Origin: an uncultured Rickettsiales bacterium
GTDB taxonomy: Bacteria; Myxococcota_A; UBA796; UBA9615; CAYRNR01
Assembly (NCBI GenBank): GCA_964639985.1
Contig: CAZXHG010000012.1
Span: 1,254-65,253 of the forward strand
Length of the DNA stretch: 64,000 nt
Reading direction: 5' to 3'
Shown: in pieces, positions 1-64,000 of the stretch
Layout of the letters: each line of letters opens with the position of its first letter
Position numbering within the stretch: position 1 is the first letter of the stretch
Made by a program: the position numbers and the translations under genes
Notes under the pieces: model-generated
Database searches by the model: none
Seen by the model: only the letters and a program-made list of their open reading frames with translations
Told to the model about the DNA's origin: nothing

Positions 1-2598
1 ATCGCTTCGGCGATGTTCGAGGGATTCAGCGGCGATATCAACGCCTCGCTGTGCAACAAGGGCCCCGGTGTCAAGGAGATCGGCACGAACCAGGAACGCG
101 TGGGGCGCTACGCGCGCATGGGGCGAGCCTCCCTGCGGTTCCCGGTCGAGCGCATCGTGGCCTACCTGCAGCACTACTTCTGCTATCACGCGACCCTGGA
201 TCTCGTGGAGGGCCACCTCTCCCGCACGGACAAGCTCGAGGTGCTCGTCGAGCGGTTCACGGCAGACGCCTCGTCCTATGTGCGGCGGAACTTCACCACG
301 CCGGCACCGATCACCTTCGAGCAGCTCGGAGACAACGACTTCGACACGCCGTTCGACAGCGAGATGAAGGACCGGATCAACGCTGTCATCGACTCCATCC
401 ACTCCAACCACACCCAGATCGAGAAGCAGCTTCTGGGGTTGACCGGCTGTCGCGGGGAGTCGGGGCTGGAGATCCAGATCGGGCTGGCCAGGGAGCTGTT
501 GATCCAGCTCGTCGAGACCAACGGCATCGAGTACGCCTTGGCGGCCATCGACAACCTCATCCAGCAACTCCACCTCCGCGGTGCGGCCGCCCGCGGCCGC
601 ATCGGCGGCGTCCCCGCGGACCTGGGGCGCGAGGAGCACGGTCCCGCGCTCGAGGCGTACATCGAAGAGCTCTACGGAGTCGATTCGCAGCCCTACCGGG
701 ACGGGTCCCACGCCGGGTTCGAGAACATCCGCAGCCGGCTCGAGGCCGACCGGAAATCCTGGGAGAAGAAGCGGAACTTCATGCAGAAGCTGCGGCTCGT
801 CGGGAATCCGCCGCGGACAATCACCCAGGATTCCCAGCGGGCCATCGAGAGCCTGAACACCGACTTCCAGCAGAACGTGGTCACCAAGCTGTGCACGGCG
901 CTGGCCGTGCAGTGCGAGATCCAGTTCAACCTGCGGTTCGAGAGTGAGCTGAGCGGCTTTGCTGCCAACCTCCGCCAGAGCCTCGAGACGCTGAGGTGCG
1001 ACGACGAGTACAACCAGGAATTCGGACTGATCCGGGACTACCGCCGCGCCATGGACGAGGTGGCCCTCCGGCCCATGAATCCCACGGACATCTACGTGGA
1101 CTGCAAGAGCCGCGCTGAATGCGAGGCCTTCGCGGATGACTTCCGTCAGCGGTACTCCGACATCGAATCGGTGCTGCAGGCCGTGGTGAACGATGGCGTG
1201 GTGCCGGGCATCCTCGACGGAGCGATCTCCGCGGAGACGGTCCGGCGGGTGCTGGAACCCGCGGTGAAGCGGCAGGTCGCGGACAACGCCAAGGGACTCA
1301 GCATCTCGCACTACTTCAAGAGACTGTTCGAGAGCAACAGACGCGAGCGGATCGACCACCTCTGGGAGATGCTCTACCGCACCGGCGGCTGGATGGGCAC
1401 GGTGGACATGGCTCGAGTGAAGGCCGAGAGCAAGGCCCAGTCGAGCTTCAAGAAATTCGAGTTCCTGGAGATGGCCGACCCCGATCTGTTCCAGCAGGTT
1501 CGAGGTTCAGCGGGGCAGAGCTTTGGCAACCAGGTTCGCGTGCACGGCGACCCCGAGCTACGTGAGACCATCGTGTTCACGCGCTACCAGTTCGAGCTGC
1601 CGCTGTTCGTGATCGACTCGATCTACAACACCTGGGAGCGATACGATTCGCTGGTCCGAGGGCACGACGAGGTCGACCAGGCCGCGGCCGTGCTCGCGAT
1701 GTACCATACATCCAAGGACTACTTCTATCTGGACGAGCCCCTCGCTCGGGTCACCCTCATCCCCGAGTCCGAGGAGTCCTGCACGATCAACCTGATGCTG
1801 CACCTGGGAGTGCTCTCCTCCGACTCCGAAGGAGTACTCGTCTGTCCTCCCCGTGCATCGCGAGGCGCGTCCACCGTCGGGCGCTGGCTCGAGGACGAGC
1901 ACGATTCATCCAGTGGCCTGCTGTTCGACGTCTACAGCCAGAACACCGCGGCCTATCCGGATCTGACGCAGCACCTGCTCAACCAGACGGCCGAGCGGTT
2001 GTTCGAGCTGGCCGATCCGACCGAGGACGCGTATCGGGACGAGATGCACCGTCACCTCGACGGCTACCTGGTGGACATCAAGTACCCGCTGGTGCCGCAG
2101 ACCCTGCTGGAGAACCGCCTGCGCCGGCGGTCGAACCAGCCCGGCTTCCAGAACTTCTTCACCCAGCGGAAGGACAAGTATGCGCGCAAGCTCGTCAAGG
2201 CCATGAAGAAGAGCAACCTGATCCAGCTGTATCGGTCAAGCGACGAGCTGGTCGCGGCCGGCTTCGCGGATCCGGCGGACCTGCACGCCTACTTCCTCAA
2301 CCCGCTGGTCTCGGGGCTGTCCCGCGGAGTGGTGAACACGACGATCGAGGAGGAGGACACGTCGGAGCCGTCGCTCGTCCCCCCGAAGCTGGACGACGAG
2401 CCCTCACCCGATGCCGTCCCTCCCAAATCGGTTGATGGTGAGCCTGATGGCCCTGAGACCGTCCCCCCCCCCATCAACGATGTGATCGAACAGCTGGAGC
2501 GCCTCGTGAAGCTCAAGGCGGCCGGTGAGCTCGACGAGGACTCGTTCCAGCTGATGAAGGCGAGTCTGATGCAGTCGCTCACGGGAGGCGCGTCCTGA
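1..2598 (+). CDS. Large hypothetical protein, 5' end probably outside the window, with a C-terminal SHOCT-like short oligomerisation motif
   Basis: ORF 13-2598 is open back to nt 1 in the same frame. C-terminus DVIEQLERLVKLKAAGELDEDSFQLMKASLMQSL fits the SHOCT pattern. TGA stop lies 1 nt before the ATG of the next gene. No other recognisable motif. Confidence 0.5.
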   Translation: MASAMFEGFSGDINASLCNKGPGVKEIGTNQERVGRYARMGRASLRFPVERIVAYLQHYFCYHATLDLVEGHLSRTDKLEVLVERFTADASSYVRRNFTTPAPITFEQLGDNDFDTPFDSEMKDRINAVIDSIHSNHTQIEKQLLGLTGCRGESGLEIQIGLARELLIQLVETNGIEYALAAIDNLIQQLHLRGAAARGRIGGVPADLGREEHGPALEAYIEELYGVDSQPYRDGSHAGFENIRSRLEADRKSWEKKRNFMQKLRLVGNPPRTITQDSQRAIESLNTDFQQNVVTKLCTALAVQCEIQFNLRFESELSGFAANLRQSLETLRCDDEYNQEFGLIRDYRRAMDEVALRPMNPTDIYVDCKSRAECEAFADDFRQRYSDIESVLQAVVNDGVVPGILDGAISAETVRRVLEPAVKRQVADNAKGLSISHYFKRLFESNRRERIDHLWEMLYRTGGWMGTVDMARVKAESKAQSSFKKFEFLEMADPDLFQQVRGSAGQSFGNQVRVHGDPELRETIVFTRYQFELPLFVIDSIYNTWERYDSLVRGHDEVDQAAAVLAMYHTSKDYFYLDEPLARVTLIPESEESCTINLMLHLGVLSSDSEGVLVCPPRASRGASTVGRWLEDEHDSSSGLLFDVYSQNTAAYPDLTQHLLNQTAERLFELADPTEDAYRDEMHRHLDGYLVDIKYPLVPQTLLENRLRRRSNQPGFQNFFTQRKDKYARKLVKAMKKSNLIQLYRSSDELVAAGFADPADLHAYFLNPLVSGLSRGVVNTTIEEEDTSEPSLVPPKLDDEPSPDAVPPKSVDGEPDGPETVPPPINDVIEQLERLVKLKAAGELDEDSFQLMKASLMQSLTGGAS

Positions 2599-2599
2599 C

Positions 2600-5500
2600 A
2601 TGGCGCGGAAGGGCACGCTTCGAGGGCGACATGCGGCGCGGCTGGCCGGGGGCGTGCTGTCCGTTGCAGCTCTCCTGCTGTTGCCCTGGCCTGCGACCGC
2701 TGCGGCCAGCCGCATCGCGATCGTGGTCGACAACTCGGGCAGCATGTACGGGAATTGCTCGCCTGGTCCCTGCGAGGACATCTCGCCCGATGTCAAGCAC
2801 GCCCTGCGGATCATCCTCGAGCTGACCGACGCCTACAACGCCGACAAGGCCGAGGCAGACCAGGTCGATGTCGTGCTGACCCTGTTCGGCGGCGCGAAAT
2901 CCAAGGACGACCCGGGACAGCCAGAATTCCAGGAGGTGGAGCTGTCCGGTGTTCTCTCCACGGACCTGACCACCCTCGAGCGTGAGATCCAGCGCGACAG
3001 GGGATACCACGGCACGGACTTCACCACGGGCTTCCGGGGGACGGCAGAGGCCCTCGCGCGCCGTGGCCGTGCGGACACGAGCATCTTCCTGACCGATGCC
3101 AGGAACCACGGCACGGGAGCTGCGGACGGGATCGATCTCACGCTGTTCGGCAGGACATACCTCTACGGTTTCCGGGCGGAGGCCCGGACCCTGGACCAGT
3201 GGGAGGGGTATTTCGAGGACCAGGGAGGCCACGCCGAGGTACACCCCCTCAGGTACGGCTGGCAGGTCAGCGATTCGTTCATCACCGTGTTCGTGAAGCT
3301 GCTGGCGTCCCAGGCCGGCCAGCGGTACCTCACGAGGCAGGCGCTCGAGGTCGGTCCGGGCAACGCCCAGGTCGATGTTCGCAAGCTTGGTGACGGGGCG
3401 GCGACGCTGTTCCTCGTACACGCGCAGGAAGCACTTCGCCTCTCCGGCGTCCAGCGTGGCGATCAGCCTGTGGACCCTTCCGCCTACACCAGCCGTTCGG
3501 GCACGAGCCTGTTGACGCTCCAGCTGGCGGAAGGTTCGGAAGCCGGGGTGTACTCGCTGCTGTTCGAGTCGCCGAAGCACTCGCAGGTCGTGACCGCCAT
3601 CCTCATCGACGGAGTGTCCCTCGTCCTCGTCGACCGGCTCCATCTGCCGGGGACCGCGGAAGAGCACAAGCGGAACGAGGAGGTCGGGTTCCACTTCGGC
3701 TTCGCGGCTGCCTCGGCTCCCGAGGGCGTCCTGCTCGACGCCGAGAGCGAACGGTCGTTCCTCGACCTGATCGACATCCGGATCGTCGCGTCGGAGAGCG
3801 AAGGAACGGACCTGTGGGACGTCGAGGATCCCGGGTCGTCATTGCAGCGGACCCACGTGTTCGCCCCCTCCGTCACCGGGGATTCCCGCTACGCCGTGCA
3901 GACCGGATGGAGCTACGTGTCGGCCGTGCCCGAAGCGAGCTTCCAGGCTGGCGAGTTCGTCCTGTCGGAGTTCCCCGCTCAGGAGCTGAGGCTCTCCTTC
4001 GCCTCGGATCGTGGCGCTGACATCTGGGAGGCCCGCGACGTGCGCGCCTCGGCCCGCTGGGTCGAGGGGCCGGATCCGATAAGGGACGAACACCTCAACG
4101 CACGCGAGATTCGACTCCGGCACGAATCCAGCGGTAGGGAATTCGTCCTCTCTCGGTCCGACGACGAGTCGCCCTACAGCGGAGACCTGGGGGGAGACCT
4201 CGGCCCCGGGACACACACCTTTGCCTTGCTGGCGCCGGATCCTGGCGAGACCCCCGGAATCGTGCTGACTGGCCGGGAACTCAAGATCCAGCCGCGAGCC
4301 ATCCGGGTCAACCTCCGCGAGACCTTTGCGCGAGAGGCCCTCCCCGAAGAGGAGAAGCTGATCGCGCGCATCCGCGCCGGGTTGAGGTTCCTGCTGGGCA
4401 AGGCCGGGGGAGAGACCGAGACGCGGGAGGTCGTGCTCGACTCATTCCCCCAGGAGCTGGAAGTGCTGCTGCTGTACTACGGTGCAGCGGAACACGAGCT
4501 GGTGTTCAGCCTCGAGATCGATCCCGTGTTCGAGGACGAGACGCCGACCGTGGGCGCCGCCCTCTCCGGCAACCGTGCGTTCGACGCCAGGGACGCCTGG
4601 CAGCCTCGCCTGTTCGGCCTCTCGCGGGGACGAAAGACGACGGTCGAGGACGCGCTGGCCATCGATCTGGACCCGGATCCTCCCGCGGGGACCCCTGGCC
4701 AGACCACCACGGTCAAGCTGGTGAAGGCCAACTGCGACTGGAACATCAAGATCCCGCTCGCGCCCGCCCCGGAGCTGACGTACGAGCCCGCTCTGGAGCG
4801 TGCGGGCGTGGTCCGGGAGCTGGAACCGGCCGTGATCCGGCTCAGCGTGAAGACGCGCCCGCTCGATCAACAGATCATCAACGCCCTGCGCAAGTCGGCC
4901 ATCACGGCGCTGCTCTTCATCGCCCTGTTGATCGTGCTGACCATCCTCGCCCTGCTGATGGCCTGGCGTGCCCGTGACGTGTCCAAGATGGAGGTCTGGA
5001 ACGACCTCCTCAAGCGAGCCCCCTGGGACTTCTGCCGCCGCGAGCTGGTGGGGACACACTTCCCCAAGGGGGCCTTCCGGCGGCTCGAGAAGTTCGTGGA
5101 GGATGAGCCCTCCGAGAAGCCGTACCAGCGGATGCGCAAGCTGATCACGAGCAGCGATCCTGCCGACCGGAAGGAGCTGCGCCGGCTTCGCTGGGCGTCG
5201 CGCAAGAGCGAACTCGAGGCCCTGCGCGCGCGCTGCAAGCAGCAGAACCTCAAGGCCTCGTGGGAGTTCGACCTGGCACCGTCCCAGTCCGTGGCCGTCT
5301 GCGGGACGGACGCCGATCAGGACGAGCGGGCCGTGCGGTTGCGAGACCGACGGCACCTCCGGTCCGACCAGGGCCGGGTCGCCCTGGTCTCGGAGAGGGG
5401 GAGGGGCGGCGCTGCCCCGCGGTATCTCGTCTCGTACCACCCCAGCGAGCACGTCACCTGCCGCGTGAAGGGGGGTGAGGTCGAGGTCCCGCCGCACCGG

Positions 5501-5623
5501 GGGCCGCTGGAGATCGAACCGGGGTCCTACGTCGACATCGGTCCGGATGCCGCCAATCTCAGGATCCGCCTCTCGGCGTCCTACATCGACGGTCGCATCA
5601 CGGTGACCACCACTCCGCTCTGA
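2600..5623 (+). CDS. von Willebrand factor A (vWA) domain protein: signal peptide, extracytoplasmic vWA domain, C-terminal TM helix and cytoplasmic tail
   Basis: N-terminal signal-like LAGGVLSVAALLLLPWPATAAAS. MIDAS DxSxS motif IAIVVDNSGSMYG with downstream T and D residues (TDFTTGF, LTDARNHG). TM helix ITALLFIALLIVLTILALLMAW near residue 770. GGGAGG SD upstream of ATG 2600. Confidence 0.7.
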   Translation: MARKGTLRGRHAARLAGGVLSVAALLLLPWPATAAASRIAIVVDNSGSMYGNCSPGPCEDISPDVKHALRIILELTDAYNADKAEADQVDVVLTLFGGAKSKDDPGQPEFQEVELSGVLSTDLTTLEREIQRDRGYHGTDFTTGFRGTAEALARRGRADTSIFLTDARNHGTGAADGIDLTLFGRTYLYGFRAEARTLDQWEGYFEDQGGHAEVHPLRYGWQVSDSFITVFVKLLASQAGQRYLTRQALEVGPGNAQVDVRKLGDGAATLFLVHAQEALRLSGVQRGDQPVDPSAYTSRSGTSLLTLQLAEGSEAGVYSLLFESPKHSQVVTAILIDGVSLVLVDRLHLPGTAEEHKRNEEVGFHFGFAAASAPEGVLLDAESERSFLDLIDIRIVASESEGTDLWDVEDPGSSLQRTHVFAPSVTGDSRYAVQTGWSYVSAVPEASFQAGEFVLSEFPAQELRLSFASDRGADIWEARDVRASARWVEGPDPIRDEHLNAREIRLRHESSGREFVLSRSDDESPYSGDLGGDLGPGTHTFALLAPDPGETPGIVLTGRELKIQPRAIRVNLRETFAREALPEEEKLIARIRAGLRFLLGKAGGETETREVVLDSFPQELEVLLLYYGAAEHELVFSLEIDPVFEDETPTVGAALSGNRAFDARDAWQPRLFGLSRGRKTTVEDALAIDLDPDPPAGTPGQTTTVKLVKANCDWNIKIPLAPAPELTYEPALERAGVVRELEPAVIRLSVKTRPLDQQIINALRKSAITALLFIALLIVLTILALLMAWRARDVSKMEVWNDLLKRAPWDFCRRELVGTHFPKGAFRRLEKFVEDEPSEKPYQRMRKLITSSDPADRKELRRLRWASRKSELEALRARCKQQNLKASWEFDLAPSQSVAVCGTDADQDERAVRLRDRRHLRSDQGRVALVSERGRGGAAPRYLVSYHPSEHVTCRVKGGEVEVPPHRGPLEIEPGSYVDIGPDAANLRIRLSASYIDGRITVTTTPL

Positions 5624-5643
5624 GCGATGGGAGGGACAGCACG

Positions 5644-8166
5644 ATGAGTGCTCTGCTGGACAACAGGTACAGGCTGACCATCATCGCCGTCCTCGTCGGC
5701 CTGCTCGTGCTGTGCCTGCTGCTCGCGGTGGCTCTGTACCGACCCTGGGACTTCCGGCAGCCTCCTGAGGACGAGGGCCTGACGACGGAAGATGTGCAGC
5801 AGGCCATCGACGAGCGGGGGTACGAGTGGACGGCCGAGGACAACAAGTTCACGGACATGAGTGAGGAGGAACGACAGCGCTGGCTCGGTGTGTTGCCATC
5901 GGATGATGAGGTGCCCGTCGGGGATGATGACGACTCCAGTGAGGGCGAAGGGACTCCCGACGGCGACGATGACGACTCCTCCGAACCACCCCCGAGTGCG
6001 AGCATGCTGCCCCCGGCCCGGGACGCCCCGCCTGCGCTGGACTTCCGGCCGCTGGCGTCGCCGATCCGGAATCAGGCGGGCTGCGGCAGCTGCTGGGCCT
6101 ACTCCGCGCTGAGTCCGGTCGAATCCAAGTACAACGAGGCATGCGAGGCCGTGGGGCGAGGGCAGGCCGATCTCTCGGAGCAGTACCTCCTGTCCTGCGA
6201 GGGGAGCTGCCGGGGCCACTTCATGGTCCCCACCTTCGAGTACATGGAGGACGAGGGCTTTCCGCGCGAGCCCTGCTGCCCCTATCGAGCGCTGGGGGCC
6301 CGGTCGTACTGCTCCACCTCGTGTGACCCGGGCGAGCTGTACCGGATCACCGGCTTCACCAAGCACCGCGGTCGACCCTGGCCCGGGTTGACGGGCAACC
6401 CGGGGCCAGCGAGTCAGGAGTGGATCGACGGCGTGAAGGAACTTCTGGTCGAGCACGGGCCGCTTTCGACCACGTTGAGGGTGCAGGCAGATTTCTGGCA
6501 TTTTGGCGACGGCGTGGGCAGCAACGGTGTCTACCGGTCGACCACGCCGGTGACGAACGGCTACCACGCCGTCGCGCTGCATGGATACGACACCGCAGGC
6601 CGGTACTGGATCGCACGCAACAGTTGGGGGGAGGACTGGGGCGAGGACGGTTACTTCCGGATCAGCTGGGACGACGAGTACTCCGCCTTCGGCGCGGAAA
6701 TGTACTCTGTCGAGGTGGACACATCGGGGAACCTGCCGTGCAGCACCCCGCCCCCGCCGCCTCCGCCCCCGGATCCCTGTTCGGAGCACGCGGCAGACCT
6801 GCCGCGAGGTGTGGAGTTCTCGGACACCACGAAGGAGGCCATCGCGGGCTTCGGAGAGTCCATCCGGGTTCCGTGTACGGAGGAGGGGGCACGGGAGATC
6901 CCTGGCCTGGACATCGAGGCCGTGATCGATGGCGGGCCCGGTGACCGGGACGCGGTCGCTCGCGCGACCCGGACCGACCTCGTCGTGAACGGTGGCTTGG
7001 CCGTGGAACTCGAGCCCGACGGTGAGGTCCTGCGAGGAACCCTGACGTGGAACGATGCGCTGGTGCCCGTCAACGACATGGTGTTCGAGTTGCGGTCTCG
7101 CTACCGGCCCGACCCGGCCGAGGAGGCATGGTGCTCGTTGCCTCCGGATTCCCAGGCCATCACCCTTCCGTCGGCGCTGGAGAGGACCTCGGCGTCGGTC
7201 GAGCCGCTCTCGACCCGCATGCGTGTGGAGGATGGCATGCTCGTCGGCGAGGTGAGCGTGCCCGTCGCCGACTACCTGGACTGGGCGGACGACTGTGCGG
7301 ACCTCGAGATCTCGCCGCGACTGTCCCTCCCCGATGACGGCGTTTTCGTGCTGGGATCGGTCGTCCCGGATACCATCGGGCTGGCGCAGGGTGACATCGA
7401 CATCACCCTCGAGGCCCTTCCCAGTCGAGAGGGTGCGAGGCTCGGCGAGGCGACGGTCGTGCTGGTCCTCCCGCCGCCTGCGGGCGCTGGGGATGTCGAA
7501 CCGATCGAGATCCCGGTCGACGTCCGCTGGAGTGTGGGCTACACGCAGTACATCCTGCTGGGTGCCGCGTTGGTGTGGATCATCGTTGCCACACTGATCA
7601 TCATCCACGCGACCACGGTGGACAAACGCAACTACTGGTATCGCTACCTGCGGCCGAGGTGGCCGGAGGACTTCCGGGGTGATCCCGACGCCTTCCGCGG
7701 TGACAGCCTGGACGTGTTCGAGTCGGAAGACGAGCTGATCGCGGCGTTCCGCAACCCGGCCTTGCCGGTGATGATGAAGTTCCTGCGGCGGCAGCGCTGG
7801 AAGGACCTGCGCGCCCTGTTCGAGCGTTGTCGTCGGTCGTTCCCCGGTCCCCTGGTCTTCCCGAGGAACGGTGGCGCCGTGGAGCTGTCATCGACCACCG
7901 GGGGAGACCGGGTGTACCGCACGCGAATCCGCGAACTGCCCGGGCCGTTTGCCCGCATCGTGGACGACGGTTCGTCGGATGCGCCTTATCTGATGCCCCT
8001 GGAGGGGTACTTCGAGGATGTCGAGGGGCGGTTCCTGCAGCGGCGCACGCCCGTGCCGCTCGAGGGACAGCTCCAATTCAGGGTGGGGCTGTCCTCGGCC
8101 AACGTGGCTCTGATCAGCGTCGCAGTGGGGACGGATGTGATCACGGTGACGTGTACGGCGTTGTGA
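5644..8166 (+). CDS. Membrane-anchored papain-like cysteine peptidase (family C1) with poly-Pro linker, second TM helix and cytoplasmic tail
   Basis: N-terminal TM IIAVLVGLLVLCLLLAVALY. Catalytic Cys motif NQAGCGSCWAYSAL, His in GYHAVALHGYD, Asn/Trp in YWIARNSWGEDWGEDGYFRI. Linker PPPPPPPPDP. Second TM YILLGAALVWIIVATLIIIHA. GGGAGGG SD upstream. Confidence 0.75.
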   Translation: MSALLDNRYRLTIIAVLVGLLVLCLLLAVALYRPWDFRQPPEDEGLTTEDVQQAIDERGYEWTAEDNKFTDMSEEERQRWLGVLPSDDEVPVGDDDDSSEGEGTPDGDDDDSSEPPPSASMLPPARDAPPALDFRPLASPIRNQAGCGSCWAYSALSPVESKYNEACEAVGRGQADLSEQYLLSCEGSCRGHFMVPTFEYMEDEGFPREPCCPYRALGARSYCSTSCDPGELYRITGFTKHRGRPWPGLTGNPGPASQEWIDGVKELLVEHGPLSTTLRVQADFWHFGDGVGSNGVYRSTTPVTNGYHAVALHGYDTAGRYWIARNSWGEDWGEDGYFRISWDDEYSAFGAEMYSVEVDTSGNLPCSTPPPPPPPPDPCSEHAADLPRGVEFSDTTKEAIAGFGESIRVPCTEEGAREIPGLDIEAVIDGGPGDRDAVARATRTDLVVNGGLAVELEPDGEVLRGTLTWNDALVPVNDMVFELRSRYRPDPAEEAWCSLPPDSQAITLPSALERTSASVEPLSTRMRVEDGMLVGEVSVPVADYLDWADDCADLEISPRLSLPDDGVFVLGSVVPDTIGLAQGDIDITLEALPSREGARLGEATVVLVLPPPAGAGDVEPIEIPVDVRWSVGYTQYILLGAALVWIIVATLIIIHATTVDKRNYWYRYLRPRWPEDFRGDPDAFRGDSLDVFESEDELIAAFRNPALPVMMKFLRRQRWKDLRALFERCRRSFPGPLVFPRNGGAVELSSTTGGDRVYRTRIRELPGPFARIVDDGSSDAPYLMPLEGYFEDVEGRFLQRRTPVPLEGQLQFRVGLSSANVALISVAVGTDVITVTCTAL

Positions 8167-8244
8167 GCTGTGCGGTTCGCGGCAGGTGAACAGGCGGGGG
8201 GCCGGGATCGGGCGGAGGTCCGCCGGGAGGAGGGGAGCACACGC

Positions 8245-11200
8245 ATGAACAAGATCGTTGTAGCGGCCTGCCTGGTCTTCGTTTGCTCGTGCTTCGCCGT
8301 CGAGGTCCGTGCGGCCGATCTGTACCGGATTGCGGAGATCGTCGTTCGCGGTGAACCGAGGGACAGCTCCGACGCTGCCATCGTACTGGAGGGGGCGGAG
8401 GAAGTCGAAATCCACGTCGGTATGGAGCTGTATGGCGGCGACACGATCCGTGTCTGGGTGCCGGGCGTGCGTGTTCGGCTGGTTGGGGACGGTGGGGACA
8501 CGTTCGCCGTGGAGCACGGCCGAGATGGCCCGGCCGACTACACGGTCGGCGAGCCCGATAGTTGCTGGCAACGAGCGGGGAAGGTGACGTACGGCGTCTT
8601 CGAGCGAGCTGCGGAGACCTTCGAGTGCCTCGTCGGTCCAGAAGATCGGGCGATCCCGCTGGGGGTCGAGGGGACCCGCTTTTCGGTCGACGTACTCGAC
8701 AATGGACTGGAGGTGACGGTCGCCGACGGTGTGGTCGTCGTTGGTGAACCGGGGTCCCCGCTTCATCGACGGATCGAGAACGGCCGCTTGCTCCGGGTGC
8801 AGGGAGACGACCTGATCGAGGAGGAGGTCGACCGGGAGACGGTGGTCCGCGTTCGTGACTCGCTCGTGGAGGTGACCGTTCGCGAGACCGAGGGCGACGC
8901 GACCGGTTTTATCCTCCTGGGTGACAAGGGGGGATTCGAGCGACGGACCGTGGAGACGGTGCGCGTCGTGCGGTCGACCTTCGGCAATCCGGACAAGAGC
9001 GTGCACGCTGGTGACACTCTGGAACGCTACAGGCAAGAAGGGGTTCCGGGCGTCGACGCGTTCTCTGCGACGGAACTGTGGACCCTCGCTGATGCGCTGT
9101 TCGAGCAGGGGGACTTCGGCACCGCCCTGGAGATCTACACCCGAGCGCATGATTTCCATACGGGCGACGACGCAGGCAGAGCCAGGCTGAAGGCGAACCT
9201 GGGCATCTGCGCGCTCGAGTTGGGCGACTTGCAGGTGGCGGAGCAGCATCTCCTGGCGGCTGATGAGGTGGTCGCCGATGATTACACGGTTCTGGCAGCC
9301 CTGGTCGATCTCTACCAGGACCGCCGCAATCCGCGGCTCCGGCAGGCCAACGAGTTCATGGATCGCCTGCTGGCCGTGAGGGGGCGCAGTGCCCTGGAGT
9401 GCCGGATGGCCGGCCGGCAAGCCCTGGATCTGTGGAGGTTCGAGGAGGCCGCCGTCCTGTACGAGGAGGCGGCCAGCCATTACCAGGCGGTGGAGGATCG
9501 GCACGGGCTGATCTGGTCCTGGATCGGACTGGGTGATGCCGTTCGGGATGTCGGGCGATACGACGACGCTACGAGGTACTACCAGCGAGCTTGCGATCTG
9601 GCGGACAACACGGAGTGCGGATCGGAGGTCTCCGAGGAGATGGCTCGCGACGAGCTCGTGGCCCACGAGAGGATGGGGACGGTGCTCTGCTACCAGGGCA
9701 GGACCCGGGAAGGGCTGGAGCACTACCGTCTGGCCCTGGCCATCCAGCAGCAGGTCGTAGCGGCGGATCCAGACCGCGCGAAGCTGAGCCGGGAACTCAT
9801 GATCTCGTACGAGAACATGGGAGATGTACTTGCCGACCTTGGCGAGACGCAGCAGGCGCTGGAGTACTATGAAATCGCGGAGGACATCGCGGACCTAAGG
9901 TACCGGATTGTCCTTGCGTCGGAACTTGCCTGTCTCCGCCAAGAGGAGCGGACCGATGGGACAAAATTCAGCAGGAAGCGGAAGATCGATCCGCCTACGC
10001 CGGAGCTCAGGGCCCGGACTGGTAGGGACGCGTCACGTCTATTACGGAAGTCCGCCTCCGTCCACCAATCTCTGGGCCTGACGGAGGAGGCGATAGAGCG
10101 CCGCAGCTTGTCGCTGGAGATCATGCAGTGGCTGGCTTCCAGGGCGCCTGACGATGTGAAGACCCAGCTGGGGCTGGGGGCCGCGCACCTCGAACTGGGC
10201 AACACACTCGGACGGGCGGGCGACAGTGAGGGTTCGCTGGCCCACCACCGCTCGGCGCTGCAAATCACCCAGCAGCTGGTCCAGCAAGACCCCTGCGTGG
10301 ATCTGTTGCATGCACGACTCGCTACGCACCTCATGGCAACGGCCGATGTGATGGCCGAACTGGGTATGTCCGACGAGGCTCTCGAACACTACGAACGGTG
10401 TCTGGAGATCCGAGAGAGGCTGTCCGCGGCGTCTCCTCATCAGACAGGTCGTCTGGCACGGTTGGCCAACACGCACAGCGACATCGGCATCGCGAAGAGC
10501 AATGTCGGGCTGATGGATGCGGCACTGGATCACTATCGAAGGGCGATCGAAATCCGGCAGGGCCTGGCGGCGGTGGAGCCGGAACGAACCGACTTCCAGC
10601 TTTCACTCGCCCATGCTCATCGAGCCCTCGGCACCGCCCTGGAGCAGAAGGGCAGGACGAATGAGGCCCTGGTGCACTATCAACTCAGCCTGGAGGTCAC
10701 CGCGAGTCTGGTGGAGACGGAGCCGGAGCGGTCCGACTTCCAGGGCGCACTGGCCAGGTCGGCCATGAAGGTTGGCTGGGTACACGAGGTTCAGGGGGAA
10801 TCCCAGGCAGCTCTGGAACAGTACCTCCGTGCTCTCGAGATTCGCGGGCGACTGGTCGAATCCTCGCCTAGCAGGCAGGACTACAAGGAAGCGCTGGCCA
10901 GCGCTCACTGCAGTGTCGGTGAGGGTCATTTTCCCCAGGGATTGTACGAGGAGGGAATCTCGCACCTCAAGCACGCGCTGGCACTCCGCCAAGCGGTTGT
11001 GGATGCAGACCCGTTGAACACCGACTCGCAGCGAGTGCTAGCGGTCTCCCATGGCTTGCTCGGTTACCGCTTGGAAGACTTGGGCGAGGAGACGGCTGCT
11101 CTTACCCACTACCACAGCAGCGCGGGCATCCTAGCTCGCTTGGCCGAAGCCGAGCCAGATCGACGGGATTTCCAGTACGATCTAGCCATCTCTCTGGGGC

Positions 11201-12060
11201 AGATCGGGTACATCCTTCGTTGTCGAGGAGAGCTGGATGAAGCCCTGGGCCAATACGGACGTGCGCTGACGATTCGTGAGCGGCTCGTGAGCGACGAGCC
11301 GGATCGGCTCCGCAACCAAGTCCGGCTGACGATCTCGTACGAGGCCATCGGCGAGCTACACGAGATCGGGGGCGACCTGGAAACAGCGCTCGAACACTAC
11401 CTTCGTGCCCTGTCGATCCGTGAGGGCTTGGTCGAAGCGGAACCAGCCCGGACGGATCTCCAGTGGCGAGTCTCGCAGGTCGAGCAGAGGATCGGAAACC
11501 TCCAGGAGTCCATCGGGGACCGCGAGCTGGCCCTGGGGCATCACGGTCGAGGGCTCGCCATTCTCCAGGCGCTCACCCAGGCCGAGCCAGATCGGACAGA
11601 CTTCAAGGGGGATCTGGCATGGTTGCTTGCGGACATCTCCGCCGTGCAGGACCCGGAATCTGGTGAGGCGAGCCTGGCCAAGGCGGTGGCGATCAGCGGC
11701 CAGATCGTTGCGGCCGGCGGTGCCCCTCCAGCTATCCAACTGCGTCACGGCCACTACCTGCTCCTCGCAGGACGCCTGGAGGAGGCCCGCGAGCACATGG
11801 AGAGCCTGTACCAGCGCACTCCCGAGACAAACGCGATTCATGGTCAACTGGCTGGTCAGCTCGCCGTCTTGAACCTGCTCGAGGGGAACCTCGATCGCGT
11901 GTCGGACTACATGCAGCCGCTGGAGGACGAGCCCGTCATCCGCTGGCAGCTCGTCAGACAGCTTGCCCAGATGCGCCGGCGGGGGTTCCCTGACGAGGGT
12001 TTCGCGCAGTTCGAGGCGCAGCTGCTGGGCCTGGGGCCCTTGCCGACCTTCTCCGACTAG
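8245..12060 (+). CDS. Secreted FecR-like / tetratricopeptide-repeat (TPR) protein
   Basis: Probable true start ATG 8245 (MNKIVVAACLVFVCSCFAVEVRA signal peptide, GGAGG SD ~10 nt upstream); the ORF opens at 8170. N-terminal FecR-like beta region. Then >20 degenerate TPR-like 34-aa repeats (recurring Y-x-x-A-L-x-I and ALEHY motifs). Confidence 0.7.
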   Translation: MNKIVVAACLVFVCSCFAVEVRAADLYRIAEIVVRGEPRDSSDAAIVLEGAEEVEIHVGMELYGGDTIRVWVPGVRVRLVGDGGDTFAVEHGRDGPADYTVGEPDSCWQRAGKVTYGVFERAAETFECLVGPEDRAIPLGVEGTRFSVDVLDNGLEVTVADGVVVVGEPGSPLHRRIENGRLLRVQGDDLIEEEVDRETVVRVRDSLVEVTVRETEGDATGFILLGDKGGFERRTVETVRVVRSTFGNPDKSVHAGDTLERYRQEGVPGVDAFSATELWTLADALFEQGDFGTALEIYTRAHDFHTGDDAGRARLKANLGICALELGDLQVAEQHLLAADEVVADDYTVLAALVDLYQDRRNPRLRQANEFMDRLLAVRGRSALECRMAGRQALDLWRFEEAAVLYEEAASHYQAVEDRHGLIWSWIGLGDAVRDVGRYDDATRYYQRACDLADNTECGSEVSEEMARDELVAHERMGTVLCYQGRTREGLEHYRLALAIQQQVVAADPDRAKLSRELMISYENMGDVLADLGETQQALEYYEIAEDIADLRYRIVLASELACLRQEERTDGTKFSRKRKIDPPTPELRARTGRDASRLLRKSASVHQSLGLTEEAIERRSLSLEIMQWLASRAPDDVKTQLGLGAAHLELGNTLGRAGDSEGSLAHHRSALQITQQLVQQDPCVDLLHARLATHLMATADVMAELGMSDEALEHYERCLEIRERLSAASPHQTGRLARLANTHSDIGIAKSNVGLMDAALDHYRRAIEIRQGLAAVEPERTDFQLSLAHAHRALGTALEQKGRTNEALVHYQLSLEVTASLVETEPERSDFQGALARSAMKVGWVHEVQGESQAALEQYLRALEIRGRLVESSPSRQDYKEALASAHCSVGEGHFPQGLYEEGISHLKHALALRQAVVDADPLNTDSQRVLAVSHGLLGYRLEDLGEETAALTHYHSSAGILARLAEAEPDRRDFQYDLAISLGQIGYILRCRGELDEALGQYGRALTIRERLVSDEPDRLRNQVRLTISYEAIGELHEIGGDLETALEHYLRALSIREGLVEAEPARTDLQWRVSQVEQRIGNLQESIGDRELALGHHGRGLAILQALTQAEPDRTDFKGDLAWLLADISAVQDPESGEASLAKAVAISGQIVAAGGAPPAIQLRHGHYLLLAGRLEEAREHMESLYQRTPETNAIHGQLAGQLAVLNLLEGNLDRVSDYMQPLEDEPVIRWQLVRQLAQMRRRGFPDEGFAQFEAQLLGLGPLPTFSD

Positions 12061-12100
12061 CGGGAACCGGGTTCGCCCCGGGCCCTCCCACGCGGTGGCC

Positions 12101-14041
12101 CTACTCCCTCGTGTGTCCTTGCTCCTCCAGCCAGGCGGCGAGCCTGTCCAGGTAGTCGACACAGCCCCGTACCAGCGTGCGCTGCAGCGCGATCCGGCTC
12201 GCCGCGGTCGAGGCCTCGGGCTCGCCGCAACAGGCGCGAAGTGCATCGTGCCCCAGACGTGCGGCGTGGGGCTTGATCGCGCTGTGGGCCCACAGGTTGC
12301 GGATTCGGCGTAGAGCCGTACCGCAGAACGTCTCGCACAGCTCGTCCGCCTTTGCGACGGGCGCCTCGTCCCGTTCACGGCTGCCTCCGGGAGACTCTCC
12401 AGCGCCATGACCCGAGCTGCGGGTCCCCGCTTCGCCAGCCGTGGGCTCGAGCCAGCCGTGCTGCGCGAAGAACATCCGGGGGATGGCCTGCTGAAAGGTC
12501 CTGCCCGCGCGATCCTCGACCAGGGCGGCGTGCAGGCCGGAGACCACTGCGATGATGCCCTTGCGGTCGACCGCCGGGGAGGCGAGCACCTGGAACAGGC
12601 AATCCGGTCCCCCGGGGGGCAATCGGACCAGGGCTGACGAACCCTGTTGCCGTGTGAGATCGTCCACGCGAACCAGCGCATCCACCAGGCGGCGGGCGCG
12701 CCGGCGAACGGGCAGCCCCAGCAGGGACCATGAGAGCGCTGCCGCGAGTGCTGCGGCAATCACACCGGCCACCGGGTACACCACCGGTGAGGTCCATGTG
12801 GCGGCCACCGCCGCGATCACCATCCCCACACCCAGCAGCTGCGGCCATGGCCAGATGTGCATCACCGCCTCGAGCACGGATGCGGGTCGCGCAGAGGCGT
12901 AGATCTCGGGGAGCGAGCCTCTGCGTCGCGCCATCAGCGCCGGTGGCAAGGACGCCAAGACAGCCGCGACCACGATCAGGAGCAGCGACCAGGCTCCCGC
13001 CCGGCGGACGTAGGACCTGGCCTGCAGCTGGTTGAACGCGGCTGCCTGGACGAACACCCCGTAGGTGTCCCTCGCTGTACAGCCGTCCTCGACGCAGGTG
13101 AGTTGCCCCTCGGGCACGAACGGCAGCTGCCACACGTCGCTGGCCGCCCAGCGGCCGACCAGGCCGACGAACACGGTCCGTCCCCGGATATCCTCGATCA
13201 ACTTCTCGGGCTCGGCCAGCAGCACGTGGCTGTGGGGCAACACCCGGTGAGCGCGTCGAGGGTACCGGATCAGCAGCTCCGCACCGGTGGGGAGACCCGG
13301 GGGGGCGACGACCCGCCCCCATTCGGCGGTGGCCGGTGACCTCGTCTCCGCCAGCGAGAATGCCTGCAGGAAGAGGGAGGGTGCGGGCTGTCCGCCCAGC
13401 TCACCCAGCAGCGCCGTGGACGCCAGGAGGCCGGTTCGGCTGTCACGCCTCGCGTCCAGGATCGCCGCGTGGCTTCGCCCGGACTCGTAGAGCGCGTGCG
13501 GCGGCGCCCCCTGGTGCGTTCCGAGGACCACGGGCACGCCAGCGGCGGCAGCGCGATCGAGGGCTGCGATGAATTCGGTGGTCCGATCGGGGGCCGCGTC
13601 GGTGAAGTACATGTCGAAGGCAACGCACGCCGGTTCCGCGAGGACGAGCTGGTCGAGCAGGCGTGCGTGGAGCGCGCGCCAGGCGAGCGGGTCCTCGTCG
13701 AAGTCCGGGATGGGGATCGGACCCGCCGGCCCGGCCCGGACCGCCTGCGACGTCAGTACGCCCCTGTCCTCCTCGGACAGGGTGACGACCACGGCGCCGC
13801 CCAGGTCATCGATGCTCATGAACCGTTGCCGCGCAGCGTGGATCGAACTCTCCAGGGGGCGGGCAGCCACGGCTCCCGCGAGCGAGAGCGGAATGATCAG
13901 CAGGCCGAGCTTGACGTGGGGGTGCACGGTGCTGTCCCCTCCTGGGATCCAGTCGGTTTGAGAAGCCGTGGTGTCGAAGCACCGCGCATCACATGGCCAC
14001 CCCGATGCAGACGAACATCGCCAATACGCCGAACCAGACAA
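12101..14041 (-). CDS. CHASE2-like extracytoplasmic sensor membrane protein with short cytoplasmic C-terminal region
   Basis: N-terminal signal/TM HVKLGLLIIPLSLAGAVAA; a likelier start is the internal GTG near 13927. CHASE2-like features: VAFDMYF, TVFVGL, TCVEDGCTARDTYGVFVQAAAFNQL. Then 3-4 TM helices (WSLLLIVVAAVLASL, LLGVGMVIAAVAATW, VAGVIAAALAAALSW). Last gene of the long - strand array. Confidence 0.45.
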   Translation of the reverse strand: MSGSAYWRCSSASGWPCDARCFDTTASQTDWIPGGDSTVHPHVKLGLLIIPLSLAGAVAARPLESSIHAARQRFMSIDDLGGAVVVTLSEEDRGVLTSQAVRAGPAGPIPIPDFDEDPLAWRALHARLLDQLVLAEPACVAFDMYFTDAAPDRTTEFIAALDRAAAAGVPVVLGTHQGAPPHALYESGRSHAAILDARRDSRTGLLASTALLGELGGQPAPSLFLQAFSLAETRSPATAEWGRVVAPPGLPTGAELLIRYPRRAHRVLPHSHVLLAEPEKLIEDIRGRTVFVGLVGRWAASDVWQLPFVPEGQLTCVEDGCTARDTYGVFVQAAAFNQLQARSYVRRAGAWSLLLIVVAAVLASLPPALMARRRGSLPEIYASARPASVLEAVMHIWPWPQLLGVGMVIAAVAATWTSPVVYPVAGVIAAALAAALSWSLLGLPVRRRARRLVDALVRVDDLTRQQGSSALVRLPPGGPDCLFQVLASPAVDRKGIIAVVSGLHAALVEDRAGRTFQQAIPRMFFAQHGWLEPTAGEAGTRSSGHGAGESPGGSRERDEAPVAKADELCETFCGTALRRIRNLWAHSAIKPHAARLGHDALRACCGEPEASTAASRIALQRTLVRGCVDYLDRLAAWLEEQGHTRE

Positions 14042-14945
14042 GTGCCAGCCAGGCGGCAGCCGGGAGCAACTGGTTTTCGTGAAGGGCTGCCGCGCCGTCG
14101 GGCAGTGGCGCAGACGCGGCAGGCAGGTACGGTCTCAGCATCACGGATCCCATGGCCAGGTGCCTCACCCACCGGACCAGGACCGCCTCCACGAAGGCGA
14201 TCGCGATGCCCGCGGCGATCGACAGCACGAACACCAGCGTACTCGCGTGGTCCAGGATTTCCATGGGAGAGTGACCCTTCTCGAACAGCTCGTTCCAGCC
14301 CAGGATCCAGTCCGTCCACTCCAGCGCGGAATCGAGCACGCCGCCGCCGAGCATGGCGCCTGCACCCATGCCCAGGACGTCGCCCACCGCACCCAGGCCG
14401 CACAGCAGGACCGCGTATCCCACCACACCGATGCACCCGCAGCCCGTCCCCCCCGTGGCACAGCCCGCGCGCAGGTCGCCGGATTCCTCGGCCACGGCCA
14501 GCCCGCCCGCGATGCCCAGGGCCACGGCGACCACCGCGGGCAGGACGAATGACAACCAGATCACCACTTGGACGACGAAGGCCACCACCAGCACGACCAG
14601 CCACACGATCCAGCAGACCAGCGCCACCACCCACGAGGCCAGGTATCCGAGCACGAACAGGACGAACATCAAGGCTGCGGGAAGGAACACCACGAGCAGG
14701 GTGATCCCGGCCAGCTCGACATTGACGAGCAACTCGCCCCGGAACGTCTCCCTCGGTCTGATCGCAAGCCCGAGCACAGGCCCCACGGCCATGGGCAGCA
14801 GGATCACCGCCGTCCACCCGAGAAGCAGTGCGTCGAAACCGTCCAGGCTGAGAACGCACTCCCAGCCCATCCAGACCAGTCCCGTGACCACGACCACGGC
14901 GGTGATCAGGGCCAGCGTCCTCCGACGTGTCCAGGACCATTTCAC
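13989..14945 (-). CDS. Polytopic integral membrane protein, paralog A (about 8 TM helices), unknown function
   Basis: Highly hydrophobic 318 aa. Motif RPRETFRGELLVNVELAGITLL. C-terminal LRPYLPAASAPLPDGAAALHENQ. About 35% identical by eye to the 15270-16175 product. Confidence 0.55.
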   Translation of the reverse strand: MKWSWTRRRTLALITAVVVVTGLVWMGWECVLSLDGFDALLLGWTAVILLPMAVGPVLGLAIRPRETFRGELLVNVELAGITLLVVFLPAALMFVLFVLGYLASWVVALVCWIVWLVVLVVAFVVQVVIWLSFVLPAVVAVALGIAGGLAVAEESGDLRAGCATGGTGCGCIGVVGYAVLLCGLGAVGDVLGMGAGAMLGGGVLDSALEWTDWILGWNELFEKGHSPMEILDHASTLVFVLSIAAGIAIAFVEAVLVRWVRHLAMGSVMLRPYLPAASAPLPDGAAALHENQLLPAAAWLALVWFGVLAMFVCIGVAM

Positions 14946-14985
14946 GGTGTCGAGCAGACCTCCTCGGGCCGTCGCGCGAGCACGC

Positions 14986-15273
14986 TCATCCGCGTATGTG
15001 CAGCTCGACCGGCCTCACGCAGCGCGTGATCAGCAGCGCCGCGATCGCGATTGGATACAGCATCCAGTAGGCGCCCCAGAGCATCGCGAAGGCCCCGAAC
15101 GCGATGGGCAGTCCCCACCACGGGTGGCGCACGGCAAAGCGATCGATGCCGTGCTGGACCAGATGCACCTCGTAGTTGCCGCGGCGGAGAGCGAGCGAGA
15201 CGAGATCGAAGGACGTCTGCACGCCGAACCCGTCGATGATCGAACGATGGTCCTCTTGGTCGGATGCGCTCAT
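14986..15273 (-). CDS. Small membrane protein (~95 aa), translationally coupled to the upstream membrane protein
   Basis: Internal start MSASDQEDHRSIIDGF... of ORF 14986-15966. Its ATG overlaps the TGA of gene 15270-16175 (ATGA). C-terminal hydrophobic helices WWGLPIAFGAFAMLWGAYWMLYPIAIAALLI. Confidence 0.4.
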   Translation of the reverse strand: MSASDQEDHRSIIDGFGVQTSFDLVSLALRRGNYEVHLVQHGIDRFAVRHPWWGLPIAFGAFAMLWGAYWMLYPIAIAALLITRCVRPVELHIRG

Positions 15274-16175
15274 GCCTCTCCCCAGGTGGAAACGATGACC
15301 GTGGCCAGCGTGGCCGACCACACGAGCATCAGCCAGGCGGTCGCAGGAATGGACTGACGTTCGTCCAGCACGCTGACGCCATCGGGCAGCGGGGCGGATG
15401 CAGACGGCAGGAAGGGACGCAACCACAGCAACCGCATCATCGCGAGTCGCGCCCACCGCGACGACAGCGCCGCCGTGAAGGCGAGGGTCACGCCCAGTCC
15501 AGCGGTACACATCGCCGAGAAGATGGCGTGGTGGTTTGCCCTCGCGATGGTGCCCCTCATGAAATCGAACAGGAACCCCCACTCGGGTATCCAGCCCGTC
15601 CACTGGCGCGCGGCCACCACCACGTGTCCGTTGAAGGCATCCAGCCAGTGGCTGTCGAGGGAGGCCGTGACCCGGTGGGTGACAAGTGCGAGTAGCACAA
15701 CCCCGACGAGCGTGACCACGACGCCAATCCAGGGTTCCCCGGACCCATCCGATGCCAGGAACCCCGCCACGACGGAGCCGATGGCGGCCGCGTAGACCAG
15801 CAGCTGCAGCACCAGGGCGAGCAGCAGGACGATGATCCAGAACAGCCAGCAGGCAGCAACGGCGACGATCGAGCTGCCGTAGGTGAGCGCATAGACGACG
15901 AGGCCCAGCGCCCCTGGAGCGAAGATGGCCAGCAACGCCAGCTGCAGCAGCTCGAGGTTGACCCACGCCTCGCCGCGCACGGTCTCTCGGGGCCTCATGC
16001 TCAGCCCCATCAGCGCTCCGACGCCGGCGAGCGACACGACGATGCCGACGCCGATGCGGGGCGACATCATTCCCCCGCGGAGGTGATTCTCCAGGACGAG
16101 CCAGCCCATGCCCCCGCTCACGACGAGGATCGTCAGGATCGCCCAGTCGCGGTGGGAGGTGTGCCGGACGTTCAT
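15270..16175 (-). CDS. Polytopic integral membrane protein, paralog B
   Basis: 301 aa, about 8 TM helices. Motif RPRETVRGEAWVNLELLQLALL. C-terminal LRPFLPSASAPLPDGVSVLDERQ. Paralogous to 13989-14945. 4-nt overlap with upstream gene 16172-19105. Confidence 0.55.
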   Translation of the reverse strand: MNVRHTSHRDWAILTILVVSGGMGWLVLENHLRGGMMSPRIGVGIVVSLAGVGALMGLSMRPRETVRGEAWVNLELLQLALLAIFAPGALGLVVYALTYGSSIVAVAACWLFWIIVLLLALVLQLLVYAAAIGSVVAGFLASDGSGEPWIGVVVTLVGVVLLALVTHRVTASLDSHWLDAFNGHVVVAARQWTGWIPEWGFLFDFMRGTIARANHHAIFSAMCTAGLGVTLAFTAALSSRWARLAMMRLLWLRPFLPSASAPLPDGVSVLDERQSIPATAWLMLVWSATLATVIVSTWGEA

Positions 16176-19105
16176 CTCCAGTGCCTGTCGATCAATGCCC
16201 GAACCTCGCCCTTGCTCATGCGCTCGGTGGTGAAGCAGAGCAGCTCGAGCGGGGAGTCGATCTCCTGGCCGAACGGATCGTCGTCACCCAGCACCAGCGA
16301 ACCCAGCGATCGCGCAGCCCGGCCGAGGAGCGGTGGTTTCCTGAGACTCTCCCGGACCTCCCCGAGCGTCGTGCCTTCCCGGCGAACGCGGTGCAGAGCG
16401 AGCGCAGCCAGCCGCCTCAGCAGGTGATCTGCGTGCCTGCCGCGGGCCAGGCGGGCGAGCCAGGCCAGCTGATCGTAGTCGGGTGGGTGGTCGTACAGAT
16501 CCCGCCGGTTGATATGGTCGAGCTGGGCTCGCGGTGGGTAGTACCAGGCGCGTTGCAGGACGAGGAGCAACTGGGCGCCCGACAGGGAGTCCAGCGCACG
16601 TTGCTCCACAGCACACATGGATTCGTAGTCGTGTTCAGCGGCCCAGGCATCGGTCCTCGTGGCCAGGTTCCAGAGGAATCGCCATGCATTCCGATCCTGC
16701 AGCCCCTGCCTACGGATCGTGTCCTTCCAGTACTCTCGGACCTCTTCCGAGCCGACCATCCCCAGGATCAGCAGCTTCAGCGGCCCTGGCGGAGGCGTCA
16801 CGGGAGCATCGTCCGGCAGGAGCTCGAACACGGCTCGGAATCCTCCTTCCGAGTCAGCGTTGGCCAGCAGGACGCCGAGGTCGGGAGGGGAGGGCATCGC
16901 CCGGAACACCAGCGCGATCTGCGTCATCTCCTCGGCGGTGAGTGTGACCCTGGGCATCGGCCGACCTCGTAGCAGGGCGGACATCGCTCGGAAGATGTCG
17001 GGGAGCCCGGCCGTGGCGCGGCGCGAGGTTCCCAGCCACGCCTCGATCAGCTGAAGCGTCGCCCGCTCGCAGGATGCGGTCGGATGGGGTCCCGAACCAG
17101 AGCAACACTCGGCCAGCCGGCCAATGGTCGTCTCGTCCCGATCGCCAAGTCGCTGCAGGCACAGCTCGTTTCCCAGGGCTGCCAGGTCGCCGTTTTCGGC
17201 TCCGTCGCGCACGCCGAGCAGCAGCCACCGGATCGGCTGACCGAGCCGGGGTCCCAGGGCCGCGTCCACGCTCGCCTTCTGTCGTACGCCGAGCTCGCTC
17301 CATCCAGCCAGCAGTACCCGGGCCATGCCGGCGTCCATCTGTGGACTGCCGGCGTCAACGGCCTCAATCAGATTGCGTAGGACTCGCCTGAACCAGGCCT
17401 CCCTTGTGAGCGCCCGGGACGTCAGCTGCCTGAGGAGGAGCACGTCATGTCCAGCCCGACCGGCCAGGTCCGCCAGCACGAAGGCGCCGAGCGTGGAGCC
17501 GTCTCCGTCGCGCAGTGAGGCGATCAGGAAGTCGAGTTCGGGTGCCGAGCCTGTGCCGCCAGGCAATGCCTGGACGAGCGCGGCCCCGTCGGCGGCTTCC
17601 GGGGATCGCCCCTCGGAGAGGGTGAGGTACGCCCTGCCTGCGGGGGTTCCGCCGAGCGCCGAGAACAGACGAGTGCTGGTTCGTCCGTTCACGCGAGCGA
17701 CGCGTACCGCAGCCCAGAACAGCGTCCCGGCCGAGGCCTGGCGCCAGGCAGACAGCCAGGCCGCGTCGTCGGGATCGGGCAGGAACAGGTCCGCCCAGAT
17801 GTCGTGGGTCTCTCCCAGGGAGTGTCCTGCGGTCACGGCGGTATCGAGTCGCTGGCCTGCCTTGCGGGCCACGTGGTCCGGGAGGGGAAGGGTTCTCCAC
17901 AGGTTGGCTGCGTGCGGGACGCTGCCCTTGACCAGGCCGAGCAGGACGGCCAGCTCCTCGTGGTAGTTGTCGCGGTCTCGCGCGCAGGCCTCCAGCCAGG
18001 CGGGCTGCCAGGTGGTGTTCACCAGCTCAGGGAGGAAATCGCGGCCGCGGTCCTCGATGGCGTGGAGGATCGCGACGAGTGCCTCGACCTTCAGCACATC
18101 GAAGTCGAGGGCTGGTCGCTGATCGGTCGTGCGTGACAGCCATGCCTCGAGGTCCTGGAGCTGGGCCGACTCGCCGAGCACACCGCTGACGAGCCGGGCC
18201 GCCTCCTGCCACGACGCCTCGATGGGGATGGCGTCGTACGCCGCGTGCAACGGCAGGGCGGACGCCACGGCTTCGGTCAGCTGTCTGGGAGTCGAGCAGT
18301 CCCTGGCGACCTGCTCGAGCCATGCCACATACCGCCTGCCGGGCGTCAGGTCGATGTCATCGTCGCCGCGCCGCTCGCCTGCGATGACACGGACGCCGTC
18401 CATGGCCCGCATCCCGTTGGCGATGGCAACGGAGCCGTCCATCTCGATGAGCCCCGTTCCCACGGTCACGCGCCAGGCCATGGCGCGTGGCAAGGCGCAG
18501 AGGCACAGGCTGGCGAGATCCAGGAACTCCGCGTGTTCGCGCTTCCAGTCCTGCACGCTGAGCCCGTGGCCCGACATGAGCACTTCGAGCACGTCTCCGG
18601 CTTCAGTCAGCCAGTCCGGGGGCAGGTCGCCGTCCAGGAACATGTCGTCGTCGGTCGTGACAGCTGGAAGGTCCTTCTCGATCCCGGTGGTCGGTTCGGC
18701 ACGCAGGACCTGGTCGAGTTGGGAGGCCGAGGCGGCACTCCACGCCGACGCGGATACCACGAGGTAGTGGGCCTGCGTGAAGATCCTCCCCGGCAATCCC
18801 CTTCCCCCTTCGGACAGCCCACGAACCCGGCAGGCGACGACCCACGACGCCCCCTCGACCTCGAGGGGCTTCACGATGATGCCGCCACCGCGTTCGAACC
18901 AGGGGTGGTCCTGCCAGATGAACTGCTCGGATGCGCCGATGCCCACGACATCGGGACGGCAGTGGTCCTCCAGGGAACGAGCGAAGCCCACAGAGAATCC
19001 CGTGACGTCGTGCTCGGATCCCTTCACGATCGGACCATCGACGGTCTGGACGATCTTGCCGTATCGACACTGTTCCCAGATCACACGATCACTCCCTCGA
19101 AACAA
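16172..19105 (-). CDS. Large soluble hypothetical protein (977 aa), Ala/Leu-rich helical
   Basis: Long ORF with strong GC3 bias and no recognisable catalytic motif. Start lies just after the stop of GTPase gene 19110-19946. Confidence 0.55.
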   Translation of the reverse strand: MFRGSDRVIWEQCRYGKIVQTVDGPIVKGSEHDVTGFSVGFARSLEDHCRPDVVGIGASEQFIWQDHPWFERGGGIIVKPLEVEGASWVVACRVRGLSEGGRGLPGRIFTQAHYLVVSASAWSAASASQLDQVLRAEPTTGIEKDLPAVTTDDDMFLDGDLPPDWLTEAGDVLEVLMSGHGLSVQDWKREHAEFLDLASLCLCALPRAMAWRVTVGTGLIEMDGSVAIANGMRAMDGVRVIAGERRGDDDIDLTPGRRYVAWLEQVARDCSTPRQLTEAVASALPLHAAYDAIPIEASWQEAARLVSGVLGESAQLQDLEAWLSRTTDQRPALDFDVLKVEALVAILHAIEDRGRDFLPELVNTTWQPAWLEACARDRDNYHEELAVLLGLVKGSVPHAANLWRTLPLPDHVARKAGQRLDTAVTAGHSLGETHDIWADLFLPDPDDAAWLSAWRQASAGTLFWAAVRVARVNGRTSTRLFSALGGTPAGRAYLTLSEGRSPEAADGAALVQALPGGTGSAPELDFLIASLRDGDGSTLGAFVLADLAGRAGHDVLLLRQLTSRALTREAWFRRVLRNLIEAVDAGSPQMDAGMARVLLAGWSELGVRQKASVDAALGPRLGQPIRWLLLGVRDGAENGDLAALGNELCLQRLGDRDETTIGRLAECCSGSGPHPTASCERATLQLIEAWLGTSRRATAGLPDIFRAMSALLRGRPMPRVTLTAEEMTQIALVFRAMPSPPDLGVLLANADSEGGFRAVFELLPDDAPVTPPPGPLKLLILGMVGSEEVREYWKDTIRRQGLQDRNAWRFLWNLATRTDAWAAEHDYESMCAVEQRALDSLSGAQLLLVLQRAWYYPPRAQLDHINRRDLYDHPPDYDQLAWLARLARGRHADHLLRRLAALALHRVRREGTTLGEVRESLRKPPLLGRAARSLGSLVLGDDDPFGQEIDSPLELLCFTTERMSKGEVRALIDRHWR

Positions 19106-19109
19106 GCGA

Positions 19110-19946
19110 TCATCGGTTTAGACGCGAACGCCAGCATACGCCTCGGGCCAGGAACTCGATGGGCTCGTAGACCCGGTAGGGCCACCAATCCCGGTAGGCA
19201 TTCTCACCATCGAGGTGCCAGCCCTCCGGCCCCTGGATGGCCGCTCTCGCGCCCGTTCTCCGATCGAACCCGAACGCCGAGACCAGGAAGTAGCCGTCAC
19301 CCCCGGGCGCGACCGCATGGCGGACGACCTCGACGAAGGACTGCCCCAGCGCCTCGCGCACGGTCGATGCCGGCTTCAGCTGTTCCACCTTGCCGACGAC
19401 GTCCCGTGTGCCGGGGGCCACGTGCAGCTCGGCCATGGTCAGCGTGATCGCCATCCTGAGGAAGGCAGGGCGACCGCCCTGGATGCCCTTGCGCTCCCTG
19501 ACGAGATCGAGCAGCTCCGCGAAGCGGTCGATCAGGTTCGGGGGCCGCAGCTCCTGGTCTCCGGGAACCACGAAGAGCAAGGCGTCAGCCTGGGCCAGAT
19601 CGTCGAGCACGTCGTCGGAGAATCGCTGCTCCGGCGAGGGCACGCAGCCGCCTCCGGGCACGTCGACCATGGTCAGCTGGATGGATTCCTTGCCGAGTCC
19701 GAAGAACACGGAGCCAGGCAGGTCCGCGACGAACGAGTAGCGGTTCACCGCCGATGTGGCCACGATCAGCCTGCCCATCAGCACGTCGATCGCCCGGTCG
19801 TAGAGCCGGAACGCTGGCTCGTTGTCGGGTTCGGGCCGCACCTGCAGCGGCCTCGACGTCCTGCCCATGGCGTCGGACGCCAGCAGCAGGCTCGCGAGGT
19901 ACACGGTCTTGCCCGACCGTGTCGGGCCAGCGACGGCGACTCGCAT
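19110..19946 (-). CDS. P-loop GTPase (TRAFAC-like), first of a tandem pair
   Basis: Probable start MRVAVAGPTRSGKT (Walker A/G1 GPTRSGKT). G3-like MVDVPGGG. Start codon lies 2 nt after the stop of the preceding GTPase gene. Confidence 0.6.
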   Translation of the reverse strand: MRVAVAGPTRSGKTVYLASLLLASDAMGRTSRPLQVRPEPDNEPAFRLYDRAIDVLMGRLIVATSAVNRYSFVADLPGSVFFGLGKESIQLTMVDVPGGGCVPSPEQRFSDDVLDDLAQADALLFVVPGDQELRPPNLIDRFAELLDLVRERKGIQGGRPAFLRMAITLTMAELHVAPGTRDVVGKVEQLKPASTVREALGQSFVEVVRHAVAPGGDGYFLVSAFGFDRRTGARAAIQGPEGWHLDGENAYRDWWPYRVYEPIEFLARGVCWRSRLNR

Positions 19947-19948
19947 CG

Positions 19949-20889
19949 TCAGAGGTCCTTCGCCGCGATGACGGTGAAGCCCCTGCGACACACCAGCCCG
20001 GTCGCGACGTAGACGAACGGATCCAGCACCTGGAACGGTCTCCAGGCGTCGATCACGTCCTTGTAGTCACACGCCTCCTCCTGGACCACCAGCATCGAGT
20101 CCGTGGTCGGGTTGTAGTTGGGCAGACCGCTCTGATCCGGCAGGAAGCCGTACGCCGAGACGAAGCCGAGGGCGACCTGTGTTTCGGGCTGCAGCGAGTT
20201 GCGAAGCCTCGCCAGCGTTGGCTGGGCGAGCGTCTTCCTGAGGAACGCGACCGGGTCGGTGTCCCACACGTGCTCCAGCGCGCTGCACTTGCCCTGGGTC
20301 TCCTTCTGCGCCCACTTGTCGGCCTTGGTGAAGCAGATGGCGACGCGGTCGTATGGCAGCCGGTCGTACCCCACCTCGTAGATGAGCTTCGGCAGCTGGG
20401 TGAAGAAGGTCATCGCGTCGGGATCGTCAGCGCTGATGCAGAGGATCAGTCCATCGCCGTCATGCATCTCCGCGACGACCCGCTTCCTGAACTCCTCGAT
20501 CTGCTTGTGATCGACGTCCGCGGCGTTGGAGTCGGGGAACATCACGCCGCCGGGGCCGTCCCACATGACGAACGTCGTCTCGAGCTCCCTCTTGACCTTG
20601 GTGAAGAAACCACTCTCGACCCAGGAGACCGCCAGCTTGAAGGAGTACTTCTGCATACCCTGGGTCGCGCCCATGGGCAGTACGCCATTCCTCAGGGTGT
20701 TCTTCACCGTCGAGAACAGCTCCACCAGTTCGTCGGAGCGGGGGTACACGACCACGTTCTGGGGGTGGAACCTCCTGGGCTGGGTATCGCCGGCGAGCTC
20801 CAGTGTCGACAGCAGGCCGGTCTTCCCGACCTTGGTCGGACCGATGACGATGTAGCGCTTGGAGGACTCGATCTTCTCGACCTTCATGA
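19949..20889 (-). CDS. P-loop GTPase (TRAFAC class), second of the tandem pair
   Basis: Start MKVEKIESSKRYIVIGPTKVGKTG (G1). G3 WDGPGG. G4-like ICFTKADK (N/TKxD). ATG overlaps the TGA of the upstream radical-SAM-like gene (ATGA). Confidence 0.6.
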
Positions 20890-21600
20890 GTTCCCTCTTG
20901 TGATCTGTTCTTCGGTAGCGGGTGGGAGTCGCATCGCCACCATGGTTTCGACTCGCTTCGCAGCGTCTCTCGTCTGCAGTCCCGAGATCGACACGGCACC
21001 GGTAGGGTCGACCCGGATGGAGAAACCCTTGCGTTGCCGCTCCCAGGCCTCGTCCAGGGTGGCCTGGTCGTACCGGCTGCTCAGGCAGTGGATACGCTGG
21101 TTGGTGGAGCCTCGCCAGCGCGCCGTGTCGGCGTAGCTCCCCTGCTGGAACGGACCATCGACCAGCAGGTCGGTCGAGGCGAGCCAGCGCGCCGTGCCAT
21201 GGTCCGTCCTGCGGTTCAGCTGCTCGAGGGTGTATCCCGTGTAGACCATGCACGAGAGTCCCAGGGCCCGAGCGCCCTGGAGGAGTGTGGCCAGGGCCTC
21301 CGGCTGTTCGGACGGTTCCCCGCCGAGCACGGTGATGCCCTCGACCGGTCTGCCCGATTCGCGACACACGAGCCGTAGTCGGTCGAGGATGTCCGTGACG
21401 CGGATCTCGGACCCACCCGCCGGATCCAGCAGCCTCGGTGTGAGGCAGACCTCGGTGCACCTCGACGTGCAACCCTGGAACCACAGCGGGACCCTCCAGC
21501 CCGGCCCGTTGTGCAGGGTTGGCCGCAGGCTGTCGAGTCCATGTCCCAGGCGGACCGAATCGTCGGGGTCGTGAGCCTGATCGTGTGCCGCGTCCGTCAT
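20884..21600 (-). CDS. Radical-SAM-like 4Fe-4S single-cluster protein (NrdG/QueE activase-like) with atypical cysteine spacing
   Basis: VPLWFQGCTSRCTEVC resembles the NrdG/QueE cluster-binding loop but is spaced CX3CX3C. Size (238 aa) and the ITVLGGEP glycine-rich SAM-binding-like segment fit this family. Confidence 0.5.
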   Translation of the reverse strand: MTDAAHDQAHDPDDSVRLGHGLDSLRPTLHNGPGWRVPLWFQGCTSRCTEVCLTPRLLDPAGGSEIRVTDILDRLRLVCRESGRPVEGITVLGGEPSEQPEALATLLQGARALGLSCMVYTGYTLEQLNRRTDHGTARWLASTDLLVDGPFQQGSYADTARWRGSTNQRIHCLSSRYDQATLDEAWERQRKGFSIRVDPTGAVSISGLQTRDAAKRVETMVAMRLPPATEEQITRGNS

Positions 21601-21616
21601 GCCTCCCTCGCGCGGT

Positions 21617-23548
21617 CTAGGGTGTGAGCCCCACCTTTGGAGGCTGGTCTAGATCGATGGGCGGCCGCGCGTCGGTCCGGCTGAGCAGGGCCTCGCAGTC
21701 CTCCTCGAACGTCTCCTGCTCGTCGGCGAACTTCGCCACCAGGTTCCGGGTGTTGTCGTCCTGCGGGTTCCGCCGCATCCACCTCCGGACGTAGGCCTCG
21801 TCGATCTCCAGGGTGTCGTTGTAGAGCAGGTCGTCTTCCAGCTTGCCGAAGAACACCTTGACCATTCGCCGCGCTGACTGACCGGCCATCAGATCCGCCA
21901 AGCGGTCTTCGTCGAGTCCGCCCACCAGCTGCACGTCGCCCCCCAGCTTTCGAAGGCAGCCGTGGATGATCGCCAGCCTGCCGCGGCGCGAGGGCAGGCC
22001 GATGTAGAGGTGGGAGCGGAACCTCTCCTTGATCGCCGCGTCGATCCGTTCAGGGTCGTTGGTGTCGGCGATGTAGATGATGTTGGTGTCGATGCGTCCC
22101 GAGGGAGGCTCGAAGATGGTCTTGAACGCGTTGACCAGCCCCGCCATGTTCTCGTTGCGCTTGGAGAGGTACTCGTCGGCCTCGTTGAAGTAGACGATGA
22201 GCTGCTCCTTCTCCTTCCATCCCCGGTACAGGGCATCGAGCTTGTCCAGGCTGACATCTTGCAACCCCCCCGTGCTCAGGTCAGCGGCCTCGACCACCTC
22301 GATGGAGATCCGGCCCTCCAGCGCCGTCATCAGGGATTGCGCCAGCGTGGTCTTGCCGGTCCCCGGGGGTCCGTACACGAGCGCGGAGCATCGCTTGAAC
22401 GAGTTCTCGTAGGTCTTCAGGGTCTCCAGTCGGGCCTTCTCCGTCTCGCCGAACAGGCGTTGCTTCCGCTCGTGGATACGATCCATCACCTCCTCGCGAC
22501 GGAGCATCATGTGCCTGACCCGATGGATGTAATTCCAGACCTGTGACGGGGCGACGTACTCCTCGAGCGGGAAGCCCCTCATCTCGTCGCTCTCCACCTG
22601 TCCGGTTCGCCGCAGCGAGGGTGGGATCTCGCGCATGGCGGCGTACAGGGTGGAGTCGCTGGCCGATTTGGCGAACAGGGGGCCGTGGGGCTCCTGGACG
22701 GACAGCGGCTTGAGAAGCACCGGGATGCAGTGCTCGAGTCTCAGGTCTGGAAGCTGCTCCACCAGGTCCGGGGGGAGCCGGCGATCCTCCAGCCCCGCGC
22801 ACACGAACCCCCCCGTGGCCAGCCTCTCGACCGTTTCCTTCTCGCGCGTGAGGATGACGACATCGACCGGAGTGCTCTCGCACAACCCGGGGAGCTTGGA
22901 GAAGCGGTCCTCGAGCATGCCTCGTTCCCTGTGCTCGGGGATCTCCTGCTCCAGCCGGAACCTGTCCGGCATCAGGAACGCGTCGTCCACCAGCACGAGC
23001 GTGCGGCTCGTGGCCCCGTGAGGGATGGGATCGTGGTGCGAGAGGTTCCACTCCAGCCCGCAGCGCTCCTCCACGACCGCGAGCAGTTCCCTCAGCCGGT
23101 CCGGGAGCGTGTTGCCGTCGCGTGGCGGCGTCCAGATGATGCGGTCCGGGGTGCTGCGGATCCCCACGTCGCTCATCAGGCTGCCGAGGTCGAGGTCGTG
23201 CTCACGTCGATCCGCCGCGCCGGAGCGAGCCGTCGAATCATCGCGGCCCGCGGTCCCGTCCTCCTTCCCGCGGAAACGCCAGATCCCGGTCCAGGAGCGC
23301 AGCGCCGTCCGGGTGGCGATCGGGATGTCCGGCAGGTGGTTTCCACCGGTCGTGGCGACGACGATCTCGGTGTACGGGCAGGGCGCCAGGAAGGTCAGCA
23401 CGCACTCAAGCGGCGTCCTGGCCGGGGGACGGCGACAGCCCGCGTAGTGGAGGCCCTCCGCGCCGACGACGACCGCGACCCGTCCGCCCTCTCCCTCGCC
23501 GATGGAGCGCAGCTTGGTGAGACTCTGCCGGGTGTGCGCGTCGCTCAC
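21617..23548 (-). CDS. AAA+ ATPase (classical AAA family) with ~350-aa N-terminal domain
   Basis: Walker A VYGPPGTGKTTLAQSL. Walker B LIVYFNEADE. Classical AAA second-region-like IKERFRSHLYIGLPS. Confidence 0.7.
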   Translation of the reverse strand: MSDAHTRQSLTKLRSIGEGEGGRVAVVVGAEGLHYAGCRRPPARTPLECVLTFLAPCPYTEIVVATTGGNHLPDIPIATRTALRSWTGIWRFRGKEDGTAGRDDSTARSGAADRREHDLDLGSLMSDVGIRSTPDRIIWTPPRDGNTLPDRLRELLAVVEERCGLEWNLSHHDPIPHGATSRTLVLVDDAFLMPDRFRLEQEIPEHRERGMLEDRFSKLPGLCESTPVDVVILTREKETVERLATGGFVCAGLEDRRLPPDLVEQLPDLRLEHCIPVLLKPLSVQEPHGPLFAKSASDSTLYAAMREIPPSLRRTGQVESDEMRGFPLEEYVAPSQVWNYIHRVRHMMLRREEVMDRIHERKQRLFGETEKARLETLKTYENSFKRCSALVYGPPGTGKTTLAQSLMTALEGRISIEVVEAADLSTGGLQDVSLDKLDALYRGWKEKEQLIVYFNEADEYLSKRNENMAGLVNAFKTIFEPPSGRIDTNIIYIADTNDPERIDAAIKERFRSHLYIGLPSRRGRLAIIHGCLRKLGGDVQLVGGLDEDRLADLMAGQSARRMVKVFFGKLEDDLLYNDTLEIDEAYVRRWMRRNPQDDNTRNLVAKFADEQETFEEDCEALLSRTDARPPIDLDQPPKVGLTP

Positions 23549-25200
23549 AGGTCGTCCTCCAGCTTATCCAGCCCCTTGGTCACTCCTCGCCAGGCGTCCG
23601 CGTCGACCTGGTTGGCGGCTTCGGCGGCCGTGGTCACGCACGCCTCGGACCGGTTCTGGGTGTCCACCTGCTGCTCGGTGACCTCACCCTCGGCCTGCAT
23701 CGCCCGGACGACCGCCTGAGCGCGGCTGCCGCAGGTCCGGTTGGAGGCGTGACCGTAGCCGTCCACCGTGTAGGAGCCATCGATGTCGAGGTGGACGTCG
23801 ACTCCCACGCCATCGAAGTTGCACTCGACGATCTTGGCGGACTTGGGATCATGAGGGGTTGCGTAGCGCTGTTCCACGCCGGTCAGGGGGCCGTAGATGT
23901 CGGCGAGGCGCTTGACGACCGTTGGCGCCACCTCGGCCCGATCCCGTGCTTGCCTGCGGACGATGGGCGTGGTGGCGTTGATGACCAGCGCCTGCTCCTC
24001 GAGCTTGTCGAGCTGCCGCTCGTGCCGGTCGGCCTGCACATCCAGCCGGCCGTAGCGGTCGTAGCTCTCGGCGGCCTCGCGCTCGATCCGCGCGGCGATC
24101 CGCCGGGCCTGGCCGGCCTCGGCCTCGAAGTATTCCTGGATGGCCTCATCCTCCAGGGAGCCCGCGACCTCCTGTGATCGCTGCATGAGCCGCTCCCGCA
24201 TGTCCACCAGCTCCGCCTCTCGCCGCATGGCTCGATAGGTCAGGGAGCGGGCCCCCGTCATGGCGCCGTGGGCCGCTGCCAGGGCTGCGGCCGTGTTGTT
24301 GGTCTCCAGCAGCTCGAAGACCTCCAGCTGCTTCAGCTCCGCCTGGTTCCGCTCTCCATCGAGCCGCAGGCGCTGGCAGTGGGCGTCATCGTGCTGCTGC
24401 GTCTCCTCCTGCGCCATGGTGACCAGCACTCGCGCTCGTGAAGCCTCGTCCTGCTCCTTGGCGAGGCGCTCTGCCCGGTCCTTCTCCAGCTCTGCCTCCA
24501 CGCGGTCGATCTCGGCCTGGAGCCGTCGCTCGGTCTCCTCTCTGCGACGTTCGGCCTCCTCGAGCCCCTCGGCCATCTCGTGGCGGACGTCGACGAACTC
24601 CCGGCGCACGGCCTCGACGTGCTGCCGGTGCGCGACATCCAGCGCGTCGATCTCCGCGGCCTGCTGTTGCAGCTCGCCGTGCACGGCGCGGAACTCCTGC
24701 TCGGTCCAGCGGGCCACGCCCTCGATCTCGCTGCCGAGTGCCTGGATGTCGGCTCCCTGGCGCTCGATCTCGTCCGTGACCTCGCCGATGGCCTGGCGGG
24801 TGGATTCCCCGAGGGCGTCGAGATCCCCGGCCAGCTGGATCTGGTTCGCTGCCAGGCCATGCAGCTCACCCTGCTGTCGCGTGAGCTCGCTGCGGGTCTC
24901 CTGGTAGCGCCGGTTCGCCTGCTCCGTGGCCCGTTCCTGGGCTCGCGCCAGGCGGCTCTGCGTATCCGAGATGGCTCGAACGTCGTTCTGGACGCCCTGG
25001 TTGACGCGGATCTGTCTCTGCAGATCCCCGCGCGTCCGGCCGAGCTCCTCCATGCGATTCCGCAGCTGGTTGCCCAGCGAGGTCGCTCTGCGGCGATACT
25101 GCTCGGCCTCGGCAGCGGCCTCCTCCTCCGCCAGCCGCCGCCTTGCCGCATCCCGCTCGGCGATGGAGTGGTAGATACATCCGTTGACCGTGTAGCTCAT
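23545..25200 (-). CDS. Coiled-coil protein (~550 aa) with a C-terminal globular region
   Basis: Probable start MSYTVNGCIYHS at 25200, with AGGAAAGGAA SD; the ORF opens at 25254. Long heptad-like Q/E/R/L-rich stretch. 4-nt overlap with the AAA gene. Confidence 0.5.
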   Translation of the reverse strand: MSYTVNGCIYHSIAERDAARRRLAEEEAAAEAEQYRRRATSLGNQLRNRMEELGRTRGDLQRQIRVNQGVQNDVRAISDTQSRLARAQERATEQANRRYQETRSELTRQQGELHGLAANQIQLAGDLDALGESTRQAIGEVTDEIERQGADIQALGSEIEGVARWTEQEFRAVHGELQQQAAEIDALDVAHRQHVEAVRREFVDVRHEMAEGLEEAERRREETERRLQAEIDRVEAELEKDRAERLAKEQDEASRARVLVTMAQEETQQHDDAHCQRLRLDGERNQAELKQLEVFELLETNNTAAALAAAHGAMTGARSLTYRAMRREAELVDMRERLMQRSQEVAGSLEDEAIQEYFEAEAGQARRIAARIEREAAESYDRYGRLDVQADRHERQLDKLEEQALVINATTPIVRRQARDRAEVAPTVVKRLADIYGPLTGVEQRYATPHDPKSAKIVECNFDGVGVDVHLDIDGSYTVDGYGHASNRTCGSRAQAVVRAMQAEGEVTEQQVDTQNRSEACVTTAAEAANQVDADAWRGVTKGLDKLEDDL

Positions 25201-25273
25201 CTCGATTCCTTTCCTGACCGGCCAGGGGGGCGAGCGATGGGCCGCTCCGGGCAAGTCCGCCCCAGCATGGGTA

Positions 25274-25734
25274 TCAATCCTCGCTCGAGGACGGGGCGGC
25301 CGCGCGGCTGAGGCTGTCGAGGAGGTCCGTCCAGCCGACGAGGACAGTCACTCGCGAGTCGGTTCGCTCGCACTCGTCGTGGAGTTGCTCCCGGCGTCTG
25401 GCGGCATCGTCGACCTCTGCGGTGTACGCGGCGAGCTCTCCCTCGACGTCCTCGGCCAGCGTCGGGCCGATGATGCGGTCCGTCCACTGCCCGACGAGGT
25501 CGACGAGTCTGCGGTCACATCCCGTGGGTAGGGGCACATCGCCCAGCGTCATCTCCCGGCGGATCACCTCGGCGTTGACTCGTGCCGTACCATCGGGGAG
25601 CTGGCCGTCCATACCCTCGGTGGATTCGAAGACCTCACGCTCGAGCCGCAGCAGCGCGTCCTCGACATCCTCCCCGGACTGGAAACGACTCCTCAGCTCC
25701 TCGAATCGCGCCCGCAGCTTGTCAATCGTCATGA
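25274..25734 (-). CDS. Small acidic/coiled-coil hypothetical protein (~153 aa)
   Basis: Internal start MTIDKLRARFEELRSRFQSG of ORF 25274-26311; the N-terminal extension is arginine-rich artefact. Overlaps the stop of the upstream gene by ~13 nt. Confidence 0.4.
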
Positions 25735-26462
25735 CGCACCTCGGCCAGGACGTCCTTGGGGATGCTCCATGTCTCCTCCAGGTGTGCGTCGGCGAGGCGA
25801 GGCTCCACGAAATCGGACAGGAGGCGGCGGGCGTGCACATCCGGCAGGTCGGCCAGGGCCTGCATGACCGCCGGATCGATGCGGTGCCAGTCCTCAAGGC
25901 GGCTCCGGGTCTCCCTCTCCTCACGCTCCAGGCTCTGCTTGCGCTCCTCGAGCGCTTCCTCCTCGGCCAGGACATCCTGGATCTCGGCCGACCGTAGGGC
26001 AGCCGCTTGAACTCGGGAGGCGACTCGCGCACGGTACTCGCCCAGGACCGGGGCGAGCTGCGTGATGCGCGCCTCCACCATGGCGGCAGGTTGTCTGTCG
26101 ATGTCCCTCCATTCCAGGAACCGCCCGGCCTCCTCGACGATCTCGGCATCCAGCGCGGCCTGACAGGACGCCAATCGGTGCTCGATCCCATCCGCGACAG
26201 CCTGCGTCCGCGCGCGTATGGTCTGCTCCGCAGCCTGCTCGGTCTCGGCGATCGCCTCCACGAGTGATGCCCTGTCGATCCTCGTTTGCTGCAGCTCGCG
26301 CTGGAGAGCATCCCTGCGAGATTCCATCTCGTCGGGCCGTTGCAGCTCGCTCAGCCTCGCTCGCAGCTGGCTGACCTCGGCTTCGAGACGCTGTTCCACC
26401 TCCCGCGTCCGGCCTCCGAGCAGTGACGCGACCCGCTCCACCCAGGCTTCGGCCTCGCCCAT
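25722..26462 (-). CDS. Coiled-coil hypothetical protein (~246 aa)
   Basis: Start MGEAEAWVERV. Its ATG overlaps the TGA of the upstream gene (TGATG). E/R/A/L-rich heptads. Confidence 0.4.
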   Translation of the reverse strand: MGEAEAWVERVASLLGGRTREVEQRLEAEVSQLRARLSELQRPDEMESRRDALQRELQQTRIDRASLVEAIAETEQAAEQTIRARTQAVADGIEHRLASCQAALDAEIVEEAGRFLEWRDIDRQPAAMVEARITQLAPVLGEYRARVASRVQAAALRSAEIQDVLAEEEALEERKQSLEREERETRSRLEDWHRIDPAVMQALADLPDVHARRLLSDFVEPRLADAHLEETWSIPKDVLAEVRHDD

Positions 26463-26911
26463 CAGGTCCCCCCTTCCCCCCTCAACCGCCGCTGGATGGC
26501 CCCCAGCTTCGCGGTCAGGTCCGCGACCTCCAGCTTCGCCCTGTCCACGGAAGTCCTGAGCGCGTCGACCTCGGCCTCGATCCGCTTGGCTCGCTCCGAC
26601 GCGGCCAGGGCTCGCTCGATGCCCGCCTCGAGCTCGCGCCGCTCCCCGCGGAGCTGCGAGATCCGGGGCGTCTCCACGTGCGCCTCCGGTGCGCTGTCGC
26701 CTACTCCAGCCAGCGATATCAGCGCGCTGAACTCCCGGCTCTCCGAGGAGCTCATGAGGAACCCCTGCATCCACTTGACCGCCGACTTGTGCAGGTCGAC
26801 GTCGTCCGGGCCGGCTGCCGCGATCGACTCGCGCATCTGCGTCAGGCAGGCATCTGCACCCTCCTGCCGGTAGACCTCGACCCAGGCCGCAGCCATCTCC
26901 CTGTGTGTCAT
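26462..26911 (-). CDS. Coiled-coil hypothetical protein (~149 aa)
   Basis: Start MTHREMAAAWVEVYRQEG, directly after the stop of the upstream gene. C-terminal ELEAGIERALAASERAKRIEAEVDALRTSVDRAKLEVADLTAKL coiled coil. Confidence 0.4.
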   Translation of the reverse strand: MTHREMAAAWVEVYRQEGADACLTQMRESIAAAGPDDVDLHKSAVKWMQGFLMSSSESREFSALISLAGVGDSAPEAHVETPRISQLRGERRELEAGIERALAASERAKRIEAEVDALRTSVDRAKLEVADLTAKLGAIQRRLRGEGGT

Positions 26912-26913
26912 GG

Positions 26914-28536
26914 TCACCCCTCCAGCCCGACCACCTGGATCGCGCTCGTCTGATCCGGGGAACGGCTGATCCGCTCCACGGCCAGCCGCATCCCCTCGTG
27001 CACTCCGCTGCGATCGGCGGCCGCGCTGATCAGGTACACCGTCGCTGCCAGGGCATCGCGGACCCGGGCCTGCACCCTCTTGTACGTCTCGAAATTCTTG
27101 GCAGCCTTGTCGTCGCAGTGGTCGTGCTGCAGGAACAGGTAGACGACGGGGATGCCGATTTCTCGGGCGAGCCTCAGCTGGTCCTTCCACACCGTCGACG
27201 TGTGTCGAACCGAGGTCATGAAGCCGAGGGAGTTCGCCACGGGCAGGAACGGATCGTCCCTCGTCAACAGCGGGGTGGGTGGTGAATTCCCCACGATCAC
27301 GATGCCGCATTCGTGCGCCCGGGTGTGGGAGAGGGTTTCGACCGCCTGCGCCAGTCCCTCCTCCATCGGATCCCAGATGTCGAGCCCTGGAGACCACGAC
27401 GCCTGGCCCAGCAGGCGGTCGGTGTCGCCGGCCTTGCCCTCGCCCGCCGGGGCCACGGCGAAGTCCGGTAGGACCACTCCTTGGGGCTGCGCCATTCCAC
27501 GCCCGGCCGTGTCTGCGACCCACCACACGTGCACCCTGTCCACGTCCTCGAGCAGGGTCTCGGTGGCCTCGGCCAGCGCCGTCCGGATCTCGAGGTTGAA
27601 GTCCTGCCAGGGCGTGGGACCGTTGGCCGAGTCGTCCCGGGGGCCCTCGGCGTTGGCCGGCGAGGCCTTGTACTCGTCGTGCACCTCGCTCGACGAGCCC
27701 CCGGACAGCATCGTCTCCCATGCTGCCGTCCAGTGCCTGCCATCCACGCAGGTGCGGTCGAACACCAGCGCCACACGATCCAGGGATCGTCTGGGCCGCT
27801 TCCTCGTCGTCGGGTCCTGGATCCTGCGGGGTGTTCGTGCCTCGCCGTTCAGTGCGACGATGGACAGGTGCCAGCGGTCCACGCCCTGTGCGCGTGGACG
27901 GAGATCCACGACGAGGGTTCCCCGACCGTGCGCCGGTATCCGAATCCAGATCGGTTTCGGCAGATGAGCGTGCTCCGACTCTGCCTCGATGCCGATGATC
28001 AGGGGCGCCTCGTCTGACGGTTCCGAGTCGATCCGTACCCGGAGGGGCAGGTCCTGGTTGTCGAACTGGCGCGTCTGCCTGCCGTGCACGCGCACCGTGG
28101 TCGAACGGCTCAAGTCGATGGATGCCAGGGCATCGAATTCCAGGCTCATGCCACGATCGAGGAGCGTTCCGTGCTCGTCGCACGAGAGGATCACGGTACC
28201 TTCGGCGCGCACCAGCTCGCTCGCCAGCTCGATGTGGGCGTCGGCCTCTACACCCGCGCCGGCAACGTCTCGCACCATGACGATGCGCGTGTCGAACCTC
28301 ATGATGTCGGCGGCCATCACGCGGGGATTCGGCTGCTCTCCCTCGAACAGGCGCTCGGCTCGATACCCGCCGACGGCCCAGGGACGACAGAAACCCTGGT
28401 AGACCGCGACGGTCGTCCCCCGGAGATCCACGATGATGAAGAACTCGCCGAGTTCGAATTCCTCGGCCAGCATGCGGAGGATGATCGGCGCATCGATCGG
28501 CGCTCTTCCTTCCGCGCTCTCACAACCTGGAGTCAC
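26914..28536 (-). CDS. Hypothetical protein (~520-540 aa), unknown domains
   Basis: C-terminal part of ORF 26914-30102; the >500-aa R/G-rich N-terminal extension is rejected. Start is ATG 28473 (MLAEEFELGEFF) or GTG 28536, directly after stop 28542 of the upstream gene. Confidence 0.45.
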   Translation of the reverse strand: MTPGCESAEGRAPIDAPIILRMLAEEFELGEFFIIVDLRGTTVAVYQGFCRPWAVGGYRAERLFEGEQPNPRVMAADIMRFDTRIVMVRDVAGAGVEADAHIELASELVRAEGTVILSCDEHGTLLDRGMSLEFDALASIDLSRSTTVRVHGRQTRQFDNQDLPLRVRIDSEPSDEAPLIIGIEAESEHAHLPKPIWIRIPAHGRGTLVVDLRPRAQGVDRWHLSIVALNGEARTPRRIQDPTTRKRPRRSLDRVALVFDRTCVDGRHWTAAWETMLSGGSSSEVHDEYKASPANAEGPRDDSANGPTPWQDFNLEIRTALAEATETLLEDVDRVHVWWVADTAGRGMAQPQGVVLPDFAVAPAGEGKAGDTDRLLGQASWSPGLDIWDPMEEGLAQAVETLSHTRAHECGIVIVGNSPPTPLLTRDDPFLPVANSLGFMTSVRHTSTVWKDQLRLAREIGIPVVYLFLQHDHCDDKAAKNFETYKRVQARVRDALAATVYLISAAADRSGVHEGMRLAVERISRSPDQTSAIQVVGLEG

Positions 28537-28541
28537 GAGCC

Positions 28542-31130
28542 TCAAGCCTGGTCCTCCCCGGGAGTCGTCTCCTGTTCGTCTGTCTCCGTTTCGCCGCCGG
28601 CCCGCTTCCACGACTCCCAGCCGGGGAGCTCGGCGACCGCCGCGATCCAGTCGGGACGAAGCCGGCACCAGCGTGCTGTCGGTGGCGGTGGTGCTGCCAT
28701 GGCGGTCGACGTGGCGAGTCGCGGTACGAGCTGGTCCAGCAGGTCTGCTTCCGACTCGTGGAGGCCGGGATCGTGGAGGATGGGCCTCAGTACGTCCCGC
28801 ACAGGATCGAGCAGGGGCAGCAGCGCCAGCATCTCGTCCGCGCCCATGGGCGGGATCGGCCCGTGGGGCGCGCAGGCCGTGAGCTCGGCCCTCAGCCACC
28901 GGCCGAGCGAATCGCGCAATCCCCTCGCGCCGAGGATTGCCTCGATGGCCTCGTCGCGTTCCGCCCCCCGTGTACCGGCCCACTGCACGGCCTGAGCACA
29001 CAGGGCGGTGCCAGGCAAGGCATGGACGCAGATCCGGAGAGCCCGCAGGGACAGCCGGTGACGCGAGGCAAGGGCGCGTCCTATCTCGTCGACCAGCGCT
29101 GCATTGCGCTGGCCAGCCAGCTCGCTGACGAGCCAGTTCACGAGATCCGCGCGGATTCCGCCTGACCAGCGCCGCCAGAAGGTCTCCTCCTCGACCTGTC
29201 GAGCCAGCGCAGGCGTCAGCTGCGCGGGCCAGTCCCTGGGAGGCCTCGCCGGTGGGAACGCGCCGGTGTCGAGCAGCGCGATGGCCTCGCCCGGCATGTC
29301 GATCGCCCGTAGCACGTCGCAGGGCGCGCCATGCTCCACCGCGTCGTAGATGTCGGTTGCCCGCAGGGCGCCGACATGGACGAAGAGCCGCAGGTTCTCG
29401 AGATCCCGCTCCTGCGCCGCAGAGGCATCGAGGTTCCGACCTTGCGCCTCCATCACCCGGATCCCGAGCACTGCGCGGACCATCCTGCCCGGCTGCATCC
29501 CGATCGCGCACAGAAGCTTGACCAGCGCGGGCCCATCGGGCGATGGATCGCCCGCAAGCTGGGCCTCCCTCCACCATCGCACGAACGTCGCCGTCGCCTG
29601 CTCGCGGGTCACCTCCGCATCGGCGAACGCGGCGAGGAGCCACGTGGCTGCGATCTCGGACCAGGCCCCGTCGAGCGAGGGGATCTGACGTGGCTCGATG
29701 CCCGGATGGATCGCCAGCGCCTGCAGCCACCACGTCCTTGTCTCTCGCTGTCCACACAGGTGACGACCCGCCTCCAGCAACTCCTCGGCGGTGAAGCCGG
29801 ACACCCACAGCGGTTCGGGAGCGGGGAGGGCTGCCGGCGTGGCAGGTAGCGGGGGGGCGGTGAATGGCACGCCGCGGCAGAGGGTGGCCACCAGCGGGGC
29901 GGACAGCCCGGCGTCCTCCAGCGCCCGCTCGAAGCGGGGTTCGACCCAGGCGAGCCGAGCGCGAGCACGCAGCTTCGCCAGGGCGTGCAGCTCGATCCGG
30001 TCCAGCAGCCCGGCATCGGCCAGGCAACGGAGATCCTCGCCTTCGTCCTCGAACGTCCGGCCGTTGGCGTCGGTCCACTCGCCATGGGATAGCCTGTCCC
30101 ACGTCTCCCGCGCGGCAGGCGGAAGGAGCCGGTCTGCGCCCGGTGCTTCCGGGCCCACCAGGTCGATGAAGCGGTCGAGTGCGCGCGGCTCACCGGCGAG
30201 CACGGCCGCCAGATGGGGGCCGTCCTCGGCCTCGATCCGCCCCTGGACCGCCGGTAGGTCCGCGGCGGTCAGCAGGCCCCGCTTCAGCCAGCTGGAGACC
30301 CTGCTGGCATCCGCCTCCGCCAGCGCGTTCGCCCGACCGTTCCTCGTCGTGATCAGCCAGTCGAGCGCCCCGGGGAGAGCGGCGATCGCGGGCGTCAACT
30401 GCTTTCCTGCGGCGAACCCGAGCAGGTCCATTCGCTGCGCCGCCGTGGTCCGTGTACCCGCCAGCGCCGCGAGGTCGGCCTCGGCCAGTGCCGTGCGGGC
30501 GTCCGGCCTGGCGATGAGTCGCTGCACGGCGCGGGGGGGAGACCACGGGGTCGTCGAGATGACGAGACCGGGTTCGGCTGGAAATCTCGGAGGCAGCCGC
30601 TTGGGCAGGAGCGCGACGAACGTCACCGGACCATCGGCCCCCAGGGCCTGCAGGATCCTCGATGCGGTCCCCGCACGCCGTACCACGACCAGCGGTGCCG
30701 CCGCGGTCAGCAGGCATATCGCCGCGCCGAGGTATTGCTCGAGGTCTGCCTCGTCGGCGGCCGGGAGCACCACGGAGTCCCCGTCGCGCGTGGTCCGGCC
30801 GGGTTCGTCGACCTGGTAGGCGCCATGGACCAGCAGGGGCAGGTCTTCGGGGGCGAGCGGCACGGCCACGCGGGCGAACGCGAGGTGGCACAGCTGGCGG
30901 CCGGCGTTGTCCGTGCCCGCCTCGTCGCAGGCTCGCAGCAACCACCACGCGTCGTCGACGAATGCCACGGTCACCGACTGCGGATTCCCGGCGCTGATGT
31001 GCACCTGCAGCCACTCCCCGGCGATCCGGAGGACCTCCCTGGATGCGTGGGTGCCGGCGATCTGCTGGAAGTCCTCCGCCGGAGACGGCTTGGCCAACAG
31101 CCCGACCGAGTCGAGAATCACTCTGGCCAT
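28542..31130 (-). CDS. Large Ala/Leu-rich helical-repeat hypothetical protein (~863 aa)
   Basis: Start MARVILDSVGLL at 31130, 7 nt after the stop of the Ras-like GTPase gene, with a G-rich SD. Long alpha-helical repeat-like sequence. Confidence 0.5.
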   Translation of the reverse strand: MARVILDSVGLLAKPSPAEDFQQIAGTHASREVLRIAGEWLQVHISAGNPQSVTVAFVDDAWWLLRACDEAGTDNAGRQLCHLAFARVAVPLAPEDLPLLVHGAYQVDEPGRTTRDGDSVVLPAADEADLEQYLGAAICLLTAAAPLVVVRRAGTASRILQALGADGPVTFVALLPKRLPPRFPAEPGLVISTTPWSPPRAVQRLIARPDARTALAEADLAALAGTRTTAAQRMDLLGFAAGKQLTPAIAALPGALDWLITTRNGRANALAEADASRVSSWLKRGLLTAADLPAVQGRIEAEDGPHLAAVLAGEPRALDRFIDLVGPEAPGADRLLPPAARETWDRLSHGEWTDANGRTFEDEGEDLRCLADAGLLDRIELHALAKLRARARLAWVEPRFERALEDAGLSAPLVATLCRGVPFTAPPLPATPAALPAPEPLWVSGFTAEELLEAGRHLCGQRETRTWWLQALAIHPGIEPRQIPSLDGAWSEIAATWLLAAFADAEVTREQATATFVRWWREAQLAGDPSPDGPALVKLLCAIGMQPGRMVRAVLGIRVMEAQGRNLDASAAQERDLENLRLFVHVGALRATDIYDAVEHGAPCDVLRAIDMPGEAIALLDTGAFPPARPPRDWPAQLTPALARQVEEETFWRRWSGGIRADLVNWLVSELAGQRNAALVDEIGRALASRHRLSLRALRICVHALPGTALCAQAVQWAGTRGAERDEAIEAILGARGLRDSLGRWLRAELTACAPHGPIPPMGADEMLALLPLLDPVRDVLRPILHDPGLHESEADLLDQLVPRLATSTAMAAPPPPTARWCRLRPDWIAAVAELPGWESWKRAGGETETDEQETTPGEDQA

Positions 31131-31137
31131 CGCCCCC

Positions 31138-31947
31138 TCACCCCTTCTCGTTTCCCGGCCGGCACACACCCAGCTCCCCCAGGAGGTACGCCAGCGGAGC
31201 GGCCACGCCCTGGGGCCGCACCCCGAACGGGAGTGCCTGACCGAACTCGCTGAGGATGATGGCGGGATCGCCGGTGGACCCGCTGTATCCATAGGCGGTC
31301 GACGGCCAGATCCTGTCGTCGAACCACTCCTTGAGTTCATCTTCCCGGCGCAGGCACCACTCCTCCCCGTGCCACCAATCCTGGGTCCGCGACCACGCCG
31401 GGTGGTTCTGGGGCAGGTGACGCTCGCACTTGGTGAAGGTCAGCGCTCGAGGCTTGGTACCCCAGAACTGGTGGCTGTTACGGATCGCGTCGATCTGCCG
31501 GGCGACCTCCCGGGCTCTCCATTCGAGCAGGAACAGGAACGCGTCGGCCTCCTCGAGCTGTTCCTGGACCCAGGGTTGCTGGATCTCCTGGGTGATCTGG
31601 CCGCGGACGTCGCGGATACGGACGATGCCGCCGTCACTCAGCGTGAGATCGAGATCGATGTGCTCCTCGCTCGTGGGTCGGACCCACCGCTCGGTGTTGA
31701 GCCGTTGCCAGTGCTGGGCGACGACGCGGACCGTGGCGCCACCGCACCGCGACCAGTCGATCCCCGGGAGCTTCACCTTCTGGTCGGTGTGGTACAGCGC
31801 GGTCGCGAGCAGGGACGTCTTGCCCACCTGGGTGTCCCCCCAGAGCAGGATCGTCCGTACTTCGCCGTCTGGGTCTCGAGCCGCTGCCGCGGCTTTTCGT
31901 GTCGACTTGGTTCTTGCCCTGGTCACAGCTCTATCCCGGCTCCCCAC
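31138..31947 (-). CDS. Ras/Roc-like small GTPase
   Basis: G1 LLWGDTQVGKTSLL. G3 DVRGQ (canonical DxxGQ of Ras-like GTPases). G4-like FTKCE. 269 aa. Confidence 0.65.
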   Translation of the reverse strand: MGSRDRAVTRARTKSTRKAAAAARDPDGEVRTILLWGDTQVGKTSLLATALYHTDQKVKLPGIDWSRCGGATVRVVAQHWQRLNTERWVRPTSEEHIDLDLTLSDGGIVRIRDVRGQITQEIQQPWVQEQLEEADAFLFLLEWRAREVARQIDAIRNSHQFWGTKPRALTFTKCERHLPQNHPAWSRTQDWWHGEEWCLRREDELKEWFDDRIWPSTAYGYSGSTGDPAIILSEFGQALPFGVRPQGVAAPLAYLLGELGVCRPGNEKG

Positions 31948-32026
31948 TGCCCTGTGGCGCAGTCCTGATCATTCAGCTCGATTCCCGCGACCCCACGAAC
32001 CGCCGCGACACCGCCTCGGTACCGGA

Positions 32027-32056
32027 GCAGGGCTCCCGTCCCCGGCGGTACCGGAG
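32027..32056. promoter_or_regulatory. Two direct copies of CGGTACCGGAG (each holding the palindrome CGGTACCG) 19 bp apart, upstream of the Ras-like GTPase gene
   Basis: Copies at 32027-32037 and 32046-32056, in the 144-bp intergenic gap between 32092 and 31947. This is the only sizeable gap inside the long - strand array. Confidence 0.35.
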
Positions 32057-32091
32057 GGCGAGCACCATCGTACACGCGCACCTGCGGGCTC

Positions 32092-35000
32092 TCAAACGAC
32101 GCGAAGATGCGCCCTGGCGGCGGCCGCGCCGGGAGGAACCAGACCGTGCTGGTCGAGCAGCTGGTGGAGAGCCTCCCCTTGATGAGTCCCTTCCACTTCC
32201 AGGGCCTGGGGAGGTTGCCCAGGGGCCAGAACCGACGGCTCGATTCCCAGCGCTGCCCAGGCGCTGTTCAACCAGGCGAGGGTCTGCTCGAACCCGCCCC
32301 CGCGCGGTAGAGCCTCCGGGGGCAGGCTCGAGCGGGCTGCCTCCTGGAGGTCCGAGACGCGCTGCTGCAGGATGCCGCGGAGCTGCCGCAGGACATCCGT
32401 GGTCGAATGGAAGCTACCTGTACCCGCCTCCAGCACCTCCAGCGCCCGGTCCGTGGCCTCGCTCGCGGCGGCAAGACCCTCGAGCGAGCCGAGCGGGTCG
32501 GTCAGCAGGTGCCGACTGCTCTGGTCGGCTTCCATGAGGGACATCATCGGCTCATCGTCCGGGCACAGCCACAGGAAGTCCTTGAGCGGCGGCTTCTGGG
32601 GTCCGTCGAGCGCGAGGCGAGAACGCCTGTCGAGGATCGCCTCGATGGCCTGGCTCGACTCCAGGGCGACGGCCAGGTCGTCCCAGTGGCGTTCGACGAG
32701 GAGCGCCTCGAGGAATGCGGAGTAGCTGTCGCGTCGATGGGTCGGGATGGCCTCGAGCACGGTCGACATTCGCTTCCGAGCGTGCTGGGTCAGCTCCATC
32801 CTCACCTTGTCGACCGACTGCTGGAGCTTGCTCACCCCGCGATGTGAAGCGAGGATCACGTTCGTCGTGTCCCGGGCCTGGCTTGCCTCGAGGGCGTCCC
32901 CGAGGTCGAACAGGTCCAGCGTGCCCTTGCGAGCTCGCGTCAGCCGGTTGGCCAGTCGCTTCACACCGAGCACCCGGCTGCCGGCCACCAGTGTTGCGAG
33001 ATCCTCCAGCAGCGGCGTGGCCCGTTCCCTGATCTCCTCGAGCACGGCCTCGGCCCGTGCGAGGATTCGAGCCTCGATCTGATCCACGGGCATGCTGCGA
33101 TCGATCTCGAGGCCATCGCGAATCTCCGCGGGGACCGATTCGAGATGAGCCATCCAGTCCGCCTGCTTCTCCGCATCCTGGATGATCGCCCGATCTGCAC
33201 TGGAGCAGAGCCGCTCACCACCCGCGAGACTCTGCACGCCGCTGTAGTTCTCGGCGATCAGCTCTTCCAGCCTGGGAGCCCACCGTGTCCGCGTGGTTTC
33301 GGTGGCGAACCGCAGGCGGTCGGTCAGGTCCCGGGCCCGGCCCCGCAGGTGATCCCAGGCCGCCGGGCCGAGATGCCGGACCACGAAGCGCCCCGCGGAG
33401 CCCTCCAGCCATCGAGTGCAGTCTCCGATCCCCTCGGTGGCAGCCCCATACCAGGCCTCGGCCGGAAAGGACGTCAGGGCTGTCGCAGCCGATCGACACC
33501 GCTTCATGCCATCCAGCAGCAGCGCCTGCGCCAGGTCACTCTGCGCGTCGAGGCCCATGGTGGCCAGGTGCTCGACAGCAGGGGCAGCGGGGATCCCCTC
33601 CCATGCCTGCTGGAGGCTGCCGAGCAGGGCTTTCGGGTCGATATCCTGCTCGGTGTCGCGTCCCGTGGAGGGCCACGGCGGAATCCGGCTCTCGCCGGCC
33701 AGCGTATCCAGCCAGCACAGGGCCTCGTGGGCCAGGCGGTCGTGCCGCTCCAGCTCCGCCCGGTGGCGAGTGAACGTGAGTCCGTCGACCCGGAGGTGGA
33801 CGTCATCCGCTCCATCGGTGACCGGTGGAGCCCCGTGGGCAACCTCCGTCGCGTGTCTCTCCGCAGCCGTCAGCGCCTCGAATCCCTGCGAGGCCGAGAT
33901 GCGCAGCCGCCTGGAGACCTGCCCCAGGTCCCCCCACCACGAGGGAAACGGAGGCCGACGGCCCGCGAGATCTTCGATTTCCAGCGCCGTGGCATGGGCC
34001 AGTTGCGCGACCTGATCTCGTGCCCCGATGACCTCGTCGCCCGATCCTCCTTCCTCGATGACTCGCCGTCTCCTCGCATCGCAGGCCTCGGCGTCCGCCC
34101 TCGGACGGCAGCCTAGGAGATAGTGCTCGGGCAGGCCGTCCAGCGCCGGGTCGATCAGCAGTCGGTACGCCTCCTGCACGCAGAGAAAGTCGTCGGGCTC
34201 CACCTGGATCCGGCGTGTTACGAGCTCCGGCAAGGAGCCCAGGCTTGCACCGCTCGTGGCCAGCGACAGCCACCGCTCGACCTCCGTGGGAGGGAGGCCC
34301 TCGAGCCACGCCGCGACATCTGCCGAGTCGTCCCCGATGGCGTGGCGCAGCATCGCCGGGGCATCCAGCGGGCCCGCTCCGGCTGGAAGTCCCAGCAGAC
34401 CCACCGGGCCGCACAGATCGGGATTCCAGATGAGCCCCTGAACCACCTGCGGGTGGGCCCACAACGCCGCCAGCAGATCGCCGATCGTGTCGTCGACCTC
34501 GAGGATGTCCGCCACGTCGGACCGCTCGCCCGATTCGAGGACCTCCAGCAGGATCTCCAGCGCGGCCGTGGGTGTCCTGGCGAGCGCCTGGCAGAGGTCG
34601 GGATCTCCCAGCTGATCCGCCAGCTCGAGCTCGATCAGCCGGCGCACGAATCCTGGAATGCGCACACACAGGTCGACCACGGTCTGGCCTGGATCGGCGA
34701 TGAGCTGCTCCAGCTCCCGGAGCAGCGCCTGGATGTCGGGTGGGAGAGGCGGCTCACATGACGAGGGGCGCCAGTCGTCCAGCGAGACGAAGGGGACCTT
34801 GCCGATGGTCGACAGGTACTCGACGAAGGGTCCGGGGAGCTCGACACAGCGCCCCGCCGCTGCGTCGACGCCGACGGTCAACAGCACGCTGGCCGGCGCG
34901 ATGATCGCCACGCGGTCCTTGAAATGCAGCCCGTCCAGGGGGAGGGTGTGGGAGCCAGCGCCCAGCTGATGGCTCCACAGGCTCTCCGCACCGCCGGCCT

Positions 35001-35667
35001 GGAGGCGCCAGCGCACGATGGTCAGGGGCACCCCGAGGTCACCGGCCGAGGCGTCGACCCTCGCCTTGATGTGGGGCGGCCGTCCGCCGATACCAGCATG
35101 GAAGTGCGCGTGGATGGTGCAGGCCGCCGGCCCGAGCCAGCTCGCGGCCGAGGGTCCCACCACGCCGTCGCGGATCGGGGTGGCGACCTCTTCCCTCCAG
35201 CCGCCTCGTTCCCACGCGAGCGGGTCTTCTTCGCAAGGCAGGTCGGTGGGCGGGACGACGCCGTCCAGCGTGAACCACCGTTGCTCGACGGAACCGAGGG
35301 GCCACCGCGTCATGCAGACGCTGCCCGGGATACCTCCAGCGATCACCCCTTCCGGTTCGTCCGTGGTGTCGATCTCCGCCTGCGTCGAGAAATCGAACCG
35401 CCATCGCTCCAGACATCGATGGTTCGAACGCAGCTCCACCTCGAACGGGCCCGAACCGGGGGCCGGTAGCAGTGCCAGGGTTCGACCACTCGGGAGCGAA
35501 AGCGCTTCTTCGAGATCGCCGTCGGGAACCGGCAGCCTGGCACCACTCTTCCCGCCAGCCCACCGTGTGCCCCGAACCCAGATCGACAGGGGAATGTCCA
35601 CCGCCCCGGGCAAGCGCATCACCAGGACGCCGAGGTCACGGTGCCAGTGCCATCGCGCGTAGGTCAT
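32092..35667 (-). CDS. Very large hypothetical protein (1191 aa), first gene of the GTPase-centred array
   Basis: Uninterrupted ORF with strong GC3 bias. Helical Ala/Leu-rich C-terminal two thirds. No recognisable catalytic motif. Confidence 0.55.
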   Translation of the reverse strand: MTYARWHWHRDLGVLVMRLPGAVDIPLSIWVRGTRWAGGKSGARLPVPDGDLEEALSLPSGRTLALLPAPGSGPFEVELRSNHRCLERWRFDFSTQAEIDTTDEPEGVIAGGIPGSVCMTRWPLGSVEQRWFTLDGVVPPTDLPCEEDPLAWERGGWREEVATPIRDGVVGPSAASWLGPAACTIHAHFHAGIGGRPPHIKARVDASAGDLGVPLTIVRWRLQAGGAESLWSHQLGAGSHTLPLDGLHFKDRVAIIAPASVLLTVGVDAAAGRCVELPGPFVEYLSTIGKVPFVSLDDWRPSSCEPPLPPDIQALLRELEQLIADPGQTVVDLCVRIPGFVRRLIELELADQLGDPDLCQALARTPTAALEILLEVLESGERSDVADILEVDDTIGDLLAALWAHPQVVQGLIWNPDLCGPVGLLGLPAGAGPLDAPAMLRHAIGDDSADVAAWLEGLPPTEVERWLSLATSGASLGSLPELVTRRIQVEPDDFLCVQEAYRLLIDPALDGLPEHYLLGCRPRADAEACDARRRRVIEEGGSGDEVIGARDQVAQLAHATALEIEDLAGRRPPFPSWWGDLGQVSRRLRISASQGFEALTAAERHATEVAHGAPPVTDGADDVHLRVDGLTFTRHRAELERHDRLAHEALCWLDTLAGESRIPPWPSTGRDTEQDIDPKALLGSLQQAWEGIPAAPAVEHLATMGLDAQSDLAQALLLDGMKRCRSAATALTSFPAEAWYGAATEGIGDCTRWLEGSAGRFVVRHLGPAAWDHLRGRARDLTDRLRFATETTRTRWAPRLEELIAENYSGVQSLAGGERLCSSADRAIIQDAEKQADWMAHLESVPAEIRDGLEIDRSMPVDQIEARILARAEAVLEEIRERATPLLEDLATLVAGSRVLGVKRLANRLTRARKGTLDLFDLGDALEASQARDTTNVILASHRGVSKLQQSVDKVRMELTQHARKRMSTVLEAIPTHRRDSYSAFLEALLVERHWDDLAVALESSQAIEAILDRRSRLALDGPQKPPLKDFLWLCPDDEPMMSLMEADQSSRHLLTDPLGSLEGLAAASEATDRALEVLEAGTGSFHSTTDVLRQLRGILQQRVSDLQEAARSSLPPEALPRGGGFEQTLAWLNSAWAALGIEPSVLAPGQPPQALEVEGTHQGEALHQLLDQHGLVPPGAAAARAHLRVV

Positions 35668-35708
35668 GGAGCCATCCTACCGCATGCCGGCCGAGGGCTG
35701 ACCCGGTC

Positions 35709-35729
35709 GGGTTGGCAGACTGGCAACCC
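35709..35729. promoter_or_regulatory. Imperfect 10-bp inverted repeat GGGTTGGCAG-A-CTGGCAACCC between the ABC operon and the first gene of the GTPase array
   Basis: Seen in the 137-bp intergenic region 35668-35804. One mismatch. Could be a terminator stem for the ABC operon or an operator for the downstream array. Confidence 0.3.
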
Positions 35730-35804
35730 TCGGACAGGGCCTGTTGATCATGGGGGTGTCATGTGGATCGTACGGCCCCGGCTTTTTAGGTAGCGGCTCG
35801 TGAT

Positions 35805-36575
35805 TCAGAGAGATCGGAATCGATGGATCAGGTCGGCTCGGTGCCGAATGAACTCGGGGTCGAAGCGCATGTCGGGGTCACGCGGACCTGACAGGGGATT
35901 CACCGCCTGATGAGCGACGCGAGCTGGCCGGGGTCCGAGCATCACGATGCGGTCCCCGAGGAACAGCGCCTCCTCGATGTCGTGGGTGACGAACAGCATC
36001 ATCTTCGGCTCTTCGTCGAGCAGCGCGCAGAGCTCTTCCTGGATGCGCTGCTTGGTGTGCGTGTCGAGCGCCCCGAAGGGCTCGTCCATCAGCAGGATGC
36101 GTGGCCCACTGGCCAGCGTGCGGGCCAGCGCAACCCGCTGGCGCATGCCGCCGGAGAGCTGGTCGGGATACTTGTCCTCGTGACCGGTCAGCCCCACGAG
36201 GTCGATGTACCGGCGAATCCGATCCTCGACTTCGGGTGAGGGAGCTCCCTGCATGGACAGCCCGAAAGCCACGTTCTGCCGCACGTCGAGCCACGGAAAC
36301 GACGTGTAGGCCTGGAACACCATCCCCCTGTCCGTACCGGGTTCCGTGATGGTCTTGTCATCCAGGCGCACCCGGCCCCGTGTAGGTGTCTGCAGTCCGG
36401 CGACCAGATACAGCAAGCTGCTCTTTCCACACCCCGATGGACCGAGGATGACCAGCGTCTCGGTGCCCGACACCTCGAGGTCGATGTCCTGGAGGACGAA
36501 GTCCTCCGACCTGGCCCCATCCTCGTAGGTGAACCAGACAGATTCGAAACCCAGCCTCGGCGTCTGTTCGCTCAT
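35805..36575 (-). CDS. ABC transporter ATP-binding protein (nitrate/sulfonate/taurine SsuB/TauB family)
   Basis: Walker A GPSGCGKSS. Signature LSGGMRQRVALARTL. Walker B LLMDEPFGALD. H-loop VTHD. Confidence 0.85.
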   Translation of the reverse strand: MSEQTPRLGFESVWFTYEDGARSEDFVLQDIDLEVSGTETLVILGPSGCGKSSLLYLVAGLQTPTRGRVRLDDKTITEPGTDRGMVFQAYTSFPWLDVRQNVAFGLSMQGAPSPEVEDRIRRYIDLVGLTGHEDKYPDQLSGGMRQRVALARTLASGPRILLMDEPFGALDTHTKQRIQEELCALLDEEPKMMLFVTHDIEEALFLGDRIVMLGPRPARVAHQAVNPLSGPRDPDMRFDPEFIRHRADLIHRFRSL

Positions 36576-37339
36576 CGTTGCCGCACCGCCCAGGGAAAGA
36601 ACACGCCCTTGAGTGCGTTGAAGATCTGGTCGTAGAGAACCCCGATCAACCCGATGGTCAGGATCGCGGCGAACACCTCCGCGGTGTTCAGGTACCTCTG
36701 CGACTCGATGATGACGTGGCCAATTCCGCTCGCCGCTGCCACCAGTTCAGCGACCACCAGGTAGGACCAGGCCCAGCCGATACACACACGTAGCGCGTCG
36801 TAGATGCCGGGGAGAGACGCCGGCAGCATGACGTGGGTCAGGCGCTGCAGCGGGGTCAGCCCGAGGGTCGACGACAGGTCCAGGTAGGTCCTGGGCACGG
36901 CCAGTGCCGCGTCTCGGACCATGACGGTCAGCTGAAAGAACACCCCTAGGAAGATCACCGCGATCTTCTGGGGGTTGCCGATACCGATCCACAGGATGCA
37001 CAACGGGACCAGGGCGGGCACGGGCAGGTAGCGGAGAAATCCGACCAGGGGATCGACGAACCGCTGAGCGCGGACGGAGGAGCCCGTCCAGAGACCGAGG
37101 GGCACTGCCAGCAAGGCGGCGAGAATGAAACCCGCCTGCACGCGGTAGATGCTGGCGCCGATGTCGTACAGGAAGTGCTCGTCGACGAAGAGCCGGAGCA
37201 GCGCCTGCACCACGGAGAGGGGGCTGGGCAGGAAGGTGGGCGGGATGGTGCCCGAAAGGGTGAGCGCCGTCCACACGACGAGCACCACACCGAACGCCAC
37301 GACCGCGCTGATCCTGTTGCTGTCGAGTCGCCGCGTCAT
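36572..37339 (-). CDS. ABC transporter permease (SsuC/TauC-like)
   Basis: Six hydrophobic segments. EAA-like region ALAVPRTYLDLSSTLGLTPLQRLTHVMLPASLP. 4-nt overlaps with neighbours. Confidence 0.8.
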   Translation of the reverse strand: MTRRLDSNRISAVVAFGVVLVVWTALTLSGTIPPTFLPSPLSVVQALLRLFVDEHFLYDIGASIYRVQAGFILAALLAVPLGLWTGSSVRAQRFVDPLVGFLRYLPVPALVPLCILWIGIGNPQKIAVIFLGVFFQLTVMVRDAALAVPRTYLDLSSTLGLTPLQRLTHVMLPASLPGIYDALRVCIGWAWSYLVVAELVAAASGIGHVIIESQRYLNTAEVFAAILTIGLIGVLYDQIFNALKGVFFPWAVRQR

Positions 37340-37351
37340 CTCCGTACACCC

Positions 37352-38341
37352 CTAGAGGTAGTCATGGGCCACCACCTCGGGCAGGGGATGGAAGGCGACG
37401 GTGACGCCGTTGTTGAGGTAGATGCGGTTGATCGAGGCCACCAGATCGAGGATCTCACCCGGGGCGTCCAGCGTGCCCATGATCGCCGCGCTGTCGACCG
37501 TGTCGAGGTAGCGCAGTCCACTGATCATGGCGGCGAATTCCTCCGTTTCCAGGCCGTAGTGTGCGGCCATCAGGGCGTTTGCCTGATCGGGGTTTTCGCG
37601 CCAGAAATGGACCGCGTCGTTCCAGCTGGCCACCACCGCCCGTACGTCGTCGCCGCGATCGCGGAGCGTGGATGGTCGGAAGGCGAGGACGTCGACGATC
37701 ACCGTGTCGCGTCCGGCTGAGGAGGCCAGCAGATGGCCTCCCTCGCGCTGCGCTGCGTTGGTCAGCCAGGGCTCCCAGGTCACCGCGGCATCGACCTTGC
37801 CGGCCACGAATGCGGCCCCGGCATCGCCGGAGTCCATGTGGCGGCCGTCGATGTCGTCGATGGTCATGCCCCCACGATCCAGGTGGTATAGCAGGAAGAA
37901 GTGGCTGGGTGTGGCGGGCTGAAAGGCAACCGTCCTGCCTCGCAGCGAGCCCACCGAACGGATTTCTTCCGCAGCGACGATGCCGTCGCCGCCCTTGCTG
38001 CGGTCCAGCAGCAGCACGGCCACCGACTCGATCCCCTGGTCCACCTGCATCAGGATCGTGTCCAGCGAGGTGGTCTGGCCGTCCACCTCGCCGGCGGCGA
38101 GGGCAGCCCGCATCTCCTCCGCGCCCTTCATCGTGAGCAGCTCGACCTCGACGCCGTGTGATCCGTAGTACCCCTGGTCCTGGGCCAGGTACAGGGGCGC
38201 GAACCCAACCCAGATGTCCGTCGCGATGCGGATCGGCCGGGCGCGGCCCGAGCAACCGTAATCCTCGTAGAGAACGGACAGTCCGAAGGTCCCGAGGACC
38301 GCGGTGAGGGCGAGGAACAGGGCCAAGCGACGGTGACGCAT
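37352..38341 (-). CDS. Periplasmic substrate-binding protein (NMT1/SsuA/TauA-like)
   Basis: Start MRHRRLALFLALTAVLGTFG (signal peptide) inside ORF 37352-38545. NMT1-like fold hallmarks IRIATDIWVGFAPLYLA... Confidence 0.7.
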   Translation of the reverse strand: MRHRRLALFLALTAVLGTFGLSVLYEDYGCSGRARPIRIATDIWVGFAPLYLAQDQGYYGSHGVEVELLTMKGAEEMRAALAAGEVDGQTTSLDTILMQVDQGIESVAVLLLDRSKGGDGIVAAEEIRSVGSLRGRTVAFQPATPSHFFLLYHLDRGGMTIDDIDGRHMDSGDAGAAFVAGKVDAAVTWEPWLTNAAQREGGHLLASSAGRDTVIVDVLAFRPSTLRDRGDDVRAVVASWNDAVHFWRENPDQANALMAAHYGLETEEFAAMISGLRYLDTVDSAAIMGTLDAPGEILDLVASINRIYLNNGVTVAFHPLPEVVAHDYL

Positions 38342-38609
38342 CGGGATTTCTCGGACAGGAGGATTCAGATCTCTTCCAGGTCGCCCTAGCGACGAGGGTT
38401 GCGCGCAGCATACATCGGGCTGGTGCGGGTTGCATCCAGCGCTGATCGACCCCCTCGAATCCCGCTCTCCCCCCGAGGAGTCGACGTCTGTTCTCCGGTA
38501 TACTGCCGCGGGCGAGGTGCGTGGGCGAGGGGCAGCCGTGGCCACGGTTGGCCGGATGCCGGAGCCTCAACCCCAGTGCCTCTCGTCAGGCGGGCGGATA
38601 CTACCGACG

Positions 38610-40480
38610 TGAAAGACCGACCGACCATACTCGGATTGAATGCCGTCTACGGCCAGAGTTCTGCGGCCCTGGTGCGGGACGGTCAACTTGTGGCCGCCGT
38701 GGAGGAGGAGCGGTTCAACCGGATCTCCCACGCCAAGGCAGCCGAGGTGGACAACACCCCCGACCTCCCCTATGCCTCCATCGACTACTGCCTGGACGAG
38801 GCGGGGATCGAGTTCGAGGACATCGATCTGATCGGCTACTCCTTCGACGTCGGTGTGCGCCGTGAGCAGCGAAGTCGGTTGATGGAGTACGGCCCGGTGC
38901 TGCCCGGGGGGTACAAGACACCGGAGGGCGAGCGACGATTCGAGTCGTTCGTGATGCTGGTGCCGGAACTGCTGGCCGCACGCTACGGCTTGCACCCCGG
39001 TGACGTCTGGCGCCGCTTTCGGTTTCTCGAGCACCACCTCTGTCACCTGGCAGCCGCGTACTACGCGTCCCCGTACGACAGCGCCGCGGTAATGGCGATC
39101 GACGGTATCGGCGAGGCTGCCACCGTCTCTTTCGCACGGGCCGAGGGAAACGCACTGACGATCCTGCGCCAGATCGACTACCCCCACTCCGTCGGGTTCA
39201 TCTGGGAGCTGATTACGTCGTTCCTTGGCTTCAGGGGGGACCACGACGAGAGCAAGGTGATGGGACTGGCAGCCTACGGGGATCCTGAGCGGTTTGCCCG
39301 CCAGCTGTCCACGTTCCTGCGCATCACCGCGACCGGAGTCGAGGTGAGCGGATTCAAGCGACAGGACCGGCAGGAACTGCTTCGCCGTGACTACCACGCA
39401 CTGGAACGATATCTCGGTATCCAGCGCCGCCTACCCTACGAACCGTTGGCCTTCGAGGGGTCGAAGCGCGATCACGCCGATCTGGCTGCGGCCTTGCAGC
39501 GGCGGACCGAGGAGGTCTTCCTGCACCTCGGTGGCCTGCTGCACCGGGAGACCGGCGAGAGCCGGCTGGCCATGGCTGGCGGCGTCGCCCTCAACTGCGT
39601 GGCCAATGCACGGTTGGCCGAAGAGGGGCCGTTCGACGAGTTGTGGGTCCAGCCAGCGGCTGGCGACGCCGGGACGAGCCTGGGCGCTGCCTTGCTACTG
39701 CATTGCCATCCCGATCCCCGTCTGGGCGCTGGTGCGGGCCGCGTCCGGATGGACAGCGTCTACCTTGGCCCCGAATTCTCCGATGCCGAGATCAGCAACA
39801 CGTTGTGGCGCTATCGTCTGGTCCACCAGCGAGTGGACGATCCGGCCCGGACCGCAGCCGAGTTGCTCGCCGATGGCAAGATCATCGGCTGGTTCCAGGG
39901 GCGGATGGAATTCGGACCGCGGGCGCTGGGCAACCGCTGCCTGCTCGCGCATCCGGGTCGATACGAGATGCGCGAACGGCTCAACCTGCGCGTCAAGCAT
40001 CGCCACCCTTTCCGTCCATTCTGCCCTACCATGCGCGCCGAAGTGGCGTCCGAGTGGCTCCAATCGAGCCGGCCGGCATGCGACGCGGCGCAGTACATGC
40101 TCGCCGCCTACGCGATCAAGGAGGGACGCCGGGCCGAGATCCCGGCCGTGGTACACGCCGATGGCACGGCCCGGCTACAGGTGCTCCAACGAGAGCAGAA
40201 CCCGCTGTACTACGAACTGATCCGGCACTTCGAGCGGCTGACCGGCCTGCCTTTCGTGCTGAACACTTCGTTCAACGACCGCGAGCCCATCGTCTGTTCG
40301 CCGGATCATGCGGCTGAGTGCTTCCTCAAGACCGACTTCAGCGCCATGTTCCTTGGCCACTACCTTGTCGAGGGCCCCAAGCCCTGGGAGCGAGAGGAGG
40401 GAGAGAGCGCCACTTTCAGCGAGGTGCTCGAGGACTTCTACCGCAGTGGCCACAAGAATCGTGGGGGGGGGGAGCTACCG
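38610..40480 (+). CDS. Carbamoyltransferase (NodU/CmcH family); as given it reads through in frame into the next gene
   Basis: Probable GTG start 38610 (VKDRPTILGLNAVYGQSSAALVRDGQLVAAVEEERFNRISH, the NodU/CmcH N-terminal signature); ORF opens at 38399. C-terminal carbamoyltransferase region ...VLNTSFNDREPIVCSPDHAAECFLKTDFSAMFLGHYLVEG. No stop before ATG 40481 because of a G10 tract. Confidence 0.8.
40463..40472 (+). repeat. G10 homopolymer tract at the carbamoyltransferase / HEPN-kinase junction
   Basis: Ten consecutive G read as GGG GGG GGG G-AG. With G9 the frame becomes ...AGC TAC CGA TGA, placing a TGA stop overlapping ATG 40481. Confidence 0.9.
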
Positions 40481-43174
40481 ATGAGCGATGAACGCTTCGT
40501 GGTCAGTGATCATGCGATGTTCACGGTCGAGCAGTATCCCTTGCCGATCGGGGACGCTGCCAGGGATTTCAATCAGGGTTTCAGGAGTCTGAGCGACCGG
40601 GAACTTCAGAAGCAATGGCGAGACCAGTTCCTCGACTACGTCAACATCGCGGAGGATTGTTTCAGGCTGGCAACCAACGTGATGTTGGCCGAACTGTCCG
40701 TACGAGGTGACCTGGCCGATCTGAGGGAGTTCTTCACCAGCTACATGACCGAGACCATGACACTCGGCAGGTGGATTGACTCCACGTTCATGCTGGCGCA
40801 GAAGCCCACGGCTGACCAGGCGCGGAGTGAGCTGGCCGGAGGACGCTCCAGCGAACCTCGCTTCAGGAACCTGGTCGTCATCGGGTTCCCACGGAAGCAC
40901 AGCCGGCGGCAACATGCCCTCAAGATGCGTGACTATCGCAACAAGGTCGCTCACCGAAAGGGAAAGAGACAGAAAGCCAGACAAACCCCGCTGACAGATA
41001 TCCTGCGGATGCGTGACATCATGCTGGACGTGATGTCCGGCGGATTCTCCTTCCTTCGGCACTTCACACTCATTCAGGTATGCGCAAACGGGCAATGCAG
41101 GTTCATCTCCGACCTGGGTTCCTTCAGGGAATCACCCGTGCCCATCGAGAAGTTGTTCAAACACAATGATCTTGAGGAACTGATCGACGTCAGCAGGAAT
41201 GATGATCTTCTGCTGTTCGACGCCGTCCATAACTCGATCATGACCTTGTTTCCGTTCGTGGTTCTGAATCCGGCAAACAAGAAGGTGCCTGCGGTTTCCT
41301 GTTTGCATACGATTCATGGCATCGATGATCCTGCAGGAGCGACCTTCAGGTATTTCGATGGCGAGACGGACGGAGAGGACTGGCGACCCTCGACTGACCA
41401 GGAGGATCGCGCCCGAGGGTGGTTGCGAACCGTACTGCAAGCGAAGGCGCCGCCCGCAACACGGGGGGTCTTCCTGAGAAATGACCGCTGGCGAGTGCCC
41501 GGGCTCTTCGAACAGAAGATGTACGATACCAGTAGGAGGCAGAACAGGGAGTTGGCGACTCTCACCAGCGATGTTATCCCGGAAGGTACTGATGAGGCAG
41601 ATGTTGTTGGAAAGCCGTACAGGGTTGACGAGTACTTGGGGGAAGGCGCGCACGCGATAGTGTGGGGTGTCAGTGAGGTCGACGACCTCAGTAAGCGCTA
41701 TGCACTCAAGGTACTGCGACTGTGCTACGGGGAGGACAAGGTGCTCTCCCGATTCAAGCGGGAGGCCCGTGTGTTGCGCCGGTACACCATGGACGACAGG
41801 TGGTCTCCCTATCTCATCGATTGCTATGATCACGGATTCAACGAGAATGGCATGCAATGTCAATTGCTCGAAAAGGCGAAGTGGTCTCTCAAGGACAAGA
41901 TCGAGGAGTACGACCGAAGAGGAAACGAGTTGGCGGGGTGGAGCATCCCGCGGTGCATCCGTGAGTTCGATCGGTGCCGGTCAGAGCATCACGCGCGAAA
42001 CGTCGACCTTCTCGTGTCGGTTTTCTTGCGGCTGATGTTCGCCCTGTCGTGTGTCCGGAACATCCTGAGTGCGCTGGAGAAACTGCACGAAGGTGGCGTC
42101 GTGCACAGGGATATCAAGCCAGCGAATATCCTGTTCCTCCAGAGAGGCCAGATCAAGCTTGCCGATCTCGGCGCGTTGCACATTGAGAAGGAGGACTTTG
42201 AACAGACGCCTCTGGACAACATGGGGTCGACCCAGAGAAGCGAGATCATTGGGACCCATGGCTACATGCCACCGAACAGTTTCGAGTTGGCCGAGCCCAG
42301 GAATTTCAAGGCGGATGTCTTCTCTACAGGTGTCGTATTTCGAGAGATCCTGTTCGGGCTGCGTGTTACACCTGAGACCTATTTCAGCGACAGTGAAAAG
42401 GAGGTCAGGGAGTTCGGCAAGCTAGATGACCTGATCGTGGAGCAACTCGCATGGGACGGCGAGATGCTCGTCAGCGGGCTCGTCCAGAGCGCCACCAACC
42501 GCAACAAGGAGCGGCGGTGGAGTTCAACGCGGTTCCTCGACGAGGTCGTTGAATTCGAGAAGAAGTACTGCAAGAAGCTGATGCTGTGGGCAAAACGTCT
42601 GGGGTACTCCCAAGAGGGTACGGGGGCCCTGTTCGTCAGGGCGCTCACCAAGATTGGATTCGAGAACAAGACAGGACGCAATCACTGTTTCCTGTTGCCC
42701 AAGCACCCCGAAAGGGGCGAAACCAGGGAGTGTGTATTCAGGAGGAATGTCTCCAGCTTGAAGTCAACCAGTGTTGCCGCCAGGTTGTACACAAAATACA
42801 ATGTTGGCTCGCAGCAAGGACAGTTGCCACCGGACGCTGACGAACTGGACGTTCTCGAATACCTGGTCGAACACTCGGAAGAGTGCTTCACCGACCTGAT
42901 CGAGCTGGTCACCTATATGTTGGACACCTGTACCGGCTTCTACAATGACTGTCCGGCGCATGAGAAGTCCCGGAGGAACATCTCCAGGCTGCTTAAGAAC
43001 AGGAAGTACACGGACACGAATCCCGCGAAGGAAAGGGTGCGGGAAGTGATCGAGCCCGAGTCCGATGTGCATGGATACCAAGACAGACACCCGCGGCAGG
43101 AGGCCGGCGAAGCCCTCATCCACGCCGTGATGTTCGGCGGTCTCGACCAATCCGTCGAGCCGCAGGAGAGATGA
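40481..43174 (+). CDS. HEPN-like (Rx4H) domain fused to a Ser/Thr protein kinase domain, with unknown middle and C-terminal regions (897 aa)
   Basis: ATG 40481 (MSDERFVV). N-terminal ~165 aa helical with MRDYRNKVAHRKG (Rx4H, as in Abi_2/Swt1/KEN HEPN nucleases). Kinase: glycine loop LGEGAHAIVWG, Lys in YALKVLRL, catalytic HRDIKPANILF, DLG, GTHGYMPPN. Markedly lower GC than flanks. Confidence 0.6.
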   Translation: MSDERFVVSDHAMFTVEQYPLPIGDAARDFNQGFRSLSDRELQKQWRDQFLDYVNIAEDCFRLATNVMLAELSVRGDLADLREFFTSYMTETMTLGRWIDSTFMLAQKPTADQARSELAGGRSSEPRFRNLVVIGFPRKHSRRQHALKMRDYRNKVAHRKGKRQKARQTPLTDILRMRDIMLDVMSGGFSFLRHFTLIQVCANGQCRFISDLGSFRESPVPIEKLFKHNDLEELIDVSRNDDLLLFDAVHNSIMTLFPFVVLNPANKKVPAVSCLHTIHGIDDPAGATFRYFDGETDGEDWRPSTDQEDRARGWLRTVLQAKAPPATRGVFLRNDRWRVPGLFEQKMYDTSRRQNRELATLTSDVIPEGTDEADVVGKPYRVDEYLGEGAHAIVWGVSEVDDLSKRYALKVLRLCYGEDKVLSRFKREARVLRRYTMDDRWSPYLIDCYDHGFNENGMQCQLLEKAKWSLKDKIEEYDRRGNELAGWSIPRCIREFDRCRSEHHARNVDLLVSVFLRLMFALSCVRNILSALEKLHEGGVVHRDIKPANILFLQRGQIKLADLGALHIEKEDFEQTPLDNMGSTQRSEIIGTHGYMPPNSFELAEPRNFKADVFSTGVVFREILFGLRVTPETYFSDSEKEVREFGKLDDLIVEQLAWDGEMLVSGLVQSATNRNKERRWSSTRFLDEVVEFEKKYCKKLMLWAKRLGYSQEGTGALFVRALTKIGFENKTGRNHCFLLPKHPERGETRECVFRRNVSSLKSTSVAARLYTKYNVGSQQGQLPPDADELDVLEYLVEHSEECFTDLIELVTYMLDTCTGFYNDCPAHEKSRRNISRLLKNRKYTDTNPAKERVREVIEPESDVHGYQDRHPRQEAGEALIHAVMFGGLDQSVEPQER

Positions 43175-43177
43175 CCG

Positions 43178-45193
43178 ATGCTGAATACACGTGGAATCCA
43201 GTACCCGGATGACTACCCGCTCGCGATCCAGCGCCTGCAGCAGGCTTTGGTGATGCTGCGCGAGACGAGGGTCGCCCTGCTGGACAAATGGAAGCGCGAC
43301 AACCAGAAATTCCAGGACGAGTTCGTGGTAAAGGAGTCCGGCGGCACGGGTGGCGAGGACGTGCTGCACCTGCCCTTCATCTACGGACTCGAGACGCTGC
43401 TCATGCCCATCGGGTTGATCACGGCGGAGTGCGCAAAGCGCAAGCGGTTGGTGGAAAGCCTGGATGTGCTTGTGCCTGCGCTGAAGGACTTCCGAGTCGA
43501 CGACATCGACGAGAACACGATCAATGATATCAACGGCCTCGTGAAGCAGTTCGACCGGGAGATCGGACCGGCTGTACGCGCCGTCGACTACGAAGGTCTC
43601 AACGCACAGCCGTACTTCAACAAGTGGAACGACGATGCCAACGCATGGGCTACTGCGCTGTTTTTCGATGCCACGGACTACTTGAACTCGGCGGGCCTGA
43701 TCAACCCCGAGCAGTACATCGAACGGGTGAACAACCTATCGATGCTGCTCAAGAAATTTCTCTTTGCGAAGTACGTTGTCGAGTGGAAATCTGACCTGGA
43801 CGAGAACGTCCAGTTGTTCGGATTGACCTGGTACTTCAGCGACGAGTCCCGGCGACGGATCAGTCGATATTTCCAGAAAAGCGGATCCGACTTCGACGGC
43901 CCCGTGGTCCAGGCGTTCATCGAGGACTATTTCGTCTGCGAGACGCGGGCATTCTGCTCCAGGGCCGTCCTGGCGGTCTACGATGTGATCTACGACACCT
44001 TCGGCGATTCGGACATCGCGACCGACGAGATCAAGAAGCTGGTAGGCAGGATCGGGGCGAGGTTCGCCAAGGACCTAGCTCACCGCTATCTCCAGGACAT
44101 GGATAACTCCATCGAGCGAGCCTACTTCGACGATCTGTACCGCACCGACTATCTGGTACAGCTGTGGGGCGTGTACACGTCCTGCCTACACACGGGCATC
44201 ATTGCCGAGAGCCAGGGAGGGGAGGTCGAGATCGATTTGCTCGTCCGCTACCACGACGAGTTCTTGAAGCCTCTGCTCAAGACCATTCGGAGGGAGATTC
44301 GGGACGATCACTCACCCCTGTTCACGACGGTGAAGCCGTTCCTGATCTGGCTGGACGAGCCTGCAGAGATAGAGCCCGCGGACGTCCATCCGGAAGAGAC
44401 GGTGGAGAAGTTGGGGGAGGACCGTTGCCTGGTATTCCCCTACGTCTCCCTGCTCCCGATCATGTTGCGGTCGCTGGCCAACTACGCTGGTGCCCTGAAG
44501 GACATCAAGGATCCGGGGGGCAAGCAGAACGTCCGTCGGATGAGGAACGAAGCCCTCGATTGGATGCACGAGGTCCTGGAAGGTATGACCCAATTCGCCA
44601 TCTCGGACGGGGACGAAGCGGGGCTGTGGGCGTTTTCCGGGCAGTACGAACTGGCCTACACCGCATCCATCGCCGAGGCGCTGACGACCTATGCTTCGCA
44701 GTGTTTCAACGAGGTGGTGGATCTGGGGAGGACCCGGATCGTGGACTTGGCAGAGCCGTTGAGGAAGGCAGGATCGGCAGCTGGAGCGGTCGTATCCGAG
44801 GCAGACTCGGAGGCCGTGCGCGCGTTCAAGGAATTCCGCAAGGTTCTCGACCTGCAGGTCCGACGGATCGTTGCCGAGGAGTTGGACGGTCGTGATCTCC
44901 AGGGGCGGTCAGGTGGGAGCAGCCAGTGGATGGAGATATTCTTCGATATCATCGAGAACAAGGGCAACATGGCGCCTCACTCCAACGACGCCCTGCAGGC
45001 GATGAGGGATCTCATCAGGCTGTCCAAGCGGCTGGATCGGCTGCGGGGGCGCGGAGAACCGGAATGGGAGCAGCTGCGGGATAAGATCAAGTCGGGCTAC
45101 TTCAACAACGAGATAGCCTATGACGTGCTGACCCGGGAGTACCATGGCGACATCGACGACCTGCTGAAGAACAAGACGGACAAGACGAAGTGA
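43178..45193 (+). CDS. Hypothetical protein (671 aa), no recognisable domain; middle gene of the low-GC island
   Basis: Starts 4 nt after the stop of the HEPN-kinase gene. Uninterrupted ORF in the low-GC region. Its TGA overlaps the GTG of the next gene. Confidence 0.55.
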   Translation: MLNTRGIQYPDDYPLAIQRLQQALVMLRETRVALLDKWKRDNQKFQDEFVVKESGGTGGEDVLHLPFIYGLETLLMPIGLITAECAKRKRLVESLDVLVPALKDFRVDDIDENTINDINGLVKQFDREIGPAVRAVDYEGLNAQPYFNKWNDDANAWATALFFDATDYLNSAGLINPEQYIERVNNLSMLLKKFLFAKYVVEWKSDLDENVQLFGLTWYFSDESRRRISRYFQKSGSDFDGPVVQAFIEDYFVCETRAFCSRAVLAVYDVIYDTFGDSDIATDEIKKLVGRIGARFAKDLAHRYLQDMDNSIERAYFDDLYRTDYLVQLWGVYTSCLHTGIIAESQGGEVEIDLLVRYHDEFLKPLLKTIRREIRDDHSPLFTTVKPFLIWLDEPAEIEPADVHPEETVEKLGEDRCLVFPYVSLLPIMLRSLANYAGALKDIKDPGGKQNVRRMRNEALDWMHEVLEGMTQFAISDGDEAGLWAFSGQYELAYTASIAEALTTYASQCFNEVVDLGRTRIVDLAEPLRKAGSAAGAVVSEADSEAVRAFKEFRKVLDLQVRRIVAEELDGRDLQGRSGGSSQWMEIFFDIIENKGNMAPHSNDALQAMRDLIRLSKRLDRLRGRGEPEWEQLRDKIKSGYFNNEIAYDVLTREYHGDIDDLLKNKTDKTK

Positions 45194-46224
45194 ACATCGT
45201 CGCGTATTCGTACAAGGGCGGCTCCGGAAGGACGACCGCGGCGATGAACATCGCCGCCAACCTCTTCCGCCGGGGCAAGATCGTTTGCTGCATCGACTTC
45301 GACATCGGTGCGCCAGGCATGCACATGATCCTGGAAACGACCATTCCGCCGAGGGAAGGCGAAACCGACCTGATCGCTCGGCGGCTCGGTGACGTCTCCC
45401 CGCTTGGAGTGCAGCATTTCTTCAACAACCGTTACCCGCGCCCCGGCGTGGACGAGAGTACGTTCGTCGAGCAGGCGGTGGTCGACTACAAGGAGCATTA
45501 CGCCCAGCTCGCCTGGACGGAAGACGATGCACTCAACAAGAGAGACATGACGCAGGACGCCTTCGACCAGGGCGAGTTGCTGTACCTGGTCGCCTCCCCG
45601 GTTGCCGAATCGATTCGAGCCCTGGATGCCCAGAAGTTCGACATGATGGGATTCCGGCGCCGCTACCGTTCCCTGATGGAGCGGGTCGCCGACTACATCA
45701 ACGACAAGCGCGGCACCGACGAGGTGAGTGCCGAGGACATCTACTTCGTTCTGGATTCGGCGAGTGGCTTGACGCCGTTCAGCCTGCCGGTCCTCTTCCT
45801 GGCGCACGTGGTGCTCGTGTTCTTCCGGTGGAGCCACCAGCACATCGTCGGTACCGAACAGAATGCCGAGATCCTGCACCACAACCTCGACGAGCGGGTC
45901 GACTACTCGAACTGCCGCATCTACAAGGTGGGCTCCTGTTATGTCCCGGCCGGGGACAGCGATACGCTGAATCAGATGAAAGAAGAAGGGGATCTGGCGG
46001 CACGCCGCATCTTCGATCGGGAGACAGAACTTCGGACGGCCCTGGAGTCCGACCGGATGATCCGCTTTATCGATAGCATCCCCGAGCACCCCGCGTTGAA
46101 GTACTACGAGCGAATCGTCGCGCTGGCGATCGACGCGAAGACGAACTACGGCGGTGTCCGCGAGGCGCTGGACAACATCTGCGCACAGCTGGAAGACGAC
46201 CGACTGGTGCTCGACATCGATTGA
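45190..46224 (+). CDS. ParA/MinD-like (SIMIBI) ATPase with degenerate P-loop
   Basis: Deviant Walker A YKGGSGRTTAAMN (KGGxGKT expected; P-loop Lys replaced by Arg). A-prime-like CCIDFDIGAPGMH. GTG start overlaps the upstream TGA (GTGA). Confidence 0.6.
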   Translation: MNIVAYSYKGGSGRTTAAMNIAANLFRRGKIVCCIDFDIGAPGMHMILETTIPPREGETDLIARRLGDVSPLGVQHFFNNRYPRPGVDESTFVEQAVVDYKEHYAQLAWTEDDALNKRDMTQDAFDQGELLYLVASPVAESIRALDAQKFDMMGFRRRYRSLMERVADYINDKRGTDEVSAEDIYFVLDSASGLTPFSLPVLFLAHVVLVFFRWSHQHIVGTEQNAEILHHNLDERVDYSNCRIYKVGSCYVPAGDSDTLNQMKEEGDLAARRIFDRETELRTALESDRMIRFIDSIPEHPALKYYERIVALAIDAKTNYGGVREALDNICAQLEDDRLVLDID

Positions 46225-46253
46225 ACTCGACGACTCTAGCCAGTCGTACTATC

Positions 46254-47282
46254 TCAGCGGACAAAACGGCCCCCCTGGCCGACGTCGTCCGGCGGCGGAT
46301 CCACGCGGTGCAAGCCGCTATCGGCGGCCGCGGCCGCCAGCGTGGCCACCAGTTCGTCGGCGGCGGCAGGCAGGTCGTCGAACAGGTAGCGAGGCAGGAA
46401 CGGGATCAGCTTGAGGGTCAGGTCGGCGTCGATGGCCGCCAGTCGGGCGGCCACAGCTCGGACCTCGAACACGTCGATGTAGCCGGGGACGACCAGGAGT
46501 GAAGGGCGGATCAACTCGACCCGCTCCGCGGGACCGAATTCCGCCCGAAGCCGCTCGATGTTGCGCCACACGCGAGTGTTACCTGTACCGGTGAGGGCAA
46601 GATGGACGGGTTCGGTGCCAGCCTTGAGACCGATGTTGAAGCCACCGCCCGAGTCGTGGACCAGGTGGGCGAATGGCAGCAGGAGATCCCCCGGCGCCGT
46701 CAGGTTGGTCTCGGCGCAGATACGCATCACCCGGTCGGCGTAGCGTTCCCGAACGAGCACGGCGATGCGTGTCACGGCCGCCAGCTGGACATCTGGTGTG
46801 CCCCCACAGAAGCAGACGCACGTCGTACGGTCGTCGATCCAGTCGAGGATCTCGTCGTCGGTGAATCGGGGCTTGGCCGTCTCGGCCATCGTCTTGTGGA
46901 TCCAGTCCTGGCAGAACAGACAGTCGAAGTTGCATCCCGCGGTGAACACCGCGAGGTTACGGCAGCCTGCCTCGACACCGGGACTGACCGCGAAATCAGG
47001 GTACCCGCAACCTGTGGTTCCGGGACACTGCCACGAGGCGATGCAGTTCGCCGGGTGATCGTCGTAGAACCCCATGGCGACCAGCATGTCGTCTTCCGGC
47101 ACAGGTCGTACCGGATCCGGCATGTCGCCAGATTGCCTCAGAGCCTGCCTTCGAGCCTGCTCCACGAGGGGAAGGGCCTGCTTAGGGTCGGTGCGCACGC
47201 AATCGACGCAGCATCCCACCGATCGAGCCACGATCACATCGTGACGACCGCACAGGGCACAGGGGAGAGGGGGGGCGTCCAT
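46254..47282 (-). CDS. Radical SAM enzyme (PflA-activase-like) with N-terminal Cys-rich zinc-ribbon-like motif
   Basis: Start MDAPPLPCALCGRHDVIVARSVGCCVDC. Radical SAM CX3CX2C in AVFTAGCNFDCLFCQDW. Glycine-rich VCFCGGTP. Confidence 0.7.
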   Translation of the reverse strand: MDAPPLPCALCGRHDVIVARSVGCCVDCVRTDPKQALPLVEQARRQALRQSGDMPDPVRPVPEDDMLVAMGFYDDHPANCIASWQCPGTTGCGYPDFAVSPGVEAGCRNLAVFTAGCNFDCLFCQDWIHKTMAETAKPRFTDDEILDWIDDRTTCVCFCGGTPDVQLAAVTRIAVLVRERYADRVMRICAETNLTAPGDLLLPFAHLVHDSGGGFNIGLKAGTEPVHLALTGTGNTRVWRNIERLRAEFGPAERVELIRPSLLVVPGYIDVFEVRAVAARLAAIDADLTLKLIPFLPRYLFDDLPAAADELVATLAAAAADSGLHRVDPPPDDVGQGGRFVR

Positions 47283-47286
47283 CGAT

Positions 47287-47979
47287 CTACCAGAATCCCT
47301 TCCACCACATCGCGAAGATGCTCTGCCACCAGTAGTCCAGGGCCTGGAAGTTCGGCGTGCCGGGAACGCCGGACGTTGCTTCGATGGCAGTCGCAGTTGC
47401 GGCCGTGTCGGCGCCTGCGAGCAGTCGTGTCGGGATGGCAGCGTGTCCGGGATACGGCTCGAACCGGGTGTCCTCGTCCGAATCGAGTTCGGCGCGGGTC
47501 GCCGAACCGAAGAAACGGAAGACGAGCTCGCGCATCTCGCCGTGCAGCTGCGTACGCCGGGCACGGCGCATCGCCGACCACCGCGGTATCTCAGCGCAGA
47601 TCAGATCTGCCAGCCGGCGCGCGGCGAGGTCGCGACGGCCTGGGCGGTATCGCCACTGGTCGGCGACGGAGGCGGTCGCGATGAGGCCGCCCGTCTCGCT
47701 GGCCTGTGAAGCGAGGTCCTGGACGAATTCCGGCCAGGGGCCGCATACGATCCAGGCGCCAGTGTCCGAGAGGTAGGACCGGGTGTTTGTTCCGTGGTCG
47801 AGTGTCACCCGGCCCGGTCCGTCGAGTACCTGTTCCGCAGAACACGCCGATGCCCATGCGCCGGGATCTTCGAGCAACAGGGTCGTCAGATGATGATTGG
47901 CCACCACGACGTGTCGGACGTCATCGTGGTCTATGACCTCGTAACGGCGCCCCTCAACCTTGACTAGGCGAAGCGGCAT
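47287..47979 (-). CDS. Hypothetical protein (230 aa), Trp-rich C-terminus
   Basis: ORF between two radical SAM genes, overlapping both by a few nt. No recognisable motif. Confidence 0.45.
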   Translation of the reverse strand: MPLRLVKVEGRRYEVIDHDDVRHVVVANHHLTTLLLEDPGAWASACSAEQVLDGPGRVTLDHGTNTRSYLSDTGAWIVCGPWPEFVQDLASQASETGGLIATASVADQWRYRPGRRDLAARRLADLICAEIPRWSAMRRARRTQLHGEMRELVFRFFGSATRAELDSDEDTRFEPYPGHAAIPTRLLAGADTAATATAIEATSGVPGTPNFQALDYWWQSIFAMWWKGFW

Positions 47980-49415
47980 GCATCCACCTCGGCGCCGGGG
48001 CCTCTCTCCAGCCGTTGCAGTCGGCCTAGTTCTTCCCGTGCCCTTTTTCGGAGCAAGCCCACGTCCAGATTCGGTCCGTCACCCGTCTGGCTGGTGAACA
48101 GGTTGGCTCTTCCGGTAGTGCTCACCCATCGCTTCGAGAGGATCGATCCAGTGTAGGCCTCGAAGAAGAGCTTCTCCACGTCAGACGGATCGATGCCTGG
48201 ATAGCGAACTACCGACCGCACACCGCTGTACAGCCGGAGGTCGGTGGAGGCCAGGCGGTCCTCGGCCAGGAGAGCCTGGAAGAGCGGCGTTCCGGGAACC
48301 GGGATGAGCAGCGTGAACACGTTGACGCAACCGCGATCCGTGAATTTTTCGGTAGCCCTCAGGCGGCGGTCGAGGCTGGTAGCATCGTCATCGGGCTCGC
48401 CGAGCAGGAACGATGTGGTGGGGAGCATGTCTGCCGCGACGAGCCGGTCCACAGCTCTGAGTGCGGTATCTGCGGCGAGTCCCTTGCTGTACCTGGCCAG
48501 GTTGGACTCCTCCAGCGACTCCACCCCGATCCACATCATCCGGCACCCAGCCTCGTGCAGGAGGGGGAGTAGATCCGCGTGTTGGACCACCCAGGCCGCA
48601 TGCCCGAAACACCACCAGCGGATCTCAAGCGACCGGTCGATCAGACCGCGGCAGATCGCCTCGACGCGGTCGGCACGGACGGTGAACGTGTCGTCCCAGA
48701 TAGACCAGTCGTGGATACCGTGCGTGACCACGCCGTGTTCGACTTCATCCAGCACGGCATCGATCGGTCGGGAGACATACCGTCCCTTGAAGTGTGCCGG
48801 TGTCGCGCAGAACACGCAGCGATGTGGGCAGCCTGTCGCGGTCAGGATGGGGAGGACCGGGAAGACCTCGCTTCCGGGGTCGTCGAGATAGAGGGAACGG
48901 GCGATGCCATAGCTCTCGATCCCTGGAACCAGGCAGGAGAGGCCATCCGCGCGTCGAAATCGAGGGCCATTCACGGGGCTGGGGGCCAGGTGGGAATCCA
49001 TGGCGGCTTCATCTGGAACCAGCCCATCCACGCTCCGGGCATCCTCTGCCGCCAGATCGGGAAAGCGGCGCGGCATGTATCCACCGAGCAGGATCTTCAC
49101 CGTGGGCAGCACCTCTCGTATACCGTGGGACAACTCGAGGTCGTAGGGATATGCTGCGGCGCCCATGAACACGTGTAGGTGGAGTTCCGGGAACGCTCCG
49201 ACGAGCACCAGGTCCGGATCAAGATCCGCCACGCGACTCGCGAGTGTCGGTGCGTCCTCGCGGAGCATCTGCCCGTCGAGGACCGTGACGTCGTGACCAC
49301 GATCCGTCAGCTTGGCGGCAACGCGGCAGGCGCCGTACGGCGGGCTGCTCATCCCCTGCGCGTAGTAGAACCACGAGAGGGCGCGGTTCCAGGCGTTGAC
49401 GAAGACGATCCTCAA
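47964..49415 (-). CDS. B12-binding-domain radical SAM protein (class B)
   Basis: N-terminal Rossmann-like B12-binding region (RIVFVN..., DLVLVGAF, KILLGG). Radical SAM motif LTATGCPHRCVFCATP. Confidence 0.75.
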   Translation of the reverse strand: MRIVFVNAWNRALSWFYYAQGMSSPPYGACRVAAKLTDRGHDVTVLDGQMLREDAPTLASRVADLDPDLVLVGAFPELHLHVFMGAAAYPYDLELSHGIREVLPTVKILLGGYMPRRFPDLAAEDARSVDGLVPDEAAMDSHLAPSPVNGPRFRRADGLSCLVPGIESYGIARSLYLDDPGSEVFPVLPILTATGCPHRCVFCATPAHFKGRYVSRPIDAVLDEVEHGVVTHGIHDWSIWDDTFTVRADRVEAICRGLIDRSLEIRWWCFGHAAWVVQHADLLPLLHEAGCRMMWIGVESLEESNLARYSKGLAADTALRAVDRLVAADMLPTTSFLLGEPDDDATSLDRRLRATEKFTDRGCVNVFTLLIPVPGTPLFQALLAEDRLASTDLRLYSGVRSVVRYPGIDPSDVEKLFFEAYTGSILSKRWVSTTGRANLFTSQTGDGPNLDVGLLRKRAREELGRLQRLERGPGAEVDACRFA

Positions 49416-50326
49416 CGACCATCCCCCTCGGGACCAGGAACAGCTGCCAGCCAGGACCGACTGAAGGCCAGCGTCTCGTCGCGACGGGGGTAGAGACGGC
49501 GGAAGTCGGCCCCCCGCGCGACGACGGCCTCCCGGGCGATGTGTCCGGGAAGCAGGGACCGGATCTCCCGTTTGATCCTCTCCTCGTCGAACGGTCGACA
49601 GGAGAAGAGATCGAGGTAGGCTTCGTCGCGTTCGGGATAGGCGTGCAACGTGATGTGGCTCTCGGCGATCATCGTCATCGCACTGAGCACCGGTCCGTGG
49701 GATGCTGTCTGGTTTCGCACCAGGTACGGGCGCATGATCGGCGTCATGCCCACGGCAGAGGGCAGCCGGTCGAACAGGTCGAAGAGCCGGTCCATGTCGT
49801 CGGGGCCATCGTACTCCTCGATATCCAGGAACAGGTGGGGTCCGAAATCGCTCGCGGGTTGGTGCGGTCGTTCGCTAGGGCTGTTCTGGGTCCGATCGAG
49901 CACGCCAAATTTCACATGTCGGCACGGGAACGCGTCCTGTAGGGCTGAGGCCACCTCCTCCTCGTCGTAGGGATCGGCGCTCACGAGGTCGAAGAAGAAT
50001 TCCTCGCGAAAGGGGAAGGTGTGCAACGTGATGTGCCCTCCGGCCAGGAACAAGAACGAGGAGATGCCTGCGTCCTCCGGCACGACCCCGTTGTAATAGG
50101 GGAGTATGAACGGCGGCATGGCCGGCCGTAGCCCCAATTCGGGGGGGACCTCTTCGAGGAATTCGTACACCAGATGGATGTCGTCGAAACGGGATCGGTA
50201 CCCCTGGATGCCGTCGTAGTGGAGGTGCTTCAAGTCGGTCTCCAGGCTGGGCGTGATCCGGCTGGATGCTGGGCGGCGGTAGGGCCTCGGTTGCCCGGGG
50301 GGTGGTGTCTGGTGAAGCCTGCCCAC
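49412..50326 (-). CDS. Tandem-duplicated S-adenosylmethionine decarboxylase-like (pyruvoyl-dependent) protein
   Basis: Two AdoMetDC(SpeH)-like halves. Half 1 has LFLAGGHITLHTFPF and lacks the processing Ser. Half 2 has MIAESHITLHAYPE, the canonical ES-H self-cleavage/pyruvoyl site. Confidence 0.6.
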   Translation of the reverse strand: MGRLHQTPPPGQPRPYRRPASSRITPSLETDLKHLHYDGIQGYRSRFDDIHLVYEFLEEVPPELGLRPAMPPFILPYYNGVVPEDAGISSFLFLAGGHITLHTFPFREEFFFDLVSADPYDEEEVASALQDAFPCRHVKFGVLDRTQNSPSERPHQPASDFGPHLFLDIEEYDGPDDMDRLFDLFDRLPSAVGMTPIMRPYLVRNQTASHGPVLSAMTMIAESHITLHAYPERDEAYLDLFSCRPFDEERIKREIRSLLPGHIAREAVVARGADFRRLYPRRDETLAFSRSWLAAVPGPEGDGR

Positions 50327-50404
50327 GGCTGGTTCATCGCAGCTTCGCCTTGGTCGGCATTCGCCAGGATGATCGGTGAGGCCATGTCGCGTCTGGCACC
50401 GGGA

Positions 50405-50550
50405 TCAGTCGTCGTACCACAGCGGTATCGAATCGGCCCTCAGGTCGTGCTTGGTGAACCCTGCCAGTTTGGCGTGATCGAAGTGCCAGCGCCGATCAGC
50501 CCTCCGCGCTAGGTCCAGGTGCAGGTAGCCAGCGTCAACGAAGATCATCC
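50405..50550 (-). CDS. Candidate small peptide (47 aa), possible leader/precursor of the radical-SAM cluster
   Basis: ATG preceded by AGGAGGAGG. Peptide MIFVDAGYLHLDLARRADRRWHFDHAKLAGFTKHDLRADSIPLWYDD. The ORF also opens further upstream at GTG 50641. GC3 bias weaker than in neighbours. Confidence 0.25.
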
Positions 50551-50637
50551 TCCTCCTCATACACGATCTCCCAGCGAAGCCCTCGGCGGGTCCGCCACTG
50601 TTGCGAGCTGCAGTATAGACAAGGTCCGGGGAGAGGT

Positions 50638-50907
50638 TCACCCCTCCTGGCTACGGTCAGGAGGAGAGGAGCCTGGAGTACCGCCCAGCCACTCCACAAC
50701 CACCAACCCCAACGGCCCCGCCATCGTCCACACCCCATCCGTGACCATGTCCCACACCTGGTAGCCCAGCCCGAAGTCCTTCCCCACGGCCCAGAAGTCC
50801 CACCAGTCGCGGGCCTCGCTCACGGACTGGATCAGCATCGCCGCCCCGAGCGCCCACAAACAGGTATGGGCGTGCCTCCATGCGACAGCGCGCACCAGCA
50901 GGTACAC
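50638..50907 (-). CDS. Small Trp-rich hypothetical protein (89 aa)
   Basis: Strong GC3 bias. One hydrophobic segment. Its stop overlaps GTG 50641 of the next ORF (GTGA). Confidence 0.3.
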   Translation of the reverse strand: MYLLVRAVAWRHAHTCLWALGAAMLIQSVSEARDWWDFWAVGKDFGLGYQVWDMVTDGVWTMAGPLGLVVVEWLGGTPGSSPPDRSQEG

Positions 50908-50998
50908 CGCCAGTCCGATGATCGCGTGCAGCAGCGGGTCGTCGAGTCCGGTTCTGCTGACCAGCTCCTTGACGTCGGTGATCAGCGCGCCCCCCCCC

Positions 50999-51739
50999 TC
51001 ACCGCACGATCTCGTGTCCCAGGATGGCCACGGTGTCCACGCGCAGGCGCAGGCGCATGTTCTTCTTCTGATCGGTCTCGAACAGCAGGTCGGGGCAGGC
51101 GGACAGGCGCTGGCCCTCGCGCTCCAGCAGGCGGGTCCACCATTGCCGCAGGCGGCTGCGGCTGGTGTAGACGCGGCTGCCCGGGTTGGCCGTGGGGCTG
51201 GTGGGGCCGCCGTAGGCCTCGAGCACCTCGAGCTCGTCCTCCCACGACAGCCAGCCGAAGTCGCGCTGGCCGTCGTAGCACGACGCCAGGGAGCGCAGCA
51301 GGGTCCACTGCTGGCGGCGGATGGTGTTGTCCTCCACCGGGTGGGCGCCGATGGCGATGCGGACCAGGCCGGGCTCGGGCAGGCTGAGGCGGCGGATGCG
51401 GGTGCGGCGGGCGGTGGACTCCACGCCCTGCGGCTCGGGCAGGCCGCGCAGCACGAGCCGGTGGGAGCCGAGCTCGACCACGTCGTCCGGACCCACGTAC
51501 ACGGTAGCGGCCTCCAGCCAGTTGCCGTTGTACAGCGAGCCGTTGGTGGAGATGTCCTGCAGGCACCAGCCGTTGCTCCAGCGCAGCACCAGGTGCAGGT
51601 GGGACACCGTGCGGCCGTCCAGGCGGATGTCCGCGCGCGCGGACCGTCCCATCAGCAGGTAGGGATCGTCCTGTGGGACGCGCCACTCCTCCAGCTCTCC
51701 GTCGACCTCGATCTCGACCACCATGTCCATGGGCTTCAC
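50999..51739 (-). CDS. FHA domain protein
   Basis: FHA core LLMGRSARADIRLDGRTVSHLHLVLRWSNGWCLQDISTNGSLYNGNWL. Confidence 0.75.
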   Translation of the reverse strand: MKPMDMVVEIEVDGELEEWRVPQDDPYLLMGRSARADIRLDGRTVSHLHLVLRWSNGWCLQDISTNGSLYNGNWLEAATVYVGPDDVVELGSHRLVLRGLPEPQGVESTARRTRIRRLSLPEPGLVRIAIGAHPVEDNTIRRQQWTLLRSLASCYDGQRDFGWLSWEDELEVLEAYGGPTSPTANPGSRVYTSRSRLRQWWTRLLEREGQRLSACPDLLFETDQKKNMRLRLRVDTVAILGHEIVR

Positions 51740-51754
51740 CCCTCCTGTCGTTCG

Positions 51755-53857
51755 TCAGCGTCGGTCCAGCTCGCATTCGCGCGCTGACGCGGTTCGTTGC
51801 AGGCTCTTGGCCTCACCCCACGGTACGCCGCGCTGCTCGACGTACTTCAGGCAGCGGTCGCTCTCGCTGTGCTCGCAGGCGAGGAAGGACTCGGCCACGT
51901 CGTCGCACCCCAGCGCGACCATGGTCATGTAGCCGCACATCTCGGCCGTGCCGCCCACGGGCTCGTCCGGGGGCACCGGGATGGCCGGGCCGCCCAGGGC
52001 GCTGCACTCGCGGTGGCCGGAGCGGTGGATGTGGGAGACCACCCGGTCGAAGGTACGGCCGCTACCGTCCCAGTTGTCCAGCATCCAGCGGCTCCAGTGA
52101 AGCCATGCGTCCATGTCCCGGGCGGACGCGGCCGCGCGGGTGCAGTCCTCCACCAGCTCCAGTCCGTTGATGGGGGCGGAGGGCAGCGCAGGTTCGGCCG
52201 CGTCGCAGGCGTCGAGCGCTGCGCTGGCGTGGGCCAGGGCGGCGGCCGCGTTGCCGTCGATCCACTGGCGGTTGGCCTCCGAGGCCTCCATCATCACCAG
52301 CACCCACCACGCCTCCACCTGCAGCCACTCGTCGTCGGTCAGCTCGATCGCGGCCGTGGCCCTCTCCCGCGCCTCGTCGCACCAGGCGCTGCGGTCGTCT
52401 ACCCCGGACTTCAGCAGGCGGCAGGCAGCGCCTGTCAGGGTGGCACGGGCCAGCAGGGCCTCGGGGGTCTCGCCCGCCTCCAGGGCGGCGAGGGTGAGCA
52501 GGTCGCCCTCCTCGAAGCGCTCCTGGGCCCAGCGCGCGTTGGTCAGGTGCCAGCCCTGCTGCCAGATCCGCGCCAGGGTGAGCATGCCCTGGACCTCGGC
52601 CGGAGCCTGCTGGATTGCGCTGGCCTCGGTGTCCGCGATCAGGCTGGCGAGGTACGTGGCGCCGTTGTGCTCGTACACGGTCTTGTGCTCCTCCAGCCTC
52701 GCCTGCAGCGTGTCCACCTGCGCCTGCGCCTCCTGCTCGTGGCGGTGCCGGTCCTGGTCCCGGGCCGCGCCGTGGCCGGCGAGGAACGCCGCGACCACGG
52801 CTGGCGGCGCCAGCAGGACCAGGCCGACCAGCAGCCGGACGGCCCAGCGGGCCAGGCCGGTTGCGGGTTCGTGAACCGTGGATTCACGGGGTTCTTCGTG
52901 CGCGGGTGTCTCGCCGCTGTGCAGCGAGCGGTCGTCGACCGGGTCCGTGTCCGTGCCCGCGGACGGTGGTGTGCGCGGGTCAGGGACCCGGGTGGTGAGC
53001 GCCTCCACCGAGTCGTTGGCCGGATCGCCGAGGTCCGCAGCCTCGCCCGCGGCAGCCCGGAGCACCTCGGCCGTGGGTGGGCGGTCCTGCGGCTTCTCCC
53101 GCAGGCAGGCCCGCATGATGCGATCCCAGGGGGACTGCAGCGGAGGCGGGAAGCCGGGATCGCCCGGGGGCTTCTCGCCCATCAGCAGCGCGACCATGCA
53201 GCCGAACGAGAACAGGTCCGAGGCCAGGTAGGCCATGGACTTGAAGTTCTGCTCGGGTGCGCCGTATCGGCGGGTGAGCAGGAAGATGGGCGACGGCTGG
53301 CCCGCGTGGCCGACCTGGCGCATGGTGTCGAAGTCGATCAGGTGCACGCCGTGGGCGGTCACGATCACGTTCTCGGGCTTGACGTCGCCGTGCAGGGCGT
53401 TGAGCGCGTGTAGCCGGTCGAGCACGGCCGCGAGCTGGCGCAGGATCTCGCCCCGCTGGTCGCGAGCCATGCCCATCCACACGCGGTGCAGGCTCTGGCC
53501 CTCGACCCAGGCCAGGGTGACGTAGGGCAGACCGGTGCCATCACCCAGCGGGGCCAGTCCGCCGTCCAGGATCGGGGGCAGCCCCTCGATATCGCCGATG
53601 GCGGCCCGGACGCGGTAGCCCTCGAAGATCTGGGGGAGGTCGGCCGGGAGGGACGCGGTGGCCCTGGACTCGCCGCGGGCTGCACTGCGCACGAGGGGCT
53701 CGAGCTGCATGTCCAGGGGTACGTGCGTGATCCGGGTCAGGGCGTCCCCGCCCTGGAATCGGGTGCGCAGCACGTCCCGTCCCTGGTCCATGTCGCGCTT
53801 GACGATGTCCAGCAACCCGTAGCGGTCGTCGAGCTGGTAGGGCAGCAACGTCTTCAT
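51755..53857 (-). CDS. Ser/Thr protein kinase (non-RD), single TM, large C-terminal extracytoplasmic helical domain
   Basis: Catalytic loop HGDVKPENVIV. IDFD. YGAPEQ. TM LLVGLVLLAPPAVVAAFLA. Confidence 0.8.
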   Translation of the reverse strand: MKTLLPYQLDDRYGLLDIVKRDMDQGRDVLRTRFQGGDALTRITHVPLDMQLEPLVRSAARGESRATASLPADLPQIFEGYRVRAAIGDIEGLPPILDGGLAPLGDGTGLPYVTLAWVEGQSLHRVWMGMARDQRGEILRQLAAVLDRLHALNALHGDVKPENVIVTAHGVHLIDFDTMRQVGHAGQPSPIFLLTRRYGAPEQNFKSMAYLASDLFSFGCMVALLMGEKPPGDPGFPPPLQSPWDRIMRACLREKPQDRPPTAEVLRAAAGEAADLGDPANDSVEALTTRVPDPRTPPSAGTDTDPVDDRSLHSGETPAHEEPRESTVHEPATGLARWAVRLLVGLVLLAPPAVVAAFLAGHGAARDQDRHRHEQEAQAQVDTLQARLEEHKTVYEHNGATYLASLIADTEASAIQQAPAEVQGMLTLARIWQQGWHLTNARWAQERFEEGDLLTLAALEAGETPEALLARATLTGAACRLLKSGVDDRSAWCDEARERATAAIELTDDEWLQVEAWWVLVMMEASEANRQWIDGNAAAALAHASAALDACDAAEPALPSAPINGLELVEDCTRAAASARDMDAWLHWSRWMLDNWDGSGRTFDRVVSHIHRSGHRECSALGGPAIPVPPDEPVGGTAEMCGYMTMVALGCDDVAESFLACEHSESDRCLKYVEQRGVPWGEAKSLQRTASARECELDRR

Positions 53858-53870
53858 CGGAGACCCTCCC

Positions 53871-55640
53871 TCACTGCAGGTACCCCAGGTCGTGAGCCGC
53901 CTCGATGATGCGAATGGCGGCCGGGCCTGCCGCCTCTGCGCCCCCGCCGCCCCGTGGAACGACCACCGCGATGGCCAGCCGACCGGGGGCGTGGGCGCCG
54001 CAGGCCTCGGCGTCGGCGGGTTCGGCCAGGGCCACGAACCACGAGTGGGGACGAAGACCGGTGGCGCCGGGCTCGTACCCGAAGACCTGTTCGTCGACCA
54101 TGCCCGCGGCGTCGGCGGTGCCGGTCTTGCCGTAGATGCGTACCCCGTCCACGCGGTCGAGCCGGTGGGCGGTGCCGTGTGTCATGGCCCGGCTCATGCC
54201 CGCCAGTACGGCCTGCAGCCCGGGCTCGTGGTCCGTGACCAGGGTCTCCTCGCAGGCGGCGTCGAGCGCGAGGTCCGGCGGGCAGCGCCGATACACACCA
54301 CCGCTGCCGATCGTGGCCACGAGGCGGGCAGCCTGCGACACGTTCAGCGCGGCCGCGCCCTGGCCGAAGGCCGTGGACGCCAGCTGCCTGGAGCCGGCGG
54401 GGCCGGGCTCGAACGTGGTATCCCAGCCCATGTCCACGCCGTCGGCGACCAGCGACTGGAAGGAGGCGGGGCCCAGGTCCAGGCCGAGCTGCCCGAAGTA
54501 CACGTTGCAGCTGTCCTCGAGCGCGCCCACCAGCTCCAGGTCCGCGCCGTGGTTGGCGTCGAGGTGGTGGTCGTGAACCGGCCGCGGCCAGCCCGGTGTG
54601 GTGAAGTAGGGGCCGTCCGCGTCCCTCAGCGTGCACGGGAAGACCCAGCCGGTGCGCACGGCGCAGCCCTGGCCGTGCACGGGGATGCCGTTGCGGACCG
54701 CGGCCAGCGCGGTGAACAGCTTGGCGGCCGAGCCCGCCTGGAAGAACCCCCGCACGCCGGTCTTGTCGGGCCAGGGGCCGTAGATGCCCACGAAGCGCGG
54801 CTCGCCGGCCTCCAGCCGGTCGATCCACGTGCCGCTGGACAGGTCCACGTCCGGGACCTGGACCCGGGCCAGGATCCGGCCGGTGTGAACGTCGAGCACC
54901 ACGGCCGCGGCCGCCTCGCCCTGCTCGGCGGCCTCGTCGAGGATCGCGGCGATCCGGGCCACCAGCCGGGCGTCCAGGGACAGCCGCACCGAGCGCGACG
55001 CCTTGTCCTGGACCACCGCGTCGATCGCGGCCTCGCGATCGACGGGGCGCAGGTGCAGCAGGGGCACGAACGCGGTCAGGTCGGCGGCTGCGTGGGCCAC
55101 CGGCCGCACGGCCGCGCCGTCGGCCAGGGCCTCGGCGCGCTCGCGGCCGTCGTCGGGTTCGGTGCCCTGCTCGACCGCGAGCACCAGGCGCTCGCGGCCG
55201 TCGGGCCCGCGGGTCTTCCACGCGATCACGGGCCGTGCCCGGTCCGGGTACCCGCGCAGGACCGTCTCGTACTGCCGTTCGAGCATCCACGGCTGCCGCA
55301 GGGTGAGGTCGCCGTCCGGGGGTCCCAGCAGGGTACCGATGTCGTCGCCCAGCGGCCAGGTCCTGCTGCCGTCCGGCGCGGTCCCCGCGAGGACCTCGTC
55401 GTTGCGGTCCAGGATCTCGCCGCGCAGCAACTGGCCGCTGATCGCCTCCAGCCGGGGATCGTTGTCCAGGCGCACGGTGCCGTCGCGCAGGGTGGTGACC
55501 ACGGCCCGCGCCGAGGTGGCCGGTCCGTTCATGACCCCGAGCCACGCCAGCCAGCCCCCGGCCGCCGCCAGGGTGAGCACGCTGGCGACGAGCAGCACCG
55601 ACAGGGTGGCTCGCAGCTCGCGCAGCTCGCGGGTGACCAC
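53871..55640 (-). CDS. Class B penicillin-binding protein (transpeptidase); in frame with the upstream RodA-like gene, boundary approximate
   Basis: TM LSVLLVASVLTLAAAGGWLAWL. SxxK in GSAAKLFTA. SxN in DSCNVYF. KTG in IYGKTGTAD. Confidence 0.7.
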   Translation of the reverse strand: MVTRELRELRATLSVLLVASVLTLAAAGGWLAWLGVMNGPATSARAVVTTLRDGTVRLDNDPRLEAISGQLLRGEILDRNDEVLAGTAPDGSRTWPLGDDIGTLLGPPDGDLTLRQPWMLERQYETVLRGYPDRARPVIAWKTRGPDGRERLVLAVEQGTEPDDGRERAEALADGAAVRPVAHAAADLTAFVPLLHLRPVDREAAIDAVVQDKASRSVRLSLDARLVARIAAILDEAAEQGEAAAAVVLDVHTGRILARVQVPDVDLSSGTWIDRLEAGEPRFVGIYGPWPDKTGVRGFFQAGSAAKLFTALAAVRNGIPVHGQGCAVRTGWVFPCTLRDADGPYFTTPGWPRPVHDHHLDANHGADLELVGALEDSCNVYFGQLGLDLGPASFQSLVADGVDMGWDTTFEPGPAGSRQLASTAFGQGAAALNVSQAARLVATIGSGGVYRRCPPDLALDAACEETLVTDHEPGLQAVLAGMSRAMTHGTAHRLDRVDGVRIYGKTGTADAAGMVDEQVFGYEPGATGLRPHSWFVALAEPADAEACGAHAPGRLAIAVVVPRGGGGAEAAGPAAIRIIEAAHDLGYLQ

Positions 55641-56975
55641 CGCGGCGGGCCCGCGCTCGGCCACGTGCAGCGGCAGCACCGCGGCCACGAGCACCATGGC
55701 CATGCTGCTCTTACCGAACGAGAGGAAGGGGACCACGACCCCGGTGAGCGGCAACAGGCCAGTGGTGCCGCCGAAGATCACGACCCACTGTGCGAGCAGC
55801 AGCAGGGAGCAGCCGCCGGCCAGCAGCGCCCGCTCGGGCGTGCCCGTGCGGGCCGCGACCCACAGCCCGTGCACCACGACCGCGCCGAGCAGGCCCAGGT
55901 AGGTCAGCCCGCCCCACAGCCCGGTCTCCTCGGCGAGGTGGGCGAGGGCCAGGTCGGTGTGGCCGGCCTCCAGCGCGCCGATCATGGCGTGGCCCAGGCC
56001 GCGGCCGTGCAGTCCGCCCGCGGCGATGGCCCACAGGGAGTGGGCGAGCTGGGATCCGAACCGGCGTCCGTTGAGCCACGGGTCGAGCCACATCTGGAAA
56101 CGGGTCTCGAGGGTCGTCGAGCCCGTGATCGACGGATCGGCCGCGATCAGGGCGGTCGCGGCGGCCACGAGCGCGAAGGCCACGACCACCCAGCCCGCGG
56201 ATCGCGTGGCCGCGTAGAACACGCCCAGGAACACCAGCGCCAGGATCAGGGAGGGGCCGAGGTCGTTGACCAGCACCAGCCCGCCGAACACGGCCAGCAG
56301 GAACAGCAGGGAGCCGACGAACAGCGCTGGCCGTGGCACGCGCAGCGGCCCCACCTTGATCCGGTGCCAGCGCAGCCGGGCCGCGCGGCGGCCCAGGGTG
56401 ACCCCCAGCAGCGCCACGAACAGCAGCTTGACCGCCTCCAGCGGCTGCACCATGGCGCCGCCGAGGGCCAGGTTGATGTGCGTGTCCGTTCCCGCGGGGC
56501 CGGTGCCGGCGAAGCGAAGCAGCACGGCGCCGATCCCGGCGGTGACGGCCAGGGGGACGCGGAAGCGGTGCAGGACCTCGGTGAGGTCCCAGGGCTGTAC
56601 GACCAGGGCCGCGGCCAGCAGGCAGGCCAGCCCCACGCCGTGGGCGAACCCGGGACCGGGCCAGTCCTGGGCGTGGATCGGGTCGCCGTAGCCCATCTGC
56701 ACGATCAGGCCCAGCCCGGCTGCGCCCGCGACCGCGGGCAGGAACAGGGGCACGGCCAGCGGCGATGCTGCCCGCCGCAGGCTCCAGGCGCGGGCCCCGG
56801 CGAGCACGGCGAAGCCCGCGGCAAAGGCGAGCATCGCGAGCCGGGCCTCGGCCTCGGCCGCGGCCGCGTCGCGCACCAGCGGCCCGGCGCGCAGGGCGGC
56901 CTGCTCCAGCGTGCGATCCAGGGCGATGTCGGCGCCGACGCACGCGCCGATCACGACCAGGGCCAGGGCGACCAT
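55640..56975 (-). CDS. SEDS-family RodA/FtsW-like peptidoglycan polymerase
   Basis: Start MVALALVV near 56975; upstream ORF sequence to 57554 is R/G-rich artefact. About 10 TM helices. Conserved SEDS segments (GLGHAMIGALEAGHTDLALAHLAEETG, PLTGVVVPFLSFGKSS). Confidence 0.7.
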
Positions 56976-56989
56976 CTCGCCGATGCGGA

Positions 56990-58438
56990 TCACGGTCGTC
57001 CCTCCTCGTCGAGTGCGGCCACCCTCAGCCCCGTGGGGCGGACCGCCGGCTCCAGGTTGGTGGAACCGACGAACACGTCGCCCCCGGCGACGACCAGCGC
57101 GCCGTCGACGTGGCCGAACACGTCGAGGGACGCGAGGTCGAGGGTGCAGTCCAGGAGCTGCACGGCGCTGTCCGCGCCCAGCAGGTCGATGGTGACGGCG
57201 GTCTGCGGCGCACGGATCAGGGCCTGGCGCAGCACCAGCGTGGCTCCGGGCTCGACCGCGATGTCCCAGGCATGATCCCCCTGGGGCGGGAACGCCAGCT
57301 CCAGCCCGCGGATCTCCACGGGCTCGGCCTCCGTGTCCTCGAGGGTGTCGGTGTGCCGGGGCCGGGCCACGGTGGTCTGGTGGTGGCCTGCTGCGGCCTC
57401 GAGCCGACCGAGCGGGACCAGCGGGCCGGGGGACAGCACGCCGTCCAGTCCAGCCGGCCCGGGCAGCACCAGGCCGAACCCGTGCGACGCCGTGACCAGG
57501 CCCGCGTCCGCGGGCACGAGCTCCCGGGGTGCCTGCACCGGGGTGCGGGGCCACAGCAGGTGTCCGGCGACGAATGCCAGCGCCCCGGCCAGGGCCGTCA
57601 GGCCCCAGCGCCGGGCGGCCCGCAGGACGCGGGGGGGGGCATGGTCCGCCGGGCTACCGACCTTGTCGGGCACGACGACCGTGTCTGGACGGGACGGGCG
57701 CATGACCACCACGGCGGTGACGTTGTCCCGCCCGCCCCGCTCCAGGGCCAGATCCACCAGCGAGTCGACCACCTCGATGGCGGTGCGATCGTCCTGGTGG
57801 GCCTCCTGCAACCACGGGTACAGCTCGCTGCTGGGTACCAGGTCGTGCAGACCATCGCTGCACAGCAGCAGCAGGTCCCCCGGCCCGAAGGGCACCGTGC
57901 TACGGTCGATCCACGAGGCGTCCATGGCCGCGTCGCCGCCCACGTCCCGGGTGACCTGGTGCTGGTCGGGCAGCTGCCGGGCCGCGGCCTCGGTGAGCGC
58001 GAGTCGCTCCTGCTCCTCGGCCACCACGGTGTGGTCGCGGGTCAGCAGCTGGCACCCCGAGTCGCGGACGAGGTAGGCGCGGGTGTCGCCCACGTGGGCC
58101 AGATCGAGTTGGTCGTCGGTCAGCAGCGCGGCAGTCACCACACAGCCCATGCCCTGCTGCTCGGGATTCTCGTGGCCGCGCTGCACGATCTGGCGGTTGG
58201 CCTCGAGGATGGCCTCGCCGAGGTCGGGCGAGGCCAGCAGGCAATCCCGGGTGATCTCGGCGGCCACGTCTCCGGCTTGCTCGCCGCCCATGCCGTCGAT
58301 CACGGCGAACAGGCCGAGCTCCTCGTCGCTGACGTACCGGTCCTCGTTGAGCTTGCGCACGCGTCCGGCGTCGGTCCGCGCGGCCGACTCCATGTCCGTG
58401 GCGGGCTCGCGTTCTCCCTGCTTGAACAGGCTGCTCAT
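56990..58438 (-). CDS. PP2C-family Ser/Thr phosphatase with TM and extracytoplasmic C-terminal domain
   Basis: TDAGRVRKLNEDRY. FAVIDGMGG. GDTRAYLV. LLLCSDGL. DNVTAVVV. Then TM GLTALAGALAFVAGHLLW. Confidence 0.8.
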   Translation of the reverse strand: MSSLFKQGEREPATDMESAARTDAGRVRKLNEDRYVSDEELGLFAVIDGMGGEQAGDVAAEITRDCLLASPDLGEAILEANRQIVQRGHENPEQQGMGCVVTAALLTDDQLDLAHVGDTRAYLVRDSGCQLLTRDHTVVAEEQERLALTEAAARQLPDQHQVTRDVGGDAAMDASWIDRSTVPFGPGDLLLLCSDGLHDLVPSSELYPWLQEAHQDDRTAIEVVDSLVDLALERGGRDNVTAVVVMRPSRPDTVVVPDKVGSPADHAPPRVLRAARRWGLTALAGALAFVAGHLLWPRTPVQAPRELVPADAGLVTASHGFGLVLPGPAGLDGVLSPGPLVPLGRLEAAAGHHQTTVARPRHTDTLEDTEAEPVEIRGLELAFPPQGDHAWDIAVEPGATLVLRQALIRAPQTAVTIDLLGADSAVQLLDCTLDLASLDVFGHVDGALVVAGGDVFVGSTNLEPAVRPTGLRVAALDEEGRP

Positions 58439-58439
58439 C

Positions 58440-59327
58440 TCAGATCACGTCCAGGATCAGCCGCACGTGCCTGGTCAGCAGGATCTCGGCGGGGAAGCGG
58501 TCCACGTGCATCTGCCGGCCCTTGGCCACCATCTCACCGTTGACCTGCAGGGCGTTGGCCGTGTCGTGTTCGGGGCGGGTGATCATGGCGCCCGTCTCGA
58601 GCACCTCGATGCGGAATGCCTGCCGGCTGACCGTGGTGGTGTCCACCGGGATGCCCACGTGGTTGGCTGACGGGGGCGGCGTGTGCTCGCGGCCCACGGT
58701 CCACAGCACGCCCTTGCCCAGCGCGAAGCTGTGCTGTCTGTCCTCGGTGTGCAGCACGAGGCCGGGCAGGGGGCCCTCGGGGATCACGGACGGCGCGGTT
58801 GCAACCGCTGGGGCTGACGGCGCCGGGGGCGTGGCCGGCGGTGGGGCCAGCGGTCGCTGCCGGGCGCGCACCGTGTACTCGCCGTCCAGGGGATCCGCCA
58901 GGTCCAGGTCCGGGTTGTCCTTGCACGCGGTGTGCACGATGCCGTGGTGCGGCAGGACCTCCTCTCCCTCGTCCGACACCAGCCGCAGCACGAAGTCGCC
59001 GATGGGCTTCGCGCGCAGGCGCCGAGCCACCTTGCCCAGGTGTTCGCCACACTGCGCCTCGAGCCGCCGTCCAAGGTAGGCGAAGTCGTCGTGATCATCT
59101 GGGGTGAGGAAGATCAGGAACTCGTTCCACACCAGCCGGCCGTCCGAGTCGGCCATGTCGCAGTGCTTCATCACCTCGGTCAGGGCGTCGAGAACGAGCT
59201 TCGGGTCGAGCTCGAGGGTCTCCGGATCCACGGCGCGCCAGCGCCGGTACCACGGCCGGGTCTGTTGCTTGAGGGCCAGGAAGTCCACCTCGAACGTGCG
59301 CTTGCCGGTCTGGATCACGGCGGGCAT
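58440..59327 (-). CDS. FhaA-like protein (DUF3662-like N-terminal domain plus C-terminal FHA)
   Basis: N-terminal VWNEFLIFLTPDDHDDFAYLGRRLEAQCGEHL...GDFVLRLVSDEG resembles the FhaA N-domain. Pro-rich linker. FHA WTVGREHTPPPSANHVGIPVDTTTVSRQAFRIEV...QVNGEMV. Confidence 0.65.
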   Translation of the reverse strand: MPAVIQTGKRTFEVDFLALKQQTRPWYRRWRAVDPETLELDPKLVLDALTEVMKHCDMADSDGRLVWNEFLIFLTPDDHDDFAYLGRRLEAQCGEHLGKVARRLRAKPIGDFVLRLVSDEGEEVLPHHGIVHTACKDNPDLDLADPLDGEYTVRARQRPLAPPPATPPAPSAPAVATAPSVIPEGPLPGLVLHTEDRQHSFALGKGVLWTVGREHTPPPSANHVGIPVDTTTVSRQAFRIEVLETGAMITRPEHDTANALQVNGEMVAKGRQMHVDRFPAEILLTRHVRLILDVI

Positions 59328-59331
59328 CCGG

Positions 59332-60066
59332 TCACCTCCCCTCGGCGTCGGGCACGGAGCCGAGCACCTTCAGCACCAGGTGCTCCTCCTCGGCGTCGCC
59401 GAGGATCTCGATCCGGCCTTCCATGCCGATCTCGGCCCGACCCGAGGGCACCCGCGCGGGACGGACCGTGCGGCCGTTCCAGAGCACGCAGAGGCGGTCA
59501 TCCTGGTCCAGCGCGGTCACGATGAGCCGGGAGCCGCACCGCTCGAGTCGCGCTGCGCGGCGGCTGACGAAGCGGGCGGAGGTCGGGAGTTGCAGGTCGT
59601 TGCGCTGCTGGTCGCCGCGGCCGTGCCATGGCCCGCGTCCCAGCGTGAACACCCGCCGTCCGGTCGGCAGGTCCAGGGAGTCGTCGTCCCACGTGTACGG
59701 GGCGCCGTGGTCCGAGGCGAGCAGGTACAGCTCGTCGGGCATCGCCGTGGGGCTGTCGTCGATCTCCACCCCGTCGCGGTCCGCGGGCACGGCCCGGAAC
59801 TCCAGCATCGGAAGGCTGGCCGGGGTGGCGCGCGTGAGCCGGTTGAGCAGGGCCTCCCGCACATCCCGCGCGAATGCCGGATCGTCGGCGAACCGCTGCG
59901 CGGTTGCCGCCGGCCCCGTGCCGACCAGGAACAGCACGGAGAGGAACGGGGGGAACATCTCCACCCCCGCCGGATCGTAGGCCTTCTGTTGCAGGATCCT
60001 GGCCACGGCCATGGACCGCATGCCGTCCCAGCTCCAGTCCTTCTTCTTGGCGAACCAGTGCACCAC
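59332..60066 (-). CDS. FHA-domain protein (degenerate FHA), second FhaA/FhaB-like gene
   Basis: C-terminal FTLGRG...NDLQLPTSARFVSRRAARLE...LWNGRTV. Confidence 0.55.
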   Translation of the reverse strand: MVHWFAKKKDWSWDGMRSMAVARILQQKAYDPAGVEMFPPFLSVLFLVGTGPAATAQRFADDPAFARDVREALLNRLTRATPASLPMLEFRAVPADRDGVEIDDSPTAMPDELYLLASDHGAPYTWDDDSLDLPTGRRVFTLGRGPWHGRGDQQRNDLQLPTSARFVSRRAARLERCGSRLIVTALDQDDRLCVLWNGRTVRPARVPSGRAEIGMEGRIEILGDAEEEHLVLKVLGSVPDAEGR

Positions 60067-60170
60067 CGACCTCCTCGCTGTCCATCCTTACATCGCTTTC
60101 CGGCGTTTCTTCCGGTGGTCAGGTGGCGGTCAGGAATAAGCGACGAATGGTGCAGTAACCTCGGAGGCGC

Positions 60171-62780
60171 ATGGGGTTCAGGGACCAGCGGGGCATCGAG
60201 TACACACCGGACGGCGGCATCGTCCGTACCGGGGGGCAGGCGATCGTCCACAAGGCCACGGCTCCCGACGGTAGACCCTGGGCCATCCGCCAGGCCCGCG
60301 AGTCCGACGACAACGAGTGGTTCGCGCGAGAGCGGGACGAGCTGCTGCGCGTGCACGCCGCGGATCCCCTGCTGCGCGAACACCTGGTCGAGGTGGTCGA
60401 CTGGGGCGTCACCGACGACGGCCTGATCTTCCTGGTGCTGCCGTGGTTCGAGCACGACATGGTGCACTGGCTGGAGGGCAAGGGGGGGCCTCCCGGTAGC
60501 GTAGGGCCGCCCGGCCTCGAACGACGGTTGCTCGCCGCGGAGCTGGCCGCGCGGGCCGTGGTCCGTTGCCACGCCGCCAACGCGGAGTCGGGCGCCGTGC
60601 TGGTCCACCGCGACGTCAAGCCGAGCAACCTGCTGGTCGTGGACGACGGCGACCAGCTGAGGGTGGTGCTGGCGGACTTCGGCTACTCCAAGCGGATCGC
60701 CGCGGACTCCACCGGGCGCCACACCACCGTCTTCCAGCCCGGCTACTCGCCGCCGGAACAGGCGCTGCAGCTCGGCCTGAGACCCGCGCCCGAGGGGGAT
60801 ACCTTCGCGCTGGCCGCCACGGTGTTCACCATGATCACGCACCGGCGGCTGTCCGCGGCCGAGCGGGCCCAGGACATCGACCTGCTCACGCCGACCGGGC
60901 GGCAGCTGCACGACCTGGCGCGGCGGGCCCAGGGGGGAGAGCAGCTGGCCGATGGCGACGCGCAGCGGCTGCGGACGATGGTGAAGCAGCCGCTGGCGTC
61001 CCTGATCGAGCTGCACCGGGTCCCGCACCTGCTGACCGTGGACCACGAGCGTATCGAGCGCGCGTTCCGCGCCGGCCTGCCCGGGGAGCATCCGGACCGC
61101 GACCGCGCGGCGCGCGCGCTGCGAGACCAGGCCATGGGCTGGATGTGGCACTTCACCCACCCCGAGCCCTGGCGTCGTGGTTCGCCCGCCATGGTGCTGA
61201 CCTGCTGCCAGCAGCTGCGCCGGCGCCTGCGCTGGGAGTGTCGCGGATCGGCCAGCGACTCGTCCGTCGCCGATCCGGTCACGGTGGTCGAGCTGCCGGA
61301 GGAGACCACGCAGGTCGTGCACGACCTGCCCTCGGGATCGCAGCGGCTGGGGATCGTGCTGGCGCTGTGCATCCTCGCGATCATCGTCGCGTGTGCGGTC
61401 CAGAGACACCTGCAGAACCACGCCCCCAGGGACGTGACCGTGCACTACCCCGGCCTGTTCGGCGGGACGCCCGTGGCGTTGCAGCTGCCGGGCCGGGAGT
61501 GGACGTCGCTGCAGCCGGGGAGCACGATCCTCGAGGCCGTGCCCGTGGGAGACGTGGACTACGTCCTGCTCGCCGGGGAGGGGTGCAGCATCGACCTGTG
61601 TCCGGGCGACGAGTGCCCCCTGTGCTGTTCCACGACCGCGGGCGTGCTGTCGGTTCCCCCGGGCATGGGCACCATCGACCTGGAGGTGGCCGTTCCCGCG
61701 CCGCCCGGGGTCTGCCAGGTCGAGCTGACGCTGCCGTACCTGTCGCCCGAGCACGGGACGGTCACGTTGCTGGACGGGGAGCCACCGGTCACGACCACCG
61801 GTCCCGATCTGCTCTTCGGGCCCCAGCACGGCGGTACACGCCAGCTGAGCTACCGCGCAGGCGTGCGTTGCGAGGCGTGCGTGGATGCGTCTCGCCGGCA
61901 CTGCTGTCCCACCCACCTGATCCCGGTGGAGATCACCGGCCAGTGGACGCCGTACGAGCTGATCGTGGGCTTCCCACCCGCGCCTCCGCCGTGTCCGACC
62001 GTGGTGCAGGACTACCGGATGGTGGAGATCCCCGCGGGGCAGCTCGAGCGCGAGGCTGGCGATGCTCGGCAGACCATGCGTTTCGCGGAGCCGTTCTGGC
62101 TGGGCGAGACCGAGGTGACCGAGGCGCTCTGGGCCGATGTGATGGACGAACCGGTGCGGGCCGGGGCTGCGCCGACGTGGCCCCGCCACAGCATCACCCG
62201 CGACCGGGCCATCGAGCTGTGTAACCGGCTGTCGGCGCGGGAGAGGCTGGCTCCCGCCTACGTGGAGAAGGGGGGCGAGTGGCACTGGGACCCGTCGGCC
62301 GAGGGGTACCGACTCCCCACGGACGCGGAGTGGGAGTACGCGTCCCGCGCGCGACCCGACTCGACCTTCGCAGGCACCGACGATCCCGAAGCATTGTGCG
62401 AGTTCTCCAACATCTCCAACACCCCCACCGATGGGGGGCAGCCGCTGTGCGTCGATGGGTACGGTGGAGTCGCGCCGGTCAAGTCCTTCCAGCCCAACGG
62501 TCGCGGCCTGTTCGACATGACGGGCAACCTGCGCGAGTGGGTCTGGGACTCCGAGATGACCTACCTCGCGGGTGATCACGACAGCCACGAGCGGTGGACC
62601 GGCGGCAAGGCCAACGTCACGCGTGGAGGATCCCATGGTCACTCCAGGCCCGAACATCTCGCGCTGTCGGTCAGGCACGCCCCGCCCACGGAGCCGAACT
62701 CGATGGGCTGGGGATTCGTCGGTGTCCGCCTGGCGCGAAACGCACGCGGAGCCGCGTCCGGACACCAGCCCGTCGAGTAG
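60171..62780 (+). CDS. Ser/Thr protein kinase fused to a C-terminal formylglycine-generating-enzyme (FGE-sulfatase/SUMF1-like) domain
   Basis: HRDVKPSNLLV, ADFG, PGYSPPEQ. TM LGIVLALCILAIIVACAV. FGE domain RMVEIPAG..., YRLPTDAEWEYASRAR, GNLREWVWD, RGGSHGHS. GGAGG SD upstream. Confidence 0.8.
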   Translation: MGFRDQRGIEYTPDGGIVRTGGQAIVHKATAPDGRPWAIRQARESDDNEWFARERDELLRVHAADPLLREHLVEVVDWGVTDDGLIFLVLPWFEHDMVHWLEGKGGPPGSVGPPGLERRLLAAELAARAVVRCHAANAESGAVLVHRDVKPSNLLVVDDGDQLRVVLADFGYSKRIAADSTGRHTTVFQPGYSPPEQALQLGLRPAPEGDTFALAATVFTMITHRRLSAAERAQDIDLLTPTGRQLHDLARRAQGGEQLADGDAQRLRTMVKQPLASLIELHRVPHLLTVDHERIERAFRAGLPGEHPDRDRAARALRDQAMGWMWHFTHPEPWRRGSPAMVLTCCQQLRRRLRWECRGSASDSSVADPVTVVELPEETTQVVHDLPSGSQRLGIVLALCILAIIVACAVQRHLQNHAPRDVTVHYPGLFGGTPVALQLPGREWTSLQPGSTILEAVPVGDVDYVLLAGEGCSIDLCPGDECPLCCSTTAGVLSVPPGMGTIDLEVAVPAPPGVCQVELTLPYLSPEHGTVTLLDGEPPVTTTGPDLLFGPQHGGTRQLSYRAGVRCEACVDASRRHCCPTHLIPVEITGQWTPYELIVGFPPAPPPCPTVVQDYRMVEIPAGQLEREAGDARQTMRFAEPFWLGETEVTEALWADVMDEPVRAGAAPTWPRHSITRDRAIELCNRLSARERLAPAYVEKGGEWHWDPSAEGYRLPTDAEWEYASRARPDSTFAGTDDPEALCEFSNISNTPTDGGQPLCVDGYGGVAPVKSFQPNGRGLFDMTGNLREWVWDSEMTYLAGDHDSHERWTGGKANVTRGGSHGHSRPEHLALSVRHAPPTEPNSMGWGFVGVRLARNARGAASGHQPVE

Positions 62781-62786
62781 CCGGGA

Positions 62787-63455
62787 TCACCGCCCCACGT
62801 AGTCGCCGCCGTTCTGCTGGGCCAGATCGTGGAGGAAATCGTACAGCTCGTTCACGTTGTTCTCGGGCAGCCCCACCATGACCACGTCGATCTGCACGTC
62901 GCGCACGTTGGCTGCGGCCACGTCGTCCAGGATCTGCTGGGGTCTCTGCACCCCCGCGCTGGGTGCGCCGTCGGTGATCAGGAAGATGACCTCCACCTCG
63001 GGTTCGGCCAGGGCCCACATCAACGCCTCGTGGGTGTCGGTCATGCCCGGTGGCTCGTCGACCAGCCGGTCGATCCGGTAGCGCAGCCGGTCGGCGGTCA
63101 TCTCCTTGTTCGCCCGCGTGCCCTCGAGCCAGCCGTGGGGCCAGTGGGGCGCGTCGGAGTACACCTCGCTGTCGAAGAACGCGAACCGGAAACGGTCCAG
63201 CTCCAGGTTGGTCACCAGGGACATGGCCGTGTCCACCAGCCGCTCCTCCTGGCCCTCCATGCTCTGGGACACGTCCACCAGGAACAGCGCATCCTCGGTC
63301 TCCAGGGGGATGCCGAACAGCATGGGGTCGCCCTTGCTGGCCGTGGTCGCCACCAGCACGAACAGGATCACCACCGCCCCCAGCGCGGATGTGATCACGT
63401 CCAGCATGGACAGGTTGAAGACCTGGATGTCCTCGGCACGGCGGATCTTCATCGG
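62787..63455 (-). CDS. Small membrane-anchored vWA domain protein
   Basis: Start MKIRRAEDIQ (ORF opens at 63683). TM VITSALGAVVILFVLVATT. MIDAS LFLVDVSQSMEG. Confidence 0.6.
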   Translation of the reverse strand, partial: PMKIRRAEDIQVFNLSMLDVITSALGAVVILFVLVATTASKGDPMLFGIPLETEDALFLVDVSQSMEGQEERLVDTAMSLVTNLELDRFRFAFFDSEVYSDAPHWPHGWLEGTRANKEMTADRLRYRIDRLVDEPPGMTDTHEALMWALAEPEVEVIFLITDGAPSAGVQRPQQILDDVAAANVRDVQIDVVMVGLPENNVNELYDFLHDLAQQNGGDYVGR

Positions 63456-63991
63456 TTCGCACCCCCACGGCGCACGGTGAGCCGGGCCGCGCCGTCGCCG
63501 ATCTCCAGTTCCAGACCCCCTGCGATGGCCGTCCACTCGCCGGCCCGCAGCGGACGGCCGCCGAGCCGGCTGCCGCACTCCGACCAGGTGTCCCGGACCT
63601 CGGGCAGTCCGTGGGGTCCGATCCGGACCTCGGCGTGGCGCAGGGCCACGGACGACTCGTCGGCCGGCACGAGCACGTCGCACACGTCCGCAGAGCGGCC
63701 GAGGGTGATCGGCGCGTGGCCCACGGGTGTGTCCAGGTGCCGCAACGCGCCGGATACACCCCGCAGGCGCCAGCCCGGGGGCGCGGGGCCCGTGCCTGGC
63801 CCCACGATGCCCTGGGCCACGCCAGGATTGCCGAGGCCGTCCAGGGCCCGCCGCCCCACGGATACGACTCCCAGCGCGATCAGCCCGACCAGCGCGCCCA
63901 GCAGGGCGCCGGGGAAGCCTCGCGTGGCCCCGGCCTGGCAGCGGGTGCCGTCCACGTCCACGCTGGTCTCGTGCTCTGCCAGCAGGTCCAT
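63449..63991 (-). CDS. FHA-domain membrane protein (start at or beyond the window edge)
   Basis: TM GALLGALVGLIALGVVSV. FHA ITLGRSADVCDVLVPADESSVALRHAEVRIG. 7-nt overlap with the vWA gene. Confidence 0.55.
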   Translation of the reverse strand: MDLLAEHETSVDVDGTRCQAGATRGFPGALLGALVGLIALGVVSVGRRALDGLGNPGVAQGIVGPGTGPAPPGWRLRGVSGALRHLDTPVGHAPITLGRSADVCDVLVPADESSVALRHAEVRIGPHGLPEVRDTWSECGSRLGGRPLRAGEWTAIAGGLELEIGDGAARLTVRRGGANR

Positions 63992-64000
63992 CAGCTCGCT

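Follow-up and report, generated by a model that had tools for sequence, protein, structure and literature searches.

What kind of GTPase is encoded at positions 31138 to 31947 of this DNA, and what does it do among its neighbors? The window, by which we mean the whole stretch of 64,000 nucleotides analyzed here, comes from an uncultured Rickettsiales bacterium. The original prediction had placed at this site a eukaryote-like Ras/Roc-type small GTPase with a canonical catalytic glutamine in switch II, lying between two large proteins that could be its GEF, GAP, or effector partners.

The reading frame of gene A and its G-domain fold

The predicted open reading frame is present on the minus strand (31138 to 31947), where it comprises 269 codons from a GTG; we refer to it as gene A. 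Its GC3 of 0.83 is typical of coding sequence in a window of ~68% GC. Gene A is a true gene and not a chance ORF, since it has homologs with E values down to 6e-68 (the best one, 49% identical, among 7 matches in a word-indexed search of 5.8 billion proteins) and since an exhaustive profile search of 1.84 billion representatives recovered 152 cluster representatives, mostly of 230 to 250 aa. The family is rare. Codons 8 to 41 harbor no ATG, GTG, or TTG, so that the start of gene A is either GTG 31947 or GTG 31926, giving proteins of 269 or 262 aa, respectively, and both candidates leave a basic N-terminal tail. The public gene call (229 aa) begins at Val41, inside the P-loop, and because such a start cuts this motif, the call is probably wrong. 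The product of gene A is a TRAFAC-class GTPase that stands alone, with a basic N-terminal tail ahead of its ~240 residues.

An AlphaFold2 model of gene A built with seven homologs (mean pLDDT, 81.7; pTM, 0.85) has the order b1-a1-b2-b3-a2-b4-a3-b5-a4-b6-a5, which is that of a canonical G domain, with an extra helix of ~20 residues between a1 and b2. Within this fold, the G1 GxxxxGK[ST], the switch I threonine, and the G3 DxxG are present in canonical order. The motifs of gene A are located as follows.

31816 to 31839, minus strand: G1 core, GDTQVGKT (GDTQVGKTSL being residues 37 to 46)
31672 to 31674, minus strand: G2, Thr92
31597 to 31611, minus strand: G3, DVRGQ, residues 113 to 117
31423 to 31434, minus strand: G4-like motif, TKCE
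31285 to 31299, minus strand: G5, TAYGY
31192 to 31266, minus strand: conserved C-terminal extension

The two strings on which the original prediction had been built, GDTQVGKTSL and DVRGQ, are letter exact in the translation, and the assignment of the latter to switch II was borne out as well: in the model, DVRGQ closes strand b3, which identifies it as the homologous G3/switch II motif. G3 and G4 are 59 residues apart, a spacing also seen in H-Ras, and hhalign placed FTKCE of gene A opposite GNKCD of Ras. The C terminus of gene A reaches ~45 residues past G5.

A fold search with the model returned GTPases alone. The top matches were Rag, Rab, Ran, and Ras, at ~14% identity, and the likeness is generic to small G domains, MglA, FeoB, and EngA included. 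We also asked whether gene A clusters with non-GTPase P-loop families, and it does not group there; an AAA_16/ClpB-like P-loop class was rejected because the P-loop alone matches and the fold search gives GTPases.

Relationship to the DO-GTPases and residue conservation

No Pfam, NCBIfam, or PADLOC model was significant for gene A, the matches being to the P-loop alone; Roc reached 13.1 bits in Pfam, over the P-loop only, against a cutoff of 27. Scanning 88 family members against Pfam gave sub-threshold matches to MMR_HSR1 (31 members), DO-GTPase2 (16), DO-GTPase1 (11), Roc (9), and Arf (2, at an E value of 0.04), with Ras outside the 25 most-matched families. None of the family members reached the Pfam threshold of Ras (PF00071), Roc (PF08477), or Arf, and neither gene A nor gene B, which follows it, matched a COR domain in Pfam. 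The G4 of gene A, TKCE, departs from [NT]KxD by having Glu in place of Asp. Searched against PDB sequences, the family profile yielded weak matches to EngA, FlhF, EF-Tu, KRas, and RagA.

The distant matches of the profile search were proteins of 750 to 930 aa with N-terminal domains matching Pfam DO-GTPase1/2, three of which (P0138, P0140, and P0146) passed the Pfam cutoff. When compared by hhalign with ten such N-terminal domains, the gene A family matched at 99.9% (E value of 5.1e-32) over 219 columns, and both groups share TKx[DE], SA[YF]G, and a C-terminal PxN[VL]xxP[LF]xW. DO-GTPases, as defined by Kaur, Burroughs, Iyer, and Aravind (eLife 2020, PMC7159879), are TRAFAC GTPases that have a conserved Walker B glutamate and often come in paralogous pairs; in the predicted conflict systems to which they belong, they are associated with GAP1 and with a GASH or FNIII protein. 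The DO-GTPase-like proteins recovered here harbor DxxGE (DYQGE in P0138 and P0140); this glutamate is found in 12 of the 96 full-length members of the gene A family that we aligned and is a glutamine in the window protein. Judged by sequence, the nearest relatives of gene A are therefore the prokaryotic DO-GTPases, and gene A is best placed in that superfamily, as a rare and unannotated branch that is divergent and standalone.

Conservation was counted on the same alignment of 96 members. G1 (W-G-x4-G-K-[TS]) is near invariant, with G37 in 91, G42 in 95, K43 in 94, and T/S44 in 95 of the 96 proteins, and the same applies to Thr92 of G2 (93/96), Asp113 and Gly116 of G3 (95/96 and 92/96), and Thr172 and Lys173 of G4 (92/96 and 86/96), which argues for binding of Mg-nucleotide and sensing of the gamma-phosphate. 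Gly220 of G5 (S/T-[AV]-[YF]-G) is kept in 96/96, and the C-terminal extension, PAxxLxEFGxxxPxxIxPxNVxxPF, is kept across the family. Position 175, at the end of G4, is Glu in 79/96 and Asp in 16/96, so that the two residues look interchangeable; with a G4 ending in Glu, guanine specificity of gene A is not assured.

Position 117, which carries the glutamine that had been taken for a Ras-type catalytic residue, is Gly in 56 of the 96 members, Glu in 12, Ala in 8, and Gln in 4. The window protein is one of these four, as are two of its relatives at 43 to 45% identity, and the closest homolog (49% identity) has Gly. A catalytic glutamine is hence not a feature of the family, and Gln117 of gene A is, on these counts, a lineage-specific substitution.

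The operon around gene A and its distribution

Gene A belongs to a tightly packed minus-strand operon, which we resolved by frame-specific GC3. In addition to gene A, it contains the following genes.

32092 to 35667, minus strand: U, 1191 aa, upstream of gene A, without known domains
28542 to 31130, minus strand: B, 862 aa, beginning 7 nt past the gene A stop, with an RBS
26914 to 28536, minus strand: C, 540 aa, with a conserved C-terminal alpha/beta-like module
26462 to 26911, minus strand: D, 149 aa, charged, Ala/Glu/Arg-rich, probably coiled-coil
25722 to 26462, minus strand: E, 246 aa, charged, Ala/Glu/Arg-rich, probably coiled-coil
25274 to 25732, minus strand: F, 152 aa, charged, Ala/Glu/Arg-rich, probably coiled-coil
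23545 to 25200, minus strand: G, 551 aa, charged, Ala/Glu/Arg-rich, probably coiled-coil
21617 to 23548, minus strand: H, 643 aa, classical-clade AAA+ ATPase (Pfam AAA, 7.9e-18)
20884 to 21600, minus strand: I, 238 aa, NrdG-like radical-SAM activase (Pfam Fer4_12, 3.8e-26)
19949 to 20887, minus strand: J1, 312 aa, paralogous GTPase, its start overlapping the I stop codon
19110 to 19946, minus strand: J2, 278 aa, third paralogous GTPase
16172 to 19105, minus strand: K, about 970 aa, after J1-J2, without known domains
15270 to 16175, minus strand: L, 301 aa, at least 6 TM-like segments by hydropathy, overlapping the K stop by 4 nt
13989 to 14945, minus strand: M, paralog of L (BLASTP, 1e-28 to 6e-33)
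12101 to 14041, minus strand: N, CHASE2-domain membrane protein (CHASE2, 1.8e-15)

J1, which is concealed within a longer mechanical ORF, harbors the motifs GPTKVGKT, DGPGG, FTKAD, and SAYGF; J2 harbors GPTRSGKT, DVPGG, a degenerate G4 (LTMAE), and the G5 SAFGF. The two are tandem paralogs (BLASTP, 3e-17), the gene A family profile matches the full length of J2 at 97.5% (hhalign; E value of 7.8e-12, 223 columns), and the J1 ortholog of one distant locus (L020) passes the Pfam DO-GTPase2 cutoff with 28.5 bits. At the sequence level, these matches together indicate that the operon encodes three paralogous GTPases, A, J1, and J2, the last of which is probably a degenerate copy that does not cycle or has a different specificity.

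U and B, both Ala/Leu-rich, are the two flanking proteins of more than 850 aa to which the original prediction had drawn attention, and both proved to be conserved syntenic partners of gene A. Alignment of B revealed invariant N-terminal residues, including K14, D20, D74, and R78, and that of C revealed the motifs FDRTxxD, WWFAD, SPGLDLWD, and VGNSPP in its C-terminal module. As a guess, C may harbor a vWA-like domain. U had no match in Pfam, NCBIfam, or PADLOC, and no relatives of U, B, C, or K were found in Pfam, NCBIfam, PADLOC, or PDB sequences; for B and for C, the Pfam scans covered eight family members each at E values up to 1, and the PDB sequences were searched with profiles. Single-sequence and profile homology searches with B gave B itself alone among the matches listed, and an AlphaFold2 model of C from its single sequence reached a pLDDT of 33, too low for use. 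No hhalign signal was obtained between B and U; B and K were rejected as homologous GAP1-like partners because they gave no hhalign signal either. Pfam scans detected no GAP1, GASH, or FNIII domain in U and B (E values up to 0.01), in C, D, E, F, J2, and K (up to 0.05), or in the eight B-family and eight C-family members (up to 1), the absence of GAP1 depending on Pfam holding models of GAP1, GASH, and FNIII.

The matches of D to G are weak and of coiled-coil type (crescentin rod, APG6_N, and SMC-related). In H, the ATPase module occupies residues 390 to 517 and is preceded by ~370 aa without a known domain; its NCBIfam matches, to CdvC/CDC48, are weak (the best being CdvC at 3e-11, far under the cutoff), and so are its PADLOC matches, to IetA/TRIP13. 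We also asked whether the coiled-coil and AAA+ genes could be ESCRT-III/Vps4-like and set this reading aside, as they matched neither Snf7 nor PspA in Pfam. I matched TIGR02491 (NrdG) at 1.3e-22, under the cutoff of that model, and its alignment displays an invariant C-x3-C-x3-C (QGCxxxCTxxCLN) and GGEP. No toxin or nuclease effector was recognizable in the operon. L, M, and N possibly form its membrane end in this window, the contigs of the other loci ending earlier. Next to the operon, the window also encodes a papain-like protease as well as a TPR protein.

The gene order from A through the radical-SAM gene is shared by Rhodospirillum sp. A1_3_36, an Enterobacterales MAG, an Oligoflexales MAG, and contigs from several metagenomes. 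U abuts or overlaps the start of gene A in loci L002, L005, and L008 to L013 and is not ahead of it in Rhodospirillum (L001) or the Enterobacterales MAG (L003). By tblastn, a B homolog follows A in 13 of the 25 fetched loci, and wherever a fetched locus reaches far enough, a B homolog or a large ORF lies downstream of A. D to G are syntenic in L002, L003, L005, and L009, and H is syntenic across loci. Distant loci, in which the GTPase is 25 to 30% identical, retain A, a large ORF, and C (in L019, L020, and L022, the large ORF lies between A and C, and C was matched by tblastn), with an AAA+ gene, the radical-SAM gene, a J-type GTPase, or a K homolog nearby in a changed order. J1-type orthologs lie in the neighborhood of A in L001, L017, L020, and L022, and K homologs occur near a J-type GTPase in L020 and L017. 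A TPR-CHAT protease adjoins the system in L020. Across loci, identity amounts to 44 to 57% for the radical-SAM gene I, the best-conserved gene of the operon, 25 to 45% for A, 27 to 36% for B, and 21 to 26% for U.

A strict P-loop pattern was found in 3 of 185,579 species genomes, and searches of viral contigs, phage genomes, and plasmids turned up no copy of the system. No component matched PADLOC past generic ATPase similarity, and neither the subfamily nor the gene combination was found in the Pfam, NCBIfam, and PADLOC libraries. The searchable literature held no description of the subfamily or of the gene combination; only the 2020 DO-GTPase paper surfaced.

A proposed role for gene A and comparison with known systems

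We propose, with a probability of roughly 60%, that gene A is a partner-regulated nucleotide switch, an offshoot of the DO-GTPases, that would operate in an undescribed and probably conflict-related system of ~13 genes. A would bind GTP through G1 to G5 and act as a conformational switch on the translationally coupled B and probably on U too. With Gly in most members at the position of the Ras Gln and the DO-GTPase Glu, intrinsic hydrolysis by the family is probably slow, and the missing catalytic group would probably be supplied in trans, either by a partner or by dimerization of the GTPase. B appears to be the best candidate for the cognate partner, because it is coupled to A, follows A in the loci, and harbors an invariant N-terminal Lys, two Asp, and Arg; U would come second. 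By analogy with DO-GTPase-GAP1 systems, the GTPases may control whether a large complex is assembled or activated. This complex would be built by the probable coiled-coil proteins and remodeled by the AAA+ protein, and the radical-SAM enzyme would act within it, arming it chemically. A role of the operon in conflict or defense is suggested by this analogy and by the distribution pattern, the conflict-like traits being the sparse and scattered distribution, the fast-evolving large subunits, the nearby TPR-CHAT and papain-like proteases, and the weak IetA/TRIP13 matches. Several findings speak against the proposal: gene A stays under the Pfam cutoffs, the Walker B glutamate of the DO-GTPases is kept in few members of its family, G4 ends in Glu, and no GAP1, GASH, or FNIII partner, no PADLOC match past generic ATPase similarity, no recognizable toxin or nuclease, and no copy on phages or plasmids was found. 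More tentatively, and at somewhat less than even odds, the operon may represent a previously undescribed and very rare ~13-gene NTP-gated conflict architecture with radical chemistry as its effector step, in which the A subfamily would no longer have a catalytic residue in cis and would instead need a new type of partner, B and/or U, with no relationship to GAP1. As proposed, this architecture would bring together three DO-GTPase switches, an AAA+ protein, a non-canonical (Cx3Cx3C) NrdG-like radical-SAM enzyme, coiled-coil scaffolds, and membrane components.

Three other readings deserve consideration. The one originally put forward, a eukaryote-like Ras/Roc-type small GTPase with a canonical switch II glutamine and GEF/GAP-type neighbors, would account for a DVRGQ homologous to switch II, for Rag, Rab, Ran, and Ras as the best structural matches, and for the weak Roc P-loop match in 9 of 88 members. 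We nevertheless consider it very improbable, given that no Ras, Roc, or Arf threshold was met in Pfam (13.1 versus 27 bits for Roc), that the ~14% structural identity is generic to small G domains, that Gln117 is restricted to 4/96 members and is Gly in the closest homolog, that G4 reads TKCE and no COR domain accompanies it, and that the full-length profile match goes to the DO-GTPases. It is also doubtful, if a little less so, that we are dealing with a GTPase fold devoid of GTP cycling, be it a pseudoenzyme or scaffold or an NTPase of another base specificity. The replacement of the guanine-specifying Asp by E175 in 79/96, the Gly at position 117 in 56/96, and the paralog J2 without a G4 (LTMAE) are consistent with this idea, but G1, the G2 Thr, the G3 Asp/Gly, and the G4 Thr-Lys are each kept in at least 86/96, arguing for selection on the binding of Mg-nucleotide and the sensing of the gamma-phosphate; moreover, Asp175 occurs in 16/96, and the related DO-GTPases have TKxD.

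A weightier, though still unlikely, alternative is that the operon has nothing to do with conflict and encodes an assembly/maturation machine or a membrane- or cytoskeleton-remodeling one. GTPases and radical-SAM enzymes are known to cooperate in cofactor maturation, as the GTPase HydF does with the radical-SAM enzymes HydE and HydG, and the GTPases of the operon could likewise be assembly or metallocluster-insertion factors for its radical-SAM enzyme or else drive coiled-coil polymers together with a Vps4/CdvC-like AAA+ protein. The sharing of one operon by radical-SAM enzyme and GTPases, CdvC as the best NCBIfam match of the AAA+ protein (far under the cutoff), the four probable coiled-coil proteins, the membrane proteins translationally coupled at the 3' end, and the lack of a recognized toxin effector all speak for such a machine. 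However, the extremely sparse and phylogenetically scattered distribution is unlike that of a housekeeping machine, the closest relatives of the GTPase are found in predicted conflict systems, U and B diverge fast while the radical-SAM enzyme is conserved (21 to 33% versus 44 to 57% identity), and ESCRT-III/PspA or metallochaperone families were not detected.

If gene A is indeed a partner-regulated offshoot of the DO-GTPases, this superfamily would be wider than its two Pfam models and would gain a standalone subfamily of ~240 aa with partners other than GAP1. To our knowledge, no biochemistry or structure has been published for any DO-GTPase. GTPase switching, AAA+ remodeling, and radical-SAM chemistry would moreover be joined in one conserved unit, and the copy in the Enterobacterales MAG may make testing in E. 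coli practical. Gene A provides no evidence for eukaryote-type Ras or Roc proteins in bacteria.

In common with the DO-GTPases (DO-GTPase1, PF19975, and DO-GTPase2, PF19993; PMC7159879), gene A has a TRAFAC domain, full-length profile homology, a G1 GxxxxGKT, a D-x-x-G, TKx[DE], SA[YF]G, and the PxN[VL]xxP[LF]xW helix, and as in DO-GTPase systems, the operon harbors paralogous GTPases, each followed by a large protein, as well as membrane components, and is sporadically distributed. Unlike the DO-GTPases, gene A stays under the Pfam cutoff and, at ~240 aa, stands alone and lacks both zinc ribbons and TM segments; the Walker B Glu is mostly Gly in its family and Gln here, G4 ends in Glu, and no GAP1, GASH, or FNIII component was detected in the operon. 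What the operon has instead, an AAA+ protein, an NrdG-like radical-SAM enzyme, four probable coiled-coil proteins, and three GTPases, is an architecture that the 2020 description (PMC7159879) does not contain. Compared with the extended Ras-like GTPases (Rag/Gtr, Rab, Ran, Ras, Arf, Roc, and MglA), to which identity is ~14% and in whose Pfam families it has no membership, gene A differs by the ~20-residue helix between alpha-1 and beta-2, by TKCE, by a conserved C-terminal extension of ~40 residues, and by a Gln that is not conserved in its family. Finally, the vWA-MoxR FtsH-type ternary conflict systems with a radical-SAM effector (PMC7159879) likewise combine a classical-clade AAA+ protein, large all-alpha proteins (putatively so in the present operon), and a radical-SAM enzyme in a single predicted conflict operon. 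MoxR, a recognizable vWA, and an FtsH-type double AAA+ were not detected here, and unlike in those systems, it is the GTPases that constitute the repeated regulatory element of this operon.

Start of the GTPase gene and the tandem GTPase pair

The public gene call for the GTPase gene under study, gene A (P0001, 229 aa), begins within the Walker A motif, at Val41. Translation must actually start at either the GTG at 31947 or the GTG at 31926, and both of these upstream codons add a basic N-terminal tail to the protein (31825..31947, minus strand). Farther along the operon, a third GTPase gene was located:

19949..20887, minus strand: J1, 312 aa, with the motifs GPTKVGKT, DGPGG, FTKAD and SAYGF

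J1 is concealed within a mechanical open reading frame (19949..21484) that crosses the radical-SAM gene in a different frame. Its ATG overlaps the stop codon of that gene, and it forms a tandem pair with the GTPase gene J2 (19110..19946).

Membrane proteins and the distant locus

Downstream of gene K, which encodes a large protein without known domains, the operon may continue with membrane proteins:

12101..16175, minus strand: L, M and a CHASE2-domain membrane protein

With lengths of 301 and 318 aa, respectively, L and M are paralogous multi-TM proteins (BLASTP 1e-28 to 6e-33). Because L overlaps the stop of K by 4 nt, coupling between the membrane and the soluble GTPase system is possible.

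A 190-kb metagenome contig (L020) carries a distantly related version of the system. There, the genes for the J-type GTPase and for the K homologue are separated by one for a DUF4407 protein, and the A-B-C module is closely followed on its downstream side by a protease gene:

L020 17210..19672, plus strand: TPR-CHAT (caspase-like) protease

Flanking genes

On either side of the operon we found:

13..12060, plus strand: block of four large genes, in divergent orientation, adjoining the GTPase operon
35805..38545, minus strand: ABC transporter (NMT1-type substrate-binding protein, permease, ATPase)

The block encodes an 861-aa protein with a SHOCT-like tail, a 1007-aa protein without domains, an 840-aa protein that contains a papain-family Peptidase_C1 domain (3.4e-36), and a TPR protein of 1296 aa. 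Together these genes may represent a separate protease-based conflict system. The ABC transporter lies immediately upstream of gene U, the first gene of the operon, and is probably unrelated to the GTPase system, since it is not conserved next to it in the other loci.

Region 38399..50326 encodes a 1591-aa protein in which the N- and C-terminal domains of a carbamoyltransferase are fused to a Ser/Thr protein kinase domain. After it come genes for a ParA-like ATPase, for two radical-SAM enzymes, one of them B12-binding, and for an AdoMet-decarboxylase-like protein. The GC content falls to 0.57-0.61 at 40-46 kb, suggesting that this region is a horizontally acquired biosynthetic island.

The operon radical-SAM protein

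20884..21600, minus strand: NrdG-like radical-SAM protein, C-x3-C-x3-C (QGCxxxCTxxCLN) and GGEP

No glycyl-radical partner enzyme was recognisable among the operon genes. The GGEP motif is intact. The cluster motif, invariant in all five aligned orthologues, reads C-x3-C-x3-C instead of the canonical C-x3-C-x2-C.

Follow-up and report, generated by a model that had tools for sequence, protein, structure and literature searches.

The stretch of DNA analysed here (the window, 64,000 nucleotides) contains a run of ten Gs on the forward strand, at the junction of a carbamoyltransferase gene and a protein kinase gene, and the reading frame of the first gene continues through the junction into the second. 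The question is whether the two genes are fused in the organism, whether changes in tract length switch them between fused and separate forms, or whether the fusion is produced by an error in the deposited sequence. The preliminary description of the window proposed either a homopolymer indel error or a phase-variable switch. The evidence favours, with a probability of about 0.8, a native tract of nine Gs between two separate and coupled genes, with the tenth G being a consensus homopolymer error in the deposited record.

The G tract and its reading frames

The elements of the junction are as follows.

38609..40484 (+): carbamoyltransferase gene (NodU/CmcH type); with G9, the stop is the TGA now at 40482-40484; with G10, there is no stop and the frame reads to 43174
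40463..40472 (+): G10 homopolymer, giving Gly-Gly-Gly codons near the C-terminus of the carbamoyltransferase
40471..40474 (+): GGAG, a Shine-Dalgarno-like motif made of the last two Gs of the tract and AG, 6 nt upstream of the ATG at 40481
40481..40484 (+): ATGA, in which the stop of the carbamoyltransferase and the start of the kinase overlap in the G9 form
40481..43174 (+): 897-aa protein; its first 380 aa or so are an orphan N-terminal region, a Ser/Thr protein kinase domain follows at about aa 383-684, and about 210 aa make up the C-terminal region

The tract is present in the sequence as originally described, in the context CGT-G10-AGCTACCGATGAGC, and the wider junction sequence of the window is ...AAGAATCGT-GGGGGGGGGG-AGCTACCGATGAGCGATG.... 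When the tract is resized in silico, G7, G10, and G13 leave an open frame at 38399-43174, extending into the kinase gene. With G9 and G12, the carbamoyltransferase ends in ...NRGGGSYR*, and the TGA at 40482-40484 overlaps the ATG at 40481-40483. With G8 and G11, it ends in ...ATDER*, at a stop three codons further on. The resizing thereby reproduces the frame logic that had been proposed, in which the loss of one G creates the ATGA stop and the gain of one G leads to a stop three codons later. The accompanying statement that G10 is the only nearby length to fuse the genes is correct with respect to G8, G9, and G11, which all terminate, but G7 and G13 also read through.

With G10, the open frame from the TTG at 38399 to 43174 comprises 1591 codons. 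This figure had been counted from 38610, to which it does not belong; the plausible start codon is the GTG at 38609, from which the fusion is 1521 aa long, and other gene callers start the carbamoyltransferase at TTG 38636 or GTG 38576. The junction peptide of the G10 fusion contains ...NRGGGELPMSDER.... The tract lies within the last six codons of the carbamoyltransferase, downstream of both catalytic domains, and the G8, G9, and G11 forms yield the same two proteins, which differ by no more than 6 terminal residues.

The GGAG at 40471..40474 resembles, in kind and spacing, the motifs that precede most genes of the window, which are of the GGAG/GAGG type at -8 to -15, and it probably acts as the ribosome-binding site of the kinase gene. 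The ATGA geometry noted in the preliminary description is present with G9, and 4-nt gene overlaps occur at several other junctions in the window. From this geometry we infer that the carbamoyltransferase and the kinase would be translationally coupled. The junction contains no promoter-like or terminator-like site.

The two proteins and their homologues

The carbamoyltransferase is of the NodU/CmcH type, as both domains score above the gathering score in a Pfam search: Carbam_trans_N at aa 7-362 (2.7e-58) and Carbam_trans_C at aa 417-588 of 624 (8.8e-64), the matches to PF02543 and PF16861 reaching 198.5 and 214.6 bits against cut-offs of 24 and 27. The best 120 carbamoyltransferase homologues are all 555-663 aa long and contain only the two carbamoyltransferase domains; none of the 120 has a kinase domain, and conversely, none of the 48 kinase matches has carbamoyltransferase domains. 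A comparison of end points with those of homologues had been suggested as a check. In the closest homologues (50-70% identity), the shared tail ...VEGPKPWER...F is followed by 5-25 residues before the end of the protein; the same holds for the G9 product, whose C-terminus is in register with theirs. A conserved natural fusion among homologues, which had been named as a finding that would refute the preliminary interpretation, is seen neither in these two sets of matches nor in the four syntenic loci described below.

The 897-aa protein matches Pkinase at 7.3e-23 in the Pfam search, and the identical protein (P0001) is encoded by a separate gene in JGI and ENA assemblies. It had been labelled a HEPN-kinase. 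The label has a basis in the sequence RNKVAH (Rx4H, as in the HEPN motif Rx4-6H) at aa 153-158, but the N-terminal region matches no Pfam family at E values up to 10, and an exhaustive HMMER search of 1.84 billion representatives with this region returned only the protein itself. The syntenic kinases (917-920 aa) have VRNTKVAH or RLRNLVIH together with a common FPFV motif in their N-terminal regions, which are otherwise unalignable. PADLOC gave a generic match to the kinase domain only, and a single-sequence AlphaFold2 model of the N-terminal region had a pLDDT of 33.8 and was unusable. The HEPN assignment is a motif-level lead, not a finding.

Tract length in other assemblies of the same population

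Contigs encoding the 897-aa kinase and its neighbours (about 30 loci) were fetched from JGI and ENA metagenomes. The tract is G9 in five assemblies that are contiguous across it: JGI 3300009128, 3300009008, and 3300007510, and ENA ERZ23498658 and ERZ23498660. These represent at least five sample identifiers and two haplotypes, and, as some of the ENA assemblies may be re-assemblies of JGI reads, the independent read sets may number fewer than five. By locus, G9 is found in L001-L004, L022, L025, and L030 and at the end of L023, and G10 is found only at the start of L005. In all five assemblies the gene calls keep the carbamoyltransferase, 615 or 635 aa long according to the start taken, apart from the 897-aa kinase, and the two genes overlap by 4 nt; for example, the pair in L001 lies at 8157-10004 and 10001-12694.

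Apart from the tract, the sequences are almost indistinguishable. Contig Ga0118727_1001880 aligns with positions 30480-63857 of the window (33.4 kb) with no mismatches and one gap, which is the G. Against L001, 22.7 kb align with no mismatches and this one gap, and there are no further differences over 22.1 kb against L015. The source population is nearly clonal. L002, which differs from the window by six SNPs and is a distinct haplotype, also has G9; therefore, G9 is a shared and presumably ancestral state. In the contig comparison, G10 is linked to no other variant.

Ten or more Gs have been seen twice, in the deposited record and at the start of contig L005 (ERZ23498668), so that reads with a tract of this length are no isolated event. 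The 1521-aa fusion is deposited at NCBI (P0169, on a 72,513-bp contig). The seven members of its 90% protein cluster include only G9 and G10 products, with no G8 or G11 product among them, and the start variants of the fusion, of 1512 aa and 1532 aa, are absent from the protein collection. Scans with the junction pattern (exact, with and without a variable gap) gave no match in metagenome_contigs, genome_contigs, or viral_contigs. Elsewhere in the window, no record was found for a 460-aa ORF at 19754-21136, and the region 8624-30479 is without independent coverage.

Long G/C runs and assembly trouble

The window (67% GC) contains four G/C runs of nine or more, as compared with 4.75 expected from independent bases and 1.9 expected from a first-order Markov model. 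For runs of ten or more, two are observed, and 1.6 and 0.58, respectively, are expected. Long G/C runs here are no commoner than base composition predicts. Besides the junction tract they are as follows.

2463-2472: C10
50990-50998: C9
57631-57639: G9 on the + strand (C9 on the coding strand of the PP2C gene)

The runs at 2463 and 57631 had been recorded before and are present; the C9 at 50990-50998 had been overlooked.

Two further assemblies break at the junction tract. In ERZ23498668, the assembly graph forks there, with ...CGT-G9-AGCTAC at the end of the left contig and G10-AGCTACC at the start of the right one. In JGI 3300013118, 26 nt separate the end of the left contig from the tract, and the right contig resumes 3 nt past it. 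Similar trouble is seen at other long runs. For example, a contig of ERZ23498668 (L014) ends 40 nt from the C10 at 2463 and carries 5 substitutions and 2 indels, L011 is miscalled (T>G and A>C) next to the same run, and a contig of 3300013118 (L021) ends 22 nt from the C9 at 50990. Repeats at about 50.5-51.0 kb were sought as a cause of the clustered contig ends there, and none were found. Five contigs show no such trouble at the G9 at 57631. The C runs near these breaks are either in frame, where a change in length would damage the gene, or intergenic. That the same two assemblies falter at other long C runs suggests a technical cause for the discordance at the tract, and a general loss of quality in these read sets at long G/C runs. 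For Illumina metagenome contigs at 10x coverage, Luo et al. 2012 (PMC3277595) report homopolymer-associated single-base errors in about 1% of genes.

The conserved module and the drop in GC content

Downstream of the kinase gene, the window continues with the following genes.

43178..45193 (+): uncharacterised 671-aa protein, the third gene of the module, with no Pfam family
45190..46224 (+): ParA/MinD-like P-loop ATPase (CbiA, ParA, AAA_31), the fourth gene of the module, overlapping the preceding gene by 4 nt
46254..50326 (-): genes assigned by Pfam as radical-SAM, 230-aa, B12-binding radical-SAM, and AdoMet_dc-like, the first three of which are conserved with the module in relatives

The syntenic loci come from three of the closest carbamoyltransferase homologues: P0049 with 70% identity, P0053 with 57%, which its source names Candidatus Aminicenantes, and P0056 with 54%. 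In all of them the gene order is carbamoyltransferase, kinase, an uncharacterised protein of 650-736 aa, and a ParA-like ATPase. Genes for a B12-binding radical-SAM protein, a 211/230-aa protein, and a second radical-SAM protein also lie near the module in relatives, and in L033/L034 an NMT1-type ABC transporter is nearby as well. The carbamoyltransferase and the kinase are separate adjacent genes in the four syntenic loci (carbamoyltransferases 54-70% identical). At the junction, a TAA is followed by 16 nt in L031 and by 22 or 7 nt in L033/L034, and L035 has the ATGA overlap; no G tract is found at the junction in any of these loci.

The identities of the syntenic proteins to those of the window are as follows.

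carbamoyltransferase: 70%
radical-SAM protein: 59% (L031 counterpart)
B12-binding radical-SAM protein: 49% (L031 counterpart)
230-aa protein: 40% (L031 counterpart)
ParA-like ATPase: 33-34% (E 1e-60 to 5e-37)
kinase: 22-24% over the aligned region (the kinase domain, extending into the C-terminal region in L031)
671-aa protein: 21-23% (E 7e-14 to 6e-4), against syntenic proteins of 652-736 aa

The identities drop steeply along the module, with the carbamoyltransferase the highest. The carbamoyltransferase and the kinase, as conserved neighbours, probably work together, so that joining them in one protein would make biological sense of a kind. The module of carbamoyltransferase, kinase, 671-aa protein, ParA-like ATPase, and radical-SAM genes, conserved and as yet uncharacterised, is a more interesting object than the fusion itself.

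The tract had also been placed exactly at the boundary of a low-GC island. The drop in GC content at the tract is real, from 0.644 at 40000-40499 to 0.58-0.55 at 40500-42999, but the same gene order and the same drop recur in relatives. In three of four lineages, the trio of kinase, 671-aa-type protein, and ParA-like genes is 4-17 GC points below the carbamoyltransferase gene (0.43-0.44 versus 0.52 in L031, 0.33-0.37 versus 0.50 in L033, and 0.57-0.61 versus 0.66 in the window). Because the drop recurs in relatives, the GC boundary belongs to the module as a conserved property; it does not mark where a recent insertion ends, and it is not specially related to the tract. The insertion of a foreign island at the tract was considered and rejected, as the gene order and the GC drop at this same junction recur in distant relatives.

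Origin of the tenth G

In the mechanism that best fits these observations, the G run would be ordinary coding sequence, namely three glycine codons near the 3' end of the carbamoyltransferase gene, with its last Gs and the following AG doubling as the putative ribosome-binding site of the kinase. The natural population would have nine Gs, and the carbamoyltransferase would end in ...NRGGGSYR-TGA, the TGA overlapping the ATG of the kinase. One transcript would then give two separate proteins by translational coupling, as may be the case at several other operon junctions. The presence of a tenth G in the consensus of one assembly would remove the stop and create an artefactual ORF of 1521 aa. 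In keeping with such an artefact, the discordance with other assemblies is limited to homopolymer length, the majority length G9 restores the conserved gene structure, and comparable trouble is found at the C10 at 2463 (L011, L014) and the C9 at 50990 (L021). Of the two explanations offered in the preliminary description, it is the homopolymer error that is strongly supported, by G9 in five assemblies, by flanks that are otherwise identical, and by homologues and syntenic loci that are unfused.

The extra G may, on the other hand, be a product of real slippage without any regulatory role, with G9 dominant and a G10 subpopulation that reached the consensus or forked the assembly graph. In cells with G10, the carbamoyltransferase would then be extended by 897 aa, and the internal ribosome-binding site and ATG would probably still give free kinase. 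G/C runs of nine or more are intrinsically hypermutable in bacteria. Both G9 and G10 occur among the contig ends of a single sample (ERZ23498668), G10 is found again in a separately deposited NCBI contig, and no SNP is linked to it, as recurrent slippage would give. Nevertheless, this explanation is unlikely, considering that the same samples break or are miscalled at other long C runs, which are not expected to vary, so that a technical cause is enough, and that slippage should give contractions as well as expansions, while neither G8 nor G11 products are represented in the 90% cluster. The length polymorphism, even within one sample, is indistinguishable from technical stutter. We infer that the extra G arose technically and does not represent a rare variant in the population. 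The deposited 1521-aa fusion is almost certainly an artefact, or at most a rare variant of non-adaptive slippage.

A switch maintained by selection, giving two coupled proteins with G9 and a carbamoyltransferase-kinase fusion with G10, would be consistent with G9 and G10 being the only lengths seen, and with both proteins belonging to one conserved module, in which fusing them could plausibly alter activity. The position of the tract argues against it. The tract is at the extreme 3' end of the gene, past the catalytic domains (of the 624 aa, Carbam_trans_C extends to aa 588), and not in a 5' coding region or a promoter, where a contingency locus would turn a gene on or off. There is no ON/OFF logic, as the two proteins made with G8, G9, or G11 differ in no more than their last few residues, and the kinase retains its own ribosome-binding site and ATG in every state. 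Neither conservation of the tract nor repeat enrichment is observed: none of the four syntenic lineages has the tract at its junction, the window shows no enrichment of long runs, and there is no fused homologue among the 120 carbamoyltransferase and 48 kinase matches. The phase-variable switch put forward in the preliminary description is therefore very improbable, given a tract that lies in the last codons, is absent from homologous loci, and has no excess of similar runs around it. It is just as doubtful that true slippage reversibly turns two coupled partners into a polypeptide of about 170 kDa, which would be a phase-variable fusion rather than an on/off switch.

Still less likely is a genuine fusion fixed in the strain of the record, that is, a recent Rosetta-stone event brought about by a one-base insertion. 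The ORF is indeed open as deposited and its 1521-aa product is in NCBI, and functionally linked neighbours do fuse in evolution. Against this, the record is identical to G9 contigs at all other positions over 33 kb, so that it does not represent a distinct lineage, and no fused relative is found among the same 120 and 48 matches or in the syntenic loci.

With an erroneous tenth G as the preferred explanation, the biological weight of the fusion is small, and the value of the result lies in curation. The deposited 1521-aa protein should be treated as two proteins, of about 615-635 aa and 897 aa, and should not be used to seed inferences from domain architecture or of the Rosetta-stone type. Real G9/G10 heterogeneity, if true, would be an unusual case of slippage toggling the fusion of functionally linked partners.

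Comparison with known systems

Poly-G/C contingency loci are known in Campylobacter, Neisseria, and Haemophilus, and include cases in which one tract length merges two annotated ORFs. Each of these genomes has many such tracts, which lie in the early coding region or in promoters and turn genes on and off, and the merged form there corresponds to the full-length functional gene of homologues. The present tract is similar in that a G run of 9-10 nt sets the reading frame and that two lengths occur in nature-derived sequence. In contrast, it is located in the last codons, most of its lengths give the same proteins, the homologues are unfused, the tract is not conserved, and long runs are not enriched.

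The locus resembles Rosetta-stone fusions in that at least four divergent lineages keep the carbamoyltransferase and kinase genes side by side. It differs in that the sole fused copy is the deposited record, with none among the 120 and 48 matches. With respect to translationally coupled genes with an ATGA overlap, the G9 form has the expected TGA/ATG overlap with a GGAG 6 nt upstream, and there is nothing unusual about it.

The locus also resembles the known homopolymer errors of short-read metagenome assemblies, which are recognised here by a difference in length only, between otherwise identical sequences, that breaks a conserved gene architecture, and by contig breaks and miscalls beside long G/C runs in the same data sets. 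The present indel differs from the usual ones in its consequence. It causes no truncation; instead, a stop is lost, two genes are merged, and annotation pipelines do not flag the product as a frameshift or a pseudogene. A homopolymer indel that precedes an overlapping stop and start therefore represents a failure mode that is missed by frameshift and pseudogene filters, as it merges two genes and leaves neither of them truncated.

Conserved carbamoyltransferase-kinase module

The gene order carbamoyltransferase, Ser/Thr kinase, 650-736-aa protein and ParA/MinD-like ATPase is common to at least four divergent lineages, and the module also includes a B12-binding radical-SAM gene, a gene for a 211/230-aa protein and a second radical-SAM gene. 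The module loci in the window and in three syntenic contigs from divergent lineages (L031, L033 and L035) are as follows:

38609-50326, window, module locus
1714-13094, L031, module locus
5342-17830, L033, module locus
8001-17896, L035, module locus

The carbamoyltransferases of the other lineages share 54-70% identity with that of the window, and for the kinase and the 650-736-aa protein identity is down to 21-24%. In three of the four lineages, the GC content of the trio of kinase, 650-736-aa protein and ParA-like genes is 4-17 points below that of their neighbours. Frequent neighbours of the module are an NMT1-type ABC transporter, methyltransferases, a gene resembling AdoMet_dc or one resembling deoxyhypusine synthase. 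A possible role for the cluster is biosynthesis or the modification of peptides.

Effect of the probable one-base error on protein clustering

The 90%-identity protein cluster of P0001, the 897-aa kinase called as a separate gene in the JGI and ENA assemblies, mixes carbamoyltransferases (615/635 aa) with kinases (897 aa). The two are brought together by the deposited 1521-aa fusion protein, and the mixed cluster is a concrete downstream consequence of the probable one-base error for a public clustering. The absence of the carbamoyltransferase's own cluster as a 100% match in its homologue search may likewise be due to this mixing.

Other base-call differences and contig ends

Compared with the window, Ga0105013_1028528 (L030), a contig of the same near-clonal population, carries an A>C difference at 42117, which turns the kinase catalytic-loop motif HRDIKP into HRDITP. 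A further A>C miscall is the probable explanation, rather than natural variation.

Two other assemblies of that population (L011 and L014) also have T>G and A>C miscalls in clusters next to a C10 run (region 2421-2472 of the window). One contig stops 40 nt from the run, with two indels, and reads C11; three other assemblies agree on the C10 length. The run lies in the first of the genes at the window start, which in other contigs is full length and encodes a 1198-aa Tubulin_2 (PF13809) protein; it is followed by genes for a 1007-aa protein without assignment and an 840-aa Peptidase_C1 protein.

13-8166, genes at the window start
2463-2472, C10 run, in frame in gene 1

Between 50513 and 50968 lie the ends of six independent contigs. 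A repeat search of the stretch 50513-50998 found none that accounts for this cluster of contig ends. The features here are:

50405-50560, minus strand, small ORF (51 aa)
50638-50838, minus strand, small ORF (66 aa)
50990-50998, intergenic C9 run directly after the FHA gene stop

FHA, kinase and FtsW/RodA gene group

50999-60066, minus strand, gene group

This group consists, in order, of genes for an FHA protein, a Ser/Thr kinase (700 aa), an FtsW/RodA-transpeptidase fusion (1040 aa) and a PP2C phosphatase (482 aa), with two more ORFs. Its gene order resembles that of the actinobacterial fhaA-fhaB-pstP-rodA-pbpA-pknA/B cell-division cluster. The window has RodA and the penicillin-binding protein in a single polypeptide.

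Follow-up and report, generated by a model that had tools for sequence, protein, structure and literature searches.

A coupled carbamoyltransferase, kinase, helical-protein and variant ParA-like ATPase operon within a rare gene cluster recurring in several bacterial phyla

Introduction

Kaur, Burroughs, Iyer & Aravind (2020; eLife 9:e52696; PMC7159879) described ternary NTP-dependent conflict systems of vWA, MoxR and VMAP proteins, with S/T/Y kinases that are coupled to 'inactive' MinD/ParA domains among their effectors, and in which FxSxx-COOH peptides and radical-SAM 'peptide-processing' modules are linked to TIR proteins; carbamoyltransferases are not mentioned in that paper. In MADS (bioRxiv 10.1101/2023.03.30.534895), the kinase MAD6 forms a mandatory core with MAD7 and MAD8. 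Variant ATPases in which KGG(S/V)GR replaces KGGxGK in a ParA/MinD-like fold region are represented by NCBIfam NF047398 ('KGGVGR-motif variant AAA ATPase'), NF040564 ('SCO2523 family variant P-loop protein') and the PADLOC candidate PDC-M28B, and a literature search found no publication on these families. KEOPS and TsaBDE (Kae1-Bud32; TsaD-TsaB-TsaE) are threonylcarbamoyl-transfer machineries in which a P-loop NTPase and a partner of protein-kinase fold take part.

The window considered here, by which we mean the whole stretch of 64,000 nucleotides that was analysed, contains three genes (g1, g2 and g3) that a preliminary description had singled out as a candidate undescribed defence or toxin system on an inserted low-GC island. 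The claim of novelty stands, in that our literature search found no description of this system. We find that the trio belongs to a rare cluster of about 11 genes recurring in several bacterial phyla, of which it makes up the half that evolves fast. Relatives are referred to by locus number (L).

Results and discussion

Organization of the operon

All three open reading frames of the preliminary description are present, and they are preceded by a carbamoyltransferase gene (CT). Features of the operon are as follows.

38636..40480, + strand: CT, a NodU/CmcH-type carbamoyltransferase, first gene of a coupled four-gene operon; reads into g1 without a stop in the window
40463..40472, + strand: G10 homopolymer, whose length sets CT and g1 as separate ATGA-coupled genes or as one fusion protein
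40481-43174, + strand: g1, an open reading frame of 897 aa
40481..41626, + strand: g1 N-terminal region, largely helical and lineage-variable, with RNKVAH at 40937-40954
41627..42532, + strand: g1 Hanks-type Ser/Thr kinase domain (Pfam Pkinase), catalytic residues intact
42533..43174, + strand: g1 C-terminal domain of about 200 aa, with C736, C817 and G819 as invariant columns of the orthologue alignment
43178..45193, + strand: g2, a 671-aa protein of a fast-evolving family
45190..46224, + strand: g3, a ParA/MinD-like variant ATPase of 344 aa with a GTG start

CT matches Pfam Carbam_trans_N (2.7e-57) and Carbam_trans_C (3.4e-63) and shares 52-57% identity with its counterparts in L010, L021, L023 and L025. 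In the window, a single open frame (38399 to 43174) runs through CT and g1 with no intervening stop codon because of the G10 run, one extra G being enough to fuse the two genes in frame. The NCBI product (P0053) is a fused protein of 1521 aa. In four further assemblies from this population (L001-L004) the run is G9, and CT ends there at a TGA overlapping the g1 ATG; over 22.7 kb compared, the homopolymer length is the sole difference. We therefore count four coupled genes, not three. The 4-nt overlap of CT and g1 is seen in L001-L004, L021, L023, L025, L094 and L095, and thus in six operon lineages. Of the coupling described earlier, the GTGA overlap of g2 and g3 is real, while the gap between g1 and g2 is 3 nt (ccg; AGGAG lies upstream) rather than 4, and the coupled series extends to CT.

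Proteins encoded by the trio

The g1 kinase domain scores 79.6 bits against Pfam Pkinase (cut-off 31.7) and contains K410, E428, H542-R543-D544, N549 and D562. The motifs reported earlier for an active kinase hold; the APE motif reads PPN. Across six g1 orthologues K410, E428, HRD 542-544 and D562 are invariant; in the L010 orthologue HCN replaces HRD. PADLOC kinase matches of g1 were rejected as a defence signal: they are generic, as two unrelated kinases in the window match alike. A Pfam search with the C-terminal domain gave no match.

As reported before, g2 has no recognizable domain, with Pfam, NCBIfam and PADLOC all returning nothing. A word search recovered one distant homologue (P0061, 25% identity), and position combined with BLAST located orthologues in L010, L021, L023, L025 and L091-L095. 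An AF2 model is helical throughout at low confidence (pLDDT 38.5). Alignment by hhalign to the proteins of about 700 aa found in other cluster types (E 0.022 and 0.0024, probabilities 2-12%) weakly indicates homology to g2.

The Walker A motif of g3 does read KGGSGRTT (within YSYKGGSGRT, P-loop at 45214-45237), as the preliminary description stated; its reading of this P-loop as broken does not hold. Its Arg is shared without exception by the 86 g3 homologues showing the motif and defines an NCBIfam family, and we therefore regard the P-loop as a conserved variant. Against that family, NF047398, g3 scores 74.6 bits (1.3e-20), below the cut-off of 90. YSYKGGSGR, K9, R14, D36, D38 and D189 are invariant in the g3 family, and g3 keeps the signature Lys as well as the Asp residues of Walker A' and B. 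Weak Pfam matches to ParA, MipZ and CbiA cover the P-loop segment only. A search of 185,579 species genomes yielded 70 loci, and only 6 of these encode proteins of the g3 type.

A recurring cluster of about 11 genes

At least eight independent lineages, among them Alpha- and Gammaproteobacteria and Aminicenantes, keep CT, g1, g2 and g3 in one order and with ends that overlap or nearly abut, which bears out the earlier claim that the trio is a functional unit. The loci are the window, L010/L026 (Aminicenantes), L021/L024 (Alphaproteobacteria), L023, L025 (Hyphomicrobiaceae), L092 (close to L022 of Sedimenticola), L094 and L095. No relatives were found in viral contigs. The usual partners of the operon are an ABC importer, a B12-binding radical-SAM enzyme, a small radical-SAM enzyme, a protein of about 230 aa ending in WWKGFW-COOH and a decarboxylase. 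In the window these are encoded as follows.

35805..36575, - strand: ABC transporter ATPase (Pfam ABC_tran)
36572..37339, - strand: ABC transporter permease (BPD_transp_1)
37352..38326, - strand: SsuA/NMT1-type periplasmic substrate-binding protein of the importer (Pfam NMT1_2/NMT1)
46254..47123, - strand: small, activase-like radical-SAM enzyme (Pfam Radical_SAM, 5e-13)
47287..47979, - strand: tail protein of 230 aa with an invariant WWKGFW-COOH end (tail codons 47290-47307)
47964..49415, - strand: B12-binding radical-SAM enzyme (Pfam B12-binding and Radical_SAM)
49412..50233, - strand: two-domain AdoMet_dc-like pyruvoyl decarboxylase (Pfam AdoMet_dc, 3.9e-22, two stretches)

The importer family of the window recurs in L010, L023, L025 and L094. 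Its ATPase is 48% identical to that of the Acidobacterial KGGSGR-ATPase cluster L017 (orthologues adjacent in L010, L023, L025 and L094), its permease shares 52% identity with that of L017 and has orthologues in L023, L025 and L094, and its binding protein, which matches NCBIfam SsuA_fam at E 2e-38, below the curated cut-off, is 38-44% identical to those of L010, L017 and L023. In the Acidobacterial clusters, a protein of about 700 aa and a KGGSGR ATPase sit within the transporter operon itself.

The B12-binding radical-SAM enzyme (35-47% identical to those of L008, L010 and L022; also present in L023 and L094), the tail protein and the small radical-SAM enzyme (44-58% identical to those of L008, L010, L021 and L022) are found together in the window, L010, L008 and L022/L092. 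The WWKGFW tail is confined to the tail-protein family, which occurs in the window, L010/L026, L022/L092 and L008, always between the two radical-SAM genes, and the tail protein is a candidate substrate of both enzymes. Three unrelated decarboxylase families occupy the remaining position: AdoMet_dc-like (window, L010, L014), PvlArgDC (L022, L093) and Orn/DAP/Arg decarboxylase (L021). The window enzyme, 46-49% identical to those of L010 and L014, has the canonical AESHITLHAYPE motif in its C-terminal half; in L014, the AdoMet_dc-like gene is paired with a methyltransferase and adjoins a KGGSGR ATPase. A deoxyhypusine-synthase-like gene is present in L023. At some distance, 5-11 kb downstream of the trio, the window encodes an FHA protein, a 700-aa kinase and an FtsW/transpeptidase fusion.

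Identity among orthologues is 15-32% for g1 and g2 versus 29-63% for CT and g3. This much faster evolution of g1 and g2 fits what might be expected of interface or sensor proteins.

Genes of conflict type adjoin the cluster in relatives. TIR_2-FGE-sulfatase genes are found beside it in L022, L025 and L093, a patatin gene in L025 and a KAP NTPase-pentapeptide gene in L010/L026, and the g1 orthologue of L021 has TIR_2 fused at its N-terminus; other KGGSGR ATPases are adjoined by SIR2_2 and TIR genes. The window itself holds no TIR, SIR2, KAP or patatin genes, and no recognizable defence island surrounds the cluster there.

Comparison with described systems

In its logic, the cluster comes closest to the NTP-dependent conflict and signalling systems of Kaur et al. 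Shared with these are a kinase paired with a MinD/ParA-like protein of non-canonical P-loop, a protein with an extreme C-terminal motif encoded beside radical-SAM genes, fast-diverging non-enzymatic partners and, in relatives, TIR, FGE-sulfatase and pentapeptide/KAP genes. However, the window lacks vWA, MoxR, VMAP, STAND/AP-ATPase and zincin peptidase genes; the kinase is encoded apart from the ATPase, with the gene for a helical protein of about 700 aa in between; translation of the kinase is coupled to that of CT; the constant members include an SBP-dependent importer and a pyruvoyl decarboxylase; and the radical-SAM enzymes are B12-binding and activase-like, not SPASM-type.

Likeness to KEOPS and TsaBDE is one of analogy only, and consists of an enzyme of the Kae1/YrdC-related carbamoyl-adenylate transferase superfamily together with a kinase fold and a P-loop NTPase, the genetic coupling of CT and kinase (4-nt overlap, or fusion with one extra G) being as tight as that of Kae1 and Bud32. 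CT is nonetheless of NodU/CmcH type rather than Kae1/TsaD, g1 is a large multidomain Hanks-type kinase rather than a RIO-like Bud32, and no tRNA link is evident here. Weak matches of g1 to NCBIfam Bud32 models (E about 2e-3) probably reflect generic kinase-fold similarity.

MADS also combines a kinase with two other proteins, all needed together, and g1 matches mad6 models (PADLOC 2.3e-29; NCBIfam 7e-19), with a weak match of g3 to mad8 (E 0.004). The mad6 score of g1 is, however, 67.7 bits against a cut-off of 460 and is equalled by unrelated kinases in the window; g2 has no mad7 match, and methyltransferase, specificity-subunit and nuclease genes are absent here. The match of PDC-M28B, itself a KGGSGR-type ATPase, to a KGGSGR ATPase with a TIR neighbour spans 200 positions, whereas g3 matches PDC-M28B and SCO2523 over its first 50-60 residues or so only, and its gene context differs from theirs. 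RNase L, the Ire1 KEN domain and HEPN Abi toxins resemble g1 in that a kinase domain and an Rx4H-bearing helical region can share one polypeptide; in RNase L and Ire1, though, the HEPN/KEN domain follows the kinase, while the region of g1 precedes it, shows no profile similarity to HEPN families and has a motif that is not conserved among orthologues.

Proposed function and alternatives

We propose that CT, kinase, large helical protein and KGGSGR ParA-like NTPase, as the coupled operon at the core of the cluster, form one complex that gates a modification pathway, a proposal to which we give an about even chance of being correct. CT, g1, g2 and g3 would act together; g3 would bind nucleotide and dimerise like ParA/MinD, with slow or absent hydrolysis, and on that basis its part would be that of a nucleotide-dependent switch or scaffold. 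Sensing or output may come from the kinase together with its variable N-terminal module (an Rx4H-bearing helical domain, TIR, or nothing), and the complex may gate carbamoylation, radical-SAM chemistry and decarboxylation, directed at the tail-bearing protein or peptide or at a compound imported via the SsuA-type importer. TIR, FGE-sulfatase, KAP NTPase, patatin and SIR2 genes would be interchangeable add-ons. Given the TIR, TIR-FGE, KAP NTPase, patatin and SIR2 genes of related clusters, a role in conflict or signalling, as an NTP-gated peptide- or protein-modification system, is plausible but unproven. The tail protein might instead be membrane-anchored through its aromatic tail, and not modified.

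Possible, although on the unlikely side, is a purely metabolic or biosynthetic cluster, or one making a RiPP-like product, in which kinase, g2 and g3 are pathway regulators or assembly factors with no conflict role; an SsuA-type importer would take up a sulfonate-, amine- or polyamine-like molecule for decarboxylation, carbamoylation and radical-SAM chemistry. Importer, CT, the two radical-SAM enzymes and decarboxylase are indeed the constant and best-conserved members, and the SBP-dependent importer and amine-type decarboxylases suit such a cluster as well as they suit the gated complex. The interchange of three decarboxylase families, the deoxyhypusine-synthase-like gene of L023, the L014 gene pair beside a KGGSGR ATPase and the absence of TIR, SIR2 and KAP genes from the window point the same way, and an invariant C-terminal tail beside radical-SAM genes is typical of peptide-derived products. 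A TIR domain fused to g1 in L021 and recurrent TIR-FGE, KAP and patatin neighbours would, however, be uncommon in plain metabolism; the divergence of g1 and g2 is as rapid as that of typical conflict proteins; KGGSGR ATPases elsewhere adjoin TIR and SIR2 genes; and the transporter is an importer, while a secreted natural product would need an exporter.

We consider improbable the reading closest to the preliminary description, namely a self-contained three-gene abortive-infection or toxin system on an inserted low-GC island, with g1 as a HEPN RNase effector and regulating kinase, g2 as sensor and g3 as degenerate NTPase regulator. The drop in GC is confirmed (g1 0.566, g2 0.592, g3 0.613 versus 0.63-0.75 in neighbouring genes), and the grouping of the window g3 with L008/L010 but of its radical-SAM module with L022 hints at module exchange. 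GC3, however, is near the host value (g1 0.73, g2 0.82, g3 0.83 versus 0.77-0.88 in local neighbours); the dip lies mainly at codon positions 1 and 2, the proteins being FYMINK-rich and GARP-poor, and it recurs within the orthologous clusters of L010, L021, L025 and L094. The supposed borders show no tRNA, flanking direct repeat or integrase, and the carbamoyltransferase and radical-SAM genes between which the trio was thought to be inserted are conserved partners in other phyla, with CT translationally coupled to g1. On these grounds the inserted-island reading was rejected.

The HEPN assignment of g1 is unsupported. Its N-terminal region (structure model pLDDT 34) gave no Pfam or PDB match and no HEPN profile at E<=10, and phmmer against 1.84 billion representatives recovered only the protein itself, with no homologue outside its own cluster. 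An Rx4H motif is expected by chance: shuffled g1 sequences contain 2.2 on average (P(>=1)=0.91; P=0.64 for the N-terminal 370 aa). The more specific RNxxxH, for which shuffling gives P of about 0.08, is present as RNKVAH (residues 153-158) and occupies the same column in L023 and L094, yet by alignment it is kept in three of seven g1 orthologues and lost in four, and the L010 (Aminicenantes) orthologue is missing the entire N-terminal region. TIR genes occur only in clusters with a motif-less g1 (L021, fused; L025; L022/L092) and in none of the three motif-bearing ones, a pattern that resembles effector swapping (n=6).

Very improbable, finally, is a housekeeping role in positioning or signalling, with g3 acting in partition or division as a ParA/MinD-type ATPase and g1 as a PknB-like growth kinase, for although the FHA, kinase and FtsW-PBP genes downstream and the Pfam matches of g3 would suit it, those genes adjoin the trio in no other lineage, no ParB or centromere-like partner is present, the Pfam matches are confined to the P-loop segment, g3-type proteins are rare among the genomes searched, and the P-loop Lys is replaced.

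Gene boundaries and coupling of the carbamoyltransferase to g1

The three open reading frames proposed in the preliminary description of the window, encoding a kinase (g1), a 671-aa protein (g2) and a ParA-like ATPase (g3), were confirmed at the same positions, as was the GTGA overlap joining g2 and g3. The spacing between g1 and g2, previously given as 4 nt, is 3 nt, with AGGAG immediately upstream.

40481-43174, + strand: g1, ORF of 897 aa
43178-45193, + strand: g2, ORF of 671 aa
45190-46224, + strand: g3, ORF of 344 aa with a GTG start
40463-40472: run of ten G residues (G10) at the junction of g1 and the upstream NodU/CmcH-type carbamoyltransferase gene (CT); nine (G9) in four other assemblies

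In the window, CT and g1 share one frame that is open from 38399 to 43174, with no stop codon between them, because of the G10 run. An identical protein is found in six other metagenome contigs, four of which (L001-L004, other assemblies of the same population) carry G9, with the TGA of CT overlapping the ATG of g1 (ATGA); G10 is also present in one contig that starts at the run. The window and L001 differ by a single base across 22.7 kb, namely that of the G run. One additional G is enough to fuse CT with g1 in frame, and a fused CT-g1 product of 1521 aa is present at NCBI; the difference between G9 and G10 reflects an assembly error or else slip-strand variation. Given that the CT stop overlaps the g1 start in the G9 assemblies, the coupled genes are four (CT, g1, g2, and g3) and not three. 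Further long runs in the window include C10 (2463-2472), C9 (50990-50998), and G9 (57631-57639).

Conservation of the cluster across lineages

While word-based searches with g1 returned only its own cluster and generic kinases, and those with g2 a single protein of 25% identity, the better conserved g3 gave a way in to neighbouring loci. An Aminicenantes contig (L010) encodes on a single strand an SsuA/NMT1-type binding protein, a permease, an ABC ATPase, a CT, a kinase, a 652-aa protein, a KGGSGR ATPase, a B12 radical-SAM protein (B12-rSAM), a 211-aa protein, a radical-SAM (rSAM) protein, a KAP NTPase-pentapeptide protein, and an AdoMet_dc-like protein. With the exception of the KAP gene, all of these have window counterparts at 22-57% identity.

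Additional instances came from scanning 185,579 species genomes as well as metagenomes, the loci being annotated through ORF calls and BLAST. CT-g1-g2-g3 was found in L021/L024 (Alphaproteobacteria), L023, L025 (Hyphomicrobiaceae), L092 (Sedimenticola-like), L094, and L095. The 4-nt overlap of CT and g1 recurs in L021, L023, L025, L094, and L095; it was not seen in L092, where g1 is split into frameshifted pieces. An importer of the window type adjoins the operon in L023, L025, and L094, and the B12-rSAM is found in L008, L022/L092, L023, and L094. The trio thus occurs together in other lineages, a lack of co-occurrence having been named beforehand as an argument against a functional system. 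Between lineages, identity is 52-63% for CT, 29-51% for g3, 19-30% for g1, and 15-32% for g2; g1 and g2, which looked like orphans, are simply fast-evolving.

Compared with L010, L008, and L022 (a Sedimenticola locus), the window has its rSAM module in inverted orientation. Moreover, the window B12-rSAM and the ~230-aa protein encoded beside it (the tail protein) are closest to those of L022, and the window g3 to those of L008 and L010; the cluster is therefore modular. No relatives were found in viral contigs; among plasmids, the sole finding was a Rhizobium 'ParA family protein' that is distant and differs in gene context. On the conjugative Rhizobium phaseoli plasmid pRphaN831c (L171, 6495-8872), the gene directly 3' of an MqsA-family antitoxin gene encodes a 'ParA family protein' of 625 aa whose N-terminus is g3-like, a further setting in which this ATPase family occurs.

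Base composition and the proposed insertion

The drop in GC content on which the trio had been called an inserted island is real, in sliding windows (0.53-0.62 across about 40300-46100, against 0.64-0.72 on both sides) as well as per gene (g1 0.566, g2 0.592, g3 0.613; neighbouring genes 0.63-0.75), the trio being 6-10 points lower. The dip lies mostly at codon positions 1 and 2. GC3 is 0.73 in g1 and 0.82-0.83, in the host range, in g2 and g3, compared with 0.77-0.88 in adjacent cluster genes, and the encoded proteins are enriched in F/Y/M/I/N/K and depleted in G/A/R/P. The same genes fall below CT in the orthologous clusters of four unrelated genomes.

GC content of CT and the trio genes in four orthologous clusters
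L010: CT 0.499; g1 0.325; g2 0.344; g3 0.373
L021: CT 0.649; g1 0.594; g2 0.596; g3 0.605
L094: CT 0.580; g1 0.551; g2 0.559; g3 0.559
L025: CT 0.594; g1 0.583; g2 0.568; g3 0.576

Since the dip is chiefly one of codon positions 1 and 2 and recurs in these clusters, it gives no clear evidence for an island. Insertion between unrelated genes is refuted: the flanking genes co-occur with the trio in every recovered lineage, and no tRNA, border repeat, or integrase was found at its supposed borders. An Rfam scan of the entire window, a promoter/terminator scan, and a tRNA scan were empty or at background level. The GC dip appears to be a trait of these fast-evolving genes and not an insertion scar. 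As a more general lesson, low GC and absent database matches probably stemmed here from fast-evolving proteins of biased composition in a conserved operon, and not from recent insertion.

The kinase g1 and its N-terminal region

The preliminary description presented g1 as a fusion of a HEPN-like helical domain and an intact Hanks-type kinase. For the kinase, this largely holds: the central domain matches Pkinase (Pfam) at 79.6 bits against a gathering score of 31.7, and the catalytic residues K410, E428, H542-R543-D544, N549, and D562 (the DFG Asp) are all present, the exception being the APE motif, which reads PPN. In L010, HCN replaces HRD and the entire N-terminal region is missing.

The HEPN assignment, in comparison, is unsupported. 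RNKVAH does occur at residues 153-158, but an Rx4H motif in g1 is expected by chance (mean of 2.2 in shuffled g1, with a probability of at least one of 0.91, or 0.64 for the N-terminal 370 aa). In an alignment of seven g1 orthologues the motif column reads RNKVAH, RNLVIH, RNAFQH, RDAEIN, R-S-A, GDIYAE, and KNNLYS; RNxxxH is kept in the window, L023, and L094 and is degenerate in L095, L021, L025, and L092. The putative catalytic R and H are not among the best-conserved columns of the N-terminal region, in which only P20, L245, and P258 are invariant. At E<=10, Pfam gave no match for the N-terminal 370 aa, its sub-regions (including residues 1-170, where HEPN families had been expected), or any of the seven orthologues. 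Sequence and profile searches of the PDB with the N-terminus found no match, a phmmer search against 1.84 billion representatives returned only the query itself, and the AF2 single-sequence model of residues 1-365 is of too low confidence (pLDDT 34) to indicate a fold for or against HEPN.

Other effector-type domains accompany some of the relatives. TIR_2 is fused to g1 in L021 (1.9e-20), and a TIR-FGE-sulfatase gene is a neighbour in L025 and L022/L092; TIR was not detected in the three motif-keeping lineages (window, L023, and L094). That TIR occurs exactly in the lineages whose g1 is without RNxxxH (n = 6, three versus three) is suggestive, and only a lead.

Several memberships of g1 in known kinase systems were considered and rejected. 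For MADS (a MAD6-MAD7-MAD8 core plus methyltransferase), mad6 gave a generic match of 67.7 bits against a cut-off of 460, mad7 had no match, mad8 had an E-value of 0.004, and the cluster has no methyltransferase. The match to PD-T4-6, a single-gene kinase defence, is limited to kinase-core positions. NCBIfam scores for class III/IV lanthipeptide synthetases (41 and 25 bits against cut-offs of 650 and 575) cover the kinase core only, with no lyase/cyclase domain. Because two unrelated window kinases match the same profiles (PD-T4-6 at 1e-14 to 1e-18), the PADLOC and NCBIfam matches to PD-T4-6, MAD6, PglW, and LanL are generic kinase-core similarity. A housekeeping ParA or PknB role was set aside as the genomic context is not conserved.

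The 671-aa protein g2

In agreement with the preliminary description, g2 has no recognisable domain in any library. A model from a three-row alignment is helical throughout at low confidence (pLDDT 38.5), and PDB sequence and profile searches produced no meaningful match. Alignment of the g2 family with hhalign to the ~700-aa partners of two other types of KGGSGR-ATPase cluster is weak but co-linear.

The Arg P-loop ATPase g3 and its wider family

The N-terminus of g3 reads YSYKGGSGRTT. The Walker A sequence KGGSGRTT is therefore present as described, with the signature Lys (K9) retained and Arg (R14) in place of the P-loop Lys, a departure from the two-lysine KGGxGK[ST] of ParA/MinD. It had been called broken; since each of the 86 homologues with a visible motif has KGGSGR, it is a conserved variant and not a product of decay. 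K9, R14, D36, D38, D189, and an FFRWS-QH-GT block are among the invariant positions. By analogy with other Lys-to-Arg substitutions in Walker A, g3 may bind nucleotide with weak or no hydrolysis, and would then act as a switch or scaffold.

Pfam matches to ParA, AAA_31, and MipZ are at cut-off and span residues 3-52 only, CbiA is matched over profile positions 1-54 of 125 only, and the NCBIfam ParA and MinD profiles score 28-29 bits against cut-offs of 180-213, short of a full-length match. The closest profile is NF047398, 'KGGVGR-motif variant AAA ATPase' (positions 5-184 of 190, E 1.3e-20, 74.6 bits, below the cut-off of 90), and g3 would appear to form a related branch next to this family rather than a curated member. 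Literature searches for KGGVGR and SCO2523 found no relevant publication.

Other KGGSGR-ATPase clusters fall into the following types:

Acidobacteria: 285-aa KGGSGR ATPase and ~700-aa protein inside the same ABC-importer operon, then SIR2_2 and a PrmA/PRMT-like methyltransferase
Third cluster type (L014 134-8272; L013 2-4083): 1052-aa and 729-aa proteins without Pfam domain and a 417-aa (~420) KGGSGR ATPase, adjoined by a small methyltransferase and an AdoMet_dc-like gene; gene ends overlap
440-670-aa forms: follow TIR genes in actinobacteria and others; PADLOC candidate PDC-M28B is of this type

The Acidobacterial cluster is regular (L017 3673-12753, L028-L030, L103, L110-L119), with the order binding protein, ABC ATPase, uncharacterized ~696-aa protein, ~100-aa protein, 285-aa KGGSGR ATPase, permease, one or two SIR2_2 genes, and PrmA/PRMT-like methyltransferase; its transporter shares 39-52% identity with that of the window.

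Tail protein and decarboxylase-type genes

Window 47287-47979, - strand: tail protein (~230 aa); counterparts at L010 12926-13561, L022 3293-3985, and L008 3536-4273
Window 49412-50233: decarboxylase-type gene; others at L022 5130-5606, L093 3162-3632, L021 784-1938 (- strand), and L023 1392-3110

The tail protein is encoded between the B12-rSAM and a small rSAM gene, and in four lineages its C-terminus is an invariant YWW-S-F--WWKGFW-COOH. This terminus looks like the tail of an rSAM-modification substrate, or possibly an aromatic membrane anchor. In the AdoMet_dc-like protein, the second half contains the canonical ESH processing motif. Equivalent places in the various versions of the cluster are taken by members of three unrelated decarboxylase families (AdoMet_dc-like, pyruvoyl ArgDC, and PLP Orn/DAP/Arg decarboxylase) and, in L023, by a deoxyhypusine-synthase-like gene. 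This interchange of decarboxylase families suggests a common amine- or polyamine-type step. A putative modification pathway would have the tail protein, or an amine-like compound brought in by the importer, as its substrate.

Comparison with known systems and interpretation

The combination of CT, kinase fold, and P-loop protein recalls Kae1-Bud32 and TsaBDE, which we take to be an analogy; Bud32 matches are weak (NCBIfam). A literature search for the enzyme combination of the cluster found no publication.

Conflict systems that couple S/T/Y kinases to 'inactive' MinD/ParA domains, and in which FxSxx-COOH peptides undergo rSAM modification and are tied to TIR proteins, have been described by Kaur et al. 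2020 (PMC7159879). Shared with these are a kinase with a variant MinD/ParA protein, a tail protein with rSAM enzymes, and TIR in the relatives. In contrast, vWA/MoxR/VMAP, STAND, and peptidase (including zincin) components and the SPASM rSAM are absent from the window cluster; neither the vWA, MoxR, and VMAP set nor FxSxx-COOH appears in its Pfam results. Its own additions are a CT coupled to the kinase, an importer, and a decarboxylase.

The trio does form a genuine functional module that is new to the literature searched and has conflict-like relatives. Of the system first proposed, this much stands; the three-gene inserted HEPN toxin island does not. We judge it an even call that CT, kinase, helical protein, and NTPase form a four-protein unit at the core of a conserved cluster that modifies a peptide, protein, or metabolite and follows conflict-system logic. 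The main rival, in which these enzymes serve metabolism or biosynthesis alone, seems to us rather unlikely. Returning to the four-protein unit, a more specific and decidedly improbable version holds that the NTPase with its Arg P-loop joins CT, g2, and the kinase in a KEOPS-like, nucleotide-gated carbamoyl-transfer complex, which with the two rSAM enzymes and the pyruvoyl decarboxylase would place a novel type of modification on the WWKGFW tail or on an imported amine; the product, as signal or toxin, would arm swappable effectors, and the whole would be a new class of peptide-modifying immune or kin-conflict system in at least four phyla. The effectors proposed for this role are the Rx4H helical domain on g1, TIR, TIR-FGE, KAP, and patatin.

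If the reading holds, this undescribed multi-phylum gene cluster would bring together three subjects that are mostly investigated apart: the coupling of carbamoyl-transfer enzymes to a partner of kinase fold, ParA/MinD-like proteins in which an Arg P-loop is conserved, and the rSAM modification of a protein whose aromatic C-terminal tail is invariant. It would also offer a clonable gene set for addressing the role of 'inactive' MinD/ParA proteins in conflict-type systems, new post-translational chemistry on the WWKGFW tail, and whether modification pathways feed TIR or HEPN-like effectors.

Surroundings of the cluster in the window

The first ~35 kb of the window encode many very large proteins without Pfam domain, a papain-like protease, a TPR protein, and a CHASE2 protein. 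Between the AdoMet_dc-like and FHA genes, positions 50330-50998 (670 nt) contain only short ORFs of 51 and 66 aa (JGI gene calls), with no Rfam match. An FHA protein, a 700-aa Ser/Thr kinase, and a 1227-aa FtsW/RodA-transpeptidase fusion follow in a row (50999-57554, - strand), and an 869-aa kinase-FGE-sulfatase fusion is encoded at 60171-62780.

Follow-up and report, generated by a model that had tools for sequence, protein, structure and literature searches.

Organization of the gene cluster around K

The analysed window is a stretch of 64,000 nucleotides from an uncultured Rickettsiales bacterium (GCA_964639985.1, CAZXHG010000012.1:1254-65253), in which all positions are counted from the first letter. 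At 40481..43174 on the plus strand, the K gene encodes an 897-aa Ser/Thr kinase protein with four modules. Directly upstream lies a carbamoyltransferase gene of the NodU/CmcH type (38612..40480, plus strand; PF02543, PF16861), whose orthologues, 52-56% identical, hold the same position before K in six related loci (L010, L018, L020, L022, L089 and L091). Downstream, a gap of 3 nt separates K from the M gene (43178..45193, plus strand), and the stop codon of M is overlapped by the start of a ParA/MinD-like ATPase gene (45190..46224, plus strand). K thus heads a tightly packed module, K, M and the KGGxGR ParA-like ATPase, which is probably translationally coupled.

The 671-aa M protein belongs to no known family and is always encoded between K and the ATPase. 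Searches of Pfam, PADLOC and NCBIfam with M give no match, a word search gives one distant homologue, and the M family HMM matches only loci of this system. Across the family, M is a helical protein of ~700 aa. The ATPase is recognized by CbiA/ParA/MipZ models and carries a variant Walker A motif, KGGSGRT, in which Lys is replaced by Arg; the segment YSYKGGSGR is invariant in its family. Its match to NF047398, the model for KGGVGR-motif AAA ATPases, reaches 1.3e-20 and 74.6 bits, under the cut-off of 90.

Beyond the ATPase, four genes lie on the minus strand: a radical-SAM activase-like gene (46254-47123/47564), a gene for a 230-aa protein that is a conserved partner in the cluster (47287-47979), a B12-binding radical-SAM gene (47964-49415) and an AdoMetDC-like gene (49412-50326), the activase-like, B12-binding and AdoMetDC-like genes being assigned by Pfam and NCBIfam. 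Orthologues of these partners (46254..50326) adjoin the ATPase in L008, L010, L019, L023 and L089. On the other side, an SsuA/NMT1-type ABC importer diverges from the carbamoyltransferase (35805..38329, minus strand), with its ATPase at 35805-36575, its permease at 36572-37339 and its binding protein at 37352-~38329. The importer accompanies the cluster elsewhere, in L010, L020, L022 and L091. The cluster is collinear in the Aminicenantes loci L010, L017 and L023 and partly so in L007-L009, L019, L020, L022, L089 and L091; it occurs in several phyla, namely in this window, in Aminicenantes and in Alpha- and Gammaproteobacteria.

The K-M-ATPase module is a fixed part of this larger transporter and enzyme cluster. 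Searching the literature for the cluster or KGGVGR brought up nothing relevant; covered by no curated model or searched paper, the cluster is previously undescribed. The original prediction had framed K as a possible bacterial toxin, a view that finds no support, since K is built into a conserved cluster of at least 10 genes and is translationally coupled within it. Scans for promoters and terminators find sites no more often than in shuffled sequence.

The start of K and the poly-G tract

The predicted open reading frame at 40481-43174 is real. Its ATG is preceded by a GGGGGAG ribosome-binding site, and gene calls on 6 other metagenome contigs give this 897-aa product too; all K copies on the contigs compared are identical. 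Just before the start lies a poly-G tract (40463..40472, plus strand), identified by comparison of the contigs, whose length determines whether the carbamoyltransferase ends at a TGA that overlaps the start of K (ATGA) or fuses to K in frame. In the window the tract has ten G, no stop lies upstream of K, and K is joined in frame to the carbamoyltransferase in a 1591-aa ORF (38399-43174). In four other contigs of otherwise identical sequence (L001-L004) the tract has nine G, and the two genes are separate, with the TGA overlapping the ATG.

On the window alone, the true product could be a carbamoyltransferase-kinase fusion of 1591 aa (or 1521 aa), with the separate 897-aa gene a choice of annotation. 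The absence of a stop between the two frames fits this, as do the 1521-aa fused product in the NCBI record and contig L005, which begins with at least 10 G. Against it stand the four contigs with nine G and the 4-nt ATGA overlap between a separate carbamoyltransferase gene and the next gene in L018, L020, L022, L091 and L014. The ribosome-binding site before the ATG is strong, the M-[ST]-[DE] N-terminus of K is kept in the orthologue alignment, G homopolymers are error-prone, and contigs L005 and L006 break at or beside the tract. A fusion is therefore very improbable, and K is probably coupled to the carbamoyltransferase translationally, through the ATGA overlap.

Domain order and orthologues of K

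Used as query in sequence searches, the whole of K or its N-terminal 369 aa retrieves identical copies and generic kinases only. Orthologues were found by synteny through the neighbouring ATPase. Six of them, from Proteobacteria and metagenomes, share the four-module order of a motif-bearing helical N-terminal domain, a middle domain, the kinase and a C-terminal domain: L018, L020, L022, L091 and L092, which measure 917-1041 aa and occupy the same gene position, and the frameshifted L089. The domain order originally predicted holds in all of them. A seventh, from Aminicenantes, wholly lacks the N-domain, and the motif counts given below (n = 7) refer to the window and the six orthologues that carry it. 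The 1052-aa first gene of L014 was considered as a further orthologue and ruled out by HMM search.

The Hanks-type protein kinase domain spans aa ~376-690 (41606..42550, plus strand) and contains an insert of ~35 aa before helix E. It matches PF00069 at 79.6 bits, over a cut-off of 31.7 (E 3.2e-22), close to the position ~41610-42480 at which it had been predicted. The catalytic set is complete, consisting of G387xG389, K410, E428, H542-R-D544, N549 and D562-L-G; K410, E428, HRD542-544, N549 and D562 are conserved in the orthologues that bear the N-domain, and the Aminicenantes orthologue has HCN in place of HRD. Judged by these residues, K is a catalytically competent Hanks-type Ser/Thr kinase. 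In the PDB, the domain matches StkP, PERK and PknA at ~1e-11. K shares the catalytic core and all Hanks motifs with PknB/StkP-type kinases, StkP and PknA being the closest solved structures, but it has no PASTA or transmembrane segments, its N-terminal, middle and C-terminal modules are family-specific, and its gene context differs.

A likeness to defence kinases (PD-T4-6, MADS MAD6, BREX PglW and Stk2) comes from the best PADLOC matches of the kinase domain, led by PD-T4-6 (5.7e-33) and mad6 (2.3e-29), yet these span the generic kinase core only. The NCBIfam defence-kinase models all score far below cut-off (MAD6 67.7 versus 460, PglW 37.8 versus 990). A search of the K neighbourhood for MADS and BREX partner genes found none, and the partner genes of the systems named are absent here.

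Between RNKVAH, the motif of the N-domain, and the kinase lie ~220 aa, and ~200 aa follow the kinase, both as predicted. The first stretch includes a beta-rich middle domain (aa ~198-330; 41072..41470, plus strand), delimited by alignment and marked by the conserved motif L..E....L(S/F)PFVV, in which L245 and P258 are invariant among the orthologues. A low-confidence AF2 prediction places strands at aa 198-209, and the Pfam family search gives no match for this domain. A CANGQC cysteine pair, pointed out in the original prediction, is absent from every orthologue, and its role as a metal site was dropped for that reason. The family-specific C-terminal domain (aa ~691-897; 42551..43171, plus strand) is defined by alignment A5 and the K-family HMM, which covers it in the Aminicenantes orthologue too (HMM positions 372-839). 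It is Cys-rich (CxxC...C...CxGL) in proteobacterial orthologues and partly degenerate in the window; Pfam and PADLOC have no match for it.

The N-terminal domain and its R-N-x3-H motif

The N-terminal domain (aa ~20-197; 40538..41071, plus strand) is all-helical according to alignments A5 and A6 and the AF2 runs. Its conserved features are an E-M-P start, an LT..VGLA helix and an FGYW-type helix end. Near residue ~150, as the original prediction had it, lies the HEPN-like R-N-x3-H motif RNKVAH (aa 153-158; 40937..40954, plus strand). This fits the HEPN pattern of Rx4-6H with a polar residue (N, D or H) after the Arg. Across ORFs from the window and from related loci, the rate of R[NDH]xxxH is 4.9e-4 per residue, so that ~0.44 occurrences are expected in a protein of 897 aa and the motif alone is not significant.

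In the alignment, the motif column reads RNKVAH in the window, RNLVIH in L020, RNAFQH in L091, RDAEIN in L092 and KNNLYS in L089, and is degenerate in L018 and L022; it is stable in three MAFFT modes. Arg is kept in 6/7 sequences, and His is missing in four of the seven. The whole motif is intact in the window, L020 and L091. R153, N154 and H158 are among only 21 of 226 columns (9%) that are identical in these three proteins, which share ~20% identity. The three sit on separate branches of the tree, the window being sister to the whole proteobacterial clade, and R-N-x3-H looks, from this distribution, like an ancestral feature with repeated loss.

A second phi-R-N segment, FRNLVVIG (aa 128-135; 40862..40885, plus strand), has no His and is found by alignment 24 aa upstream of RNKVAH, where it opens a window-specific insertion of ~24 aa. 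The five-sequence alignment A2 paired FRNLVVIG, not RNKVAH, with RNLVIH of L020. With two such segments around a lineage-specific insertion, RNKVAH may not be a strict orthologue of RNLVIH and RNAFQH. An origin of the two RN segments by recent tandem duplication was rejected, DNA similarity being absent (17/42 identical).

Comparison of the N-domain with HEPN ribonucleases

The HEPN fold is an up-down bundle of four helices, arranged as two alpha-hairpins; an insert separates H2 from H3, and its motif sits at the end of H3 or the start of the H3-H4 loop; many HEPN families, not all, also have an acidic residue in helix 2, typically as Ex3[KR] (PMC3710099). AlphaFold single-sequence runs of K reach a pLDDT of 33.6 for aa 1-369 and 44.5 for aa 21-198, too low to judge the fold. 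Both runs, of low confidence, contain helices at 40-75, 78-105, 142-157/161 and 170-197. In these models, the helix-loop-helix context of RNKVAH fits the published location of the HEPN motif, where helix 3 ends: the segment phi-x-x-phi-R-N-x3-H would close one helix, with a loop and then a long helix behind it, as at a HEPN active site.

At E<=10, Pfam has 0 matching families for the N-domain and, for any of the 7 orthologues, none related to HEPN; PADLOC gives no HEPN match for K, and a representative-library search with the N-domain gives no match. Against the PDB, phmmer and two profiles (A6, A8) return nothing relevant to the N-domain, the best profile match being I-CreI at E 0.31. The orthologue alignment has no conserved acidic column or Ex3[KR] in putative helix 2, E58xxxR62 of the window not being conserved; D77, in the H1-H2 turn, is conserved in 5/7. 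On this sequence evidence, a HEPN fold is possible at somewhat short of even odds, and an active RNase in this window is doubtful.

Ire1 and RNase L likewise combine a protein-kinase fold and an R-N-K-x-x-H segment in one polypeptide, with the motif near a helix end and a hydrophobic helix behind it. Human IRE1 has RNKKHH, checked against the PDB, where K has RNKVAH. The order is reversed in K, whose motif-bearing domain is N-terminal and is followed by ~220 aa that include the beta-rich domain, and an extra domain is added at the C-terminus. Neither sequence nor profile comparison relates the N-domain to KEN: aligned by hhalign with the PDB-verified KEN domain of human IRE1, A6 reaches a probability of 0.1%. 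KEN keeps its motif in ~95% of members (PMC3710099), in contrast to 3/7 in the K family, and K is bacterial, cytoplasmic and embedded in an operon.

Effector-type genes and ParA-linked conflict systems

The orthologue of L018/L021 carries an added N-terminal TIR domain (1.9e-19). Genes for CHAT and for ThsA/LmuA-like SIR2 proteins adjoin related ATPases, as do KAP-NTPase genes, and in a sister operon type CHAT or SIR2 proteins stand in place of the kinase. Effector-type domains (TIR, CHAT, SIR2) recur around this ATPase family. A homology between M and the ~680-aa X protein of CHAT-type operons was tried and is unsupported (hhalign 1.8%).

HEPN proteins of the MAE_18760 family form dyads with ParA/Soj ATPases (Anantharaman et al. 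2013, PMC3710099). Judged from the published description, K is similar: these proteins have a helical Rx4H domain, in some cases fused to a 'novel beta rich domain', and are operonic with a ParA/Soj-type SIMIBI ATPase, although the N-domain of K matches no Pfam HEPN model. Unlike these dyads, K has a fused kinase and C-terminal domain, a gene for a ~700-aa protein separates K from the ATPase, and a large enzyme and transporter cluster surrounds the module.

A coupling of S/T/Y kinases to MinD/ParA-like domains is described in vWA-MoxR conflict systems (Kaur et al. 2020, PMC7159879). As in the K module, a Hanks-type kinase is linked there to a MinD/ParA-like NTPase whose P-loop is non-canonical and possibly inactive, and TIR, CHAT and SIR2 effector-type domains occur in the wider family neighbourhood. 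In contrast to those systems, the K locus has no vWA, MoxR or VMAP, kinase and ATPase are encoded by separate genes on either side of M, and the fixed partners of K are the carbamoyltransferase, radical-SAM, AdoMetDC and ABC-importer genes.

Interpretation of the K module

The best explanation, held as a whole with a probability of roughly 55%, is a four-module kinase that heads the K-M-ATPase module of a conserved cluster and whose N-domain is possibly a HEPN-like RNase. M would serve as a scaffold and the ParA-like ATPase as a nucleotide switch, and the two would jointly assemble or release K; the kinase would phosphorylate itself or partners in the cluster, and the N-terminal module would form the sensing or effector end. 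The analysis shows where the gene begins and ends, that it encodes a kinase with its catalytic residues, that architecture and cluster are conserved, and that the motif is so in part; RNase activity, complex formation and this regulatory logic are what we infer. Because the motif is intact in the window, the specific interpretation of the N-domain that leads the others is a HEPN-like RNase linked to a kinase; because the His is absent in 4/7 and the Aminicenantes orthologue has no N-domain, an RNase cannot be essential to the conserved function of the cluster.

The helical and beta modules could also serve a regulatory kinase as a sensor or dimerisation unit that has no catalytic activity and may bind a metabolite which the cluster produces or takes up. 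In that case the R-N-x3-H residues would bind a ligand or have a structural role, and the likeness to HEPN would be coincidental. This tentative alternative, held at below even odds, accords with the uneven retention of Arg and His, with the placement of the strongest conservation in hydrophobic or structural motifs (EMP, LT..VGLA, FGYW, LSPFVV) and with the chance expectation for a single Rx4H. It also fits a cluster made up mostly of enzymes and a transporter, and the lack of a HEPN match anywhere. It accounts less well for R, N and H, in HEPN spacing, being among the few columns identical in the window, L020 and L091, for the phi-x-x-phi-R-N context at a helix end, and for TIR, CHAT and SIR2 recurring in homologous or related positions.

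An explicit immunity role is unlikely. Here the N-domain would be an active HEPN endoRNase gated by the adjacent kinase, as in Ire1 and RNase L with the order reversed, and would serve as the suicide or immunity effector of a conflict system with a ParA-like ATPase. The intact RNKVAH with Asn after Arg, the presence of the motif in L020 and L091 too, its ancestral look, the CHAT, SIR2 and KAP-NTPase genes beside related ATPases and the published link of HEPN to ParA/Soj ATPases speak for it, and the loss of the motif in the TIR-bearing orthologue would fit an effector swap. It is opposed by the absence of both HEPN profile and fold support, by the loss of motif or N-domain among the orthologues, by the low scores of the defence-kinase models and by the fixation of K in a cluster that resembles a biosynthesis and transport locus rather than a variable defence island.

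In its furthest form, which is distinctly unlikely, the N-domain of K would be a very divergent active HEPN RNase fused upstream of an active kinase, a bacterial, order-inverted counterpart of Ire1 and RNase L. It would be the exchangeable effector of a new system of KGGxGR ParA-like ATPase and ~700-aa scaffold, wired to the SsuA-type ABC importer and to a pathway of radical-SAM, carbamoyltransferase and AdoMetDC enzymes. This effector would be HEPN-like here and TIR in an alphaproteobacterial orthologue, with CHAT or SIR2 taking its place in related operons. Should the N-domain prove to be a HEPN RNase, K would be the first bacterial kinase-HEPN fusion, and the kinase-gated RNase logic of the eukaryotic unfolded-protein and interferon responses would have arisen independently or earlier, with the opposite domain order. 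Regardless of HEPN, the analysis exposes a cluster that spans this window, Aminicenantes and Proteobacteria and mixes metabolic-looking with immunity-looking parts, a combination testable by genetics in cultured carriers.

A defence island acquired by horizontal transfer was set aside as the main reading, the genes being fixed in a conserved cluster. GC3 of K, M and the ATPase is 0.73, 0.82 and 0.84, similar to the flanks, so that horizontal acquisition is not indicated; the GC dip arises from codon positions 1 and 2.

Kinase domain and reading frame of K

The kinase protein K (897 aa, 40481-43174, + strand) joins a Hanks kinase domain to novel accessory modules and is encoded within an undescribed conserved gene cluster. 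Its kinase domain spans residues ~376-690 (PF00069, 3.2e-22, 79.6 bits against a cut-off of 31.7), as originally predicted, and the nearest solved structures to it are StkP, PERK and PknA at ~1e-11. K has the complete set of Hanks catalytic residues (G387xG389, K410, E428, H542-R-D544, N549 and D562-L-G), and on testing K falls within the Hanks family; it is very probably an active kinase. Against the MAD6 and PglW families of defence kinases its scores fall far short of the curated cut-offs, which speaks against membership of either by sequence score, and its matches to PD-T4-6 span the generic kinase core only.

The sequence GGGGGAG lies 6 nt ahead of the K ATG, with no stop codon upstream in the window. 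A poly-G tract at 40463-40472, read here as G10, places the carbamoyltransferase in frame with K, giving a 1591-aa ORF (38399-43174); the NCBI record holds a 1521-aa product. Four contigs, otherwise base-for-base identical to the window, carry G9, and in them the carbamoyltransferase ends at a TGA overlapping the K start (ATGA). Two more contigs are broken off at the tract or beside it, and gene calling gives the identical 897-aa product on six other metagenome contigs. At related loci L018, L020, L022, L091 and L014, too, carbamoyltransferase and kinase are separate genes that share the ATGA overlap. Because of the G9 contigs and the overlap in other lineages, 40481 is treated as the true start, and the fusion is put down either to a homopolymer error in assembly or to slipped-strand variation.

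A conserved cluster around K, M and a ParA-like ATPase

The cluster (35805-50326) comprises an SsuA/NMT1-type binding protein, a permease, an ABC ATPase, a carbamoyltransferase, K, the ~700-aa protein M (671 aa here, without a family), a KGGxGR ATPase, a B12-binding radical-SAM enzyme, a ~230-aa protein, a radical-SAM activase-like enzyme and an AdoMetDC-like protein. The ParA/MinD-like ATPase (45190-46224) has a variant P-loop, YSYKGGSGRT, in which Arg replaces the canonical Walker A lysine in KGGSGRT; this Arg is invariant in all relatives examined. Against the NCBIfam KGGVGR model the protein scores 74.6, just under the cut-off of 90. No NCBIfam equivalog covers any cluster enzyme, and literature searches returned nothing on the cluster.

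The arrangement is kept across at least four lineages. It is collinear in Aminicenantes (L010, L017, L023) and recurs in rearranged form in alphaproteobacterial MAGs (L018, L021, L022), a proteobacterial MAG (L020), Sedimenticola (L019) and metagenome contigs (L007-L009, L089, L091, L092). The Aminicenantes cluster contains an inserted KAP-NTPase/pentapeptide gene, QatA-like in PADLOC.

A 4-nt overlap links the carbamoyltransferase and K genes, 3 nt lie between K and M, and the M and ATPase genes overlap. This tight spacing argues for coupled expression across the module and, probably, for a complex; K, M and the ATPase likely constitute a functional module. GC3 is 0.73 for K, 0.82 for M, 0.84 for the ATPase and 0.81 for the carbamoyltransferase. 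Since the local GC dip stems from codon positions 1 and 2 and GC3 is comparable to the carbamoyltransferase value, recent horizontal transfer of the module is not indicated.

Family architecture

Searching with whole K across 5.8 billion clusters yields only identical copies and generic kinases, and exhaustive phmmer with residues 1-369 against 1.84 billion representatives returns only K itself. Neither the N-terminal 369 aa nor the C-terminal 204 aa matches Pfam, PADLOC or PDB. Orthologues are instead reached through synteny, as relatives of the downstream ATPase sit in loci that repeat the neighbourhood. The product of the gene following the carbamoyltransferase is 917 aa long in L020, 932 in L091, 948 in L092, 1013 in L022 and 1041 in L018, and all five proteins align full-length with K at 18-22% identity, a kinship confirmed by a family HMM. 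The full-length alignment and the HMM establish four modules in conserved order: a helical N-domain (EMP start, LT..VGLA, FGYW), a β-rich domain (L..E....LSPFVV), the kinase, and a C-domain with CxxC...C...CxGL in Proteobacteria that is degenerate in the window. The predicted order of motif-bearing N-domain, middle, kinase and C-domain is thus real and shared by orthologues, although the highlighted CANGQC cysteine pair is conserved in none of them.

The N-terminal end varies. The alphaproteobacterial orthologue (L018, 3926-7048; L021, 456-1628) bears an extra N-terminal TIR_2 domain (1.9e-19). The 560-aa Aminicenantes orthologue (L010, 6332-8011; also L011 and L017) begins at the kinase, lacking the whole N-terminal region and keeping the C-domain; HCN replaces its catalytic HRD, and it may be a pseudokinase. 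A divergent module at L013 and L014-L016 consists of a 1052-aa first gene, an M homologue, the ATPase, a small methyltransferase and an AdoMetDC-like gene. The first gene shares an ATGA overlap with a carbamoyltransferase fragment upstream of it and has no detectable homology to K by HMM search, though M and the ATPase are homologous.

The RNKVAH segment

RNKVAH, proposed as the catalytic motif of a HEPN domain, is in place at residues 153-158 (nt 40937-40954), and the reading frame and kinase of the original prediction are likewise correct. Across the ORFs of the window and related loci the pattern R[NDH]xxxH has a frequency of 4.9e-4 per residue, so that ~0.44 are expected by chance in a protein of this length, and the segment alone proves nothing. 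The motif column was read from seven-sequence alignments and three further MAFFT modes, all giving the same column block: RNKVAH in the window, RNLVIH in L020, RNAFQH in L091, RDAEIN in L092, KNNLYS in L089, and degenerate in L018 and L022, the former carrying TIR_2. The expected conservation of both residues is therefore partial, with the Arg kept in 6/7 sequences and the His in 3/7. Columns identical in the window, L020 and L091 number 21 of 226, and three of these are R153, N154 and H158. In a neighbour-joining tree of kinase plus C-domain, window K branches as sister to all the proteobacterial proteins, among which L020 and L091 belong to separate subgroups. The simplest reading of these sequences is that R-N-x3-H would be ancestral and lost at least three times.

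A second, His-less φ-R-N segment, FRNLVVIG (40862-40885), lies 24 aa upstream and opens a private ~24-aa insertion of window K. It closely resembles LRNLVIHG of L020 except for the His, and a five-sequence alignment paired the two. Spacing to the downstream FGYW helix (36 residues for RNKVAH, 33 in three orthologues) favours RNKVAH over FRNLVVIG as the likelier orthologue of the other copies. There is no trace of a recent duplication of the RN segment at the DNA level.

HEPN and KEN comparisons

In surveyed HEPN domains, the residue after the motif Arg is polar (N, D or H), a variable insert separates helices 2 and 3, and helix 2 often contains Ex3[KR] (PMC3710099). Two low-confidence AlphaFold runs place helices at 40-75, 78-105, 142-157/161 and 170-197, with a variable insertion between, and this predicted order fits that of HEPN. 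In the orthologue alignment, putative helix 2 shows no acidic residue that is conserved. Pfam HEPN models match none of seven N-domains even at E<=10, and two N-domain profiles retrieve nothing relevant from PDB. A HEPN fold is possible, at somewhat less than even odds, and an active RNase in window K is somewhat less likely still.

Alignment of the N-domains with the PDB-verified human IRE1 KEN domain gives an hhalign probability of 0.1%, and KEN membership is rejected. K shares with Ire1 and RNase L only the joining of a kinase to an R-N-K-x-x-H segment; its domains run in the opposite order, it has two further modules, and its relatives can do without the motif.

Effector context and proposed working

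TIR, CHAT, SIR2 and HEPN are together the classic effectors in conflict systems of prokaryotes, and the HEPN of K, if real, would belong with the others here. More distant ATPase relatives define a second conserved operon type in Acidobacteria-like genomes (L025, L027, L107, L110, L168 and L169, around the ATPase at ~8000-10900), with the gene order SsuA-type binding protein, ABC ATPase, a ~680-aa protein without a family, the ATPase, a CHAT protease, the permease and a methyltransferase; in some of them a ThsA/LmuA-like SIR2 protein comes next. These operons thus interleave transporter genes with effector genes of the immunity type. MAE_18760-family HEPN proteins, sometimes with a β-rich domain, pair with ParA/Soj ATPases (PMC3710099), and kinases couple to MinD/ParA-like domains (PMC7159879). 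Against a purely defensive module stands its constant tie to the same enzymes and importer. A more novel reading, in which K is a bacterial kinase-HEPN fusion of inverted order serving as effector of a new system centred on the ParA-like ATPase, is given a probability of about 0.25. On the favoured account, K would act as an active kinase with M and the ParA-like switch inside the cluster, its N-terminal module serving as the sensing or effector end; in the window lineage this module keeps a HEPN-like site, possibly an RNase.

Other genes of the window

Two large ORFs on the - strand, at 28542-31340 (932 aa) and 32092-35667 (1191 aa), show coding-like GC3; neither matches Pfam or NCBIfam, nor was either found adjoining the cluster in other lineages. 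At 53871-57554 (-), a single 1227-aa frame combines an FtsW/RodA domain (residues 332-631) with a penicillin-binding transpeptidase domain (983-1181) and adjoins PknB-like kinase and FHA genes; it could represent a RodA-PBP fusion, or else a further case of a missed stop or a frameshift.
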